From the NCBI GenBank assembly GCA_035528905.1, contig DATKXU010000060.1:8863-72862 (forward strand): a stretch of DNA of 64,000 nucleotides, given 5' to 3'. The notes under the pieces were generated by a model, which was given only the letters and a program-made list of their open reading frames with translations, had not been told where the DNA came from and searched no databases. This document shows positions 1 through 64,000 of the stretch, in pieces. Source of the stretch: Armatimonadota bacterium. Its GTDB lineage: Bacteria; Armatimonadota; UBA5829; DTJY01. The number at the start of each line of letters is the position of its first letter. The first letter of the stretch is position 1. The position numbers and the translations under genes are program-made.

Positions 1-99
1 CCCGGTGATCTGAATCGAGTGCTTCAATACTTCGAGAAGGCCAGCCATACGCACACTCTGTCCGTGACCGACGGTTCCATCGCCGACGATCCCAGGCTG

Positions 100-294
100 T
101 TAACCTCGTGCCATTGCGGTACCGCACTTCGGACATTTCACCTGTGTGCAGGGCACGCCCGCCTGATGCGGAACCCTGTGGGCACAGTTAGGACAAACAC
201 AGGTGCCTCCTGGTCCTGCGGCGTACGGGCCGCCCATACGGCCCCTTCCACCTCGTCCACCGGACGGAGGGCCCAATCCATCTCCTCTAGGCAT
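100..294 (-). CDS. Small Gly/Arg-rich zinc-ribbon protein (DUF5320-like N-terminus), last gene of the feoAB operon
   Basis: Internal Met start gives MPRGDGLGPPSGGRGGRGRMGG followed by CVCPNCAHRV...CPKCGTAM (two CxxC pairs). Lies directly downstream of feoB on the same strand. Start codon uncertain (ORF open to 345). Confidence 0.35.
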   Translation of the reverse strand: MPRGDGLGPPSGGRGGRGRMGGPYAAGPGGTCVCPNCAHRVPHQAGVPCTQVKCPKCGTAMARG

Positions 295-400
295 CGTCGG
301 TTCACCTCCTTTCGGAACGCCTGTTGTACTGAACAGGAAAAGCATTTTGCACGCGCCTCCATTCTGTATGGTAGGCTTTATATAGGAAGATCCGGCGCTC

Positions 401-2107
401 TCAGAGAATGAGATTTAGCAGACCCCCGGCGATGAGTGCCACCAGGACCATTACCCCTGCGGCCTTGAGCATATCTTTCGGACCAAACTCGCGTAGGAGA
501 ACGGCGAAGGTTGCCACACATGGGAAATACGAAGCGAGTACTACAGAGGCAACCACGAGTTGCGCCTTGTCTAGACCCATCGGCGCGAGCATGCCGACAG
601 CTACATCTTTGCGCAGAAAACCGACAAGCAGGGCGCTGATGGCCTCTTCCGGCAGCCCAAGAATGGTCGTCAGTATCGGAGATGCCAGGTGACCGAAAAC
701 CTGAATGACACGCAGGGAGTGCAATAAGTTGACAATGAGCACTCCGAGCAAAACATAAGGTACCGCCTCAACTATGAACTGCCTGGTTCGCAGCCAGAGC
801 TTTTGAGCCACGGCCCGAACGGACGGGATGCGATACGGGGGAATTTCCAGGAATATCTCCGGCGACTCCTCGACAGCCGTCACCCTGAAGATCACGGCCA
901 GGATGAGCCAGAGTATCGCGAGTGTGCCGAAGACCAGCATCAGACCCGTCGCGCCGAACTTTCCAAGCAGGCCGATCACCATTGCGGTCTGAGCCATGCA
1001 TGGCACACAGATTGCCATCAGCGTAGCGGTGACGAAGCGTTGTCGGCGGGTCTCGAAAACGCGCGTTGACAACGCCCCGGGTACGTTGCAGCCCAATCCA
1101 AGCAGCATGGGAATGACTGCAAGCCCGTGCAGCCCGAGGCGATGCATAATAGTATCCATCAGCACTCCGAGCCGCGGCAGGTAGCCGACGTCTTCCAGAA
1201 TGCTGAGGACAAGGTAGAAGGCGACTACATAGGGCAACACCATTGCGAGGGGGACGTACAATCCAGTCGTCAGCAGGCCCATGGACTGTCCGAAATCTAT
1301 CCGCCCGTGTACCGGATTGCCTATCAGCAGGTCGTGAATATGCGTACCTCCCCCGATCAGGCTGGAGAGCTTCATTACGAGCGGCCTCCAATAGCTCTCG
1401 AAAAGCGGATCGAGAAGATAGCCGATCAGACCTTCACCGATGAGCCTGATTGTTTCAAAGCAGGCCAAAGCTACAAGAATCGAAAGCGGAATGCCGGTCC
1501 AAGGCCTCAGCGAGAGGTCCGCAAGAGCCTCCAATGGGGTGTGGTGGTGGTGACCCATCCTTTGAACCTGCTGGACGATCTCTCCTACGAGACACCACCG
1601 AGTGCTATTGTCATGCTGTAGCGAGTTCGCCTTAGCCTCTTGCAGGCGGGACATTAGTTCTTTGATTCCTTCCCCGCTAAGGGCGCATGTGGGTACCACC
1701 GGAACACCGAGCAGATCCTCCAACTTGCCCACGTCTATCTGTATGCCTTTATGCCCGGTCTCATCGAACATGTTGAGAGCTATGACTACCGGCTTTCCGC
1801 ACTTGAGAAGCTGCAGGGTAAGATACAGGTTGCGCTCAAGGTTGGTGGCATCTATCACATTGATTACCACATCGCCGTCTGCGAGCATTCCGACCGCCAC
1901 TTCCTCAGCTCTGCTTGTGGGTTCGAGACTGTATGTGCCGGGAGCGTCTACCACCTCACCCCAGCTATCATCGAGCTTCATCCTGCCCTTGGCGAACTCC
2001 ACTGTTGAGCCGGGATAATTGGAGGCGATAACCCGTGCGCCCGTGAGACGGGAGAAGACCACACTCTTTCCGACGTTGGGATTTCCGACCAGGAGAACGC
2101 GCTTCAC
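401..2107 (-). CDS. feoB: Ferrous iron transport protein B (FeoB)
   Basis: 568 aa. N-terminal G-domain motifs (GNPNVGKS, DAPG), then a large polytopic membrane domain typical of FeoB. ATGA overlap with upstream feoA. Confidence 0.92.
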   Translation of the reverse strand: MKRVLLVGNPNVGKSVVFSRLTGARVIASNYPGSTVEFAKGRMKLDDSWGEVVDAPGTYSLEPTSRAEEVAVGMLADGDVVINVIDATNLERNLYLTLQLLKCGKPVVIALNMFDETGHKGIQIDVGKLEDLLGVPVVPTCALSGEGIKELMSRLQEAKANSLQHDNSTRWCLVGEIVQQVQRMGHHHHTPLEALADLSLRPWTGIPLSILVALACFETIRLIGEGLIGYLLDPLFESYWRPLVMKLSSLIGGGTHIHDLLIGNPVHGRIDFGQSMGLLTTGLYVPLAMVLPYVVAFYLVLSILEDVGYLPRLGVLMDTIMHRLGLHGLAVIPMLLGLGCNVPGALSTRVFETRRQRFVTATLMAICVPCMAQTAMVIGLLGKFGATGLMLVFGTLAILWLILAVIFRVTAVEESPEIFLEIPPYRIPSVRAVAQKLWLRTRQFIVEAVPYVLLGVLIVNLLHSLRVIQVFGHLASPILTTILGLPEEAISALLVGFLRKDVAVGMLAPMGLDKAQLVVASVVLASYFPCVATFAVLLREFGPKDMLKAAGVMVLVALIAGGLLNLIL

Positions 2108-2331
2108 CCTCCGACCTCCACAATGATTCTCCGGGCGATGCCGAATCCAAGCGCCAGTTCGGTGCCGCCGACTTGGATGGTAACCGGCCCGCGCAGAGGT
2201 TGGGTGCTCTTTTTCGTTATGGCTACCCCGGGCCGTATCCCCCGGGTTTCCAGACGATGCGACAAACCGTGTCCTGCATCTATCCTCACGATAAAGCCCG
2301 TCTGATTCGGTTTCATGTCAGCAACTGTCAC
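2104..2331 (-). CDS. feoA: FeoA family iron transport protein
   Basis: 75 aa small SH3-like FeoA (MKPNQTGFIVRID...RLETRGIRPGVAI). Translationally coupled to feoB. Confidence 0.8.
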   Translation of the reverse strand: MTVADMKPNQTGFIVRIDAGHGLSHRLETRGIRPGVAITKKSTQPLRGPVTIQVGGTELALGFGIARRIIVEVGG

Positions 2332-2444
2332 GATTGGATACCACTCCTCCTTACAGCACGACTAAGCGCTTCCGGAATTGAGACTCGCCTGGCAATCCAA
2401 TCAGGCGGTCCGTTCTTCCCAGAACGCCAAGCCATTGTCCAAAG

Positions 2445-3251
2445 CTATGATTTCCTCAACCTGGTCATCGGAACTGCCAGGCATACCAGCAGAAACGAGA
2501 GCGCCACGATCGTTGCGGCGGACGGCAGGTCGAGCACGAAGGACATGTACAGCCCGAGAACTACTGGTATCACCGCTGCAATCACGGCGAGCACGAATGC
2601 CGTTTTCAGCGCCCTGGCAAGCATGAGTCCGAACACGCCCGGCACTACGAGAAACGCAAACACCAGCAGCATGCCGGCCATTCTGATCGCCAGCGCTATA
2701 GTGACCCCCAGGGTCATGTAGAAAATGAGCTCCCAGATTCTCGCTCTCATGCCCAACGTCTCTGCCATCTCCGGATCGAACGAGCTAAATACAAACTCCT
2801 TGTGAAAGAGACAATGGATCAGTCCCACCCCGATGAACGTGCCAGCCATCAAGTGAATGTCCCCTGGGGTTACGGCAAGAATGTTGCCGAAGAGGAGGTT
2901 AAGCATGTGGGATTCTCCCTGAGCGCTTCTTGCGACTAGTAGAATCCCGAGAGCCGCCGCTGTGGCATACGCTATGCCTATAATGCTCTCCCTGGGGACC
3001 TTCTTCTCGGATGAGCGAATGGAGAAGACGGCTACGCCGAGCAGCATGAACAACAGCGAGAGCAGCGTCGGACTTAAACCCAGCAGGAGCGCCATAGCTA
3101 CACCTGCGGAAGACATCTGAGCGAGCGCAACTCCTACGAATACAATTCGCTTGAGCACAACAAATACCGCAAGGAACGCGCAAAGCACGCTGATAAGCAG
3201 ACCCGCGAAAAGCGCGTGCTGCATAAACGGTATGCGAAAGACTTCGAGCAT
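2445..3251 (-). CDS. Metal ABC transporter permease (ABC-3 family, ZnuB/MntB-like)
   Basis: 268 aa polytopic membrane protein with the ABC-3 permease pattern. Adjacent to the cognate ATPase and SBP genes. Confidence 0.82.
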   Translation of the reverse strand: MLEVFRIPFMQHALFAGLLISVLCAFLAVFVVLKRIVFVGVALAQMSSAGVAMALLLGLSPTLLSLLFMLLGVAVFSIRSSEKKVPRESIIGIAYATAAALGILLVARSAQGESHMLNLLFGNILAVTPGDIHLMAGTFIGVGLIHCLFHKEFVFSSFDPEMAETLGMRARIWELIFYMTLGVTIALAIRMAGMLLVFAFLVVPGVFGLMLARALKTAFVLAVIAAVIPVVLGLYMSFVLDLPSAATIVALSFLLVCLAVPMTRLRKS

Positions 3252-3264
3252 AACGTGCTCCTTT

Positions 3265-4038
3265 CTACACTACAACCACTTGCCCGGCAACCTCCGCAAC
3301 CTCGACCGGGATAGAGTACAGTTTGCTAAGGTTCTCCGCCGTCACAGCCTGCTTGACATCCTGGATCTGGAACGCCGAGTCGTCCAGGAAAGCTATTTTG
3401 TTCGCATAGTTTACAACCACACCAAGCGTATGGCTGACTAGTATTACGGTCAGCGAGTGCTCATCGTGCAGATGCCGGATCAGCTGCATGATCGCCTTTT
3501 CCGCCCCCAGGTCCAGGTCGGTGGTGGGCTCATCCAGTACAAGGACCACGGGGTCTGCTACAAGCGCCCTTGCGAGCAACACTCGTTGCTTTTGCCCCCC
3601 GGAGAGATCGCGGTACGGGGCTGAGGAGAGATGATCCAGTCCCACATGAGCAAGGCACTCCCTTGATCGCTCAATGTCCGATCTCCTCGGTCTCCGAAAC
3701 GGCCCCAGAAGCCCATATCTGCCCATCAGGACTACGTCGAACGCGGTAAGGGGGTAGGCCTCGTCAACCATCTGGCGCTGTGGCACGTAGCCGAAGCGGA
3801 GGACTGCATGTCTCTTCGCATGATAGACTATGTTGCCAGCAAGCGGCTTCAAGGTCCCCAGGATAGCCCTGAGGAGCGTTGTCTTCCCTGCGCCGTTCGG
3901 ACCGACGATTCCCAGGAAGTCCCCTCGCTCGAGTGAGAAGTTGAGATACTGTAGGACGGCTCTCCTGCCGTAGCCAAGTGTTACGTTCTTAAATTCGATC
4001 AGCTTTTCCATTTCGGGCCTCCGCTTCACCTCGTACAT
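3265..4038 (-). CDS. Metal ABC transporter ATP-binding protein (ZnuC/MntA-like)
   Basis: Walker A GPNGAGKTT, ABC signature LSGGQKQR, Walker B LVLDEPT. Confidence 0.88.
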   Translation of the reverse strand: MYEVKRRPEMEKLIEFKNVTLGYGRRAVLQYLNFSLERGDFLGIVGPNGAGKTTLLRAILGTLKPLAGNIVYHAKRHAVLRFGYVPQRQMVDEAYPLTAFDVVLMGRYGLLGPFRRPRRSDIERSRECLAHVGLDHLSSAPYRDLSGGQKQRVLLARALVADPVVLVLDEPTTDLDLGAEKAIMQLIRHLHDEHSLTVILVSHTLGVVVNYANKIAFLDDSAFQIQDVKQAVTAENLSKLYSIPVEVAEVAGQVVVV

Positions 4039-4949
4039 TACTTCAGGGCATCTGCAACTTGATTGGCCAGATGGTCAAATAGCTCGAAGTAGCTGTCTGC
4101 TCCCTTCATCGCCCCGACGGACGTGGGCACTATCAACAACTTTGCTCCGGTTTCTCTGGCAATCATCTGCGGGAACTTCCTGGGATAGAATGGCTCCATC
4201 AGAATGACCTTCACACGCGCGCCTTTCATCCGTTTGATGAGCGAGTTGACGTGTGAAGGTGATGGAGGTATCCCCGGCTTCGGCTCCACATTGCCAAACT
4301 CGACCAGCCCGAAGCGGTTGTTGAAGTAAGCCCAGCTCTTGTGGTAAGTTACCACCTTTGCTCCGTCAAAGGGAGCAAGCCTTTTCTTCCAGGCGGATAT
4401 TGCCTTGTCGAGCTTGTTCGCAAAACTCTCGTAATTTCCCCTGAAGTAAGCTTCGTCGCCCGGCGATACTCGGATCAGACCTGCCAGAATGCTTCTTGCG
4501 ATCACCTTGCCGTTTGCCGGATCAAGCCAGTAGTGAGGGTTGCCGTAGATGTGGATATGGCCCATGGAAGGGTCCAGCTTGACGGTGGGAATCTCGAGCT
4601 TTCTAATACCTGTCGAGGCGTCAACATATCCCTGCGCGCCGTAGACAATCTTCTTGTTGCGGGCTGCATCCACCAGCCCTTGTGCCCATATGTCCAGATC
4701 CATCCCGACCCTCACGAAGAGGTCGGCTTTTCTGAGATAGTTCACCATGCTCGGACGAGGTTCCACGAAATGCATGTCCTGGTCACCACGTGCGAGCGAG
4801 ATCGCACTGACTTTGCTGCCGCCGATACTCCTCGCAATATCGGCGAGATCAGGCGTTGTAGTCACGACATTGATCTTTGCATAAGCTGCCGATGACAATG
4901 CTCCCAGCAGCGCCACCGTGGCAGTAAGTAACATCAGCCTTGTTTTCAT
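4038..4949 (-). CDS. Metal ABC transporter substrate-binding protein (ZnuA/TroA family)
   Basis: 303 aa. Signal peptide MKTRLMLLTATVALLGALSSAAYA, TroA-like fold pattern. First gene of the ABC triplet. Confidence 0.85.
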   Translation of the reverse strand: MKTRLMLLTATVALLGALSSAAYAKINVVTTTPDLADIARSIGGSKVSAISLARGDQDMHFVEPRPSMVNYLRKADLFVRVGMDLDIWAQGLVDAARNKKIVYGAQGYVDASTGIRKLEIPTVKLDPSMGHIHIYGNPHYWLDPANGKVIARSILAGLIRVSPGDEAYFRGNYESFANKLDKAISAWKKRLAPFDGAKVVTYHKSWAYFNNRFGLVEFGNVEPKPGIPPSPSHVNSLIKRMKGARVKVILMEPFYPRKFPQMIARETGAKLLIVPTSVGAMKGADSYFELFDHLANQVADALK

Positions 4950-4970
4950 ATCAATACCTCCAGTCTCTGA

Positions 4971-6302
4971 CTATTCGAGGGGGTGGCTGTGGGGACCGAT
5001 GCCCCAGATCACCTGCAAGAGTCCCTCGTTCACCGTGCCGACTCCGGCCCGGGAACCATGGGTGAGCTGCAACCTTAGGGTCGTAGTCTCCGTCAACTGA
5101 TTGCTCACGATCGCAGATATCCCGGAGTCGTGACCCTCGGAAGGGAACGGCCGCTCGCTCCGGTCGTACCTGAGACCTGCGTTCCAGTACTTATCCCACT
5201 TGTAGTTGCCGAAGAGATAGTATCCGAGCCTCGTGTGTCCGGCACGGCGGTGCGTGAGGATTTCGCCCTGAAGCAGAAGCCTCTTGTGCGCGGCCGGCCA
5301 GAGTTTATAGGTGAAGTCCAGACCTGCCAGCGTGATGCTGTCCCGAACATCGAGTTCCTCATTATGCTCTTCGCAAAGGCCTGTGCCATGAGCGCCGCTC
5401 AGCCCTATCTCGATTTCAGATGTATCGGATACCGGCCGCGAGGTCCAGAGGCGTGCTGAGTACAGTTTGTCATCGAATCCCGGCCCAAGATGGGAGTGCT
5501 CGTGTTCGTCTTCGTGCTCGTGAGCCCTGACCTTCCACGCACCAATGTCCAGGTTGGCAAACAGCTTTCCTGGGGTAGGGAGGAGATATCCGAGGGACAA
5601 TCCCTCCGTGATCAGGCCTTCCTCCCCCAGGAAGTTGGTGATCACTCTGGGAGCGTCCACATATAGCCAGTGGTGCGGGTGAAGCTTGTTCACCTTCCCG
5701 AAATCCAGCCTGGTTTTGCCCACCTTGGCGCTGAGGTCGGTGTTGCCGATCTGCTGGAAAGATATGTACGCTTCTTCCAGCACAGCCTGGTGCTCGTGAG
5801 CATCGCCCAGGCAGATGATGGTATCTCCTCTTATCTGCGGGTAAAGGTATCCTTGAAGCGCAACCTCCGCTCCGCGGACAATGAAGGCATTCCGGTCTTC
5901 GTCCGACTTATCCGAGGTCGCTTTGCCAACGGTGTCGCCTACTATGCTGATATCCGGAAGCAGCGTCTGCGGAACACCTGTAGCGACAGAACCCCCGAGG
6001 ACTTCGGGCTGAGCAGGTATCGCTGTTTCTTCCTCGGGGACTTCTTCCGGCATTCCTTCAGTATCTTCTGCAGGACTTCGCTCGATAGATTCCTCTGCAG
6101 AGGTCTTGGACGAACGCTCGGCTTCCAGCTTTTCAACTTTACTTTCCAGCTCCGCCAGCCTCGCTTTCATTGCCTCAAACTCGGCTATGGGAACCATAAT
6201 TGTCTGCTGCTTGGTTCGGTTCTTATCCGTGCTTTCGGACCACCCCGCAACCGAACACATACAGATTGGAATGCACAGGAGTGCTGTGATGACACGTTTC
6301 AT
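4971..6302 (-). CDS. Secreted His-rich protein, putative outer-membrane/metal-binding component heading the znu-feo operon
   Basis: 443 aa. Signal peptide, N-terminal coiled coil, acidic stretch, HEHEDEHEHSH His-rich segment, C-terminal beta-rich region. 21 nt upstream of the SBP gene on the same strand. Confidence 0.45.
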   Translation of the reverse strand: MKRVITALLCIPICMCSVAGWSESTDKNRTKQQTIMVPIAEFEAMKARLAELESKVEKLEAERSSKTSAEESIERSPAEDTEGMPEEVPEEETAIPAQPEVLGGSVATGVPQTLLPDISIVGDTVGKATSDKSDEDRNAFIVRGAEVALQGYLYPQIRGDTIICLGDAHEHQAVLEEAYISFQQIGNTDLSAKVGKTRLDFGKVNKLHPHHWLYVDAPRVITNFLGEEGLITEGLSLGYLLPTPGKLFANLDIGAWKVRAHEHEDEHEHSHLGPGFDDKLYSARLWTSRPVSDTSEIEIGLSGAHGTGLCEEHNEELDVRDSITLAGLDFTYKLWPAAHKRLLLQGEILTHRRAGHTRLGYYLFGNYKWDKYWNAGLRYDRSERPFPSEGHDSGISAIVSNQLTETTTLRLQLTHGSRAGVGTVNEGLLQVIWGIGPHSHPLE

Positions 6303-6930
6303 ACTCGACTAAACCTCCTCATATATGTTCCAGCCAGACACGATGCCGTAGGCTCATGGGCAAGCGGCTGCATGTCTTAGTTTACAGGCAGGTGGCTGGA
6401 CATGTATTAGATAGCGGGTTTGAGGGAAGTTTAGCCAAGCGGAGGGCCGCGGGCTTGGATTAGGAGCGTAGGTTCCTGGTAGTGGGGCACGAACTTGCAG
6501 ATCGCAAATGGGGCAATTGCCTCGGCCGGGGCGTAGGGAGAAATACTCTGTTGGATGGACAGACTGCTTCTCGTCCATGTACATGCTACACACGTACCTC
6601 GATTGTTGTCCTGGGTCGGAAGCTGTGAGGTGAAAGTTTCGTGTTGTGGAGCATCGAGCGATACCGGCGCCGTTCGCGCTACCTGCGCCGGTTCATACAT
6701 CTCAGGATGTCCTCCGCCGCAGGTGTGCAAGAAGGGTGCGCTGATCGCGAGAATCGCGTACGGCAGCAGTAACCACAGGCCCATCTGGAATTTGAGACAT
6801 CGGTGCTGGTTACTCATAGTCGAGTACGTTCCGCCTGATAGGCTCGGGTAAGCCGAGCTATCTTACCACATTTTCGGTCCTGGCTGAAGAGCTTTATCGG
6901 GTCATGTGACCTGATAGCATTGTTTCGGCA

Positions 6931-7338
6931 TCAGAACATGTCTTTGAATCGCGTTATCCACCATTCTGGGTACGGCTGGTCAATTGTCTTATCCTCGCAC
7001 GATTTCAGGTTTGCGAGCTTGCGAGTGCGCTTGTTTCGGTCACTTGTAAGAATCTCGTATGCTTCTGCGATCACCTTGAACCTATCGCTAAGTGTCCCGT
7101 CCGAGGGATTAGTGTCCGGGTGAAGTCGCCGCGCGAGCGAGCGGTACGTTTGCTTGATCTCCTTCATATTCGCTGACGGCCCGACGCCGAGAACCTTTCG
7201 CGCAAGGCTTTCTGCACTCTCGATATCCGCAGGCCATACCCAATCATACCAGTACTCGTTCCAAGATTCTCCCGACATCGCATCACCTGTCAGCAAAAGC
7301 GTTCCGTCCACTGATCGCCGGCGAGAGGCGCGTCTCAT
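6931..7338 (-). CDS. J-domain (DnaJ-like) protein
   Basis: J-domain signature KQTYRSLARRLHPDTNP...AEAYEILTS with the HPD motif. Confidence 0.7.
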   Translation of the reverse strand: MRRASRRRSVDGTLLLTGDAMSGESWNEYWYDWVWPADIESAESLARKVLGVGPSANMKEIKQTYRSLARRLHPDTNPSDGTLSDRFKVIAEAYEILTSDRNKRTRKLANLKSCEDKTIDQPYPEWWITRFKDMF

Positions 7339-7359
7339 GCCAACACACCGCAGCTCAGG

Positions 7360-7806
7360 CTACCGGCCAGATCGCCCGCGGCGGCGCAACCTCTTTGGCG
7401 AACAACCGCCGGTACCGTACCTGGTAGTCCTTGATTGCCTGCCAACATCGGCAGCTCTGTCTATCAGGAGGGTGATTACCGCCCCGGCTACACGGCCGAG
7501 AATAGTGAGCCATTTGCGGGATGAAATAGTTGATGGGACTCCGGCGCCGCCCTGCTTCACAGGTCGAGCCTCCAAGTGGATGATCTCTCCGGTCTCCGGC
7601 CGTGCGTCTCCGGGGGCCACAGGTAGTGCTGTAACCACCAGCTCGATCGCATCATTCGCACATGCCTGAACGCAGGCCCCGCATTCTGTGCACTTATTAT
7701 CATCAACGACGGCAATCTCGTTGACTAACGAGATTGCCTCTGCTGTACATGCGGCCAGGCATGAACCACAGCCATTGCACTTGTCAGGACTTACTCTGGC
7801 AGCCAT
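7360..7806 (-). CDS. 4Fe-4S dicluster ferredoxin-domain protein
   Basis: CNGCGSCLAAC and CTECGACVQAC cluster motifs. Start chosen at the internal Met (MAARVSPDK) to limit overlap with the upstream gene. Confidence 0.72.
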   Translation of the reverse strand: MAARVSPDKCNGCGSCLAACTAEAISLVNEIAVVDDNKCTECGACVQACANDAIELVVTALPVAPGDARPETGEIIHLEARPVKQGGAGVPSTISSRKWLTILGRVAGAVITLLIDRAADVGRQSRTTRYGTGGCSPKRLRRRGRSGR

Positions 7807-8170
7807 CGTTCCGCTCCTGATTTGAACCGCAGCCGTGGCCGCTGTGGGAACAAGCGCTCTCGCCGCCTGCCAGCGTGCCTGCCAGATAGGCCTGTAAGAC
7901 GTCACCGATTGTTCCCTGAACGCCCAGGACAAGCTCGATCCCGTGCGACTCGAAGCTCTGCTGTGCCCTGGCGCCCATTCCGCCTGCGATCACACAATCC
8001 ACACCCATCCGTGCCAGGTATTCGGGCAGCACGCATGGCTCATGCGCGGGCGTGGGAACGGACAGTTTCGAGACAACCCTGCCGTTCTCCACGCTGAACA
8101 GCTCATACTCGGCGCAGTGCCCAAAGTGACTGGACACATATCCGCCATCGTTCGCAATCGCGATCTTCAA
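7784..8170 (-). CDS. NifB/NifX-like dinitrogenase FeMo-cofactor-binding domain protein
   Basis: MKIAIANDGGYVSSHFGHCAEYELF...DCVIAGGMGARAQQSFESHGIE matches the Nitro_FeMo-Co fold pattern. Confidence 0.72.
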   Translation of the reverse strand: MKIAIANDGGYVSSHFGHCAEYELFSVENGRVVSKLSVPTPAHEPCVLPEYLARMGVDCVIAGGMGARAQQSFESHGIELVLGVQGTIGDVLQAYLAGTLAGGESACSHSGHGCGSNQERNDGCQSKS

Positions 8171-8188
8171 CTCTGTTCCTCCTCCTGT

Positions 8189-9004
8189 TTAGATTTGCCA
8201 CGACATTCCCGCCCTGGCGAGAACCACTCTCGATCCGAGCCGGTCTCGCAGGTATTCGTAAGCCGCCTTCCCGGTACAGTGGCAGCAAGCGATTGTCTTG
8301 ATCCGCACTTTATCGAAGAACTCGGCAACCTCGGACATTCTCTCCTCCGTGGCCCCGCCGAGATGCAAACCACCCAGCACTAGTTCCAGCTCATCCGTAT
8401 TCGCGACACACATCGCCGTGAGCAAGTTGTTCTCCACGCCCCGATGGGCGCATCCGAGCAGAACCGAAGTCCCGGAATCCCCACGCAGAATAAGGCACTG
8501 TTCATCCTCAAACGTATCCAGTTCAACCCCCTCGTCGCCAGCGACGAGGAACTTGCTGGTCAACCGGTGTAGTCCCCCGCGCATAGGAATCTCGCCGCTC
8601 AGCATTATGCCCGGCAGTATTTCAACCGGTCGCCGGTTGAAGTGAAAACAGGCGGCATCTCCAGCAGATGCTGCGTCGGCAGGGATGCCAATGTATCTCA
8701 AGCCGTTCTCAGACCTGGCATACTTCGCCACAAAGACGGCTGGGTGCGCATAGTATTCCGCCGATGGGAGACACCGCATTGCCGCTCCCAGTCCACCGGC
8801 GTGGTCGTAATGGCCGTGGCTCAGAGCAATGGCCTTGATCTCCGAAAGATGCGCCCCCAGGCTACCAAGGTTCTCAAGCCATGCATCCGTCTGCCCGGTA
8901 TCGAACAAGACCGAGCCACTGCTTGACTCCACCAGAATGCTCAACCCGTGCTCCGACCGGAGACTACCGAGAGCCAGATTGTCAACTACCAGAGTCACTC
9001 TCAC
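8189..9004 (-). CDS. MBL-fold metallo-hydrolase
   Basis: HGHYDHAGG metal-binding motif and beta-lactamase-fold layout. Confidence 0.78.
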   Translation of the reverse strand: MRVTLVVDNLALGSLRSEHGLSILVESSSGSVLFDTGQTDAWLENLGSLGAHLSEIKAIALSHGHYDHAGGLGAAMRCLPSAEYYAHPAVFVAKYARSENGLRYIGIPADAASAGDAACFHFNRRPVEILPGIMLSGEIPMRGGLHRLTSKFLVAGDEGVELDTFEDEQCLILRGDSGTSVLLGCAHRGVENNLLTAMCVANTDELELVLGGLHLGGATEERMSEVAEFFDKVRIKTIACCHCTGKAAYEYLRDRLGSRVVLARAGMSWQI

Positions 9005-9821
9005 CGCGGATATCGGCTTTCTTTGCCCAAGCAGCGCTTTCTATCAGATTTGCCATCTCCAGGCGCTTATCGTCAAACGGGTTTTCCGAATAGCTCTCAA
9101 TCGAGCCCTCGTCGGCCAACCTGGAAATCTCCTGGTCAATCGGTATGTCGAGAAGATAGGGAATGCCCATGCTTGCGGCAAGCTCTGCTCCGTTGGTGTT
9201 CCCAAAGGGATAAACCCTCTCTCCGCATGAAGGGCATACAAGATGGGCCATATTTTGTACCAAACCCAAAACCGGCACACGCATCCTGCGGCACATATTG
9301 ACCGCTTTCCGTACGACCATTGCCGACAGGTTTTGTGGAGATGTGACTATGACCACACAATCGAGCGGTAGGCTCTGCATCACAGTCAAAGGCGCGTCCG
9401 CTGTGCCGGGCGGTAAGTCAACCAGTAGGTAATCGAGTTCCCCCCACAAGACCTCCTCCCAGAATTGCTTTATCGTGTTTGAGATCAGGGGGCCGCGCCA
9501 GATAATCGCTTCGTCGGGACTTGGCAGGAACAGGTTGATTGAAACCAGCCTGATCCCAGAGCCGGTCTCCGGCGGAATTATGCCTAGTTCGCAGGCGTCG
9601 GGTCGGGTGTTCACCCCGAAGATTTTCGGGATACTGGGGCCGGTGATGTCGGCGTCCAAGATTCCCGTCCTGCTGCCGGCTTTCTGGAAAGCGGTGGCGA
9701 GGAGCGCTGTCACAAGGGACTTGCCCACTCCTCCCTTGCCGCTCATAATTCCCACAACGTGAGAGATTCTCCTGGATTGCTGTGCAAGGGATGGTTGTTC
9801 ATTTACTTCCGTGTTGCTCAC
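8982..9821 (-). CDS. Mrp/NBP35 (ApbC) family Fe-S cluster carrier ATPase
   Basis: Deviant Walker A GKGGVGKS. C-terminal CPSCG cluster-ligand motif. Confidence 0.85.
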   Translation of the reverse strand: MSNTEVNEQPSLAQQSRRISHVVGIMSGKGGVGKSLVTALLATAFQKAGSRTGILDADITGPSIPKIFGVNTRPDACELGIIPPETGSGIRLVSINLFLPSPDEAIIWRGPLISNTIKQFWEEVLWGELDYLLVDLPPGTADAPLTVMQSLPLDCVVIVTSPQNLSAMVVRKAVNMCRRMRVPVLGLVQNMAHLVCPSCGERVYPFGNTNGAELAASMGIPYLLDIPIDQEISRLADEGSIESYSENPFDDKRLEMANLIESAAWAKKADIRGESDSGS

Positions 9822-9830
9822 TTAAGCTCC

Positions 9831-10901
9831 TTAGTTAGTATCATGGTCTTGTTGTCGGACGACCCCACGCTCATTAGGTTGCTGTCTGTCTAGTCTTACG
9901 CCTGTCCTTTGCTTTTTCCGCCGCTGGGACGGCGCTCGCTGTATGCGCTTCTCGCCTTCATGCTCTGCGAGGCAATAGTAAGGGTCTGTGGCGGCGCCAA
10001 TGGATATTACCAGGCCCTTCGACATAAGTCGTCGCAAATGTTTGACCGCCTCATGTAAGTGCAGGTTAGTCCCTGCCGTGATGTCGAGAAGCTTACATGG
10101 CCGTCTGCCAAGGAGATCTAGCAGCGCATCCTCAGCAGATTCGCAGGCATGATCAGCCTTGGTTGTTATTGGGCCCGGCGCTATTACCTCCGAGCAAGGG
10201 CCGAGTATCTCGCATGCTTTGGATAACAGGGCATCTGATACGGGAAGAGCCTCGCCTGAACGAGAGGGCCGCTCGACCGTGTTGATCTGAACCTTGTCCG
10301 GCTGCATCCGGTCAATGATCCTTCGCATTGCTTCCAGTTCTGCTTCGGAATCATTCAAGTTCTGGACAAGCATGACCTCAAGCCAAAACTCCCCGGCGAA
10401 CTCCTGCCGCGCACGCTCAAGCCCCTCAATTACCTCGTGAAAACGGATTCCGTCAGCCGGTCGGTTGACCAGGGAGAATACTTCTTCGGTCCCAGCGTCA
10501 AGCGACGGCAGAAGCAAGTCAGCGCACGACACCGCGGCCCGCACCGCCGGTTCCGAAAGCAATGATCCATTCGTAATCACTGCAATCGGTATGTCGGTCA
10601 GGAGCGACGCTTTTCCGACCATCTCATCAAGCTCTGAGTTCAGCGTAGGCTCTCCGGACCCGCTGAAGGTGATGTAGTCGGCAGTATGACCATCCGCCAG
10701 CCATTTTTGCAACTCTCGGATAACATCATCCGTCCTGATCAACACTTGGGGCTTGCTCGTAAGTCTGGTAGTCCTGCCTAGCTGGCAGTAGATACAATCG
10801 TAACTGCAGACTTTGTAAGGCACGATATCCACGCCGAGTGAGCGTCCCAGCCTTCGAGACGGCACAGGGCCGTATAGGTGTTTGAATCGCTTAGCTTGCA
10901 T
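9831..10901 (-). CDS. Radical SAM protein (COG0731-like, NifB/MoaA-related)
   Basis: CSYDCIYC (Cx3Cx2C) immediately after the GPVPSRRLGRSLGVD motif. Confidence 0.8.
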   Translation of the reverse strand: MQAKRFKHLYGPVPSRRLGRSLGVDIVPYKVCSYDCIYCQLGRTTRLTSKPQVLIRTDDVIRELQKWLADGHTADYITFSGSGEPTLNSELDEMVGKASLLTDIPIAVITNGSLLSEPAVRAAVSCADLLLPSLDAGTEEVFSLVNRPADGIRFHEVIEGLERARQEFAGEFWLEVMLVQNLNDSEAELEAMRRIIDRMQPDKVQINTVERPSRSGEALPVSDALLSKACEILGPCSEVIAPGPITTKADHACESAEDALLDLLGRRPCKLLDITAGTNLHLHEAVKHLRRLMSKGLVISIGAATDPYYCLAEHEGEKRIQRAPSQRRKKQRTGVRLDRQQPNERGVVRQQDHDTN

Positions 10902-11190
10902 ATACGCCTCTGTTCAAGGGCACAGGTTCGGAGAGCAGTTTGTTCCTGATTATCCAAAGCAGGACTCTGAGCCGATGCTTCTTTATCGCCGGGCTTGCGC
11001 TCCCGATCATCCAGCAGTTCTTGCCACAACATGCAACGGACTGCCGCAGCTTGTCCGCACCCGAACCGGTCCAGATATCATCGAATGTGCACTCCTTGAT
11101 ACTGCCCATACTGAGTTCCAGGGCATTGCATGGACGCACTTCCCCAAATGGGTCTACCAGAAAGATACGCGTTTCCATTTTCGGCTCCAT
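10891..11190 (-). CDS. Small Cys-rich protein (SPASM/twitch-like motif), hypothetical
   Basis: 99 aa with CNALEL...CCGKNCWM. Precedes the radical SAM gene with an 11-nt overlap. Confidence 0.35.
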   Translation of the reverse strand: MEPKMETRIFLVDPFGEVRPCNALELSMGSIKECTFDDIWTGSGADKLRQSVACCGKNCWMIGSASPAIKKHRLRVLLWIIRNKLLSEPVPLNRGVYAS

Positions 11191-11192
11191 TT

Positions 11193-11729
11193 TTAGTGCT
11201 CCAGTGCCTTGTCCAACCTGGCCGCGAGGACGTTCTTGGATTCGACTCCGACGGCACGATCAACCGGCTCGCCACCCTTGAATAGAATCAGCGTCGGTAT
11301 TCCGTAAATGCTGTACCGCGCCGCAAGCTGTTGGTTCTCATCCGTGTTCACCTTGACTATCTTCACCTTACCGGCGTAGTCTGCCGCGAGCTGGTCGAGT
11401 ATCGGCGCCACCATCCGGCATGGCGCGCACCACGGCGCCCAGAAATCAACCAAAACGGGCTCTTTGGACTGCAGTACCTCACGGTCAAAGCTTGCTGTCG
11501 ATACTGCTACTGTACTACTCATCCTTTCTGCTCCTTTCGGTTCGGTATCGCCATCTTCCGGGGCTGCGACTGGTGCGATTTCGTCTGAGACTTTGGGGGT
11601 GCAGGCCGGGTTTTCGGATGTTGTCACGTAGTGCAGAACCACGAGAAACCCCGCTACCGTTAGCAAAACCAATATATACTTGGATCTGCCTCTGAGAGAG
11701 CTGCGGAGGTAGTTTGCTGTATCTAGCAT
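11193..11729 (-). CDS. Thioredoxin with N-terminal membrane anchor
   Basis: WAPWCAPC active site and a full thioredoxin fold. N-terminal hydrophobic helix YILVLLTVAGFLVVL. Confidence 0.82.
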   Translation of the reverse strand: MLDTANYLRSSLRGRSKYILVLLTVAGFLVVLHYVTTSENPACTPKVSDEIAPVAAPEDGDTEPKGAERMSSTVAVSTASFDREVLQSKEPVLVDFWAPWCAPCRMVAPILDQLAADYAGKVKIVKVNTDENQQLAARYSIYGIPTLILFKGGEPVDRAVGVESKNVLAARLDKALEH

Positions 11730-12166
11730 TCGCGTTTCTCACCCGCTTTCTGTCTTGCCTTATCCCCCAGAAACTTGGCCTCGGCTGATGCTTTCTGCTT
11801 GTTATCCTGCATAATCGAGGCTTTGAGTTCATAGAATCGTCCACGCTGCCTGACGAGGCAGGCCGAGACGGTCAGCTTCCTGTTGACCAGAACCGGCTCT
11901 GAAAATCTGATGTTCAAGCGAGCGGTCAGAGCCTCTATTCCATCGCTGAAAAGGCAATTCGTCACGGCAGAGTCAAGTAAGGTAGAGACAATCCCTCCCT
12001 GGACGATTCCGGGGTAGCCCTGGTATTCCTCGCCCAGAACGCACTCGGTGCTGACTCTGTGCTTTCCTATGGCTCGAAACTTCAGGCCTAAGCCGTGCTG
12101 GTTCTGGGTTCCGCAGGCAAAACAGCGTGCGTGTACAAACTCCCCACTTGGATGCATTGCTCTCAT
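11723..12166 (-). CDS. Hotdog-fold thioesterase (PaaI/YbgC-like)
   Basis: GIVQGGIVSTLLD motif and hotdog-length (147 aa). Confidence 0.6.
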   Translation of the reverse strand: MRAMHPSGEFVHARCFACGTQNQHGLGLKFRAIGKHRVSTECVLGEEYQGYPGIVQGGIVSTLLDSAVTNCLFSDGIEALTARLNIRFSEPVLVNRKLTVSACLVRQRGRFYELKASIMQDNKQKASAEAKFLGDKARQKAGEKREC

Positions 12167-13035
12167 ACCAGTAGATCTCTGGTTCTTTCCCAGGCCTGTC
12201 TCACCGCCGAAGCAGCCGGGCCGTCGGAAAACTCCACAAGTGGCTTGCCGGCTGCTATCGCATGAGTCGCCGTTTCGTCGAAGGGCATTTCCCCCGCCAC
12301 TGGAATAGAGTGCTTCTCGCAGAAGTCGCGTATCCGCCGGCTGTTATCGGGATTCAAGTCCCACTTGTTTATAATCACCGCCGTCCGAAGCCTGAAATGC
12401 TCAGTCAGTTGAACCACTCGCTGCATGTCATGTATCCCTGAGAGGGTTGGTTCTGTCACTATGAGTGCAAGATCAACATCGGTCAGTGCCGCCGTGGCCG
12501 TGCAGCCTATCCCCGGCGGGCCATCAACAAGTACGAGGCCTCTGTCATCTCGAAGAGCAATGTCCTCCGCCTGTTGCCGCACAACGGTTACCAGCCGGCC
12601 TGAACTCTCTCCTCCCGGCATGAGCTTTGCGTGCGCCATTGGACCGTATGCGGTGTCAGAGAGAAAGTATTCGCCGCTCTTTACGGTTTCCAGCGTCAGG
12701 GCATGCGCGGGGCAGACCAAAGTGCATAGGCCGCAGCCCTCGCAAGCAAAGCGGTTCACTTCCTCAACCGTGATTGCGTCGAACCTGCACCTGAGCTCGC
12801 AATTTCCGCAGCCTATGCATTTGCTATCATCCCGAACGGCGACTTTAGCCCCGTAAAAGTCGTGCCTCTCCTCGATTCTGGGCTGAAGGAGCAGGTGCAG
12901 GTTCGCGGCATCCACGTCGCAATCCGCAAGCACCTTGTCCTTCGCCAGAACTGCGAACGACCCCAGAACGGTCGTCTTGCCAGTCCCGCCTTTCCCGCTC
13001 ACGACGGTTAGCTGTTTTAGTCCATTCAATTGCAA
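12163..13035 (-). CDS. MinD/ParA-family P-loop ATPase with inserted 4Fe-4S ferredoxin domain
   Basis: Deviant Walker A SGKGGTGKTT, then CIGCGNCELRC and CEGCGLCTLVCP. Confidence 0.8.
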   Translation of the reverse strand: MQLNGLKQLTVVSGKGGTGKTTVLGSFAVLAKDKVLADCDVDAANLHLLLQPRIEERHDFYGAKVAVRDDSKCIGCGNCELRCRFDAITVEEVNRFACEGCGLCTLVCPAHALTLETVKSGEYFLSDTAYGPMAHAKLMPGGESSGRLVTVVRQQAEDIALRDDRGLVLVDGPPGIGCTATAALTDVDLALIVTEPTLSGIHDMQRVVQLTEHFRLRTAVIINKWDLNPDNSRRIRDFCEKHSIPVAGEMPFDETATHAIAAGKPLVEFSDGPAASAVRQAWERTRDLLV

Positions 13036-13110
13036 GTGAGCACTCCGTACCTTGAAGGCATGCCTCTTCCCACCATAGGGGAGGCAGGCGCAGGTATTGG
13101 GCGGAACAGA

Positions 13111-13362
13111 TCACCATCTACCTCTGCCGCGGCCACGGCCCATGCCGCGTCCCATTCCGCCGCCCCGGCCTCCAAGAGGCCTTGCACCGGGATAGGCGGA
13201 GCCCGTCCACAGATTGCGGAGCCAGCTCACCAGATTGAACGCATTAGGGCCATATGCAGGATTGGTCTGCCCGGGAGTCGGATTCGGCTGAACGCAGAAA
13301 CCCCTCCCACCGCCGGTCATTGGTCCCTGGCCTGCAGGTCCTGTGCCATCAAACCCTGGCAT
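13111..13362 (-). CDS. Gly/Arg-rich DUF5320-like small protein
   Basis: MPGFDGTGPAGQGPMTGGGRGFC start and C-terminal GGRGGGMGRGMGRGRGRGRW. Start set at the internal Met. Confidence 0.42.
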   Translation of the reverse strand: MPGFDGTGPAGQGPMTGGGRGFCVQPNPTPGQTNPAYGPNAFNLVSWLRNLWTGSAYPGARPLGGRGGGMGRGMGRGRGRGRW

Positions 13363-14251
13363 ACTCATCACCTCCAGTCGGCGTGCTGATATTCTGAACA
13401 ATCGCGTCGTAGGTGTTCAGGAACGGATCTTTCCATTCAGGCATTGCGGCTGTCAGCGTAATGCCTCTGGAATACGCCTCGGCGACTTTCCTGATCTCTG
13501 GAATCCTGAGGAGCAGGGGGATATCCTGCTGCCGACAGTACTCCTGGATTCCGGGATCCGTCGGGCCGTCGCGGTTGACGATGATGCCACAAGGCACGCT
13601 CAATGCTTTGCATGTATCCACTGCCGCCCTCAGATCGCTGAGCCCGAACGGGGTCGGCTCTGTGACCAGAATGCAGTAGTCCGATGCCTCGATGGTTCCC
13701 TGCATGGGGCAGGCGGTTCCGGGTGGAGCATCCAAAATGCTAATCATTCCGGGGTCGATGTACTCTTTCGTGGCCTTGATAACCGGCCCGCTCCTCTGCA
13801 CTCCGACATTGGCCTTCCCCATGTGGAAACGTATCCCTTCATCCGTGCGGCCGCTGGATGCAACGCCTATCTGACGAGTCTCCTCATCTATAGCCAACCT
13901 GGGACATGCGTAGATGCAAGCCCCGCAGCCGCAGCACAGCTCCGGGAAAGTCAATATCGCGTCCCGTATGACAGCGATGGCGCTGAACTGACACACCTGC
14001 GCGCAGATGCCGCATCTGTCGCATTTCAACTTGTCTACGCGCGGGATCAGAATCGAGACGCTCTCCGTGCGGTCAATCATAGGTCTGAGCAGCAGGTGCG
14101 CGTTCGGCTCCTCGACATCGCAATCGAGGAGCTGGACTTTGCCGGGATACTGATCGTTCAGCGCCAAAGCAAGGCTGGTCGCTATCAGCGTCTTGCCGGT
14201 TCCGCCTTTACCTGCCGCTACTGCTATTGTGGGAGTATACGGTTCCCTCAT
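13349..14251 (-). CDS. MinD/ParA-family P-loop ATPase with inserted 4Fe-4S ferredoxin domain (paralog)
   Basis: AGKGGTGKT, CDRCGICAQVC, CCGCGACIYACP. Confidence 0.8.
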   Translation of the reverse strand: MREPYTPTIAVAAGKGGTGKTLIATSLALALNDQYPGKVQLLDCDVEEPNAHLLLRPMIDRTESVSILIPRVDKLKCDRCGICAQVCQFSAIAVIRDAILTFPELCCGCGACIYACPRLAIDEETRQIGVASSGRTDEGIRFHMGKANVGVQRSGPVIKATKEYIDPGMISILDAPPGTACPMQGTIEASDYCILVTEPTPFGLSDLRAAVDTCKALSVPCGIIVNRDGPTDPGIQEYCRQQDIPLLLRIPEIRKVAEAYSRGITLTAAMPEWKDPFLNTYDAIVQNISTPTGGDEYARV

Positions 14252-14275
14252 GACAAATCCAGTCTACGGGTAAGA

Positions 14276-14773
14276 CTAACGTCCACCACGCCCGCGGCCC
14301 ATTCCGCCGCCGCGGCCCATCCCTCGGCCTCCACCCATACCGCCTCCGCCGCCCATACCCGGCCCAAAGCCCTGGGCGGGACCTGCGCCGGGCGTCGGCC
14401 CTGCTCCTTGCCCCATACCGTAGTGTGCCTGGACGCTCGGGCCTCCAACAGGCTGGAGTGCGCCGGTCTTCAATGCCTCAATCGCCTGTCGGACGGTCCC
14501 GCCGGCCCAGGTGTAGACCTGTATGCCGCCGGCATTCAAGGCCTGAAATGCGTTCGGGCCGAAGTTGCCCGCGATGACCGCCTCCACACCCTTGCTTGCG
14601 ACGATCTGAGCGGCCATGATGCCTGCTCCCTGCCCCTGTGCTGCCGCCGGGTTCGGCACGGCCTCAAACTCGAGGGTGTCGGTGTCTACTATGAGGAAGT
14701 AGGCGCATCGTCCGAAACGAGGATCCCCCATGGAATCGAGGTTGTTTCCTGTTGAGCATACTGCAGCTTTCAT
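14276..14773 (-). CDS. NifX/NafY-like FeMo-cofactor-binding domain protein with Gly/Arg-rich C-terminal tail
   Basis: Nitro_FeMo-Co pattern (GRCAYFLIVD...VEAVIAGNFGPNAFQAL). Tail GGGGGMGGGRGMGRGGGMGRGRGGR. Confidence 0.72.
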   Translation of the reverse strand: MKAAVCSTGNNLDSMGDPRFGRCAYFLIVDTDTLEFEAVPNPAAAQGQGAGIMAAQIVASKGVEAVIAGNFGPNAFQALNAGGIQVYTWAGGTVRQAIEALKTGALQPVGGPSVQAHYGMGQGAGPTPGAGPAQGFGPGMGGGGGMGGGRGMGRGGGMGRGRGGR

Positions 14774-14883
14774 ATCGCTATCCCTCCTGGTTTGAAAAAT
14801 GCCCGCCCTGCCGCAGCCGGGGCCGTTTGAGTAGTTTCCGGAAGACTGACGAATCTCAGCCTTCGCCGCAGGGCGGGAACGGA

Positions 14884-15159
14884 CTACTCTTTTTCCAGCT
14901 CTTCGATCTCAGCCTTGACCGCATCAATCTGCTGCTGGAGCAGCGCAGCCTGGTTCTTCAGCACGGTGAGCTGATCGAAACCGGCGGGCTGCACGCCCTG
15001 CCCTGCCTGCTGCATCTGCGGCGTGGGCCACTGGCCGCTTAGCAGGAACTGAGCACACGGACCCAGTCCGCTGGGGCTTCGGCCAACCCATCCCGGGCTG
15101 TAGCCGAACCGCATCCAGCCGGGAAGCCCGGTTGCGTAGTACATGTTCCTGTGTCGCAT
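14884..15159 (-). CDS. DUF5320-like protein (YATGLPGW motif + C-terminal coiled coil)
   Basis: MYYATGLPGWMRFGY... then heptad-like LQQQIDAVKAEIEELEKE. Confidence 0.42.
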   Translation of the reverse strand: MRHRNMYYATGLPGWMRFGYSPGWVGRSPSGLGPCAQFLLSGQWPTPQMQQAGQGVQPAGFDQLTVLKNQAALLQQQIDAVKAEIEELEKE

Positions 15160-15283
15160 TCTTGCACCTCCTATCTACGCGCGCATCGATGTGTTTCTCA
15201 GCTAAGTGTGAATTACATCTAACACAGCGCAAAAAATTTTACGTGTGTGCGATTACAGATCGGCCAGGTTATAGAACGTAAGA

Positions 15284-15676
15284 TCAACGCTCAGCCTGTG
15301 CTGCAGGTGATGAAGGTTCTTGAGTCAATCGAAACTCCCCTAGGAACCTGTCCATTTCCTGCCGGCGCTTCTCAATCAGCTGCGCCCATTCCATCAGGTG
15401 CGTCTGGCCTTCCTTTGTAAGCGAGTAACATCTCCTCGCCGGCCCCGGGCCGACTGTATCCCAGGTCGAAGTCACCATTCCCGCGCTTTCGAGTTGCCGC
15501 AGAATCCTATAAACCGCGCCAGCCTCGATCTCCGAATCCGTCATCGCCAGCCTTTGGACGTGATGGGCTAGATCGTACCCATGGACGCCCGGATGCTGTT
15601 TGATCGCGAGAATAACGACGGGCTCTATCAACCTGGATAGTTTTCCCATGCTGCACGAGCACGGCGGACCACCCAT
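15284..15676 (-). CDS. PadR-family transcriptional regulator
   Basis: Winged-helix PadR pattern HGYDLAHHV...GAVYRILRQLESAGMV...RRCYSLTKEG. Confidence 0.8.
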   Translation of the reverse strand: MGGPPCSCSMGKLSRLIEPVVILAIKQHPGVHGYDLAHHVQRLAMTDSEIEAGAVYRILRQLESAGMVTSTWDTVGPGPARRCYSLTKEGQTHLMEWAQLIEKRRQEMDRFLGEFRLTQEPSSPAAQAER

Positions 15677-15879
15677 ACCGTGCCGGCGACAGTATTGTCT
15701 TCGCAGTGTAGGTCACCCCTAAGTGTATGTTCCATCTATACTATACAACCGGTGGATATTTTTGTCAACCGGGGGCAGGAGATTTTTTTGCGGAGATTTC
15801 TCTATCCTGACTGACCTCACCTGAGACCCGAGATCGGCCAGCAGGACAAGATGGCACAGCGCGTCTGCACCCGAACTGC

Positions 15880-16869
15880 TTGCTCCAGTATGCCAGGTAT
15901 GGTGTGTGGAACGTGCGAGGCAAGAACCAGCGTTGGAAGCCCCCGTCCGGGTGGATTATCGTCGAGAACGCACATCAGGCGTTGATAACGGAGGACGAAG
16001 CCAAAAGGGTAATCGAGGTTCGCAAAAGCATTCACCGTAAAGGGTTGCAGGCTGCTTCCAACAGGAGCAGAAGCTCTTCATATTTGCTCAGCGGGGGCTC
16101 GTTTGTCTGCGGACGTTGCGGGAGCCACATGATGGGGTATCGGCGGAGTGGAGAGGGCACATACTATATCTGTGGTAGTCAGCCTTATCGAAAAGGTATG
16201 GGATGTGGGCCGGGGGTGTATGTACCGCAGCAGGGCTTGGAACAGGAGGTTATCGCTGGTCTCCGCGAGCTGGTCGGTATCTGTGCCGACCCGAACGGCT
16301 TTACCCGTCAGGTGAATGAGGAGCTTCGGCGGCTTTGGGAAGAATCGGTGGGCTACAACCCGACCGATGGAGAGCAGTTGGAGCGGATTGAGGCCAAACT
16401 CGCCAACATCCGCCGGGCGATTGAGGACGGGCTGGCGGACACGACCTGGGCGAACAGCCGTTTGCGGGAACTCTCAGCCGAACGGGATGGGCTGATTTTG
16501 GCTAGTCAGGCGTTGGGCCGGCCTCCTCAGATAGACCGCGACACGGCGATGGCGTACAGGGCGCAGGCGGACAAGATTATGGGAACGGGGACGTATGCGG
16601 AGAAGAAGCAGCTGATCAGGTCATGTGTAGACAGAATAACAATAGCTCCGGATACCTTGGAAGTCGAAATCCAATACAAGGTACCCGAAGCCATTGGTGC
16701 ATTAAGTGGGAGCGGGGGCGTGCTCCGTTGCTATCTACACCGGACTAGCCGCCTGGCTGGTCAGGCGGTATCAGTTGGCGAGGAATGGGAGACATGGAGA
16801 ACACCATTCGATCTAAGCTACGATGTCAGCCAACGCGTTATCATTTGGTCGAACTGCCTCATGATGTAA
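15880..16869 (+). pseudogene. Remnant of a large serine recombinase (recombinase domain + zinc-ribbon only; catalytic resolvase domain missing)
   Basis: About 60% identical to the C-terminal half of the intact recombinase at 53161-54861 (YGVWNVRGK...CGRCG...YYICG). Homology ends exactly at the 14-bp att-like repeat (16705-16718). No N-terminal Ser-catalytic domain. Confidence 0.7.
16705..16718. repeat. Direct repeat AGTGGGAGCGGGGG = duplicated tRNA-Met 3' end (att-like, distal island boundary)
   Basis: Exact 14-nt match to 54816-54829, which overlaps the 3' terminus of the tRNA gene. Confidence 0.55.
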
Positions 16870-17134
16870 GGGGAAAAGAAGCACTCGAATGGCAACTCTA
16901 GTGCCACGAGGTCGCCCACGCTTAACTCAGTGAATCCGGCGATAGTCAACGAATCTGGATCATAGCCGGAATCGACCTGCGACATACCACTGACAGCTTC
17001 TAGAAAGCTCTTGTCGTATCCTCTATGTTGGTGCTATTATGTTCGTGGAGTGAACATCCAGACCGCTCTCACTCCCTTCAGGCAGCACTGTATCGCCGGT
17101 CTTTCAAACAACGACGGTCAAGTATGGTGATTGC

Positions 17135-20100
17135 ATGAGCCAAGAACCGACATACGGAAGGCGTGAAATTCGTGTCTTCATCTCTTCCACATTCCGCGAT
17201 ATGCATGCGGAGCGCGAGGAGCTGGTCAAGCGCGTCTTCCCGCAGCTTCGGAAGCTCTGCGAGCAGCGCGGAGTCGTCTGGGGCGAGGTTGATCTGCGCT
17301 GGGGTGTCACCGACGAGCAGAAGGCCGAGGGCAAAGTGTTGCCCATTTGCCTGGCGGAGATCCAGCGCTGCCGGCCGTATTTCATCGGGCTGCTTGGTGA
17401 ACGCTACGGCTGGGTGCCGGAGGAGATCGATCCTGACCTCGAAGAGCGGGAAAAGTGGCTAAAGGAACACCACGAGCGCTCCGTCACCGAGCTTGAAATC
17501 CTCCACGGCGTGCTTCGCGATCCCAAGATGGCCGACCACGCCTTCTTCTACTTCCGCGACTCTGACTATCTCAACCATCTGCCCGATGGGGCAAAGAGCG
17601 CCGATTTCATCAGCGAGAGCCCAGAATCGGCCGACAAACTGAAGCAGCTCAAAGATAGCATTCGCGCGGCGTATGCAGCGCGCAAGGTCCACAATCCACC
17701 ACGGGAGAATTATCTCACCCCGGAGGCGCTGGGCGAACTGGTTCTTCAGGATCTCACCAACGTCATCGACCGACTGTATCCAATAGGCGAAACCCCCGAT
17801 CCAATCGACCAGGAGGCTATGCGCCATGAGGCCTACGCGCAAAGCCGCCGCCTGGCGTTCATTGGACGGGAGGATCTGCTCAGTCGCGTGGACGAGCAAA
17901 TCTCTTCGGGACAGCAATACCTCGCGCTCACTGGAGAGTCCGGCTGTGGGAAGTCCGCGCTGCTCGCCGAATGGGTGGCTCGTTGGCGAGAAGACCATGC
18001 CGACGACCTCATCATCCAGCATTACATCGGCAGCACACCAGAGAGCGCCGACTGGCAGGGGCTGGTGCGCCGCATCCTCGGCGAACTCAAGCGCGCTTTC
18101 GACATTCCTGACGATATCCCGCTCCAGCCGGACGCCTTGAGGGGCGCGCTTTACGACTGGACGGCGAAGGCCGCCGGTTCGCGCCAAGTTGTGCTCGTGC
18201 TCGACGCGCTCAACCAGCTTACTGATGATAACGTGGCTCGGCAGCTTGGCTGGCTGCCGGTCGTCTTTTCGGCGAATTTTCGCGTGCTCGTCTCCGCGCT
18301 GCCGGGTGACAGCCTGGAAGCTCTGCGCCTGCGCGGTTGGCCGGAGCTGCCCGTGCCACTGTTTGATGAGGCCGACATCGCACCCGCGACGCTGGCTTAC
18401 TTCAAGATCTACAGCAAGACGCCATCAGATGAACTCCTGGCGAAACTGGTGGACACCCCCGCCGCGCGCAATCCACTGTACCTGCGTGCAGTGGCGGATG
18501 AATTGCGCCAGTTCGGCAGTCACGAGGGTCTGCTGGTCATGGCAGATGCTTATCTCGCCGCGCCGGACCTGCCCAGTTTGTATAACCGCATTCTGGCGCG
18601 CTGGCACGACGATTTCGGGCGTGATCCCGAGCATCCCGATGTCGTTCGCCGCTCGCTCTGCTTCATTGCATGCTCCCGGTTCGGGCTTACTGAAGCGGAA
18701 CTGCTCGACCTGCTTGGGAAGCAGAATGAGCGCGGGGAATACGCATCCTTGCCGCGGCACTTCTGGACCCCCTTCTATCTCGCTGCCGAGAGCGCGTTGG
18801 CTCATCGCGCCGGGCTGCTCACCTTCGGTCACGATTTCCTCCGCGCCGCCGTGCAGTCGCGATGGTTGACGGACGCTGAAGCCGTTCGGTCGTTCCGCCG
18901 GCAATTGGCAGACTACTTCGGCGAGACCGCTGATCCTACGGATCGCAAGCTGGACGAGCTGCCCACGCTCCTGCGCGACCTGAAGTTATCGGAGGCGCTG
19001 AAGAACCTGCTCGCCGACATTCCCACATTCCGCCGTCTGCGCTCCACAGAGCGCTGGAAATGGGAACTTCATGGCTTCTGGATCCCGCTGCGACAGCGCT
19101 ATGATCCGGGCGAAGTGTATGAGGCAGCCCTAGCGGTGCTGCAAGCAACAGAGGACGAGACATCTGTTACCAGAAACTGCAGCGAGGTGGCCGTTTTCCA
19201 CCAGGACGCAGGAGATTACGACGCCGCAGAGCCGCTGTTTCGCCGCACGCTGGATGCCAGGGAACGTGCCCTCGGGCCGGAGCATCCGGATACGCTTACC
19301 AGCGTCAACAACCTCGCCTTGCTGCTCTATTCCAAAGGCGACTACGATGCAGCAGAGCCGCTGTTTCACCGCGCGCTGGAGGGTTTTGAGCGCGTCTTCG
19401 GGCCGGAGCATCCGGATACGCTTACCAGCGTCAACAACCTAGCCGGGTTGCTCCTTTCCAAAGGCGACTACGACGCCGCAGAGCCGCTGTTTCGCCGCAC
19501 GCTGGATGCCAGGGAACGTGCCCTCGGGCCGGACCACTCGGATACGCTTGCCAGCGTCAACAACCTAGCCGGGTTACTCATCGAGAGGGGCGACTACGAC
19601 GCTGCAGAGCCGCTGTTTCGCCGCGCGCTGGAGGGTTTTGAGCGCGTCTTCGGGCTGGAGCATCCGAATACGCTGACGAGCGTCGGCAACCTTGCCGGAT
19701 CACTCGAGGACAAGAGCGACTATGACGCTGCAGAGCCGCTGTATCGCCGCGCGCTGGAGGCAAGGGAGCGCGTGCTCGGGCCGGAGCATCCAGCTACGCT
19801 GGCCAGCGTCAACAACCTCGCCGCGTTGCTCTATTCCAAAGGCGACTACGATGCAGCAGAGCCGCTGTTTCACCGCGCGCTGATTGGCAGGGAGCGCATC
19901 CTCGGGATGGACCACTCGGATACCTTGACGAGCGTCTGCGACCTCGCCGTGCTGCTCTATTCTAAAGGCGACTACGATGCCGCTGAGCCGCTGTATCGCC
20001 ACGCGCTGGAGAGCTGCGAGCGCATCTTCGGGCCGGGACATCCGGATACGCTGGGGACTGTCAACAGCCTTGCCTTTTTGCTCAAAGCCAAAGGCGACTA

Positions 20101-20842
20101 CGATGCCGCCGAGCCGCTGTATCGCCGCGCGCTGGAGGCAAGGGAGCGCGTGCTCGGGCCGGAACATCCGGATACGCTCGTGAGCGTCGACAACCTTGCA
20201 TTGTTACTGGACTCCAAAGGCGACTACGATGCAGCGGAGCCGCTGCTTCGCCGAGCGCTGGAGGCAAGGGAACGCGTGCTTGGGCCGGAGCATCCGAATA
20301 CGCTTAATAGTGTCAACAACCTTGCATTCCTACTCTATTCCAAAGGCGACTACGCCGCCGCCGAGCCGCTGTGTCGCCGAGCGCTGGAGGCGGACGAGCG
20401 GAACCTCGGATCGAGCCATCCAAAGGTCGCGGAGGATTTGAATAACCTAGCGTGGACGCTGCGATGCATGGGAGACCTTTCAGGCGCGGAGGAGTGCTAT
20501 CGCCGCGTGCTCGGCATCAACGAAAACGGCATTGGGCCTGAGATCACGCGAGCAGTGGCCATGGCTCACAACGAACTCGCATTCCACTTCGATGTGCCCG
20601 CGCGGAACTGGATTGAGGCGGAGTCCCACTACAGGCGCTCAGTAGAACTTTGGCGCAGTGCAGGTGATCCCGTGCAAGCGGCGAACGTCGAGCTGAATCT
20701 CCAGGTAATGTTCCAGCTTGCCGGGCGCAGGGTAGACGTGCCCCGCGTGAAGGAACTGACCGCGATCCTGGAGAAGGCTCAAGACGAGCGGGCGGAAAAA
20801 GGACACAAGCTTCTTGCATTGCTGGGGCAGGAGCGATCATGA
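17135..20842 (+). CDS. STAND-type P-loop NTPase with N-terminal DUF4062 domain and C-terminal TPR_12-type repeat array (paralog 1)
   Basis: 1235 aa. N-terminus RVFISSTFRDM...DLRWGV...CRPYFIGLLGERYGW (DUF4062 signature). Walker A GESGCGKSAL. About 10 near-identical 42-aa TPR repeats (GDYDAAEPLFRRALE..FGPEHPDTLTSVNNLA). Confidence 0.85.
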   Translation: MSQEPTYGRREIRVFISSTFRDMHAEREELVKRVFPQLRKLCEQRGVVWGEVDLRWGVTDEQKAEGKVLPICLAEIQRCRPYFIGLLGERYGWVPEEIDPDLEEREKWLKEHHERSVTELEILHGVLRDPKMADHAFFYFRDSDYLNHLPDGAKSADFISESPESADKLKQLKDSIRAAYAARKVHNPPRENYLTPEALGELVLQDLTNVIDRLYPIGETPDPIDQEAMRHEAYAQSRRLAFIGREDLLSRVDEQISSGQQYLALTGESGCGKSALLAEWVARWREDHADDLIIQHYIGSTPESADWQGLVRRILGELKRAFDIPDDIPLQPDALRGALYDWTAKAAGSRQVVLVLDALNQLTDDNVARQLGWLPVVFSANFRVLVSALPGDSLEALRLRGWPELPVPLFDEADIAPATLAYFKIYSKTPSDELLAKLVDTPAARNPLYLRAVADELRQFGSHEGLLVMADAYLAAPDLPSLYNRILARWHDDFGRDPEHPDVVRRSLCFIACSRFGLTEAELLDLLGKQNERGEYASLPRHFWTPFYLAAESALAHRAGLLTFGHDFLRAAVQSRWLTDAEAVRSFRRQLADYFGETADPTDRKLDELPTLLRDLKLSEALKNLLADIPTFRRLRSTERWKWELHGFWIPLRQRYDPGEVYEAALAVLQATEDETSVTRNCSEVAVFHQDAGDYDAAEPLFRRTLDARERALGPEHPDTLTSVNNLALLLYSKGDYDAAEPLFHRALEGFERVFGPEHPDTLTSVNNLAGLLLSKGDYDAAEPLFRRTLDARERALGPDHSDTLASVNNLAGLLIERGDYDAAEPLFRRALEGFERVFGLEHPNTLTSVGNLAGSLEDKSDYDAAEPLYRRALEARERVLGPEHPATLASVNNLAALLYSKGDYDAAEPLFHRALIGRERILGMDHSDTLTSVCDLAVLLYSKGDYDAAEPLYRHALESCERIFGPGHPDTLGTVNSLAFLLKAKGDYDAAEPLYRRALEARERVLGPEHPDTLVSVDNLALLLDSKGDYDAAEPLLRRALEARERVLGPEHPNTLNSVNNLAFLLYSKGDYAAAEPLCRRALEADERNLGSSHPKVAEDLNNLAWTLRCMGDLSGAEECYRRVLGINENGIGPEITRAVAMAHNELAFHFDVPARNWIEAESHYRRSVELWRSAGDPVQAANVELNLQVMFQLAGRRVDVPRVKELTAILEKAQDERAEKGHKLLALLGQERS
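19196..20525 (+). repeat. Intragenic tandem 126-bp (42-aa TPR) repeats, ~10 units
   Basis: Repeated ggcgactacgatgc(a/c)gc(a/c)gagccgctgt(t/a)tc(a/g)ccg... visible directly in the sequence. Confidence 0.8.
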
Positions 20843-20876
20843 AAGTATCGCGCCACCCGGATAAAGAGGAGTAAAT

Positions 20877-21041
20877 ATGGAGAAACCTTTTTCATTTTCA
20901 CTCAACGCGATAATCAAGGATGATGCCGGGCGTTGCCTTCTCATCAAGCGCTCGATGAACTCCAGAGGCAATCCCGGCAAATGGGATTTCCCGGGCGGCA
21001 AGCTCGACCCCGGCGAGACGTTCGACCGGGGGCTGCTTTGA
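20877..21041 (+). pseudogene. Truncated Nudix hydrolase remnant
   Basis: MEKPFSFSLNAIIKDDAGRCLLIKRS...GKWDFPGGKLDPGETFDRGLL* reproduces the start of a Nudix fold up to the GX5E part of the Nudix box, then stops. No intact REx2EE continuation in any frame. Confidence 0.4.
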
Positions 21042-21239
21042 GAGACTCTGGCGCAGCCAGGACGTGCTCATTCGAGGGTTGTGCCACGAGCCTCTCAAGC
21101 TCAACCCGTTCGTCTGCGATCCGAGCGGGTGGCTGAAGTAACACACCAGCAAGACGAGTTGATTCAAGCAGGTATTCGCTAATATTAGCCCGAAATACAA
21201 CGCAGTAATGAGGCGCACTCTAGTGGGAGGTAACAGGCT

Positions 21240-24059
21240 GTGGTTGATAAGAGAAATCACGACAAAACCATTGTCATCGCTGGCGATGTCACGGCGGACT
21301 GGAATATAGCAAGGCTGCGCAAGGACAAGGATAAAGGGCAGGCCTGGAATGCTGACGATACAACAAGGGTCTGTTTCCAGCCGGGTGGAGCAGCTATGCT
21401 GGCGGACGTTGTTGAGGCGATCACGGAGCGACTCCGAAGCGAGGGCCGAGTTGATTGCAGAGTGTCTCGCTTGCAGATACCGGAAGATGGGCTGAACACT
21501 CGCGACTGCCGTTACCATCACTCATACGCGATGTGGGCGCCCAAGGTCTACAGCGCCAAGGAAACAAAGAAATGGGTTTGGCGCGTTGAGGAGTTTCTTG
21601 GCCTGGATCCTGCTAAGGAGTGCGATACCAGTGACAAGACTGGAGCCGCGCATCTGCGTCTATCTGATGATCCCGTGCGTGCCGATGTGGTAGTGTTGGA
21701 CGACGCTAACCTCGGCTTCCGCGAACGAAAGCAGATCTGGCCAAAGGCCGTTCTAGGCAAGACCACTGCTGCATGGATAGTGTGCAAAGTAGCCAGCCCC
21801 GTCGCCCAGGGAGCATTATGGGAACATCTTATCGCCAATTGCGCATCGCACACTATTGCCGTGATGACCGTCAATGACCTAAGACGCACCGAAGTCAATA
21901 TCAGCCGTGGCCTGTCGTGGGAGAGGACAGCCCAAGACCTGTTCTGGGAGCTTACGCACAATCCCATGATCAATGGTCTGTCCCGATGCGCACACGTGAT
22001 CGTGTCCGTAGGGACTGCTGGTGTGCTGCGGCTGTCGCAAGTAAGCGGAGGGAAGTCTGACAGCACGGAGATATGCTCGGAATGCAAGCTCTTCTTCGAT
22101 CCCAAGTCCGCTGAGGCCTCCTGGGGACGCGAATATCCGGGAGGCATGATCGGTTACAACACTTGCCTCGCCGCAAGCATCACACGGGAGTTGATCCTGC
22201 AACCTGACGCCTCCACAATTGACGATGGGATTCAGTCGGGTATGGAGGCGATGCGGACGCTCCACATCGAGGGCTATGGTTCGCAGCACCCCAAGGAGAG
22301 CCTGAACGCGCCGACATTCCCTGTCAGTGCTGTAGTAGAGGCCATGTGGTCGGGCAGGGAACCTCTCCAGGTGGCGTCAGTTCAGGACCCTGTCCGATTC
22401 CTGCACGATCCATCGTCTGAGGCAAAGAGGACTGCTCCCGGATTCTGGACGATTCTGGACGACGTCTGTTCGGGGCGCGGTACGGGAAACCAGAGCCACT
22501 GCTCGCTTAATGAAATGGCCAGGAGCATTGTCGTCGATGGGCTGGACGTGGGGCTTGAGGGGATTCCACTTGGCAAGTTTGGCGGCCTCACCACTGCAGA
22601 CAGGCACGAGATCGAGGGCTATCGCAGCATCCATTCCCTCATGGTCGAGTACAGCACGAGCCACAAGGGCAACCCGCTGTGCATTGCGGTTTTTGGCCCT
22701 CCCGGATCCGGGAAATCGTATGGCGTAAAGCAAGTAGCCAAGTCAATCACGCAAGTTGTCATCGAGCCAATAACGTTCAATCTGTCGCAGTTCAATGATC
22801 CGGCCGAACTGGTCAGTGCGTTCCACCAGATCAGAGACATCAGCCTATCCGGAAAAATGCCGCTGGTGTTCTGGGATGAGTTTGACGCCACGCTCAACGG
22901 TCAGAAAACCGGATGGCTGCGTTACTTCCTCTCGCCGATGCAAGACGGCGAGTTTCAGGATGCGCAGATCACCTATCATATCGGGCGAGCGATTTTCGTG
23001 TTTGCTGGCGGCACACGCACTCGAATAGAGAAGTTCGACCGGACGGTCGACGAGGAAGCTCTGAAGATGTCGTCGGGTGAGGATAAGCAAGAGGCCCACG
23101 ACTTCAAGGACGCCAAGGGCCCGGACTTCGTAAGCAGGCTGAACGGTTTTGTCAATATTCTTGGGCCGAACAGGTTAGATGAAAGTGTTCTGGGGGGCGA
23201 TGAACATTTCATCATACGCAGAGCCGTTATCCTGCGTCAGTTGATGCAGCGACATGCATCGCAGTTTTTCTCGGAGCCAGACGGAGAAGGGACTCTCAGC
23301 ATTGACAGCGGTCTGCTGCGCGCGTTCCTGCAGACATCCAAGTATAAGCACGGCGTCAGGTCAATGGAAGCCATCATCACAATGAGCACGCTGTCGGGCA
23401 GGAATACCTTTGAGCGTTCGTGCCTGCCGTCAGAGGCGCAGCTCAATCTGCACGTAGACGGGCTGGAGTTCCTGGCTATAGTGCAGCAACCTGAGCTTGA
23501 CAGCAAACAACTGCTCGACAAGCTTGCGCGGGCGAATCACGAGGTGTATTGCGTGAGCCTTAAGGGCAAACCAGGCGCACCTGCCGAGGCGTCCCTCACG
23601 TACGATCAGCTTAGTGAGCATTTGCAGGATCAGAACGAAGACGCCGTTCGTGACATACCTAGCAAGCTGAGCTCCATTGGTCACGTGATGATCCCGGCGC
23701 GCAGTGATGACCCTCCATTTGACTTTCCCGGGCCTTACCTTGAGCAGCTTTCCGAGGCAGAGCATACGCGCTGGCTGAAAGCGAAATTGGCCGCGGGATG
23801 GAGATACGGGGATCCCCCGAAGTCCAATGAAGCCAAGACCAACCCCGCGATGTGCCCGTGGCAGAAGCTGTCTGATGAGGAGATTGCACAGCAGGAGAAG
23901 TGGTTGGCCGAGGCAATAGGATCCGGGAGAGTCGAAAACAGAGATTTACCGGACGACGAGAAGGACAAAGACCGGGAACTAGTCCGAGGGATACCGAAGG
24001 TGCTGGCGCTAGCGGGATATACGATTGTCGACCTACGGAGTTGTGCTAAGCGCTCGTGA
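21240..24059 (+). CDS. Large AAA+ ATPase with C-terminal RyR domain and ~450-aa N-terminal domain of unknown function
   Basis: 939 aa. Walker A VFGPPGSGKSYG, Walker B LVFWDEFD. C-terminal EHTRWLKAKLAAGWRYGD...EKWLAEAI matches the RyR-domain pattern. N-terminal region (TIVIAGDVTADW...GGAAMLADV) weakly Rossmann/ribokinase-like. Confidence 0.78.
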   Translation: MVDKRNHDKTIVIAGDVTADWNIARLRKDKDKGQAWNADDTTRVCFQPGGAAMLADVVEAITERLRSEGRVDCRVSRLQIPEDGLNTRDCRYHHSYAMWAPKVYSAKETKKWVWRVEEFLGLDPAKECDTSDKTGAAHLRLSDDPVRADVVVLDDANLGFRERKQIWPKAVLGKTTAAWIVCKVASPVAQGALWEHLIANCASHTIAVMTVNDLRRTEVNISRGLSWERTAQDLFWELTHNPMINGLSRCAHVIVSVGTAGVLRLSQVSGGKSDSTEICSECKLFFDPKSAEASWGREYPGGMIGYNTCLAASITRELILQPDASTIDDGIQSGMEAMRTLHIEGYGSQHPKESLNAPTFPVSAVVEAMWSGREPLQVASVQDPVRFLHDPSSEAKRTAPGFWTILDDVCSGRGTGNQSHCSLNEMARSIVVDGLDVGLEGIPLGKFGGLTTADRHEIEGYRSIHSLMVEYSTSHKGNPLCIAVFGPPGSGKSYGVKQVAKSITQVVIEPITFNLSQFNDPAELVSAFHQIRDISLSGKMPLVFWDEFDATLNGQKTGWLRYFLSPMQDGEFQDAQITYHIGRAIFVFAGGTRTRIEKFDRTVDEEALKMSSGEDKQEAHDFKDAKGPDFVSRLNGFVNILGPNRLDESVLGGDEHFIIRRAVILRQLMQRHASQFFSEPDGEGTLSIDSGLLRAFLQTSKYKHGVRSMEAIITMSTLSGRNTFERSCLPSEAQLNLHVDGLEFLAIVQQPELDSKQLLDKLARANHEVYCVSLKGKPGAPAEASLTYDQLSEHLQDQNEDAVRDIPSKLSSIGHVMIPARSDDPPFDFPGPYLEQLSEAEHTRWLKAKLAAGWRYGDPPKSNEAKTNPAMCPWQKLSDEEIAQQEKWLAEAIGSGRVENRDLPDDEKDKDRELVRGIPKVLALAGYTIVDLRSCAKRS

Positions 24060-24361
24060 AAGGGAATGATTTGGAGTTGTCATACGCACCGAAACCGATT
24101 GACACATCAGATATCAAGTTAAGTGAGGATCTGCTTGGGCTCACCGAGCGCCTCGCGGAAAACGCCCATGACATTTGGGCGAAGCAACGCATGGCTGACG
24201 GATGGACCTAGGGTCCGTAGCGTAACGACGCGGCCAAGACGCATCCCGACCTGGTGCCGTACTCTGATCTGCCCGAGTCGGAGAAAGAATACGACGGAAA
24301 CACCGCGATGGAGACACTGAAGGCCATCGTGGCCTTCGGATACAAGATCGAGACAGGATAG
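24050..24361 (+). pseudogene. Disrupted second RyR domain (frame-shifted relative to upstream gene, two in-frame TAG codons)
   Basis: Frame +2 reads LSEDLLGLTERLAENAHDIWAKQRMADGWT*GP*RNDAAKTHPDLVPYSDLPESEKEYDGNTAMETLKAIVAFGYKIE. This is a near-canonical RyR domain with TAG at the conserved Tyr and Val positions of GWTYGPVR. Confidence 0.55.
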
Positions 24362-24413
24362 ATCGCGGCAGGCATCGGGAAATGCGTTGCCCATAGAGAA
24401 GGAGTGATGTGAA

Positions 24414-26003
24414 GTGGATTATTCCGATTGCAAGTTTGTTCGCAGGCTCTATGAAGCGGAGAACAGATACCTTGAGGTGCTGCTTGAAGCGTTGGTCCTC
24501 AAACGATCTGGCCTCGGCATAGAGCTTGAGGTACAGTTCGACCGACAGTCTTACGTTGTTTGGAATGAGTCGGGTAAGACTGAAGTCAGGCTCAAGATGG
24601 GGGAACGCCAGGGGAAGACACGTGAGTTGCAGCGAAGACTGGATGCTTTTCTATTGCAGGGCGAGGGCGAGAAACTGGTGATAGAGCAGCCGAACTCCCC
24701 GTTTAGGTACGCTAGCGGAGGGACGCTGCCGGTCATTTGGATGGAGGGTAAGCAGTATTACTGTCTTTATTTTCGGGATATCTTTCCAACAGGCTGGAAC
24801 ATAGTGAACGGAGGCTGCGATTCATGGGTAGAGTTATGCCGTTTGTCCGACACCATTGAGCGGGAACTCCGGGAGGAACTCCTCATAATAGATCCCGCGA
24901 ATGGGAAACGGTTCGTCTTCAAGGACGATCTGGGGAGATCTCTTGATCGTCCTGAGTTCGCGGAAGCACGCCGGTTTTGGCATAAACAGAGGCCCGATCG
25001 GCATATCGAGGATTTCGAGGAGCACTTGGTAACGCCCAGGTGGCTCACAGGCCCTGACTCGGTTCGAATAGCAGATGTGGAAGGTGAATCAGTCGAAGCC
25101 ATATCTGACTGCTTTCTCAATATACGGGCGGAAGACTTTGGCATAGAGGTAGACAGAATTGCCAACATCCGTGTCGTTAGCGATGTTGTGTTTCTTGATG
25201 GCGAGGTTATGGGTGGAAGCCTAGGAGCGCATGGCTCCAAGCGCCGTCGCTTGGTAGACGCGCCGATCGGTCTTTTTGAGACTTCGAAGTTCGACAGCCT
25301 GCTGCAAAGCGGTGCGGTCGAATTCCTGCCTGATCGGCTATATCGAAGCGCTCAAGAAGTCGATGCGAAGATGACCAAGCAGATTGTCGAGAAGTTTCTT
25401 GAGGATATCAGGGACTGGCGGAACGAAAAGCAGATCAGGGAGTTCATGGAGTGCAAGCGCAGAGGCGTTCTCTATGATCTGTGCCCGATAGCTCGGGGTA
25501 TCATTTCCAGATACTTGAGACTGTCCGAGACCGAGCGTGATAAAGGACCCACTCCCATCGAAGGCAGATTGCCCAGGCGAGAGGGATTTGACGTGTTCAT
25601 TTCCTATGGCGGCGAGGACGTAAGACTGGCCAGGAGGGTGTACAACTACATCCAGAAGAACACCGGCCTCTCTTCCTTCTTCAGCGAAGAGGAGATGACG
25701 GATACGGATTTCGGCAAGGTCATCAACGACGCTCTTTCGTCCGCGAAATGCCTCGTTGCTGTGGCAACAAATCCTGAACATTTGAAAAAACCACACCCCG
25801 AGCACGAGTGGAATAGTTTCCACCTCGAAATGCTACACGGGAAAGAGAAACGCCAGATTGTCTCGTTCATTTATGGATGTGATCCGATGGATCTCCCTTG
25901 GGTGCTCCGACACAAGGAAGTAGTGGTCTGTCGGAGCGAACGTGATAGGGGTGCATTGAAAAGGCTCGAGAAACGGATTCGACTGGCATTTCCGACATGC
26001 TAA
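24414..26003 (+). CDS. Nudix-like (N-terminal) / TIR (C-terminal) fusion protein
   Basis: 529 aa. GWNIVNGGCDSWVELCRLSDTIERELREELLI has Nudix-box-like spacing with an intact REUxEE core. C-terminus DVFISYGGEDVRLARRV...LVAVATNPE...HEWNSFHLEM matches the TIR-domain pattern. Confidence 0.7.
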   Translation: MDYSDCKFVRRLYEAENRYLEVLLEALVLKRSGLGIELEVQFDRQSYVVWNESGKTEVRLKMGERQGKTRELQRRLDAFLLQGEGEKLVIEQPNSPFRYASGGTLPVIWMEGKQYYCLYFRDIFPTGWNIVNGGCDSWVELCRLSDTIERELREELLIIDPANGKRFVFKDDLGRSLDRPEFAEARRFWHKQRPDRHIEDFEEHLVTPRWLTGPDSVRIADVEGESVEAISDCFLNIRAEDFGIEVDRIANIRVVSDVVFLDGEVMGGSLGAHGSKRRRLVDAPIGLFETSKFDSLLQSGAVEFLPDRLYRSAQEVDAKMTKQIVEKFLEDIRDWRNEKQIREFMECKRRGVLYDLCPIARGIISRYLRLSETERDKGPTPIEGRLPRREGFDVFISYGGEDVRLARRVYNYIQKNTGLSSFFSEEEMTDTDFGKVINDALSSAKCLVAVATNPEHLKKPHPEHEWNSFHLEMLHGKEKRQIVSFIYGCDPMDLPWVLRHKEVVVCRSERDRGALKRLEKRIRLAFPTC

Positions 26004-26066
26004 GCGCACGCATGTCGCTCGGCTATCGGATATACAAGGACTAGGGCAGGGAGAAGGTGAGCTAAG

Positions 26067-27143
26067 ATGCATCCCTATCGTGTGTTCTTGAGTTACTCCC
26101 GGGAAGACCAGGAACTGGTTGACAAGATCGTCGCGATCCTCGAGGACGAACGGCTCGGTCTGGTCCCGAGGTTCGACCGGGACCTGCGATTAGGCAACCC
26201 GTTTGCAGAGGGCATAAAATCTCTGATCGAGACCTCACACGTATTCGTCCCGGTACTTACCGCCAACTCCAAAGACCGGCCGTGGGTCCACCAGGAGATC
26301 GGCTACGCCATGGGATGGGGCGTACCTATATTGCCGATTGCGATAGACGTGGACCCCGGCCAGATGATCCAGGGTCTCCAGGCGATCAAGGTTGACGAAG
26401 AACTCTATGGTTTGCTGGAGAACCTGGTCAAACGGCAGTCAGACATAGACCGCGCCGTGATGGAAGCCGGAAGCAAGGCACAAGGCAGGTTTGAGTGCGC
26501 AGTATACCCCGAAACTCGCACGCAGTTGATCGCGGAATATGCGGAGCGTGTGCGTCAACTCGCCAGCCACTGCAGGATACGACAGAGGGGAGCTTTCTCC
26601 TCGTTCAGTCTGCCGAGAGAGCACTTCAGCGATCCTGTCTGGCTGAAACGCGACTACCCTAAGCCGCGGAGTGAGCACTATCGGATGCTCCAGTGGTGCG
26701 AAAGAATGGCTCTCGAGGAACACGCCGTGAACGCAGGCTGTGATTTGCTCATCGACCCCAGTGTACCTTACGATAAGAAGGGCCAGCAGGCGAGGAACGT
26801 TCGGCTGGAAACGCTGGTCAGGTTCCTGGAGTCGATGCCCGAATCCCTTGTGCGCGTAGCGACGACCGAGGCGGCACGCCGCGAGAACACGCTGATAGTT
26901 GGCGACTGGTTCTATTGCCAATCGATGGCGCCTAAGCCTGGCGTCGGCTACTACCAGACCATCTTCACCTGGCACGCCCCGAGGGTGCTCTTGGAGATGA
27001 GACAGTTTGATCAGATGTTTCTGAACTACTACGTTGAGGACGGCCGTTCCCGTGACCGGGCTATTAATGCGATCGAGGAGGTCATCGGAACGTCCGTGCC
27101 ATCGACAGCCAGTGCGCCAAGTGTAGGACCAAATGCTGACTGA
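26067..27143 (+). CDS. TIR-domain protein with ~230-aa C-terminal domain of unknown function
   Basis: N-terminus RVFLSYSREDQELVDKIVAILE...VFVPVLTANSKDRPWVHQEIGYA is a TIR pattern. The remainder has no recognisable motif. Confidence 0.72.
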   Translation: MHPYRVFLSYSREDQELVDKIVAILEDERLGLVPRFDRDLRLGNPFAEGIKSLIETSHVFVPVLTANSKDRPWVHQEIGYAMGWGVPILPIAIDVDPGQMIQGLQAIKVDEELYGLLENLVKRQSDIDRAVMEAGSKAQGRFECAVYPETRTQLIAEYAERVRQLASHCRIRQRGAFSSFSLPREHFSDPVWLKRDYPKPRSEHYRMLQWCERMALEEHAVNAGCDLLIDPSVPYDKKGQQARNVRLETLVRFLESMPESLVRVATTEAARRENTLIVGDWFYCQSMAPKPGVGYYQTIFTWHAPRVLLEMRQFDQMFLNYYVEDGRSRDRAINAIEEVIGTSVPSTASAPSVGPNAD

Positions 27144-27251
27144 ATTGCGGGAGTGGCGACTTGCAGTGCCCGGGGCATAGTAGATGCCGAGGAAGTCCGG
27201 GATACGGGCTTCCGCGTTGCGGTTGACACCAAGCATTGAGGAGAACAAGCA

Positions 27252-36196: not shown

Positions 36197-39100
36197 ATGC
36201 CCCGAATCTTCGACAACATCGGTGAGAAGCTGCTTCCAGCCCTACAGACAACGCTGGACGTATCCGACCGAGCGGATTTCTGTGTCGGCTACTTCAACCT
36301 GCGAGGGTGGAGGCAACTTGATTCAAGAATCGAGCAATGGTCAGGTGAGGATGGCCAATGCTGTCGGCTTCTCGTCGGGATGCAGACTTTGCCCCATGAT
36401 GAACTCCGGCACTCCCTCAGCTTCGTCTCCGAGGGTCTTGGTCTTGACAATCAGGCAGTTGTTCGCCTGAAGAAGAAACTGGCAGAGGAATTCCGGGACC
36501 AAATCGCCATGGGGGTTCCGACCAACGAGGACGAAGCTGGTCTTCGACGGCTTGCCAACCAGATCCGCAGTCGGAAAGTCCAAGTCAAGCTGTTTCTCAG
36601 ACATCCGCTTCATGCCAAGCTATACCTGCTGTTCCGGCAGGATTATAACAACCCGATCACCGGTTTCCTTGGGAGCAGCAACCTTACCCTGCCGGGACTG
36701 TCCAGCCAGGGCGAACTGAACATCGATGTAACCGACCGTGACGCCTGTGAGAAGCTGGCACAATGGTTTGAAGACCGATGGAATGACAGATGGTGCCTGG
36801 ACATCTCCGATGAACTGATTCAGATAATTGACGAAAGCTGGGCTGGAGAGAACGAGATTCCACCATATCATATTTACTTGAAAATGGCATACCACCTCTC
36901 GCAGGAAGCCCGTGCCGGTTTGTCCGAGTTCCGGCTTCCCAGGGAATTTGGCGAAAAGCTTTTCGAGTTTCAGAAAGCGGCAGTCAAGATAGCCGCACAT
37001 CACCTGAACAAGCGTGGGGGTGTGCTTGTTGCCGATGTAGTAGGACTTGGCAAGACGCTGACCGCTTGTGCTATTGCCCGGATATTCCAGGACGACCACT
37101 TCCTGGAAACGCTCGTCATCTGCCCGAAGAACTTGGTGAAGATGTGGCAGGACCACGTCGAGCACTATCGTATGATCGCCAGGGTGTTGCCTATCAGCAC
37201 GGCAATCAACAGCCTACCGGATCTTCGCAGATACCGAGTGATCATAATCGACGAGAGCCATAACCTGCGGAACCGGGAAACGAAAACCTACCATGCCCTG
37301 TATGACTATATTTTCAAGAATGATAGCAAATGCATTCTGCTCACCGCCACTCCATACAACAAGACTTACCTCGATCTCTCCAGTCAACTGCGCCTGTTCG
37401 TGCCGGAAGATGCCGATCTAGGAGTCCGACCCGAGCGTAAGCTTCAAGAGCCGGGCGGCGAAGTCGAGTTCGTAAGGCGGCATCAGTGTCCTGTCCGCTC
37501 GCTTTCCGCTTTCGAGAAGAGCGATTACACGGAGGACTGGCAGGAACTTATGCGGCTCTTTATGGTTCGCCGGACCAGGAGCTTCATCCAAAAGAACTAC
37601 GCCGAAGTTGATCCTGACAACGGTCGGACGTATCTCACAATGGAAGACGGCAAGAGATCGTACTTCCCCGTCCGAAAACCCAAGACAGCGAAGTTTACGG
37701 TGAACGATGCTGACCCATCAGACCAGTATGCAAGGCTGTATGCGCCTTTCGTGGTGAATGCGGTAGCTTCGCTCGAACTCCCCAGGTATGGATTGGGTAA
37801 CTACATCGCCCAGAATCCTGAGGAACCGCCGACAGCCAGGGAGGAGAAAGGCATCAGGGACCTCGGACGTGCCGGCAAACGGCTCATGGGCTTCTGCAGG
37901 ACGAATCTGTTCAAGCGACTGGAAAGCGGCGGATTGACATTCCTGCAGTCGGTCAATCGCCACATCCTGCGGAACCACGTTTTCATCCATGCAATCGAGA
38001 ACGACCTCCCACTTCCAATCGGCACTCAGTACATCGAGCTTTTCGATACTCGGCTCAAGGACGAGGATTCGGATGCTTGCACATACAGCCTCATGAACGG
38101 CGATGAGGAATATTCGTGCGACATTCACGAGGCAAACAGCGTGGTTTACTCCGAGGAGCTGTACAGGAAAAGGGCCGCGGAGATATATGGGGAATATGCC
38201 GGTCCGCGCAAGAGACAGTTCCACTGGCTCCGTCCGTCTTTGTTTGTTGCGGACCTGAGAGACAGCCTCAGGCGCGACGCAAAAACCCTTCTATCCGTAC
38301 TCGATAACTGCGGCGATTGGATTCCAGACAGTGATGCGAAGCTCGAAGCCCTGTTCAAGCTACTGACCGTGACCCACCCAAGCGAAAAGGTTCTCGTGTT
38401 CACACAGTTCGCCGACACGGTGCGCTATCTGGATGCCGAGTTGAATAAGCGGGGCGTAACCGCCATGGAGGGCGTAACCGGCGATTCAGCAGATCCGACG
38501 GGGTCGGCTTGGAGGTTCAGTCCGAACAGCAACGAGAAACGCGACAAGGTGAAACCGGAGGACGAACTGAGGGTCCTGATTGCTACCGATGTCTTGAGCG
38601 AAGGGCAGAATCTCCAGGACTGCAACATAGTCGTGAATTACGATCTCCCGTGGGCGATCATCAGGCTTATACAACGGGCCGGACGCGTGGACCGCATCGG
38701 TCAGGAAGCTGAGGAAATCCTGTGCTACTCCTTCGTACCCGCAGATGGTGTCGAGCGGCTTATCCGACTCAGGGCGAGAGTCAGGCAGAGGCTTCGGGAA
38801 AATGCCGAAGTTGTCGGCACAGACGAAGCATTCTTCGAAGACGACATGACCGAGAAACAGCTAAGGGACATATTCACGGAGAAATCCGGGCTAATGGACG
38901 AACAAGAGGATGACGACGTAGACCTCGCGTCCTATGCTTACCAGATCTGGAAGAATGCCGTGGACCGTGACCCCAAGCTGGCCGGTATCATTCCTGACAT
39001 GCCGAACGTCACTTACTCGGCCAAGGCTCATAAGGCTACCCCGAAGAGCCCTCACGGCGTCCTCGTCTACATGCGTACAGCCGAGGATAACGACGCCCTG

Positions 39101-39589
39101 GCATGGATGGATGAGAACGGAAACAGCATCACCCAATCCCAGCTTGCTATTCTGAGAGCCGCCGAGTGCCTGCCCGATACACCGGCTATCCCCCGGCACG
39201 AGCGACATCACGAACTGGTGAAAGCTGGAGTCGAGCATCTCGTGAAGGAGGAGAAATCCGTCGGCGGTCAACTTGGTCGCCCGTCAGGCGCCAGATTCAA
39301 AACGTACGAGAGGCTGAAACGCCATGCCGGGGAGGTCAAGGGCACGATCTGGGATACGCCCGAACTGGAGAAGGCGCTCGACGACATATACCGGTATCCA
39401 CTCAAGCAGACAGCCACGGACACGCTGAACCGTATCATCAAGAGCGGAGTCACTGACGACATCCTCGCCGATGTGGTCATCAACCTGCGGAATGAGGATA
39501 AGCTGTGCATGGTTCAGGAGGAGGCTGAGCGACACGAACCCAAGCTGATCTGTTCTCTAGGACTGTTCGAGGCGGAGGGAGGTCGGTAG
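36197..39589 (+). CDS. SNF2-family helicase with N-terminal PLD-family (HKD) nuclease domain
   Basis: 1130 aa. HKD motif LHAKLYLL...GSSNLT. SF2 motifs LVADVVGLGKTLTA, IIIDESHNLRN. Helicase-C motifs LIATDVLSEGQNLQDC and RAGRVDRIGQ. Confidence 0.85.
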   Translation: MPRIFDNIGEKLLPALQTTLDVSDRADFCVGYFNLRGWRQLDSRIEQWSGEDGQCCRLLVGMQTLPHDELRHSLSFVSEGLGLDNQAVVRLKKKLAEEFRDQIAMGVPTNEDEAGLRRLANQIRSRKVQVKLFLRHPLHAKLYLLFRQDYNNPITGFLGSSNLTLPGLSSQGELNIDVTDRDACEKLAQWFEDRWNDRWCLDISDELIQIIDESWAGENEIPPYHIYLKMAYHLSQEARAGLSEFRLPREFGEKLFEFQKAAVKIAAHHLNKRGGVLVADVVGLGKTLTACAIARIFQDDHFLETLVICPKNLVKMWQDHVEHYRMIARVLPISTAINSLPDLRRYRVIIIDESHNLRNRETKTYHALYDYIFKNDSKCILLTATPYNKTYLDLSSQLRLFVPEDADLGVRPERKLQEPGGEVEFVRRHQCPVRSLSAFEKSDYTEDWQELMRLFMVRRTRSFIQKNYAEVDPDNGRTYLTMEDGKRSYFPVRKPKTAKFTVNDADPSDQYARLYAPFVVNAVASLELPRYGLGNYIAQNPEEPPTAREEKGIRDLGRAGKRLMGFCRTNLFKRLESGGLTFLQSVNRHILRNHVFIHAIENDLPLPIGTQYIELFDTRLKDEDSDACTYSLMNGDEEYSCDIHEANSVVYSEELYRKRAAEIYGEYAGPRKRQFHWLRPSLFVADLRDSLRRDAKTLLSVLDNCGDWIPDSDAKLEALFKLLTVTHPSEKVLVFTQFADTVRYLDAELNKRGVTAMEGVTGDSADPTGSAWRFSPNSNEKRDKVKPEDELRVLIATDVLSEGQNLQDCNIVVNYDLPWAIIRLIQRAGRVDRIGQEAEEILCYSFVPADGVERLIRLRARVRQRLRENAEVVGTDEAFFEDDMTEKQLRDIFTEKSGLMDEQEDDDVDLASYAYQIWKNAVDRDPKLAGIIPDMPNVTYSAKAHKATPKSPHGVLVYMRTAEDNDALAWMDENGNSITQSQLAILRAAECLPDTPAIPRHERHHELVKAGVEHLVKEEKSVGGQLGRPSGARFKTYERLKRHAGEVKGTIWDTPELEKALDDIYRYPLKQTATDTLNRIIKSGVTDDILADVVINLRNEDKLCMVQEEAERHEPKLICSLGLFEAEGGR

Positions 39590-39592
39590 CGG

Positions 39593-42500
39593 GTGCGGCT
39601 GAACGTAGCGAAAGTCCGAGAATACCTGCGCGCGTGCCAGTTCAGGAACCTGTTCATTGAGGAACTGGGATGGAGCCACTGTACACTCTCACCCATAACC
39701 GTTTCCGTGGATGGAGAGGACTACACCCTTAGTGCCATCTCCGAAATGGGCGGTTTGGTCGCCTTGCAGTGCAAACCAGCTTCAAACGGTAGGATCCCCG
39801 AGTATCACATCAGGCGAAAGATAGACCGACTTGTTACCAAGCTGCATTACGAGCACATTATCATCTATTGCGGTGGCAACCAGCAGGTCTGGCAGTGGGT
39901 GAAGAAAGAACCCGGCAGGCCGTCCGCACCCCGTGAGCATCCCTTCCGCTACGACCAGTCGGGTACGCCGCTGATCCAGAAGCTCGATGGGCTTGTCTTC
40001 ACGCTGGAAGAACTCGATGGCGAGGGCAACGTCTCGATCAAGGCTGTCTCCGAGCGGGTTAAGTCCGCCCTTGATATCGATAAGGTCACGAAGCGTTTCT
40101 ACGACCGCTTCAAGGTCGAATTGGAGGTGTTCAAGGGGTTCATCAAGGGTATTTCGAATGCCGCCCACACGGACTGGTATGCCTCCCTGATGCTGAACCG
40201 CCTGATGTTCATCTACTTCGTCCAGAAGAAAGGTTTCCTGGACAACGACAGCAGCTACCTCCGCAACAGGCTTCGAATGGTTCAGGAGAAACGCGGGCAG
40301 AACCGGTTCTACTCCTTCTACCGCAGTTTCCTGAGAGTGCTGTTCCACGAAGGGCTGAATTCCAGAGAGAGAACCCCCGAACTACTCGAGCTACTGGGGA
40401 ACGTGCCTTATCTGAACGGCGGTCTCTTTGAAGAGCACGAGCTCGAGCAGGAAAACCCCGATCTCGACATCCCCGATGAAGCGTTCGAGCGCATGTTCGA
40501 TTTCTTCGACCAGTACGAATGGCATCTCGATATCCGCCCGATGCGAAACGACCGGGAGATCAACCCCGACGTGCTCGGCTACATCTTCGAGAAGTACATA
40601 AACGCAATCCAGCCGGGCGAGCAAAAGGCGAAGGGCGCATACTATACCAAAGAGGATATCACCGGCTATATTTCCCAGAACACGATCATTCCATATCTCT
40701 TCGATGCCGCCAGGCGAAAATGCGCCATTGCGTTTGAGGGAGAGCAGTCCGTATGGAGGCTTCTGCAGGAGAATCCCGATGCTTATATCTACCCGGCGGT
40801 CAAGCTAGGAGTCATAGACAGGCAACGGAACGTCCTGCCCGAATCCATGCTGCCGGATTTCGTCCAGCGTGGGATGCGCGATCCCAAGGCAAGGATGTTC
40901 GACAACCGGTACAACCTTACGGGAGCCGACCTTCGAGATGAGGAGGGAAATAGGCTCACTCTGCCCACCGAGACCTGGCGGGAGTACGTAGAGCGGCGAA
41001 AGCGCTGCCTGGACTTGCGTTCGAAGCTCGGAGCAGGTGAGGTGAAGTCCATTGATGACCTAATCACCTACAATCTGGACATTCGGCAGTTTGCCCAGGA
41101 CGTGATCGAGAATTCAGAGGGGCCGGAACTGCTCCGGGCGTTCTACTCGGCAAGCCAGAGCGTCACTGTGCTCGACCCTACTTGCGGGTCGGGAGCGTTC
41201 CTGTTTGCCGCATTGAACATCCTTGAGCCGCTTTACGAGGGGTGTCTCGAACGGATGCAGGAGTTTGTCAGCGAACTGGACACCTCTCAGGAAAAGCAGG
41301 ACCCCAGGAAGTACTCGGACTTCCGCCGGATACTGGAAGCTGTGGCGCAACATCCAAACCAGCCATATTTCATCTTCAAGTCCATCATCCTGAACAACCT
41401 CTTCGGCGTGGATATCATGCCGGAGGCGGTGGAGATATGCAAGCTCCGCCTGTTTCTGAAACTTGCGGCTCAGGTGGAGCCGGATAGATCGAAGGACAAT
41501 ATGGGGCTTGAGCCGCTGCCCGACATAGACTTCAACATCCGGGCCGGGAATACACTGGTCGGATTTGCCACATATGATGAGGTAAAATCGGCGGTCATGG
41601 GTAGCGACCAGAAGCGCATGGATGTTTTTGATGAGATGTCACCGATTGAAGAAAAGGCCCAGGAGGTGGAGAGGCTATGGCAAAGATTCCGCGAGCAGCA
41701 GGAGATGCTGGACGGCGGGGAGATCACTGCCAGAGACAAGCAGGAGTTGCGAAACGAGCTGGCGCCGCTGGAAGAGGAGCTGAACAGGTATCTCGCAAAG
41801 CAGTACGGCGATGCCGCCAGGGACTACGAAGGTTGGCTTGCATCACACCGGCCGTTCCACTGGTTCATCGAGTTTCATGGCATTATGAGCCGTGGCGGGT
41901 TTGATGTCGTGCTTGGGAACCCGCCCTATGTCGAGTTCAGCAAGGTAGTGGATGATTATAGCGTGAAGGGTTACTCAACGTTGGAATGCGGAAACCTCTA
42001 CGCCTTCGTTGTCGAGCGAATCTGTGGTTTGGTTAGGAAGATACTTGGCAGATCAGGTATGATTATACCCCATTCAGCCATTTGCACTGACAGGATGGCC
42101 CCACTACAGAGGGTATTCCGTGAAGCTGCGGATACGTTATGGGTCTCATCCTATGATATACGTCCAGCTAAGTTGTTTGATGGCGTGGATCAGAGGTTAG
42201 CCATATACATGATCAAGCATGGAAACGGTACGGACGTAACGGTGATTGCTTCTCGATACCATCGCTGGCATGGTGAGTTCCGTCCCTTCATCATGGGATC
42301 GCTCAAGTACGTCGATGTGTCCGATATGGGATTTCCTAACTCTATCCCGAAGGTAGACAGCCTCTTGGAGACCTCACTCTGGACCGACCTTAGCGCATGG
42401 CCTAAATTGGCCATGGAGTTTGTCGGCTACCGAACCCCCAGCGTTGTGTACTACCACAATGCGCCACGTTACTGGAACCGAGCAATGAGCTTTGCCCCCT

Positions 42501-42973
42501 ACTTCTGGAACGAGCGGAATGGCGAACTGATCTCCACTCAGGTCAAGTCAGTTTATCTCCAGAACGGACTTGACAAGGAGGTTGTGGTTGCCTGTCTAAA
42601 CAGTTCCCTGTTCTATTGGTGGTTTATAATACTCTCAGATTGCCGCCATCTCAACCTTTGTGAGATTGAAAGCTTTCCTCTGGGACTTGAAGAAATGTCA
42701 TCAACCACGAAGGACATCCTAGCGACATCGGCTACTGAGCTGATGTTGGATATGAAGAGGCATGCCAAGCGCAAGAAGTGCCAATATAAGTCCACTGGCA
42801 AGGTGGTTTACGACGAGTACTATCCGAAGTACTCCAAGGCACTTATCGACAAGATCGACCGTGCTCTGGCGAAGCACTACGGCTTCACGGACGAGGAGCT
42901 GGACTTCATCATAAACTACGATATCAAGTACCGGATGGGGCTGAGAGGAGAAGATAACGAGCACGAAGAATAG
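39593..42973 (+). CDS. Large N6-adenine DNA methyltransferase (gamma-class, Eco57I/type IIG-like), GTG start coupled to upstream helicase
   Basis: 1126 aa. Motif I LDPTCGSGAFL precedes motif IV VLGNPPYVEF. Stops with TAG. Confidence 0.85.
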   Translation: MRLNVAKVREYLRACQFRNLFIEELGWSHCTLSPITVSVDGEDYTLSAISEMGGLVALQCKPASNGRIPEYHIRRKIDRLVTKLHYEHIIIYCGGNQQVWQWVKKEPGRPSAPREHPFRYDQSGTPLIQKLDGLVFTLEELDGEGNVSIKAVSERVKSALDIDKVTKRFYDRFKVELEVFKGFIKGISNAAHTDWYASLMLNRLMFIYFVQKKGFLDNDSSYLRNRLRMVQEKRGQNRFYSFYRSFLRVLFHEGLNSRERTPELLELLGNVPYLNGGLFEEHELEQENPDLDIPDEAFERMFDFFDQYEWHLDIRPMRNDREINPDVLGYIFEKYINAIQPGEQKAKGAYYTKEDITGYISQNTIIPYLFDAARRKCAIAFEGEQSVWRLLQENPDAYIYPAVKLGVIDRQRNVLPESMLPDFVQRGMRDPKARMFDNRYNLTGADLRDEEGNRLTLPTETWREYVERRKRCLDLRSKLGAGEVKSIDDLITYNLDIRQFAQDVIENSEGPELLRAFYSASQSVTVLDPTCGSGAFLFAALNILEPLYEGCLERMQEFVSELDTSQEKQDPRKYSDFRRILEAVAQHPNQPYFIFKSIILNNLFGVDIMPEAVEICKLRLFLKLAAQVEPDRSKDNMGLEPLPDIDFNIRAGNTLVGFATYDEVKSAVMGSDQKRMDVFDEMSPIEEKAQEVERLWQRFREQQEMLDGGEITARDKQELRNELAPLEEELNRYLAKQYGDAARDYEGWLASHRPFHWFIEFHGIMSRGGFDVVLGNPPYVEFSKVVDDYSVKGYSTLECGNLYAFVVERICGLVRKILGRSGMIIPHSAICTDRMAPLQRVFREAADTLWVSSYDIRPAKLFDGVDQRLAIYMIKHGNGTDVTVIASRYHRWHGEFRPFIMGSLKYVDVSDMGFPNSIPKVDSLLETSLWTDLSAWPKLAMEFVGYRTPSVVYYHNAPRYWNRAMSFAPYFWNERNGELISTQVKSVYLQNGLDKEVVVACLNSSLFYWWFIILSDCRHLNLCEIESFPLGLEEMSSTTKDILATSATELMLDMKRHAKRKKCQYKSTGKVVYDEYYPKYSKALIDKIDRALAKHYGFTDEELDFIINYDIKYRMGLRGEDNEHEE

Positions 42974-43009
42974 GAATCATCAAGCAGTACAAGTGCTTGG
43001 GGTGGCAGT

Positions 43010-44146
43010 ATGACGAGGGTGTCTGTCAGTAATCAGGTTCTGTACTGGGCGCTCGAGCGTTCAGGTAGGCGAAGTTATATCGAGACCAAGTTTCCAGTAG
43101 GAGAGTGGTTGAGCGGCTCGAAAGCGCCGACACTGCGGCAGTTGGACAAGTTCGCTAAGGCAGCCCGTACTCCGTTCGGCTACCTTTTTCTGCCACAGCC
43201 GCCGCGGGAACAATTGCCCATCCCTCACTTCCGCACGCTTACCGACGAGCCGGTCAGTCCAAGCGCAGATCTTCTCGAGACCGTCCATATAATGCAGCGG
43301 CGACAGAACTGGATGCGTGAACACCTGATTGAACAAGCTTTGGAGCCTTTGCCCTTTGTCAGGTCGGCAAAGGTAGGGGAGGAGCGTAAGCTGATTGCAA
43401 GGGAAATGCGGCGCACGCTGGGGTTAGAAGGGGGATGGGCGGCGAAGCAGCCCACTTGGACCGGGGCGCTCCGAAACTTGCAGAACAGGATAGAGGATGC
43501 AGGGGTAATCGTAGTGGTAAACGGGGTCGTCGGAAACAATACGCACCGCAAACTGGACCCCACCGAGTTCCGCGGATTCGTCTTGGTTGACGAGTACACT
43601 CCCTTGCTCTTTGTCAACGGCGCCGATGGCAAAGCGGCACAGATGTTTACGCTCGCACACGAGCTGGCGCATGTGTGGTTTGGCAGCAGTGCCGCCTTCG
43701 ACCTGCGGGACTTGCAACCAGCCAATAACGACACGGAAAGGGCGTGCAACCGGGTTGCCGCGGAATTCCTGGTGCCTGAGGATGAACTACGTTCATTCTG
43801 GTCCAGCCGGAAGGAAAAGCCAGACTTCCAGGAGATTGCTCGCCATTTCAAGGTGAGCGAGCTAGTCGCCGCTCGGAGGGCTCTTGACTCGGGGTTTATC
43901 ACAAGGGACGAGTTTGTTCAGTTCTACAATGATTATCAGGAAAGAGAAAAGCATAAGCCGAGTAAAGAAGGTGGTGACTTCTACAAGAACCAGAATCTGC
44001 GCGTTGGACGTCGCTTTGCGGAAGCCATCTTTCAAGCTGTAAGGGAGGGCAGGCTACTCTATCACGAGGCTTACCACCTTACCGGACTACATGGCAGAGC
44101 CTTTGAGAAATACACCTCTTGTCTTGAATTTGGGAGGGCAGCTTGA
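43010..44146 (+). CDS. HTH (XRE-like) + ImmA/IrrE-family zinc metallopeptidase
   Basis: N-terminal HTH-like segment. HELAHVWF (HEXXH) in the C-terminal half. Confidence 0.72.
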   Translation: MTRVSVSNQVLYWALERSGRRSYIETKFPVGEWLSGSKAPTLRQLDKFAKAARTPFGYLFLPQPPREQLPIPHFRTLTDEPVSPSADLLETVHIMQRRQNWMREHLIEQALEPLPFVRSAKVGEERKLIAREMRRTLGLEGGWAAKQPTWTGALRNLQNRIEDAGVIVVVNGVVGNNTHRKLDPTEFRGFVLVDEYTPLLFVNGADGKAAQMFTLAHELAHVWFGSSAAFDLRDLQPANNDTERACNRVAAEFLVPEDELRSFWSSRKEKPDFQEIARHFKVSELVAARRALDSGFITRDEFVQFYNDYQEREKHKPSKEGGDFYKNQNLRVGRRFAEAIFQAVREGRLLYHEAYHLTGLHGRAFEKYTSCLEFGRAA

Positions 44147-44643
44147 TCGGTACCGCGACATACCTACTGGATGCCAATGTGTTCATAGAGGCTGCGAAGC
44201 GATACTATGCCTTCGACATAGCCCCGCGCTTCTGGGATGCTCTCGTCGAACATGCGAATGATGATTCCGTAACAAGCATAGACCGCGTAAAGGAAGAGCT
44301 GGTACTCGGCAATGATGATCTTGCAGAATGGGCGAATCGTCAGTTCCACGAACGGTTTGCAGCAACGGATGAAGACGAGGTTGTGAAAGCTTTCGCAGAG
44401 ATCATGTCATGGGTAAACGAACAAGCTCAGTTCAACGACGCCGCTAAACAGGAGTTCGCTAGTGGTGCGGACGGTTGGCTGGTCGCGTATGCCAAAGTCA
44501 ATGGGTGTGTAGTCGTTACCCATGAGCAATTCAACCCGGATATCAAAAGGAAAGTCCCGATACCCAACATTTGTCGAGCGTTTCAAGTTACTTGTTGCGA
44601 CACATTTGATATGCTCAGAAAATTGGGGGTGCAGCTCGGCTAG
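44143..44643 (+). CDS. DUF4411-like PIN-fold protein (TTG start overlapping upstream stop)
   Basis: YLLDANVFIEAAKRYYAFD...FWDAL resembles the DUF4411/PIN N-terminus. 4-nt overlap with the ImmA gene. Confidence 0.5.
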   Translation: MIGTATYLLDANVFIEAAKRYYAFDIAPRFWDALVEHANDDSVTSIDRVKEELVLGNDDLAEWANRQFHERFAATDEDEVVKAFAEIMSWVNEQAQFNDAAKQEFASGADGWLVAYAKVNGCVVVTHEQFNPDIKRKVPIPNICRAFQVTCCDTFDMLRKLGVQLG

Positions 44644-44762
44644 CACGCTTCTTATCACATGCCAGACTCTCTTCGAATCTTCTAATGGCCAGTTCCTCAT
44701 CAGCTGTGACATCAAGTACCGCATGGGGATCAACAGTATCTCCACCCTGAAGAGTTAGAGAG

Positions 44763-45401
44763 GTGCCATCCATGGCAAAACTCAACAATCTGAATGGCTT
44801 CCAAGCTAAGAAGCGGTTGAACGACTTGCTGCTCTTTCGGCAGTTATTCGTAGACTATACGTACCATCTTCTGCCTCCCGACCATCCGTTCGGTGACCCT
44901 GGATTAACCCCCCAGGGGCAGGAGATAAAGGCCAAGATGGACAAGATGCTGCACGGCGTCATTGAAAGCATGTATCTGGCAGGAACCTACGTCATTGTCG
45001 ACTACACTGCTCCGCCAGTTGCAGGGAGAACTCGACATACAATCGATCTTATGCGCAACATCGATCACCTGCATAACTACGACATCGATCCTCGGCAGGT
45101 GGTTAGTGTCATAGACGAGACTATAGGCGTTTTCCAGCGAGATGTCACCTCGGCATGGCTAAGAACGTTCTGGCCTTTCTTCTGGATACATAAGATTATT
45201 GCCTGGCTGATCGCTTATCCGTTTCGATTGTGGTCGGAGGCAATGGGTGGCAAGGCGTCTGGTTCCGGAGCCTCATGCCTACAGGGAGTGGCCACGTTCC
45301 TTGGGACTCTGCTGGGCGACGTCGTTATCATTCTGAGCATCCTTAAGGAACTCGACTTCCTTGAGCCTGTGAAGCATTATCTTCACACTCTTGTGCGATA
45401 A
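44763..45401 (+). CDS. Hypothetical protein with C-terminal transmembrane helices
   Basis: 212 aa. Hydrophobic segments FWPFFWIHKIIAWLIAYPF and VATFLGTLLGDVVIILSIL. Lower GC than surroundings. Confidence 0.4.
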   Translation: MPSMAKLNNLNGFQAKKRLNDLLLFRQLFVDYTYHLLPPDHPFGDPGLTPQGQEIKAKMDKMLHGVIESMYLAGTYVIVDYTAPPVAGRTRHTIDLMRNIDHLHNYDIDPRQVVSVIDETIGVFQRDVTSAWLRTFWPFFWIHKIIAWLIAYPFRLWSEAMGGKASGSGASCLQGVATFLGTLLGDVVIILSILKELDFLEPVKHYLHTLVR

Positions 45402-45448
45402 GCTCAGACCACAGGATAGAGGTATCAACACCATAGGAGCATGTACAG

Positions 45449-46084
45449 ATGGCGGAGGAATGCTCAGTCGATGGTTTCCCAGGGACGGTATCGCTACTCG
45501 GCAACCCGGAAATCCTGAAACGCCGCAAGATAGGCTTGATATGCTCCGTCAAGTGCCCGGGAAGCATCATCCTTCGGACGTACGATCTGATGCAGAGCCT
45601 GAGAAATGAGAACGTCGCCGTCGTGAGCGGCTTTCACTCGCCCATGGAGCGAGAATGTCTGAACATACTGCTGAGAGGGACTTGCGGAATCGTTCTTTGC
45701 CCGGCACGAAGCATACCGAAACGCATCCCGTCCGAGTTCAAGCAGCTCATCGAGGATGGTCGAATGCTGATGCTCTCGCCATTCGATGAGAAACACAAAC
45801 GACCGACCTCGGACGCATCCGTGCTGAGAAACAAGCTCGTCGCCGCCCTCGCCGATATGGTATTCGTACCATATGCATCGCCGGGCAGCAAGACAGAGGA
45901 ATTGTGCAAGGAGATCATTGGCTGGGGTAAGGCGCTGTACACGTTTGATAGCGAGTATAATGCTGGTTTGATGGAGATGGGAGCACAAGCCGTGACAACC
46001 GTGAGCTTGATCCGCGAGTACCAGCACAACACGTCGTCGCTGATTAGGCAGAATACCGATGTCGAGGAGATGGAATGCCGCTAG
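45449..46084 (+). CDS. DprA/Smf-like SLOG (Rossmann) domain protein, standalone
   Basis: VAVVSGFHSPMERECLNILLRGTCGIVLCPARSI...MLMLSPFDEKHKRPTSDASVLRNKLVAALADMVFV parallels the DprA Rossmann-domain pattern (VVSG..GID..H...L...G..I.V...G...PFP...RNRIIAGLS..V.VVEA). Lacks the SAM and wHTH extensions. Confidence 0.5.
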   Translation: MAEECSVDGFPGTVSLLGNPEILKRRKIGLICSVKCPGSIILRTYDLMQSLRNENVAVVSGFHSPMERECLNILLRGTCGIVLCPARSIPKRIPSEFKQLIEDGRMLMLSPFDEKHKRPTSDASVLRNKLVAALADMVFVPYASPGSKTEELCKEIIGWGKALYTFDSEYNAGLMEMGAQAVTTVSLIREYQHNTSSLIRQNTDVEEMECR

Positions 46085-46124
46085 AGCCAACGCACTGGAT
46101 GGTATGTGAACAGGAGGATTTGCT

Positions 46125-46727
46125 ATGAAGATCGCAGTCATCGCCTGGGGTTCTTTGATCTGGTGCCCCGGATCGCTGCAAATCGGTAGTTGGTGGCACA
46201 AAGACGGTCCGGAGCTGCCAATTGAGTTTGCGCGCATATCTGACGATGGCCGTCTGACGCTGGTTATCTATCCAGAATACCTGAATCCAGATACAAAACA
46301 TCTCGTGACAACCTACTGGGCAATGAGTTCGTTGAACCGTTTACAGGATGCTATCGATAATCTGAAGATACGTGAAGGCAATCCGCAATGTCCTGTTCAC
46401 TATGCTGATCGTGGAGGCAACTTCGACTGCCCAGATCCGCATATTCGCCAGATCATCGAGGATTGGCTGAAGGCTCACAACAAGCTTGATGCAGCAATCT
46501 GGACGGGACTAAAATCAAACTGGGACCGGAAGTCAACGAGTCCTATCGGTGGTGCAGAAGTAGTCCAGTATCTGCGCTTGCTAAAGTATATCTGTTCCAG
46601 TGCTTGCGAGAGAGCAGAGGAATACATAAGGAATACGCCTGATCAGATAAGAACTCCGTATAGACAAGAAATCGAGACGCAGCTCGGATGGACGGCGCAC
46701 GTTCTGCCCACCATACTATTTGTGTAA
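46125..46727 (+). CDS. ChaC/GGCT-like (gamma-glutamyl cyclotransferase fold) protein
   Basis: N-terminal VIAWGSLIWCPG matches the ChaC/GGCT motif (YGSLIWKPG). Confidence 0.38.
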   Translation: MKIAVIAWGSLIWCPGSLQIGSWWHKDGPELPIEFARISDDGRLTLVIYPEYLNPDTKHLVTTYWAMSSLNRLQDAIDNLKIREGNPQCPVHYADRGGNFDCPDPHIRQIIEDWLKAHNKLDAAIWTGLKSNWDRKSTSPIGGAEVVQYLRLLKYICSSACERAEEYIRNTPDQIRTPYRQEIETQLGWTAHVLPTILFV

Positions 46728-46759
46728 CTGGAACAACTGCATGAAATGGTGGATACGTC

Positions 46760-47032
46760 GTGGGTGACCTATACCTGCTTGGCGTCATGAATTCGCAGCC
46801 AGCGTTTGCGTACTTGCGTTATGCCTGCACAATTCTGGGCGACCAGGATCGTCGGGGAAGAGTGGTTCTTCGCCCGGTTTACTTCGAGAAGCTCCCCATC
46901 CCGGATGCCTCCGAGGCAGATCGGGCGGCGATCTCCGCCCTCGTGCAGAAATGTCTGGATGCAAAGGGCGTCGGCTGCGAAGCATGGGAAAGGGAAATAG
47001 ACGCCCGCGTGGCCGCGCTGTATGGGCTGTGA
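46760..47032 (+). pseudogene. C-terminal TaqI_C-like specificity-domain remnant of a type IIG restriction-modification enzyme
   Basis: LLGVMNSQPAFAYLRY...YFEKLPIPDASEADRAAI matches the TaqI_C pattern (LNS.L..Y...KLPIP). Frame closed by a stop 6 codons upstream, so only the tail is present. Confidence 0.5.
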
Positions 47033-47115
47033 AACGACATGGAAGAAGGCCGAGCCGAGATAGACAGGGTTAATCGAAGGCCACGGCGGCTGGCCGCTGC
47101 CCGGCAGCGTGCCGG

Positions 47116-47757
47116 ATGAGGTTCTGTAGCGCATTACGACAGCCTAGAGTACACGGAGACGAGCGCATGAAGGACAAGTGGTATGGAGACAATGGGGACT
47201 TGGTGAAATGGTCGGCGCTACTCCACTTGGCAGACCGATACGGGGCCGCGAGGGTTCTGCAGATCGCGTACTACAGGCCGAGTTCGTGGGGTCGTATCAA
47301 GGTCGGCGATGATGAAGCCGTGATCAGGCCAGAGGTGTTGGCACACTTCAAGGATGTCCGGAGCGCCGGAGCCATTCGCTCGCGAGCCAAGATCGCGGTG
47401 TTTGATGCACCGTTCATAGATCGCCATGCGTACCTTGCCTCAGTACTGCAGTTCATCGCGGATTCCCCAAAGGAGAGATGCGTGGTCTTCCTTGATCCGG
47501 ACACAGGACTCCCGCCAGGGACCTGCAAACCTGAGCATGTGTTGGAGAGCGAAGTTGGAGCCATATGGGGCAGCCTCAAGCACGGAGATGTGCTAGCCTT
47601 CTACCAGCACCAGACCAATCGGAACGGCCAGCCGTGGATAGAGCCCAAGAGACAGCAGTTGGCCCGAGCGATTGGGGTACGTGAGGATCAGGTGAGTGTT
47701 GCATCCGGACTCAAGATTGCCGGCGATGTAGTGATATTCTTCTGCCAGAGACTCTGA
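47116..47757 (+). CDS. Hypothetical protein (inserted between duplicated RM-tail segments)
   Basis: 213 aa. No recognisable motifs. Likely true start at MKDKWYGDNGD. Confidence 0.35.
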   Translation: MRFCSALRQPRVHGDERMKDKWYGDNGDLVKWSALLHLADRYGAARVLQIAYYRPSSWGRIKVGDDEAVIRPEVLAHFKDVRSAGAIRSRAKIAVFDAPFIDRHAYLASVLQFIADSPKERCVVFLDPDTGLPPGTCKPEHVLESEVGAIWGSLKHGDVLAFYQHQTNRNGQPWIEPKRQQLARAIGVREDQVSVASGLKIAGDVVIFFCQRL

Positions 47758-47844
47758 ACGGTGGTCGGCGGTCCGTCGGCAGCGCGGAATCGGAACGCGA
47801 GATAGACGCCCGCGTAGCGGGGCTGTATTGAGAGGAGGACAATC

Positions 47845-48432
47845 GTGGCCAGATCAGACATGACGGCGGTAGGAGCGGCATTTGAGATGCTGCTTGAGGA
47901 GATTGAGGGAGTCATCGAAGACGTGAACCATCAGGGAGCGGTGGCATTTGAGCATGGCAAGCATGCTGATGCAGAGAAGGTACTTGACCAGGCGAAGACA
48001 TTGACCGGTCTACGGCAGAAGCTCCTGTCCTTCCGCAAGGAATGGGACTCCCTGTACTCCCAACAAACGGAAGAGGTAAAGGAGAAGGTTGCCCGGAAGA
48101 ACTTGGGCAAGGTCAAGCGGGGCACTAGAACTCGTGAGGAAGCCTATTACGTCCCGATCCTGCGTGCCCTGAGTGAGATGGGCGGCAGTGGGCGAATCGG
48201 GGACGTGCTGGATAGGGTTCACGTGCTCATGAAGGGAATCCTCAAACCTGTTGACCATGAGCCTCTTCGCTCGTATCCCAAAACGATCAGATGGCGGAAT
48301 GCCGCTCAATGGGCTAGGAACTCGATGGTGAATGAGGGTCTGATGGTAAAGGGGTCGCCTTATGGCATTTGGGAGATCAGCGACCAAGGGCGGGAATGGC
48401 TGAAGAAGAATGGTGGGAATGTGGGCAGGTGA
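47845..48432 (+). CDS. Protein with C-terminal Mrr_N-like winged-helix domain
   Basis: YYVPILRALSEMGGSGRIGDVLDRV...IRWRNAAQWARNSMVNEGLMVKGSPYGIWEISDQGREWL resembles the Mrr N-terminal wHTH. N-terminus predicted coiled coil. Confidence 0.42.
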   Translation: MARSDMTAVGAAFEMLLEEIEGVIEDVNHQGAVAFEHGKHADAEKVLDQAKTLTGLRQKLLSFRKEWDSLYSQQTEEVKEKVARKNLGKVKRGTRTREEAYYVPILRALSEMGGSGRIGDVLDRVHVLMKGILKPVDHEPLRSYPKTIRWRNAAQWARNSMVNEGLMVKGSPYGIWEISDQGREWLKKNGGNVGR

Positions 48433-48435
48433 CCT

Positions 48436-48765
48436 ATGGTAAGCACTGACAGATACCACCTCGAAGTTGACAAGAAGGAGTTGACGAATGCCCTGCGCCA
48501 GATCACGAAGTTCAAAAAGCGCAAGGGTAAAGGCGAGATGCTGATGCTCTCCTTCGAGCATGGTGTGCTGAGGTTCAGCATGGCCAATGCTTCGGTGGGC
48601 ATTGACGCGGTTGGTGCCTGGCCTGCGGATGTCTTTGTGCCCGCGGCTTCAATCTATGGACTGGCGCGTGTGCCATTAAGTGAGGAAAAAGTTGAGATTG
48701 TCGTAGAGGGCGATTGGCTGAAGATCGGATCATCTGCGATGCGAGTTGAATGGCAAGCACACTAA
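48436..48765 (+). CDS. Hypothetical protein
   Basis: 109-aa ORF immediately downstream (4-nt gap). Confidence 0.3.
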   Translation: MVSTDRYHLEVDKKELTNALRQITKFKKRKGKGEMLMLSFEHGVLRFSMANASVGIDAVGAWPADVFVPAASIYGLARVPLSEEKVEIVVEGDWLKIGSSAMRVEWQAH

Positions 48766-48948
48766 CGATAAGGCAGGAGGTTTGAATATGGCCCGGCAGT
48801 ATTCACCGAAGAGTCTCCTCATGAAAGCCCCAACAACTTATCCAAACGCCGAGCAGTCATGTCACGACCTCGATGCCCAGGCTGAAAGTTAGTCAGTAGT
48901 CTACGGCTGAAGCGGCGACCATCGTGCAAGATACAAGAAGAGGAACAA

Positions 48949-50310
48949 GTGCACACTAATCTGGAAGAATGGACGCGGGAGTATCAAAACCATGCCAAAC
49001 TGCATCCATGGTTCTTTGTAGTTCAATCAGAGGAATACAAAGCTGGCGAGGGAGTTCGAGTGTTAGCCTATCCAGATGTACAAGAATGGATCAGACTTGG
49101 CACACTCGTAGAGCCGGTAAACGAAGATGATATCTATATTCCCTTGGCCGTAGTGGACGAGATCCTAACCAAGAAGAACGCCGCCGAGCTTACAGCAGCT
49201 CTTAAGGTCATCCAGCAGACGCAGGCCCTATCTTTCAACGAGGGCTTGCTCATGATCATACATGTGCTCTTCTGGCTTGCTGACTGGGATCACCATAGGA
49301 TGGGGGAAACATCTCTGTTCTCAGGACGGAGGTTTAGAGACTTCCCGGACGAACTTCGCCGAGATGATTCGAAACTGATGAGCATCATCCTTGACCATAC
49401 GCTCACCACCATACACAAGTTGCTCTTGCTTTGGCGGAAGAAACAAGGGCATCTGATACGAGGTTTCTTGAGACCAAAGGAAGAAAAGCCGGGCTTACCG
49501 AGCTACAAGTATTTCCCGCCCCATTGGTTGAGTCTTGAGGATCTGCGTCAACTTGATGGACCTGACAGCATGCCGCCGAAGGTGCCAGTACTGATAGATG
49601 CGGACCTCGCGCCATTTCTGCCAAACATGGTACAAGTCATCAAGCTTCAGGGCTCATACCGCCAACCAATGCAACCGACGCTGGATGCTAAGGATAGGCC
49701 CATAGGACAGAGATTCAAGAAAGACGGGCAGCGGTGGTCGGTGGTTTACGACAGCAAGCACATAAGCCTCAACCATTCGGACGGAGCCACATACATCGCT
49801 TATCTACTGGAGCATCCCGACGAGCCCTTCCATGCGCGGGTGCTGTACGAGATTGCTCATCCGCCGAGTCGCGACCTCGAAGTAGCCCGATACTCTGATT
49901 TGAGAGCCGAGGAACGCATGGACCCACTGCTGGACGATGAACGCAGCCCCACCGACAAGCTGGACGACTGCGAACTGTATAAGACTTATATCGAGGGGAT
50001 TCGCGATACGCAGAGCAAGCTTGATCAGGCACTTAACCGTAAGGACTTCCACGAGGCTGAAGAGTTGCAGGCGCAAGTAAATAAGTTGAAAGGCGTGTTC
50101 TCTGCCGAGTTCGGTCTTGATCGCCAACTGAGGAAGAAGGATGATCCGAACAAGCAGGCTTACGACAAAGTAAGCAAGGCCATTAACGCAGTAAGGAAAG
50201 TCATCAAGGAACACCATCCCGCCCTCGCAACTCACCTCAAGAACTCGCTGCACTACGACACCTACACCTACTGCTATTCCCCGGATTGTCCAATCACCTG
50301 GGAAACGTAA
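48949..50310 (+). CDS. Hypothetical protein
   Basis: 453-aa ORF on the island coding strand. No motif recognised. Confidence 0.4.
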   Translation: MHTNLEEWTREYQNHAKLHPWFFVVQSEEYKAGEGVRVLAYPDVQEWIRLGTLVEPVNEDDIYIPLAVVDEILTKKNAAELTAALKVIQQTQALSFNEGLLMIIHVLFWLADWDHHRMGETSLFSGRRFRDFPDELRRDDSKLMSIILDHTLTTIHKLLLLWRKKQGHLIRGFLRPKEEKPGLPSYKYFPPHWLSLEDLRQLDGPDSMPPKVPVLIDADLAPFLPNMVQVIKLQGSYRQPMQPTLDAKDRPIGQRFKKDGQRWSVVYDSKHISLNHSDGATYIAYLLEHPDEPFHARVLYEIAHPPSRDLEVARYSDLRAEERMDPLLDDERSPTDKLDDCELYKTYIEGIRDTQSKLDQALNRKDFHEAEELQAQVNKLKGVFSAEFGLDRQLRKKDDPNKQAYDKVSKAINAVRKVIKEHHPALATHLKNSLHYDTYTYCYSPDCPITWET

Positions 50311-50699
50311 GAAGGTCCCAAATCTTTTTCCTGACGAAGCCAGATTTCGCCATGGCGAAGCCCGATTTCGTGCTTAGGGTATTGAGGACAGCTCAATACC
50401 GGCCCGGCGGGTGGTCGCCAATATGACCTCCTCCGAGTTTTCGGAGGGTTGAAGCCCTGAGAGAGCCTTGCCGGGCCAGCCTCTCGGGGCTTTTGCTATT
50501 ACCGTGCGACAGGCAGGGCAGGGATTCGGAGTGGCGGCAGGCGGACAGCGAAAGAGACTGAATTTCAGGCGAACGGCGTCAGCGGAGCCGATGTCGGCTT
50601 GCGATATGCAGGCGGCGGAAGCGATTCTGGCCAAGCTGGTTGCTCGCGCATATGCCGCCGATCACCCCGAACTTTTCGGCCCGCACCTCGCCCGCATGA

Positions 50700-52487
50700 T
50701 TGGAGGCCCGGCGAATGAAGAACGATGAGCAAGTATTGTTGCCCCAGCATCAACGCCTGATAGATGAATCAGGTGTATCTAAGGAGGTAGCAAACACCAG
50801 AGGATACCGGTCCGTGACTGACAAAGGCGAGGTTCGGCGGCTTGGATTTGCCGACCGGCAGTGCCGTGTTCCTGCCCTGGTGATACCGGTTTGGGGAGTT
50901 GATGGGAAGATCCGCAGCCATCAGATAAGGCCCGACAGCCCAAGGAAGGATGGCAAAGGCAAGGAAGTGAAGTATGAAACCCCTGCCAAGAGTCGAATGG
51001 CTCTCGATGTCCATCTTTCAATTCGCAAGAAGATTGGAAATCCAAAGATACCGCTTTTCATAACGGAGGGAGTTCGGAAGGCAGACGCTGCCATAAGCCG
51101 AGGATTGTGCTGCATAGCCCTTCTCGGAGTCTGGAACTGGCGAGGAACCAATGCGGATGGTGGGAAGGTTGCTCTTCCTGATTGGGAAGCGATAGCACTT
51201 GAGGGCAGGCTCATCTTCATCGCCTTTGATAGCGATGTAATGCGAAAGCCTGAAGTGCAGAAAGCTACGATGAGGCTGAAAGCCTTCCTGGAATATCGAG
51301 GCGCGAAGGTACAACTAATCCATCTGCCTCCAGGAGAAGGTGGGGCGAAGAACGGGCTGGATGATTATCTAGCAGCAGGGCATTCCGTCGAGGAGTTGCT
51401 TGCGCTGGTTTCAGAAGTAACCGAACATGGGCCGTCAGAGCAGCTTCCCGAGGACCTACGGGAGGAGTTCAAACCGCTCGTAGTCCTTACTCATAGTGAG
51501 CTTGTTCAGGGCGAGCTCCCAGATGTCTCCTGGACAGTCCTGAATCTTGTTCCCACAGGGGGCATATCCATGATCAGCGGCGACTCGGGAGTCGGCAAGT
51601 CATGGCTAATGTTGCACCTAGCGCAGTGCGTAGCCTCAGGCATGGCGTTCCTGGGAACATTCCCAGTGACTCCGTGCGGAGTCTTGGTGCTTGATGCTGA
51701 GACGGGGCCAAGTCTCCTTGAGCGGCGCGTCAAGAAGTTGTTTAGCGGCCTTCAAGCGGAGAACTCGGATAATGAGATGCCTGCCGACTTGCCGGTCAGC
51801 ATTATGCCTACGGCGATGAGGTTCAAGCCTGAGACCGTGAACCAATTCGCGGATTATCTAAAGCGCGAAGGCATCGCTCTAGTGATCGCGGACCCGCTAA
51901 TCAACTACTGCGGAATGGAGGAAAACTCAGCCGAGGGCATGGCAGCTTTCTTTGAGATCATCCGCTCGATAACGCAAGAAGCCGGTTGCACGTTTATCTT
52001 CACGCATCATTCAAGGAAGGAAAGCCGTCTGGCTTCCAACGCCCCAGGCCAAATGCTGCGAGGATCTTCCGCAATTCGGGCTATCCTGGACAGCCACCTT
52101 TTCATTCGTAAGCTCAAAGGCGGACGACTGCTAGTTGAGCATGACAAGTGCCGATGTGCCGAACCTATAGCGCCATTCATTATCGCCGTAGAGGACACTG
52201 ATACGCAGACAACGGTCTGCCGCTATATAGGCGAAGCGGAGGAGAACTGTGAGAAAGCGGCCCTGGCGCAAGACTGCGTTCTGCGAACCCTCGCCGATGG
52301 AGGAGGCGCGATGGCCCGGAAGGGTATCATCGAGCAGGGGAAAGCCGACGGCGTATCTGAGAGGACAGTGACTGATGCCCTTGCCCGGCTGCTAAGAGCC
52401 GGAGAAATCACAAAGCGGCGGGCCGGAAACAGCATAGTCTATGAGCTTGCTAAGATTAATGACCAGCTTTTCGAGCAGGGCGAATGA
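50700..52487 (+). CDS. Primase-helicase-like replication protein (Toprim-like DUF3854 + AAA_25/RepA-type P-loop)
   Basis: N-terminal IPLFITEGVRKADA...FIAFDSD (Toprim-like acidic motifs). Walker A ISGDSGVGKSWL, Walker B VLVLDAETG. Confidence 0.68.
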   Translation: MEARRMKNDEQVLLPQHQRLIDESGVSKEVANTRGYRSVTDKGEVRRLGFADRQCRVPALVIPVWGVDGKIRSHQIRPDSPRKDGKGKEVKYETPAKSRMALDVHLSIRKKIGNPKIPLFITEGVRKADAAISRGLCCIALLGVWNWRGTNADGGKVALPDWEAIALEGRLIFIAFDSDVMRKPEVQKATMRLKAFLEYRGAKVQLIHLPPGEGGAKNGLDDYLAAGHSVEELLALVSEVTEHGPSEQLPEDLREEFKPLVVLTHSELVQGELPDVSWTVLNLVPTGGISMISGDSGVGKSWLMLHLAQCVASGMAFLGTFPVTPCGVLVLDAETGPSLLERRVKKLFSGLQAENSDNEMPADLPVSIMPTAMRFKPETVNQFADYLKREGIALVIADPLINYCGMEENSAEGMAAFFEIIRSITQEAGCTFIFTHHSRKESRLASNAPGQMLRGSSAIRAILDSHLFIRKLKGGRLLVEHDKCRCAEPIAPFIIAVEDTDTQTTVCRYIGEAEENCEKAALAQDCVLRTLADGGGAMARKGIIEQGKADGVSERTVTDALARLLRAGEITKRRAGNSIVYELAKINDQLFEQGE

Positions 52488-52501
52488 CCAGCTTACAGAG
52501 A

Positions 52502-52606
52502 GGTTCGGCAGAGGTTAGGCAGAAGGCATTGCCGAACCCTGGGCTGCCACGATAAGTTCGGCAAAAGATTCGGCAGTTATATAAGTATTGCCGCGTTGCC
52601 TAACCT
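52502..52606. repeat. Iteron-like cluster of TTCGGCA(G/A)A direct and inverted repeats
   Basis: ggTTCGGCAGAgg, TTAGGCAGAAgg, caTTGCCGAAcc (inverted), gTTCGGCAAAAg, aTTCGGCAGtta, TTGCCGcgTTGCC within 105 nt downstream of the primase-helicase gene. Confidence 0.4.
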
Positions 52607-52971
52607 CTTTTTGGGTAGTCTGGGGAGCGCAGGTTCAGCAATAGTTCAGCAAACATGGTGGCAGTCCGCAGCCGCCGGAATTGTGGCGGCGGCGGCCCGG
52701 ACATACCCATAACCTTGCGGGCACTCTGCCTAAAGGCAAAGGCAGGGCAATGATAGCAAGGCATGCCATGGTCTGGATGGAAGGATACGTCATGGCGGAC
52801 AAGGTTCTGGCAACTAAGGTGTTAGGAATGTTAAGGGTCTCGTGGTGGGCGCGCTAAACAAAGGAAATTACATGGTACTGGCCTAGAATGGGGGCAGGTT
52901 TGGTGGAAAACTCGCTTCGCAAGCGCTAGGGCAGAGTGAGACAGCGAATGAGAAAAAAGGGTATTGACAGA

Positions 52972-52989
52972 ATAGCACTATGGTGCTAC
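52972..52989. promoter_or_regulatory. Imperfect palindrome ATAGCACTATGGTGCTAC adjacent to a TTGACA -35-like hexamer (52964-52969), upstream of the RHH-recombinase operon
   Basis: 16 of 18 positions are self-complementary. The operon RBS AAGGAGG is at 52995-53001. Confidence 0.3.
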
Positions 52990-53011
52990 CATACTCAAGG
53001 AGGTAGCGATC

Positions 53012-53160
53012 ATGGTACGATACACTATCAGAATGCCGGATAAGCTTCATGAGAAGATCCGACGGCTCGCATATCAGGAGCGCAGAAGTCAACACGAAAT
53101 CATGCTTGAGGTCCTAGAAAAGGCCTTGGCCAAGGTGGAAGTCCCGGAAGAGGCAAACAG

Positions 53161-53164
<4 letters not shown>
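53012..53164 (+). CDS. Ribbon-helix-helix (CopG/Arc-like) DNA-binding protein, putative recombination directionality/regulatory factor
   Basis: 50 aa MVRYTIRMPDKLHEKIRRLAYQERRSQHEIMLEVLEKAL (beta-strand + two helices). ATGA overlap with the recombinase start. Strong RBS. Confidence 0.55.
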
Positions 53165-54896
<1,732 letters not shown>

Positions 54897-55050
54897 GTCG
54901 AGACTGATTATACCACGTGAAAACGCGTTTGTAAAGCTTTCGAACTGCAGAAGTTCTCTGGCGAGTGGATTCGACCGGCGATGCGGCAAATAGGGCGGTC
55001 TCCGGGACGGAGACCGCCCTCTCGGTTTCCGACGTACACGGCTGGCAGCC

Positions 55051-56529
55051 TTAGTCTATCACGATTGCGACAAGCCCCTCGCGCCCTTTGGCTCTGATTC
55101 GCAGCCGAAGTGTGTCGCCGGGCTTGAGGTCTTTGGTCAGAGCGTTGAACTCCTCCACTGATGTGATCGGCTGGCTGTTGGCGCGGACTATTACGAGTCC
55201 GGGCCGGAGGCCTTCCTGCGCGGCGCTGCTCCCGATAGATACCTTGGTGACCACCACGCCCTTAGCGCCTTCATCGAGGTTGTACTTCTTGGTGAGCTCC
55301 GGCGTGATATCCGCCATGCTGAATCCGAGTTTTGTGCTCGGTTCCTCGGCAGGCGCTTTCGCAGTTTCGATAGGTGGTGCCTCGCCGACAGTCACCGTGA
55401 GTGTCTTCTGTGCCTTGTCGCGGACGATAATGACGGGTACTTGCCTGCCCGGAGGGGTTGCTATGACGGTATCGCGGAACTGAATCTCGTTTGTAACCTT
55501 CTTCCCATCAAACTCGGTGATGACGTCCTCGACCTGGAATCCGGCCTTGCCTGCCGGGCTGTCTAGGTCAATGGCGTTCACGAACACACCCTCTTTCACA
55601 CCGTAGAGCGCTTTTCTCTTCGGTGTGAGATCCTCAGGCACAAGACCCAGATAGCCGCGTGTTACTTTTCCTCTAGTTATCAACTGGTCCAGGACGAATT
55701 TGGCTGTATTCGTCGGTATGGCAAAGCCGATTCCGATATTCGCCGCGCCCAATGGTGATTGGATCAGCGTATTTATGCCGATCACCTCACCGTCAATGTT
55801 GACGAGAGGGCCGCCGCTGTTCCCAGGGTTGACAGAGGCGTCTGTCTGGATGAGGTTCGGGTAAAACCCTGCGCCTTCGGGCAGGGATGCCTGTCGTCCC
55901 GTCGCGCTGATGACGCCCAGCGTGACGGTCTGGTCGAGGTGGAACGGGCTCCCGATGGCGATAGCCCATGAGCCGACCTTAACCTTGCTGGAATCGCCCA
56001 GCTTTGCTGCCGGGAGGTCCTTCGCGTCTATTTTGACGACGGCGAGGTCGCTTCTCGGGTCTCGGCAGACCGTCCCCTGAAACTCACGGCCATCTTTCAG
56101 CGTGACCATTACCTTCTCTGCGCCCCCGGCTACGTGATCGTTCGTGAGTATATAGCCTTCACTGCGGACGATGACCCCGGAGCCATAGGTCTTGGGCGGT
56201 TGCTTCCCGGGTACTTCCGGACGAGGGACAGGGAAGGGAAAGTTTTTGAAGAACTCTTCGAGACCTGGCATCGTACCGTTGGTCTCGACAGTGCGAGTGC
56301 TGGTGATGCTGACTACCGATGGAACTACTTCGTCTACGATGGATGTGAAGGCGTCTTGGAGTTCGTGCAGAGCTGCGCAGTGCTCTTGGGCTGTGGCCTT
56401 CCGGTCAAGCGCATATGCGGCATCGCGGCCGGACAGATTGACCGCGAGCGAGATCCCGAGCGCCATGCTCAGCACTATGACCAAAACAAGGCGTGCGCGC
56501 CGTGAAACGAGGGTTTTCATTCTATTCAC
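55051..56529 (-). CDS. htrA: HtrA/DegP-family periplasmic serine protease with two PDZ domains
   Basis: Trypsin-like motifs TNDHV and GNSGGPL. Two PDZ-like segments. Signal peptide. Confidence 0.9.
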   Translation of the reverse strand: MNRMKTLVSRRARLVLVIVLSMALGISLAVNLSGRDAAYALDRKATAQEHCAALHELQDAFTSIVDEVVPSVVSITSTRTVETNGTMPGLEEFFKNFPFPVPRPEVPGKQPPKTYGSGVIVRSEGYILTNDHVAGGAEKVMVTLKDGREFQGTVCRDPRSDLAVVKIDAKDLPAAKLGDSSKVKVGSWAIAIGSPFHLDQTVTLGVISATGRQASLPEGAGFYPNLIQTDASVNPGNSGGPLVNIDGEVIGINTLIQSPLGAANIGIGFAIPTNTAKFVLDQLITRGKVTRGYLGLVPEDLTPKRKALYGVKEGVFVNAIDLDSPAGKAGFQVEDVITEFDGKKVTNEIQFRDTVIATPPGRQVPVIIVRDKAQKTLTVTVGEAPPIETAKAPAEEPSTKLGFSMADITPELTKKYNLDEGAKGVVVTKVSIGSSAAQEGLRPGLVIVRANSQPITSVEEFNALTKDLKPGDTLRLRIRAKGREGLVAIVID

Positions 56530-56704
56530 GCTTACCTACCTCCTAAGTGAACGTGCATTGGAGAATTGAGTTCTTATAGCGATTGTGCTGTTCCCGCGTC
56601 GGTCCAGCACAGCCATCCAAGGCATTGAGTTAGCATTTCACCGCTAGGGACAGTTGCCAATCGGGCCGGAGCACAGCCGATCCCCAGAAGCGCTCCGGGC
56701 TCTG

Positions 56705-57310
56705 CTACTCGGAAGTGTAGCCAGTTTGTGTCAGAGTTGTGCTGGGGAAGGCGCTGTCGGGCGCTTTCGACAATTCCCAGTGGTGACTTGCCGATGCCGG
56801 CGCCGGGGCCGCGCCAAACGGTACAAACTCCTCCTCGGGAACTCGCGGAATGGTCGGTGTCAACCCGTGCTCAGCCGTTCCAATAAGCTGCGTGTCCGAA
56901 GGCAGCTGCGCAAGTAAGGGTTGATTCGTGCTCATCTGGCCCGCCCGGAGCATTAGCAGCACGGTGAACACGCTCAGCCCTGCGGCTGCCCACCTCAGCC
57001 TCGCGGGGAAGGCTGTGAGGTTTGCTTGCAAAGCTGCCAGAATGAGATTGCCTTTAGGGAGGGATAGCTGGTCAAGCCGCGCGCATATGCGGTTTGCCAG
57101 GTCGCTTGTAGGACGCTGTGCACACAGGCTCCCCAGGGCTTTCTTCACACCAAGAAGGGATTCAAACTCCAGAGTGCACTCGCCGCAGTCGCTCAAGTGC
57201 TGACGGACAGCAAGCATCTCCAGACCGGACAACTCGCAGTCTACGTATGCGGATATCAGACTCTGGACTTTGCGGCAGTTCATGGCTGTTCCTCCCAACG
57301 ATGCGCTCAT
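56705..57310 (-). CDS. Anti-sigma factor (zf-HC2, RseA-like) with transmembrane segment
   Basis: CRKVQSLISAYVDCEL...HLSDCGEC motif. 4-nt overlap with the ECF sigma gene. Confidence 0.62.
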   Translation of the reverse strand: MSASLGGTAMNCRKVQSLISAYVDCELSGLEMLAVRQHLSDCGECTLEFESLLGVKKALGSLCAQRPTSDLANRICARLDQLSLPKGNLILAALQANLTAFPARLRWAAAGLSVFTVLLMLRAGQMSTNQPLLAQLPSDTQLIGTAEHGLTPTIPRVPEEEFVPFGAAPAPASASHHWELSKAPDSAFPSTTLTQTGYTSE

Positions 57311-57894
57311 TCGAGATACGATTTCAGCTTCTCTCTCAGCAGTTTTCTACCCCTATGAAGCCGTGATCGAACGGTTCCGATGGAGCACCCCATGACATCA
57401 CTTATCTCTTCGTATGACAGCCCCTCGATGTCGGAGAGGATCACCGTGGCCCGGAAATCCTCGGAGAGCGTGTTCAAGGCGGCCTGCATCTCACCGTCGA
57501 GCTCGTGTGACAGCGTGAGTGCTTCCGGGCCTTCCGCCGAATCAGGGAGGTCGAGCGCGGTCTCGCCTTCCTCCTGTCGGACCGGCTCGTCGAGGGACCG
57601 CATGCTAAACTTCGGGCGGCGGCGGAACCAATCAATGAAGATATTCGACATGATGCGGTAGAGCCAATTGTCGAATGGCATGTGGCGCTTATAGTTGCCG
57701 AAGAAGCGATATGCCTTCAGGAACGTATCCTGGGTTAGGTCCTCTGCATCCGCATGATTTCCTGTCATGCGATATGCCACGTTGTAGGCCTGCTTGTGGT
57801 GTCTGTGGACGAGCTCGTCAAAGATCTTTCTATCTTCGTTCTGGCAGGCTAGGCTCATTCTGTCGCTGAGCTCTACCATTTTCTTGCTCCTCAC
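57307..57894 (-). CDS. ECF (sigma-24/RpoE-like) RNA polymerase sigma factor
   Basis: Sigma-70 regions 2 and 4 (DLTQDTFLKAYR...; SYEEISDVMGCSIGTVRSRLHRGR). Confidence 0.85.
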   Translation of the reverse strand: MRSKKMVELSDRMSLACQNEDRKIFDELVHRHHKQAYNVAYRMTGNHADAEDLTQDTFLKAYRFFGNYKRHMPFDNWLYRIMSNIFIDWFRRRPKFSMRSLDEPVRQEEGETALDLPDSAEGPEALTLSHELDGEMQAALNTLSEDFRATVILSDIEGLSYEEISDVMGCSIGTVRSRLHRGRKLLREKLKSYLE

Positions 57895-58096
57895 CGCTAT
57901 CTTACTATACGGCGGTTCTTGCCGAACGGTTCCCCATGGGCCGGCGTTGGTTGCCAGCAGGTTTCATTGGTCTACCACTACATTATACTTGAAAGTGCTT
58001 GCTGCGGCAAGTTCCGGTCGAGACTGCACGGCCCGGCTTGACTCAGCCGGCGGGCCAGACTATAATTTCACCGATTGCTCTAGGCGCGATGTGCCT

Positions 58097-58900
58097 ATGA
58101 CGGAGTGGGCCGCTGGACTCAGGGCGCCCCAGGTGGATATATTGCAGAGAGAGACTCCCATACCTTATCTTTCCATAGTCATCCCAGCGTACAATGAAGG
58201 AAAGCGGATCGGCACATCGCTGGATAGGATAGCGGATTACCTTGGCGCGCAGGCGTATACCTACGAGGTATTGGTTGTTGATGATGGCAGCAGGGACGGC
58301 ACTTTCGGAATATGCCGGGCTTTTGCGTCGAAGCACGGGTGGCTCAAAGCTCTCCGCTGTTCCGTGAATCGTGGCAAGGGGCATGCTATCCGCATGGGCG
58401 TCTTAGCTGCAGAGGGAGAGCACATTCTGGTATGCGATGCTGACCTCGCGACGCCCATCGAAGAGATCGCTGGATTCTGGCGGTACTTGGAAGAGGGTGC
58501 AGACATAGTCATCGCATCAAGGCCGCTCCGGGAGTCTCGTCTACTGAAGCGCCAGCCGCCATATAGGGAGTTGGCGGGGCGCATCTTCAATCTCCTCGTG
58601 CGCGCCGTGGCCGTTCGCGGCATACATGATACCCAGTGCGGTTTCAAGCTCATCCGCGGCAAGGCGGCGGGAAGCATATTCCCTCTGTGCTCGTCGAACG
58701 GCTTCAGCTTCGATATCGAGGTTCTCCATGTAGCCCAGAAACTCGGGTTTCGGATCAAGGAGGTGCCTGTGCATTGGTTTCACAGGCAGGGATCGAAGGT
58801 GAAACTCCTCCGCGATGGAGTGCGTATGCTGTTCGATCTGCTGAAGATTTGCGTGCGTCACCGTGGTTTGGCAAAGTGTGGTCGGCATGAGGGCGGATGA
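58097..58900 (+). CDS. Family-2 glycosyltransferase (polyprenol-phosphate sugar transferase-like)
   Basis: LSIVIPAYNE, VVDDGSRDGT, CDADL motifs. Start taken at the internal ATG. Confidence 0.8.
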   Translation: MTEWAAGLRAPQVDILQRETPIPYLSIVIPAYNEGKRIGTSLDRIADYLGAQAYTYEVLVVDDGSRDGTFGICRAFASKHGWLKALRCSVNRGKGHAIRMGVLAAEGEHILVCDADLATPIEEIAGFWRYLEEGADIVIASRPLRESRLLKRQPPYRELAGRIFNLLVRAVAVRGIHDTQCGFKLIRGKAAGSIFPLCSSNGFSFDIEVLHVAQKLGFRIKEVPVHWFHRQGSKVKLLRDGVRMLFDLLKICVRHRGLAKCGRHEGG

Positions 58901-59642
58901 ATTCTCGAAGATGCGGGCGCTTGAGGCGACCCATTGGTGGTTCCAAGGGCGGCGTGCCTTGCTGCGCAGTCTGGTCGAGAGACTGCCTCTTTGGGATGCG
59001 TTGATTCTCGACGCGGGGTGCGGCACCGGATATGCGCGCGGCGAACTGGGCAGGGCTGGGACCGTGATCGGGCTTGATGCCTCGCCTGAAGTCTTCGCTC
59101 AGCAATCCGGCGATCGAGTCATGGGGTGCTTGGGCCTCATCGAGCGGGCTCCTTTCAAGGAGACGGTGTTCGATTTGGTCGTGGCGCTCGACCTGCTGGA
59201 GCACCTGGAGGACGATGAGGGGGCGCTCAGGGAGATCTATCGCGTTTGCAGGCCCGGCGGGCATCTAGTTTTGACCGCTCCCGCCTATCAATGGGTCTGG
59301 AGCCGCCATGACGAGGCCCTGGGCCATTGTCGGCGGTATTCGGCGGCCGATCTGGCAAAGAAAGTGCGTTCGGCAGGCTTCACGATTCGCAGACTGTCCT
59401 ACATGGTAACGGCCGTATTCCCGGCCGCTGCAGCATATCGGCTCATGCGGAGACGGTCACGCGCGGGGAGTGATCTTTTCCGCGTGCCTGAGCCTGTGAA
59501 CGCGTTGCTGGGGGCTTTGATGAGGCTGGAGTCCCGGCTGGTGTGGAATGTGAGCTTGCCATTCGGCCTGAGCGTGTTCTTGGCAGCGCAGAAAGAGCCA
59601 GGCGGGCACGAAGCCGTCCAGAATCGGGAGAGAAGCAGGTGA
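58863..59642 (+). CDS. Class I SAM-dependent methyltransferase
   Basis: ILDAGCGTGY motif I. VVALDLLEH motif. Confidence 0.75.
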   Translation: MVWQSVVGMRADEFSKMRALEATHWWFQGRRALLRSLVERLPLWDALILDAGCGTGYARGELGRAGTVIGLDASPEVFAQQSGDRVMGCLGLIERAPFKETVFDLVVALDLLEHLEDDEGALREIYRVCRPGGHLVLTAPAYQWVWSRHDEALGHCRRYSAADLAKKVRSAGFTIRRLSYMVTAVFPAAAAYRLMRRRSRAGSDLFRVPEPVNALLGALMRLESRLVWNVSLPFGLSVFLAAQKEPGGHEAVQNRERSR

Positions 59643-60499
59643 GCGTAGGTGACATACTAGCTCCAATGGCCGTGGTAGCTGCCTTGGGCCTGATCGTCTA
59701 TGCATTCCTTGTCGAGCCCTACTGGATTCGGCTTTCTGAGGTTGACATTCGCATCGAGGGTCTGCCCGAATCGCTCGACGGTTTCAAGATTTGCCATCTA
59801 TCGGACACGCACACATCCCGGTACGGCAGGCTGGAGAGAAAGCTGAGTAAGCTGCTCTCCGGCATAGAAGCGGATCTGTGCGTCATCACGGGCGATCTGC
59901 TCAATGCGAAAGCTGGAAGGGAAGCACTTCGGCGGGTGCTGAGCTTATTCAACCCCAGGTTCGGTTTTTTTGCCGTGCTTGGTAACGGCGACTACAAGCC
60001 GCAGATACTTCTCCCAGAGTGCGTTGGTGAGTTGGAGCAGTTGGGCATACAGCTCCTGCAAAATAGTTCCGCAACCCTCTTGCCAAATGGCTTGGAAATG
60101 TCTATAATAGGAGTAGAGGATCCTTTTCTAGGGCTGGATGACATAGCCCGTGCGATGTCCGGAGCGGCTGAAGGGGGGTTCAAGCTTCTTCTCGCGCATT
60201 CACCCGATGTTGTGGTGGAGGCAGCCGGCCAGCCGCTGGATTTGATTCTAGCCGGGCACACGCACGGGGGGCAAGTTCGGATCCCCGCGATCGGGGCGTT
60301 TTGGCTGCACTGCCGGTATCGGCTTGGAATATCGGGCGGCTGCTATGGGCCGGAGGTGCTCTCGCGAGCGTTGAAGCGGGATGTGGGAAGGCTGCAGATG
60401 TACGTGAATCGCGGGGTGGCGTCGGGTACGCTAAGCCCGAGATTCATGTGTCCGCCGGAAGTGGCGTTGATTACTTTGCATCGGAGGTTTCGGGCGTAG
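59639..60499 (+). CDS. Metallophosphoesterase (calcineurin-like)
   Basis: ICHLSDTH, GDLLN, GNGDY, LAGHTHGGQ motifs. GTG start overlapping the upstream stop (alternative ATG at 59666). Confidence 0.75.
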   Translation: MSVGDILAPMAVVAALGLIVYAFLVEPYWIRLSEVDIRIEGLPESLDGFKICHLSDTHTSRYGRLERKLSKLLSGIEADLCVITGDLLNAKAGREALRRVLSLFNPRFGFFAVLGNGDYKPQILLPECVGELEQLGIQLLQNSSATLLPNGLEMSIIGVEDPFLGLDDIARAMSGAAEGGFKLLLAHSPDVVVEAAGQPLDLILAGHTHGGQVRIPAIGAFWLHCRYRLGISGGCYGPEVLSRALKRDVGRLQMYVNRGVASGTLSPRFMCPPEVALITLHRRFRA

Positions 60500-60900
60500 C
60501 GCAAATATGGTATATCCAAGATGGAAAACTGGTAATTTCACCAGTTGACATAGATTACGTGGGATGTGAGAATTGGGTTGTAGGCATGTGACAGTTTCCC
60601 ACTAGGTAGTAGAGTAACATCGAGTATTTCATAACACCTGCGGAGGTGACACGCATCCGGTAATTGAATATTGGAAGGAAAGGCAGGTGAGGGCCGATGC
60701 AAGACAGAAGGCGCGTTGACCTGATCTTTCCTCGGAGCGGCCAAGTTCTGCTGATCTATGTGCCCACCTCGATGGTCGAGTGGGTGGCACGGCGCAATCT
60801 TCAAGTGTTATTATCATTATACAAAGCGGACGCTCTGAGCGGTCACGCCGGTAACCCAGGCAGCATGCATCTGTACCCATCTTAATCGAAAACCTCCGTA

Positions 60901-60941
60901 GAGACAGGCCGGGACGAATAATCCCGGCCTGTCTCATTTTG
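60901..60941. terminator. Perfect 14-bp-stem hairpin GAGACAGGCCGGGA(cgaataa)TCCCGGCCTGTCTC followed by ATTTTG
   Basis: Inverted repeat read directly. Could act bidirectionally. Confidence 0.4.
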
Positions 60942-61143
60942 CGCTTGGCGCAGCGTTTGCGGAAGTCTCCTGTTCTCGCCTCCATGTCAGCTCGCGGCCA
61001 CAGCAGCGTGCTTCGATCTCAGTATGCTCTTTCTTGCCCGCGCTGCTCCATGCAGGAATGCGCGCTGACCGTGGTGAAAGCCACTGGGGAAGGCCTCAGT
61101 GGGCATATCGCCGGTGGGCATAGACTCAGAGCAGGAGGAGTTT

Positions 61144-61715
61144 ATGGTGAGTCGCATGAACAGGCGGGAATTCCTGGAGACCGGCGGAAAGGCGGCGTTG
61201 GGAGTCGGACTCGGGATGGCGGTGGCAGACGCCCTTGCGACCCCTACCTATGCCCAGGAGCCCAAAGTCTCGGCGAATGAGAAGATTGTGCTTGGCATTA
61301 TCGGCGTCGGTGGCATGGGCGAAGGGAACATGCAGGGCTTCATGAAGCACTCGCAAGCCGAGGTGGCGGCCGTGTGCGATGTTCATCAGAGCCGCCTGAA
61401 CAGGGCCGCCGACATGGTAGAAAAGAAGTACGGACGGAAGCCGATGGATGTCCAGTCCTAGCGCCGTGAGTATCGAAAGCCCTGGAAGCTCCCGATTTAC
61501 AAGATGACTTGACCCAGGCTGCCGCGTATCATTCCGGCTCTGCCGTGTTGCCAACCAGCGCTGGATCTCGGATGGCGGCGACACGGCAGGTGCACCCTCA
61601 CCTCTGGCGGCATAACCCCCTTCTGCCGAAAACGCCGGAGTATCGCGTTTGGTCGCCTGCAAGCGCTGGGGTATCAAACTGTGACAGAGAAGGCTTCAAA
61701 ATTTACGCTTCTTGA
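61144..61715 (+). pseudogene. Disrupted Gfo/Idh/MocA-family oxidoreductase (Tat signal + Rossmann N-terminus, then stop/frameshift)
   Basis: MNRREFLETGG Tat motif, IIGVGGMGEG Rossmann motif. The frame terminates after 107 aa. A different frame continues with ALEAPDLQDDLTQAAAYHSG..., a degenerate continuation. Confidence 0.45.
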
Positions 61716-61958
61716 CTTGGACAGCTTGTGCTTCTTGCTGGTAGAATGTTATGCGACAGGCGACAGATCGGCTGCTTGTCTTGACGGACGAATTCGGTAA
61801 GGCCTGGCCTTGCCATATTCGTTTGGGAGGCTCTCGCGGTGCCCTGGCGGGCGTCTGATCTCCTGCGGAGAAGCGTGTATGGTTGATATTCCCAGCAGGA
61901 AACGGCCTCTTGGCCGAGAACTCTGGGATTGAGTATCGCCCTCAAAAGGAAGTGCGGC

Positions 61959-64000
61959 ATGTCGGATCCTGACTTTGTACATCTGCACACCCACTCAGAA
62001 TACAGCCTCCTGGATGGGGCATGCCGAATCTCCTCTCTTGCAAACCGCGCGGCTGAGCTGGACATGCCGGCCTTGGCGCTCACCGACCACGGTGTCATGT
62101 ACGGTGTTGTGGACTTCTACGAGCAATGTAAGGAGCGCGGCATCAAGCCGATTATCGGCTGCGAAGTCTATGTCGCACCAAGAGCGCGCACAGGCCGCAA
62201 TCCGAAGCTCGACAACTTCCAGTACCATCTTGTCCTCCTCGCCAAGGACATAACGGGCTACCGAAATCTCCTCAAGCTCGTGAGCAAGGGATTCCTCGAG
62301 GGCTTTTACTACAAGCCGAGGGTAGACCGGGAGCTATTGGCCGAGCACAGAGAGGGCCTCATCGCGCTGACGGCATGCCTCGGCGGCGAGATTCCCGAAT
62401 ATATTCGGGCGGGTCAGCTCGATAAGGCTAGAGAAACCGCCTGCGCCTACCGCGAGATATTCGGCCCTGATAACCTCTACCTCGAACTCCAGGACCACGG
62501 ACTGAGAGACCAGAAGCCGGTGAACGAGTTTCTCGTGCAGTTGTCCGGCGAGCTCGGACTTCCGCTGGTCGCAACGAACGACACGCACTACATGGGCCGG
62601 CAGGATGCCGAGGCGCACCAGGTGCTTCTCTGCATACAAACAGGAACCACAATTGACCAGCCAAAGATCAGCTTCGGCTCGAACGAGTTCTACTTCAAGA
62701 GCCGGCGGGAGATGGCGCAGGTGTTCGCTGACCATCCCGAGGCGCTGGCAAACACTGCAGAGATAGCGTCCAGGTGCAACCTGGAACTGGACTTTTCCAC
62801 CATCTACCTCCCGCAGTTCGAGCCGCCCGGCGGCCTGGGCGCCGAAGCGTACCTGGAGCAGCTTTGCCGCGAAGGCCTTCACCGGCGATACCCCGAAGAG
62901 GGACCAGAGATCAAGCAGAGGCTGGAGTATGAGCTGAGCGTGATCTGCGAGAAAGGGCTTGCAGGCTACTTCCTGATAGTCTCGGACTTCATGTCCTACG
63001 CCAAGAACAGGGGCATCCTGGTCGGTCCGGGACGCGGCTCTGGAGCGGGCAGCCTGGTCTCGTACGTGCTCGGCATAACGAACATCGACCCGCTGAAATA
63101 CGGCCTGCTTTTCGAGCGGTTCCTGACACCGGGGCGCATTACTATGCCGGACTTCGACCTCGATTTCGCGGATACGCGGAGGGAAGAGGTCATCCAGTAT
63201 GTGCGCGCGAAGTACGGCGACGACCGGGTCGCTCAGATAGTCACCTTCGGAACCATGGGCGCGAGAGCGGCGGTCCGTGACTGCGGCCGCGCGCTGAACA
63301 TGCCACTGGCCGAGGTGGACCGGATCGCCAGGATGGTGCCGGAAACCTTGAACATCACGCTGGACGATGCCTTGGAAGCCTCGCCCGAGCTTCAGGACAG
63401 CTGCCGGAAAGACGAAGATGTGCGCAGGCTCATCGACACAGCGAAGGCACTTGAGGGCCTCGCACGGCATTCCTCAGTCCATGCGGCGGGTGTCCTCATA
63501 TCAAAGGATCCGCTCACGGACCATGTCCCGCTTCAACGGCCGAACGAGGGTGGAAGCGCCGTTGCAGGCTTCGACAAGAACATGCTGGAGAAGATCGGCC
63601 TGCTCAAGATAGACTTCCTCGGCCTGCGTACCTTGTCCGTTGTTGATGACTGCATCAAGATGGTGGAGAAAGACCGGGGCGTCAAGATAGACCTGGACGC
63701 CATCGGGTTCGATGACGAGAAGGTGTACCGGACGCTGCAGGCGGGCGAGACAACGGGCGTATTCCAACTTGAAAGCTCCGGCATGCGCCAACTGCTGAAG
63801 GATTTGAAGCCGGAGTGCTTTGAGGACCTCGTTCCCGTGGTCGCGCTTTTCCGCCCGGGTCCGCTCGGCAGCGGAATGGTCAGCGATTTCGTCATGCGGA
63901 AGCGGGGCCGTGCTCCTGTTGCCCACATTCACCCTCGCTGCGCGCATATTCTCGAAGACACGCATGGCGTGCTCCTTTACCAGGAGCAGGTCATGCGGAT
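61959..64000 (+). CDS. dnaE: DNA polymerase III alpha subunit (DnaE), N-terminal ~680 aa; runs off window end
   Basis: MSDPDFVHLHTHSEYSLLDGA (PHP domain), ...GRGSGAGSLVSY..., FDLDF. Open to the last base with no stop. Not in the ORF track because it is incomplete. Confidence 0.93.
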   Translation, partial: MSDPDFVHLHTHSEYSLLDGACRISSLANRAAELDMPALALTDHGVMYGVVDFYEQCKERGIKPIIGCEVYVAPRARTGRNPKLDNFQYHLVLLAKDITGYRNLLKLVSKGFLEGFYYKPRVDRELLAEHREGLIALTACLGGEIPEYIRAGQLDKARETACAYREIFGPDNLYLELQDHGLRDQKPVNEFLVQLSGELGLPLVATNDTHYMGRQDAEAHQVLLCIQTGTTIDQPKISFGSNEFYFKSRREMAQVFADHPEALANTAEIASRCNLELDFSTIYLPQFEPPGGLGAEAYLEQLCREGLHRRYPEEGPEIKQRLEYELSVICEKGLAGYFLIVSDFMSYAKNRGILVGPGRGSGAGSLVSYVLGITNIDPLKYGLLFERFLTPGRITMPDFDLDFADTRREEVIQYVRAKYGDDRVAQIVTFGTMGARAAVRDCGRALNMPLAEVDRIARMVPETLNITLDDALEASPELQDSCRKDEDVRRLIDTAKALEGLARHSSVHAAGVLISKDPLTDHVPLQRPNEGGSAVAGFDKNMLEKIGLLKIDFLGLRTLSVVDDCIKMVEKDRGVKIDLDAIGFDDEKVYRTLQAGETTGVFQLESSGMRQLLKDLKPECFEDLVPVVALFRPGPLGSGMVSDFVMRKRGRAPVAHIHPRCAHILEDTHGVLLYQEQVMR

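Follow-up and report, generated by a model that had tools for sequence, protein, structure and literature searches.

A RyR-domain AAA+ ATPase beside TIR genes in an Armatimonadota defence island: a possible, apparently undescribed relative of Thoeris immune signalling

The window analysed here, a stretch of 64,000 nucleotides from an Armatimonadota bacterium, contains three closely spaced genes that encode a PfkB-like/AAA+/tandem-RyR ATPase (P1), a Nudix-fold domain fused to a TIR domain (P2), and a TIR protein with a private C-terminal domain (P3). The pairing of P1 with TIR genes looks like an apparently undescribed relative of Thoeris immune signalling. We place the probability at about one half that this block exemplifies a recurrent neighbourhood for NAD+/TIR immune signalling, Thoeris-like in its logic, in which mix-and-match TIR sensors are exchanged around an ATPase hub that senses through RyR. 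The trio itself is not a fixed operon; the conserved feature is a wider syntax around P1.

The block and its island

The P1-P2-P3 block sits in a tRNA-integrated defence island whose cargo includes restriction-modification-like, ImmA/DUF4411 and Mrr_N genes. A sequence-only reading of the window had described three same-strand genes between STAND NTPase genes, and we recovered these ORFs at exactly the same coordinates. STAND genes lie on both sides of the block and a third lies beyond, each with an N-terminal DUF4062, a domain reported to be a TIR-like NADase (10.64898/2026.05.01.722283). The main features are as follows (E values of domains from Pfam).

15880-16869: truncated recombinase, at the opposite island boundary from the tRNA-Met
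17135-20842, + strand: STAND NTPase 1; DUF4062 (E 3.9e-14), NACHT/AAA_16 (AAA_16 E 9e-9), TPR_12 (E 1e-137)
20877-21041, + strand: truncated canonical Nudix gene, 54 codons; NUDIX E 3.3e-9, profile positions 7-45 of 134
21240-24059, + strand: P1, 939 aa
24071-24364, + strand: RyR-only pseudogene, ~97 codons in translation, two in-frame TAG stops
24414-26003, + strand: P2, 529 aa; Nudix-fold domain aa 1-376, TIR aa 392-524
26067-27143, + strand: P3, 358 aa; TIR aa 4-125 with W73-V-H-Q-E77, private C-domain aa 140-340
27252-30746, + strand: STAND NTPase 2; DUF4062 (E 1.3e-10), AAA_16/NACHT (AAA_16 E 1.8e-8), TPR
30769-31536, + strand: membrane-anchored TrkA_N protein, NAD-binding Rossmann; TrkA_N E 1.9e-18
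31592-35122, + strand: STAND NTPase 3; DUF4062 (E 3.6e-12), NACHT (E 2.7e-6), TPR
45449-46084: DprA-like protein, E 1.7e-8
53161-54861: serine recombinase gene overlapping the tRNA-Met, island boundary
54818-54894: tRNA-Met, island boundary

The 355-bp gap between P1 and P2 is occupied by the RyR-only pseudogene, which matches Pfam RyR across the full domain (E 1e-35). Four independent assemblies carry it with the same sequence, and in two other loci (L050 and L052) the position between P1 and P2 is taken by an intact 170-aa counterpart. The Nudix remnant noted upstream of P1 proved real, and intact versions of 121-150 aa accompany RelA_SpoT-SLOG-RyR genes in loci L082, L015, L021 and L170. 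The DprA-like assignment also stood, but the relevance that had been suggested for this gene did not: it lies 20 kb off and shows no link to the block, and the SLOG-like genes found near P1 elsewhere belong to a different family that is absent from the window. No intergenic signals defining an operon were found in the block. Any functional unit would extend beyond the trio to the RyR pseudogene, the membrane protein with TrkA_N and the DUF4062-STAND genes.

P1, the constant component

P1 comprises a PfkB/ribokinase-fold domain, an AAA+ core and a tandem RyR domain, and it is the constant, conserved hub of the neighbourhood.

21264-22559, + strand: N-domain, PfkB/ribokinase fold, aa ~9-440
22647-23489, + strand: AAA+ core; Walker A GPPGSGKS 486-493, Walker B VFWDEFD 543-549
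23505-23684, + strand: degenerate RyR repeat 1; H767, Y770 and N799 by alignment to RyDEP
23727-24032, + strand: RyR repeat 2; H842, W845 and D911 at RyDEP ligand/catalytic positions

The domain calls made earlier for the three proteins (AAA+ and RyR, Nudix-like and TIR, and TIR) all hold, with Pfam matches to RyR, AAA and TIR_2 and fold-level support for several. The AAA match of P1 has an E value of 3.4e-5 (24.7 bits against a cutoff of 21.2), and both Walker motifs are invariant in the family alignment (A3). Pfam RyR matches repeat 2 (E 1e-9), and the family profile matches RyR2 in the PDB (E 1e-20); this match, which bears on repeat 1, covers profile positions 774-864. The N-domain is a ribose/nucleoside-kinase (PfkB/ribokinase) fold, a call made at the level of fold; no sequence-level match to PfkB was found in this domain, and the canonical catalytic GAGD motif is not evident. 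The AF2 model of P1 has a pLDDT of 81.4. More than 1277 homologues, about 900 aa in length, retain 47-50% identity across phyla, some carry a SLOG-like domain fused to the C-terminus, and P1 is absent from 50,697 phage records.

The view that bacterial RyR domains lack an assigned function is out of date (PMC13232231). According to this 2026 preprint, RyR-domain proteins of phages use H75, W78, H100 and D117 to bind or cleave 2'/3'cADPR, which are products of TIR enzymes. When aligned to the RyDEP of DyoEdafos, repeat 2 of P1 keeps three of the four ligand residues, with H842, W845 and D911 as the equivalents of H75, W78 and D117; these are invariant or at least 90% conserved in the P1 family. 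The equivalent of H100 is N867, and the pocket carries a 26-aa insert. The RyR-only pseudogene is itself about 40% identical to the DyoEdafos protein.

P2 and P3, the TIR partners

P2 is a Nudix-fold domain fused to a TIR domain with an invariant catalytic Glu.

24792-24887, + strand: P2 Nudix-like box, G127-W128...G134x5E140x9R150-E151-L-x-E154-E155
25587-25985, + strand: P2 TIR domain; Pfam TIR_2 E 5.5e-10, catalytic-position Glu E465

The catalytic glutamates, which the sequence-only reading had singled out as a point to check, are invariant in the family alignments of both proteins (E465 in P2 and E77 of the WVHQE motif in P3). The TIR profile of P2 matches SARM1 and TIR-STING, and its best non-TIR match in Foldseek is the NrtR Nudix domain with bound ADP-ribose. 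The earlier description of the Nudix box as degenerate with a preserved REUxEE core is borne out: the box residues, including the core, are invariant in 113 sequences, while the spacing is x9 instead of x7, the terminal Gly is missing, and the box is set within a ~380-aa domain with large insertions. Alignment of this box with a canonical Nudix alignment in hhalign gave a pairwise E of 0.013 at a probability of only 3.3%. In P3, the TIR domain is clear (Pfam TIR_2 E 5e-17), and the protein weakly matches the PADLOC ThsB models (E 1.8e-7); the C-domain had no match in Pfam or the PDB, and its family forms 606 clusters at 50% identity that are nearly always TIR plus C-domain.

Gene neighbourhoods

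We examined 51 loci of the P1 family, each with 3 kb or more of flanking sequence. A TIR gene or TIR-like DUF4062-STAND gene occurs in the co-directional run of P1 in 29 of these (57%), a SLOG-like gene lies near P1 in 20/51, and a membrane TrkA_N(-RyR) gene in 16/51; at least one of these three classes is present in 38 loci, and 13 have none in the run. We call these genes SLOG-like from their motifs and SLATT fusions and from a weak match to NDT (E 0.4). SLOG-SLATT membrane proteins adjoin P1 in related loci, and the TrkA_N protein of the window clusters with a family found immediately 3' of P1 in L093, L101 and L155. TIR genes make up 29/349 genes near P1 and 5/80 farther off in the same loci, a near value that is not clearly higher, so the argument from P1-TIR adjacency rests on same-strand runs, without a clean background test.

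The three-gene module proposed earlier dissolves as a fixed trio and survives as a link between the RyR-ATPase and TIR genes: among 69 P2 loci, P2 has a P1 neighbour in nine and a P3 neighbour in one. All three families occur together in other phyla (L025, L082 and L005). In an Acidobacteriaceae genome (L025), P1, a 556-aa SLOG-like protein, P3 and P2 are all co-directional; in L082 the order is RelA-SLOG-RyR, Nudix, DUF4062-STAND, P2, P1 and then TIR genes. P3 precedes P1 in L168, the two are divergent in L170, and L050 and L052 have P1, RyR-only and P2. The same families recur jointly, in varied orders, in at least four phylum-level lineages, and the window fits this syntax with its flanking STANDs, its TrkA_N gene and the RyR-only pseudogene between P1 and P2.

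The main competing explanation is that these are independent single-gene systems whose proximity reflects island clustering only, a possibility that we take seriously but consider less probable. P2 and P3 would then be self-contained sensor plus TIR NADase effectors acting in abortive infection by NAD+ depletion, in the manner of standalone TIR proteins and Swarozyc, the STANDs would be Avs-like, and P1 a separate, unrelated system or regulator. Consistent with this, 60 of the 69 P2 loci have no P1 neighbour and 52 no RyR protein within 8 kb, and P2 neighbours are mostly unconserved apart from the RyR link; no P2-type N-domain was found in P1-centred metagenome loci. P3 is solitary (L171, L173) or differently paired (L164, L172) in 4 of 7 sampled contexts, P1 also stands alone, with no TIR gene close by, for example on the Clostridium estertheticum plasmid pCF009-b, and standalone TIRs are treated elsewhere as probable NAD+ depleters (Yirmiya 2025 preprint); the near-versus-far TIR frequencies do not discriminate, and the intergenic regions hold no operon-defining signals. 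What argues against independence is the frequency of same-strand, short-gap P1-TIR/DUF4062 runs, the joint recurrence across lineages, the fusion of a SLOG-like domain to P1 homologues, the experimentally shown binding of TIR products by the RyR fold (PMC13232231), and the presence of an RyR protein in 17/69 P2 loci (25%), a value set against the overall rarity of RyR proteins.

A Thoeris-like reading and the proposed role of P1

The folds, the conservation of catalytic and ligand residues and the neighbourhood counts are shown by the analysis; which signal is made, in which direction it runs, an effector activity of P1 and a defence phenotype are inferred. In the Thoeris-like reading, the tandem RyR of P1 would form a single nucleotide pocket, in repeat 2, for sensing a TIR product of ADP-ribose type; the bound ligand would put the AAA+ ring and the PfkB-like domain, which binds ribose or nucleosides, into an effector or amplifier state. 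The variable components would be infection-sensing enzymes of the TIR superfamily: P2, P3 and the three DUF4062-STAND-TPR proteins. The Nudix domain of P2, which is fused to the TIR, probably cleaves the pyrophosphate of the TIR product and in this way edits it, either maturing a cADPR isomer into a pRib-AMP-like molecule or destroying ADPR such that phages could not rebuild NAD+; the coupled production and editing of an NAD-derived messenger suggested earlier for the block is an inference. Accessory buffering or effector functions may fall to the TrkA_N membrane protein and to the small RyR-only gene, which is decayed in the window. The arrangement, in which a single constant partner stands beside several different TIR genes, mirrors Thoeris loci with multiple thsB genes (cf. 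the Yirmiya 2025 preprint). The conserved glutamates of P2 (TIR and REUxEE) and P3, the ligand residues kept in repeat 2, the neighbourhood counts and the defence-island setting, together with the reported NADase activity of DUF4062, are in keeping with this reading; the Asn at the H100 position, the pocket insert and the GAGD result weigh against it, as do the loci in which P2, P3 or P1 lack their proposed partners.

One may postulate that P1 is instead a signal terminator or autoimmunity guard, which seems unlikely. The RyR pocket, with its H842/D911 dyad, would then act like phage RyDEP in cleaving or sequestering cADPR isomers. Any ADPR or ribose set free would be a substrate for the ribokinase-like domain, and a threshold of TIR signalling would thereby be set; the true effectors would be SLOG-SLATT, TrkA_N-RyR or TIR NADase proteins. 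Both dyad residues are conserved in repeat 2, the kinase-type fold of P1 suits such a role, and the SLOG-SLATT proteins beside P1 resemble classical effectors; the RyDEP gene is moreover flanked by ribose-phosphate pyrophosphokinase and nicotinamide phosphoribosyltransferase genes, which couples RyR there to ribose/NAD salvage. However, of eight RyDEP homologues tested, six bound the signal and none cleaved it despite high conservation (PMC13232231), and P1 has Asn at the H100 position. An AAA+ ring of ~900 aa would also be elaborate for a simple hydrolase. No other gene of the neighbourhood is as conserved and constant as P1, a pattern more often seen in an effector or hub.

A role outside phage defence, in an NAD+/ADPR signalling network for stress, dormancy or kin conflict, such as the STAND/TPR "conflict systems" known from multicellular or social bacteria, or in metabolic regulation of NAD/ribose pools, is the least probable alternative: TPR-S and TCAD9 ternary-system domains adjoin some P3 homologues, the STAND-TPR architectures resemble those of Kaur et al. 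2020, some P1 and P3 homologues lie among housekeeping or signalling genes, and the cross-phylum identity of P1 is unusually high for a defence gene, but the window copy lies among defence genes in a tRNA-integrated island, experiments have demonstrated anti-phage roles for TIR and DUF4062 families, and phages encode RyR proteins specifically against TIR signalling.

Comparison with known systems

The sequence-only reading had not recognised the gene combination as a named system, and no system of this architecture was found in PADLOC v2 or in the searched literature; RyR, Nudix and AAA do not figure in the text of Yirmiya et al. 2025. With Thoeris (types I-XI; a ThsB TIR signal generator with ThsA or other effectors) the block shares catalytic-Glu TIRs beside a larger nucleotide-sensor protein, several divergent TIR genes per locus, a defence-island setting and NAD+-derived chemistry. 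The described Thoeris sensors/effectors (SIR2-SLOG, Macro-TM, caspase-like, DUF2270 and others) are all absent here; the role of candidate sensor falls to a tandem RyR domain carried by a PfkB-like AAA+ protein, the TIR partners are multidomain (Nudix-TIR, TIR-X, DUF4062-STAND-TPR), and gene association is looser than in a fixed two-gene operon.

The RyR domains of P1 and the pseudogene belong to the same family (R12, PF02026) as the phage anti-Thoeris proteins. RyDEP is a ~140-aa phage homodimer that destroys or sequesters host signals, whereas P1 is encoded by the host, right next to the TIR genes, and has its two RyR repeats in tandem within one ATPase polypeptide. The three flanking genes share an N-terminal DUF4062, an oligomerising NTPase and repeat sensors with Swarozyc and TIR/DUF4062-STAND proteins (Avs/bacterial NLR-like), which suggests target-triggered NADase activity; KpSwz, the characterised example, acts by itself and carries another auxiliary domain, in contrast to the DUF4062-STANDs here, which are recurrent same-strand neighbours of the RyR-ATPase. 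The Nudix and RelA_SpoT-SLOG-RyR genes of related loci match PADLOC PDC-S07 (Nudix, E 5e-19) and PDC-S33 (RelA_SpoT, E 3e-16), and the Nudix remnant of the window is of the same Nudix type as the former; the two models are domain-level single-gene candidates that do not cover P1, P2 or P3.

Plant TIR signalling involves Nudix editing, with pRib-AMP/ADP, NUDT6/7 and Nudix effectors. Together with the ADPR-binding NrtR, this provides cases of Nudix domains acting on or binding ADPR-type TIR products; P2 differs in carrying its Nudix domain, of putative activity, and a TIR domain in one polypeptide.

Domain architecture of the block

The three open reading frames have exactly the coordinates and strand given in the sequence-only reading, and their protein sequences are identical across four independent assemblies. 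A RyR-only pseudogene lies between the first two.

21240-24059, + strand: P1, 939 aa, PfkB-like domain, AAA+ core, and tandem RyR repeats
24071-24364, + strand: RyR-only pseudogene (Pfam RyR E 1e-35, 122 bits)
24414-26003, + strand: P2, 529 aa, Nudix-fold domain fused to a TIR domain
26067-27143, + strand: P3, 358 aa, TIR domain and a private C-terminal domain

P1 belongs to a very large family (>1277 matches, from some archaea as well as many bacterial phyla), whose conservation is unusually high, at 47-50% identity across phyla. P1 matched Pfam RyR (E 1e-9; 38.9 bits, cutoff 27.4), and the family profile matched RyR2 in the PDB (E 1e-20). The AAA+ core was recognized by Pfam AAA (E 3.4e-5; 24.7 bits, cutoff 21.2) and contains Walker A (GPPGSGKS) and Walker B (VFWDEFD) motifs that are invariant in the family. 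The N-terminal domain has a ribokinase-like (PfkB) fold and gave no sequence match in Pfam, NCBIfam, or a PDB profile search; the position of the PfkB GAGD/anion hole is apparently G-M-I-G305-Y306, as placed by secondary-structure register.

Phage RyR-domain anti-Thoeris proteins (RyDEP) bind or hydrolyze the TIR products 2'cADPR/3'cADPR via H75, W78, H100, and D117 (preprint, PMC13232231). For comparison of these ligand residues, RyDEP from the genome of Mycobacterium phage DyoEdafos was aligned to P1 and to the RyR pseudogene. In the second RyR repeat of P1, H842, W845, and D911 occupy the positions of H75, W78, and D117 and are invariant or ≥90% conserved in the family, while the H100 position is taken by N867 and the repeat contains a 26-residue insert. 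The first repeat is degenerate at the ligand positions, and the tandem would therefore form one pocket. The pseudogene is ~40% identical to RyDEP and keeps all four ligand residues; its sequence, in which two TAG stops lie in frame and three codons apart (GWT*GP*R), does not differ among the four independent assemblies. In two MAGs of Deltaproteobacteria (L050 and L052; L-numbers denote comparison loci from other genomes, metagenomes, plasmids, or phage), the corresponding place between P1 and P2 holds an intact RyR-only gene of 170 aa. In DyoEdafos itself (L174, 48806-51556), the RyDEP gene sits between genes for ribose-phosphate pyrophosphokinase and nicotinamide phosphoribosyltransferase; RyR is thus associated there with ribose/NAD-salvage functions as separate genes, and a similar pairing occurs inside one polypeptide in P1 through its PfkB-like domain. 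We rejected P1 as a phage counter-defense gene, with 0 matches in 50,697 phage records.

The Nudix-TIR fusion proposed for P2 was upheld. Its TIR part matched Pfam TIR_2 (E 5.5e-10), and fold comparison identified a Nudix alpha/beta/alpha fold in the N-terminal domain, for which there was no Pfam NUDIX match and for which the PDB profile search returned TIR matches only. Residues G127-W-N...G133-G134x5E140x9R150-E151-L-x-E154-E155 are invariant in this domain, including the REUxEE core. Compared with the Nudix box GX5EX7REUXEEXGU, G134x5E140 and R150-E151-L-x-E154-E155 are kept, but the spacer between them is lengthened to x9 and the closing G is missing; alignment to canonical Nudix by hhalign was weak (probability 3.3%, pairwise E 0.013). 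Detectable members of the P2 family number 263 and come from many phyla; they are mostly ~500 aa and of shared architecture, and their N-terminal 380 residues are more conserved than the TIR part.

P3 matched Pfam TIR_2 (E 5e-17), and E77 of its invariant W-V-H-Q-E77 motif is the catalytic glutamate that the sequence-only reading had proposed to look for. Its C-terminal domain (200 residues) had no Pfam match in any of 40 members and no PDB match. An exhaustive profile search with this domain recovered 606 clusters (50% identity), nearly all of them with the TIR + C layout; rare extra fusions (HAD, Ser/Thr kinase, or a second TIR) were uninformative. One P3 homolog, in a housekeeping region, has a 594-aa TIR protein immediately upstream (L164:6209-9038), and another is followed after 13 bp by the gene for a 714-aa PFK-domain protein (L172:8001-11225).

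Gene neighborhoods of P1, P2, and P3

We compared neighborhoods in two sets of loci. The P2-centered set comprised 79 loci from species-representative genomes, of which 69 were usable; neighbors were mostly unconserved, with a RyR-domain protein within 8 kb of P2 in 17/69 and a P1 homolog in 9/69. The P1-centered set comprised 80 metagenome loci, none of which contained a P2-type domain. TIR frequencies near and far from P1 (8.3% vs 6.3%) were not discriminating because the "far" genes sit in the same islands, and we therefore counted genes in the co-directional run instead (same strand as P1, gaps ≤400 bp) at the 51 loci with enough flank.

Gene classes in the co-directional run of P1
TIR or DUF4062 gene: 29/51 loci
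SLOG-like gene: 20/51 loci
TrkA_N gene: 16/51 loci
At least one of these classes: 38/51 loci

Same-strand 3' neighbors of P1 include a ~185-aa SLOG/NDT-like protein, TrkA_N or TrkA_N-RyR membrane proteins, TIR proteins of many architectures, and STAND NTPases with DUF4062 N-termini. The ~185-aa protein had no Pfam match and a nucleoside 2-deoxyribosyltransferase as its best PDB match (E 0.4), and its putative assignment to SLOG is weak; in some cases the domain forms fusions with SLATT transmembrane modules or with the P1 C-terminus.

The three genes recur in varied arrangements. The order is P1, a 556-aa SLOG-like protein, P3, and P2 in L025 (Acidobacteriaceae), and RelA_SpoT-SLOG-RyR, Nudix, DUF4062-STAND, P2, P1, and TIR genes in L082; in L005 (Brocadiaceae) P2 is followed at some distance by P3, a RyR protein, and TrkA_N, and P3 adjoins P1 homologs in L168 and L170. 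A second RyR gene pair also recurs near P2, P1, and P3 homologs (L082:250-3302, L170:731-3724, L015, L016, L021, and L010). It consists of a ~850-870-aa RelA_SpoT + LSDAT/SLOG + RyR protein alongside a canonical ~140-aa Nudix gene, and matches the PADLOC candidates PDC-S33 and PDC-S07.

A fixed three-gene operon, as the sequence-only reading had suggested, was rejected, as most copies of P2 and P3 have no P1 nearby. The block is one combination drawn from a modular neighborhood, since P2 is absent from the P1-centered metagenome loci, P3 is often solitary, and P1 can be alone. An example of the last is Clostridium estertheticum plasmid pCF009-b (L175), where the P1 homolog lies between chemotaxis and histidine-kinase genes, which cautions against an obligatory TIR partner.

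The surrounding island

The block lies among the following features.

15880-16869: truncated serine recombinase without the resolvase catalytic domain, at one island edge
17135-20842: STAND NTPase
20877-21041: Nudix remnant of 54 codons, a truncated canonical Nudix (Pfam E 3.3e-9)
27252-30746: STAND NTPase
30769-31536: membrane-anchored TrkA_N protein
31592-35122: STAND NTPase
36197-42973, + strand: PLD-SNF2/helicase fusion (1130 aa) followed directly by an Eco57I/MmeI-like N6-methyltransferase (1126 aa)
43010-44643, + strand: ImmA/IrrE metallopeptidase (378 aa) overlapping a DUF4411 gene (166 aa)
45449-46084: DprA-like open reading frame
53161-54861: intact large serine recombinase at the other island edge, its gene overlapping tRNA-Met
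54818-54894, - strand: tRNA-Met

All three STAND NTPases combine DUF4062, NACHT/AAA_16, and TPR by Pfam, and their DUF4062 TIR-like domains matched at E 3.9e-14, 1.3e-10, and 3.6e-12. The TrkA_N gene is a member of the family found 3' of P1 in other loci. The Nudix remnant, already noted as truncated from sequence, looks like a relic of the RelA_SpoT-SLOG-RyR and Nudix pair.

The earlier description of the island as integrative also holds, and "integrative defense island" is a fair label because of the recombinase and tRNA-Met edges and a cargo that includes the helicase-methylase pair, ImmA/IrrE-DUF4411, and an Mrr_N protein. The PLD-SNF2 and methyltransferase genes probably form a distinct restriction-modification- or DISARM-like system in the same island, and the ImmA/IrrE-DUF4411 genes are a probable toxin-antitoxin-like or regulatory pair. 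Several small open reading frames without Pfam matches follow the latter, and then the DprA-like gene. The DprA-like identity of this gene was confirmed; its proposed part in the system was rejected, as it lies beyond the restriction-modification-like and probable toxin-antitoxin pairs and has no supporting context.

A scan for promoters and terminators returned counts at chance level. An antisense 558-aa open reading frame (26439-28115, - strand) runs opposite the 3' part of P3 and the beginning of the second STAND gene, and is most likely a GC-rich shadow frame. STAND/TPR lengths vary among otherwise near-identical assemblies (L001-L003 compared with 17135-20842 and 27252-30746 here): 1129 aa vs two pieces of 753 + 356 aa, and 1212 vs 1116 aa. 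Such differences suggest that the sensor regions vary rapidly, in repeat number or by frameshifts.

Relationship to known systems and proposed mechanism

Like Thoeris, the block encodes a TIR-domain (ThsB-like) protein with a catalytic glutamate; however, PADLOC matched neither ThsA nor any other effector to P1 or its neighbors. As regards the operonic TIR-effector pairing of Thoeris, the corresponding frequencies here are 29/51 for TIR/DUF4062 genes in P1 runs and 9/69 for P1 near P2. DUF4062 has been described, under the name "Swarozyc", as a TIR-like NADase active in phage defense (preprint, 10.64898/2026.05.01.722283), and the three STAND proteins share this domain; whereas KpSwz is described as having an auxiliary domain and being portal-triggered, they carry STAND and TPR modules instead. 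The view that the block is not a named system was sustained, as PADLOC gave no system-level match for P1, P2, P3, or conserved P1 neighbors, and the main text of a survey of TIR signaling that covers 29 Thoeris configurations (Yirmiya et al. 2025, preprint) makes no mention of RyR, AAA, or Nudix. A literature search of incomplete coverage found no paper that connects RyR-domain ATPases of the host to TIR, SLOG, or Nudix genes.

The best explanation for our results, to which we assign a probability of about 0.5, is a Thoeris-like logic in which TIR sensors are coupled to a RyR-sensing P1 ATPase. From the folds, conserved residues, and gene context, we infer that P2, P3, and the DUF4062-STAND proteins would act as diverse TIR-superfamily sensors that respond to infection by producing an ADPR-type nucleotide, which the RyR pocket of P1 would sense, and that the AAA+/PfkB-like body of P1 would then execute or amplify the response. 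The Nudix domain of P2, with its metal-binding glutamates intact, probably cuts the pyrophosphate of the TIR product, leading to maturation of the signal or to irreversible loss of NAD+.

The main alternative is that independent single-gene systems have clustered in one island; the loose contexts of P2 and P3 and the solitary copies of P1 point in this direction, and we consider it less likely than the Thoeris-like reading. An ambitious extension of the Thoeris-like reading is more doubtful still: host tandem RyR domains would be the receptors of cyclic-ADPR-type signals made by TIR enzymes, within a Thoeris-like family that is widespread, undescribed, and built around a PfkB-like AAA+ hub, and the Nudix-TIR fusion would both make and trim the signal (e.g., 2'cADPR to pRib-AMP-like), a prokaryotic antecedent of cADPR action on animal ryanodine receptors and of plant TIR/pRib-AMP signaling. 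It is improbable that P1 is instead a RyDEP-like terminator or threshold-setter, a role consistent with its conserved catalytic dyad and with the salvage genes flanking RyDEP in DyoEdafos given the ribose-kinase fold of P1. A non-immune NAD/ADPR conflict or stress network appears the least probable of these alternatives.

TIR enzymes that convert NAD+ into immune signals are common to bacteria, plants, and animals, and to our knowledge few bacterial receptors for these signals are known, SLOG and Macro among them. Should the RyR domain of P1 be such a receptor, as the Thoeris-like reading holds, a large family of >1,200 homologs would join the TIR-signaling repertoire, and there would be a reason for phage RyR-domain sponges and glycosidases. 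Whether cADPR-type molecules act directly on a RyR repeat domain, a long-debated matter, could then also be examined in a simple bacterial protein. In plant immunity the editing of TIR products is a still unclear step, for which the Nudix-TIR fusion offers a one-protein model; the fusion may also serve the host in countering phages that rebuild NAD+ from ADPR. Experiments are feasible because P1 homologs occur in cultured strains, on pCF009-b and on plasmid pA of Methylobacterium sp. FF17. On the latter plasmid (L176), the P1 homolog is divergent from the gene for a 2082-aa SIR2-family protein, another NAD+ consumer.
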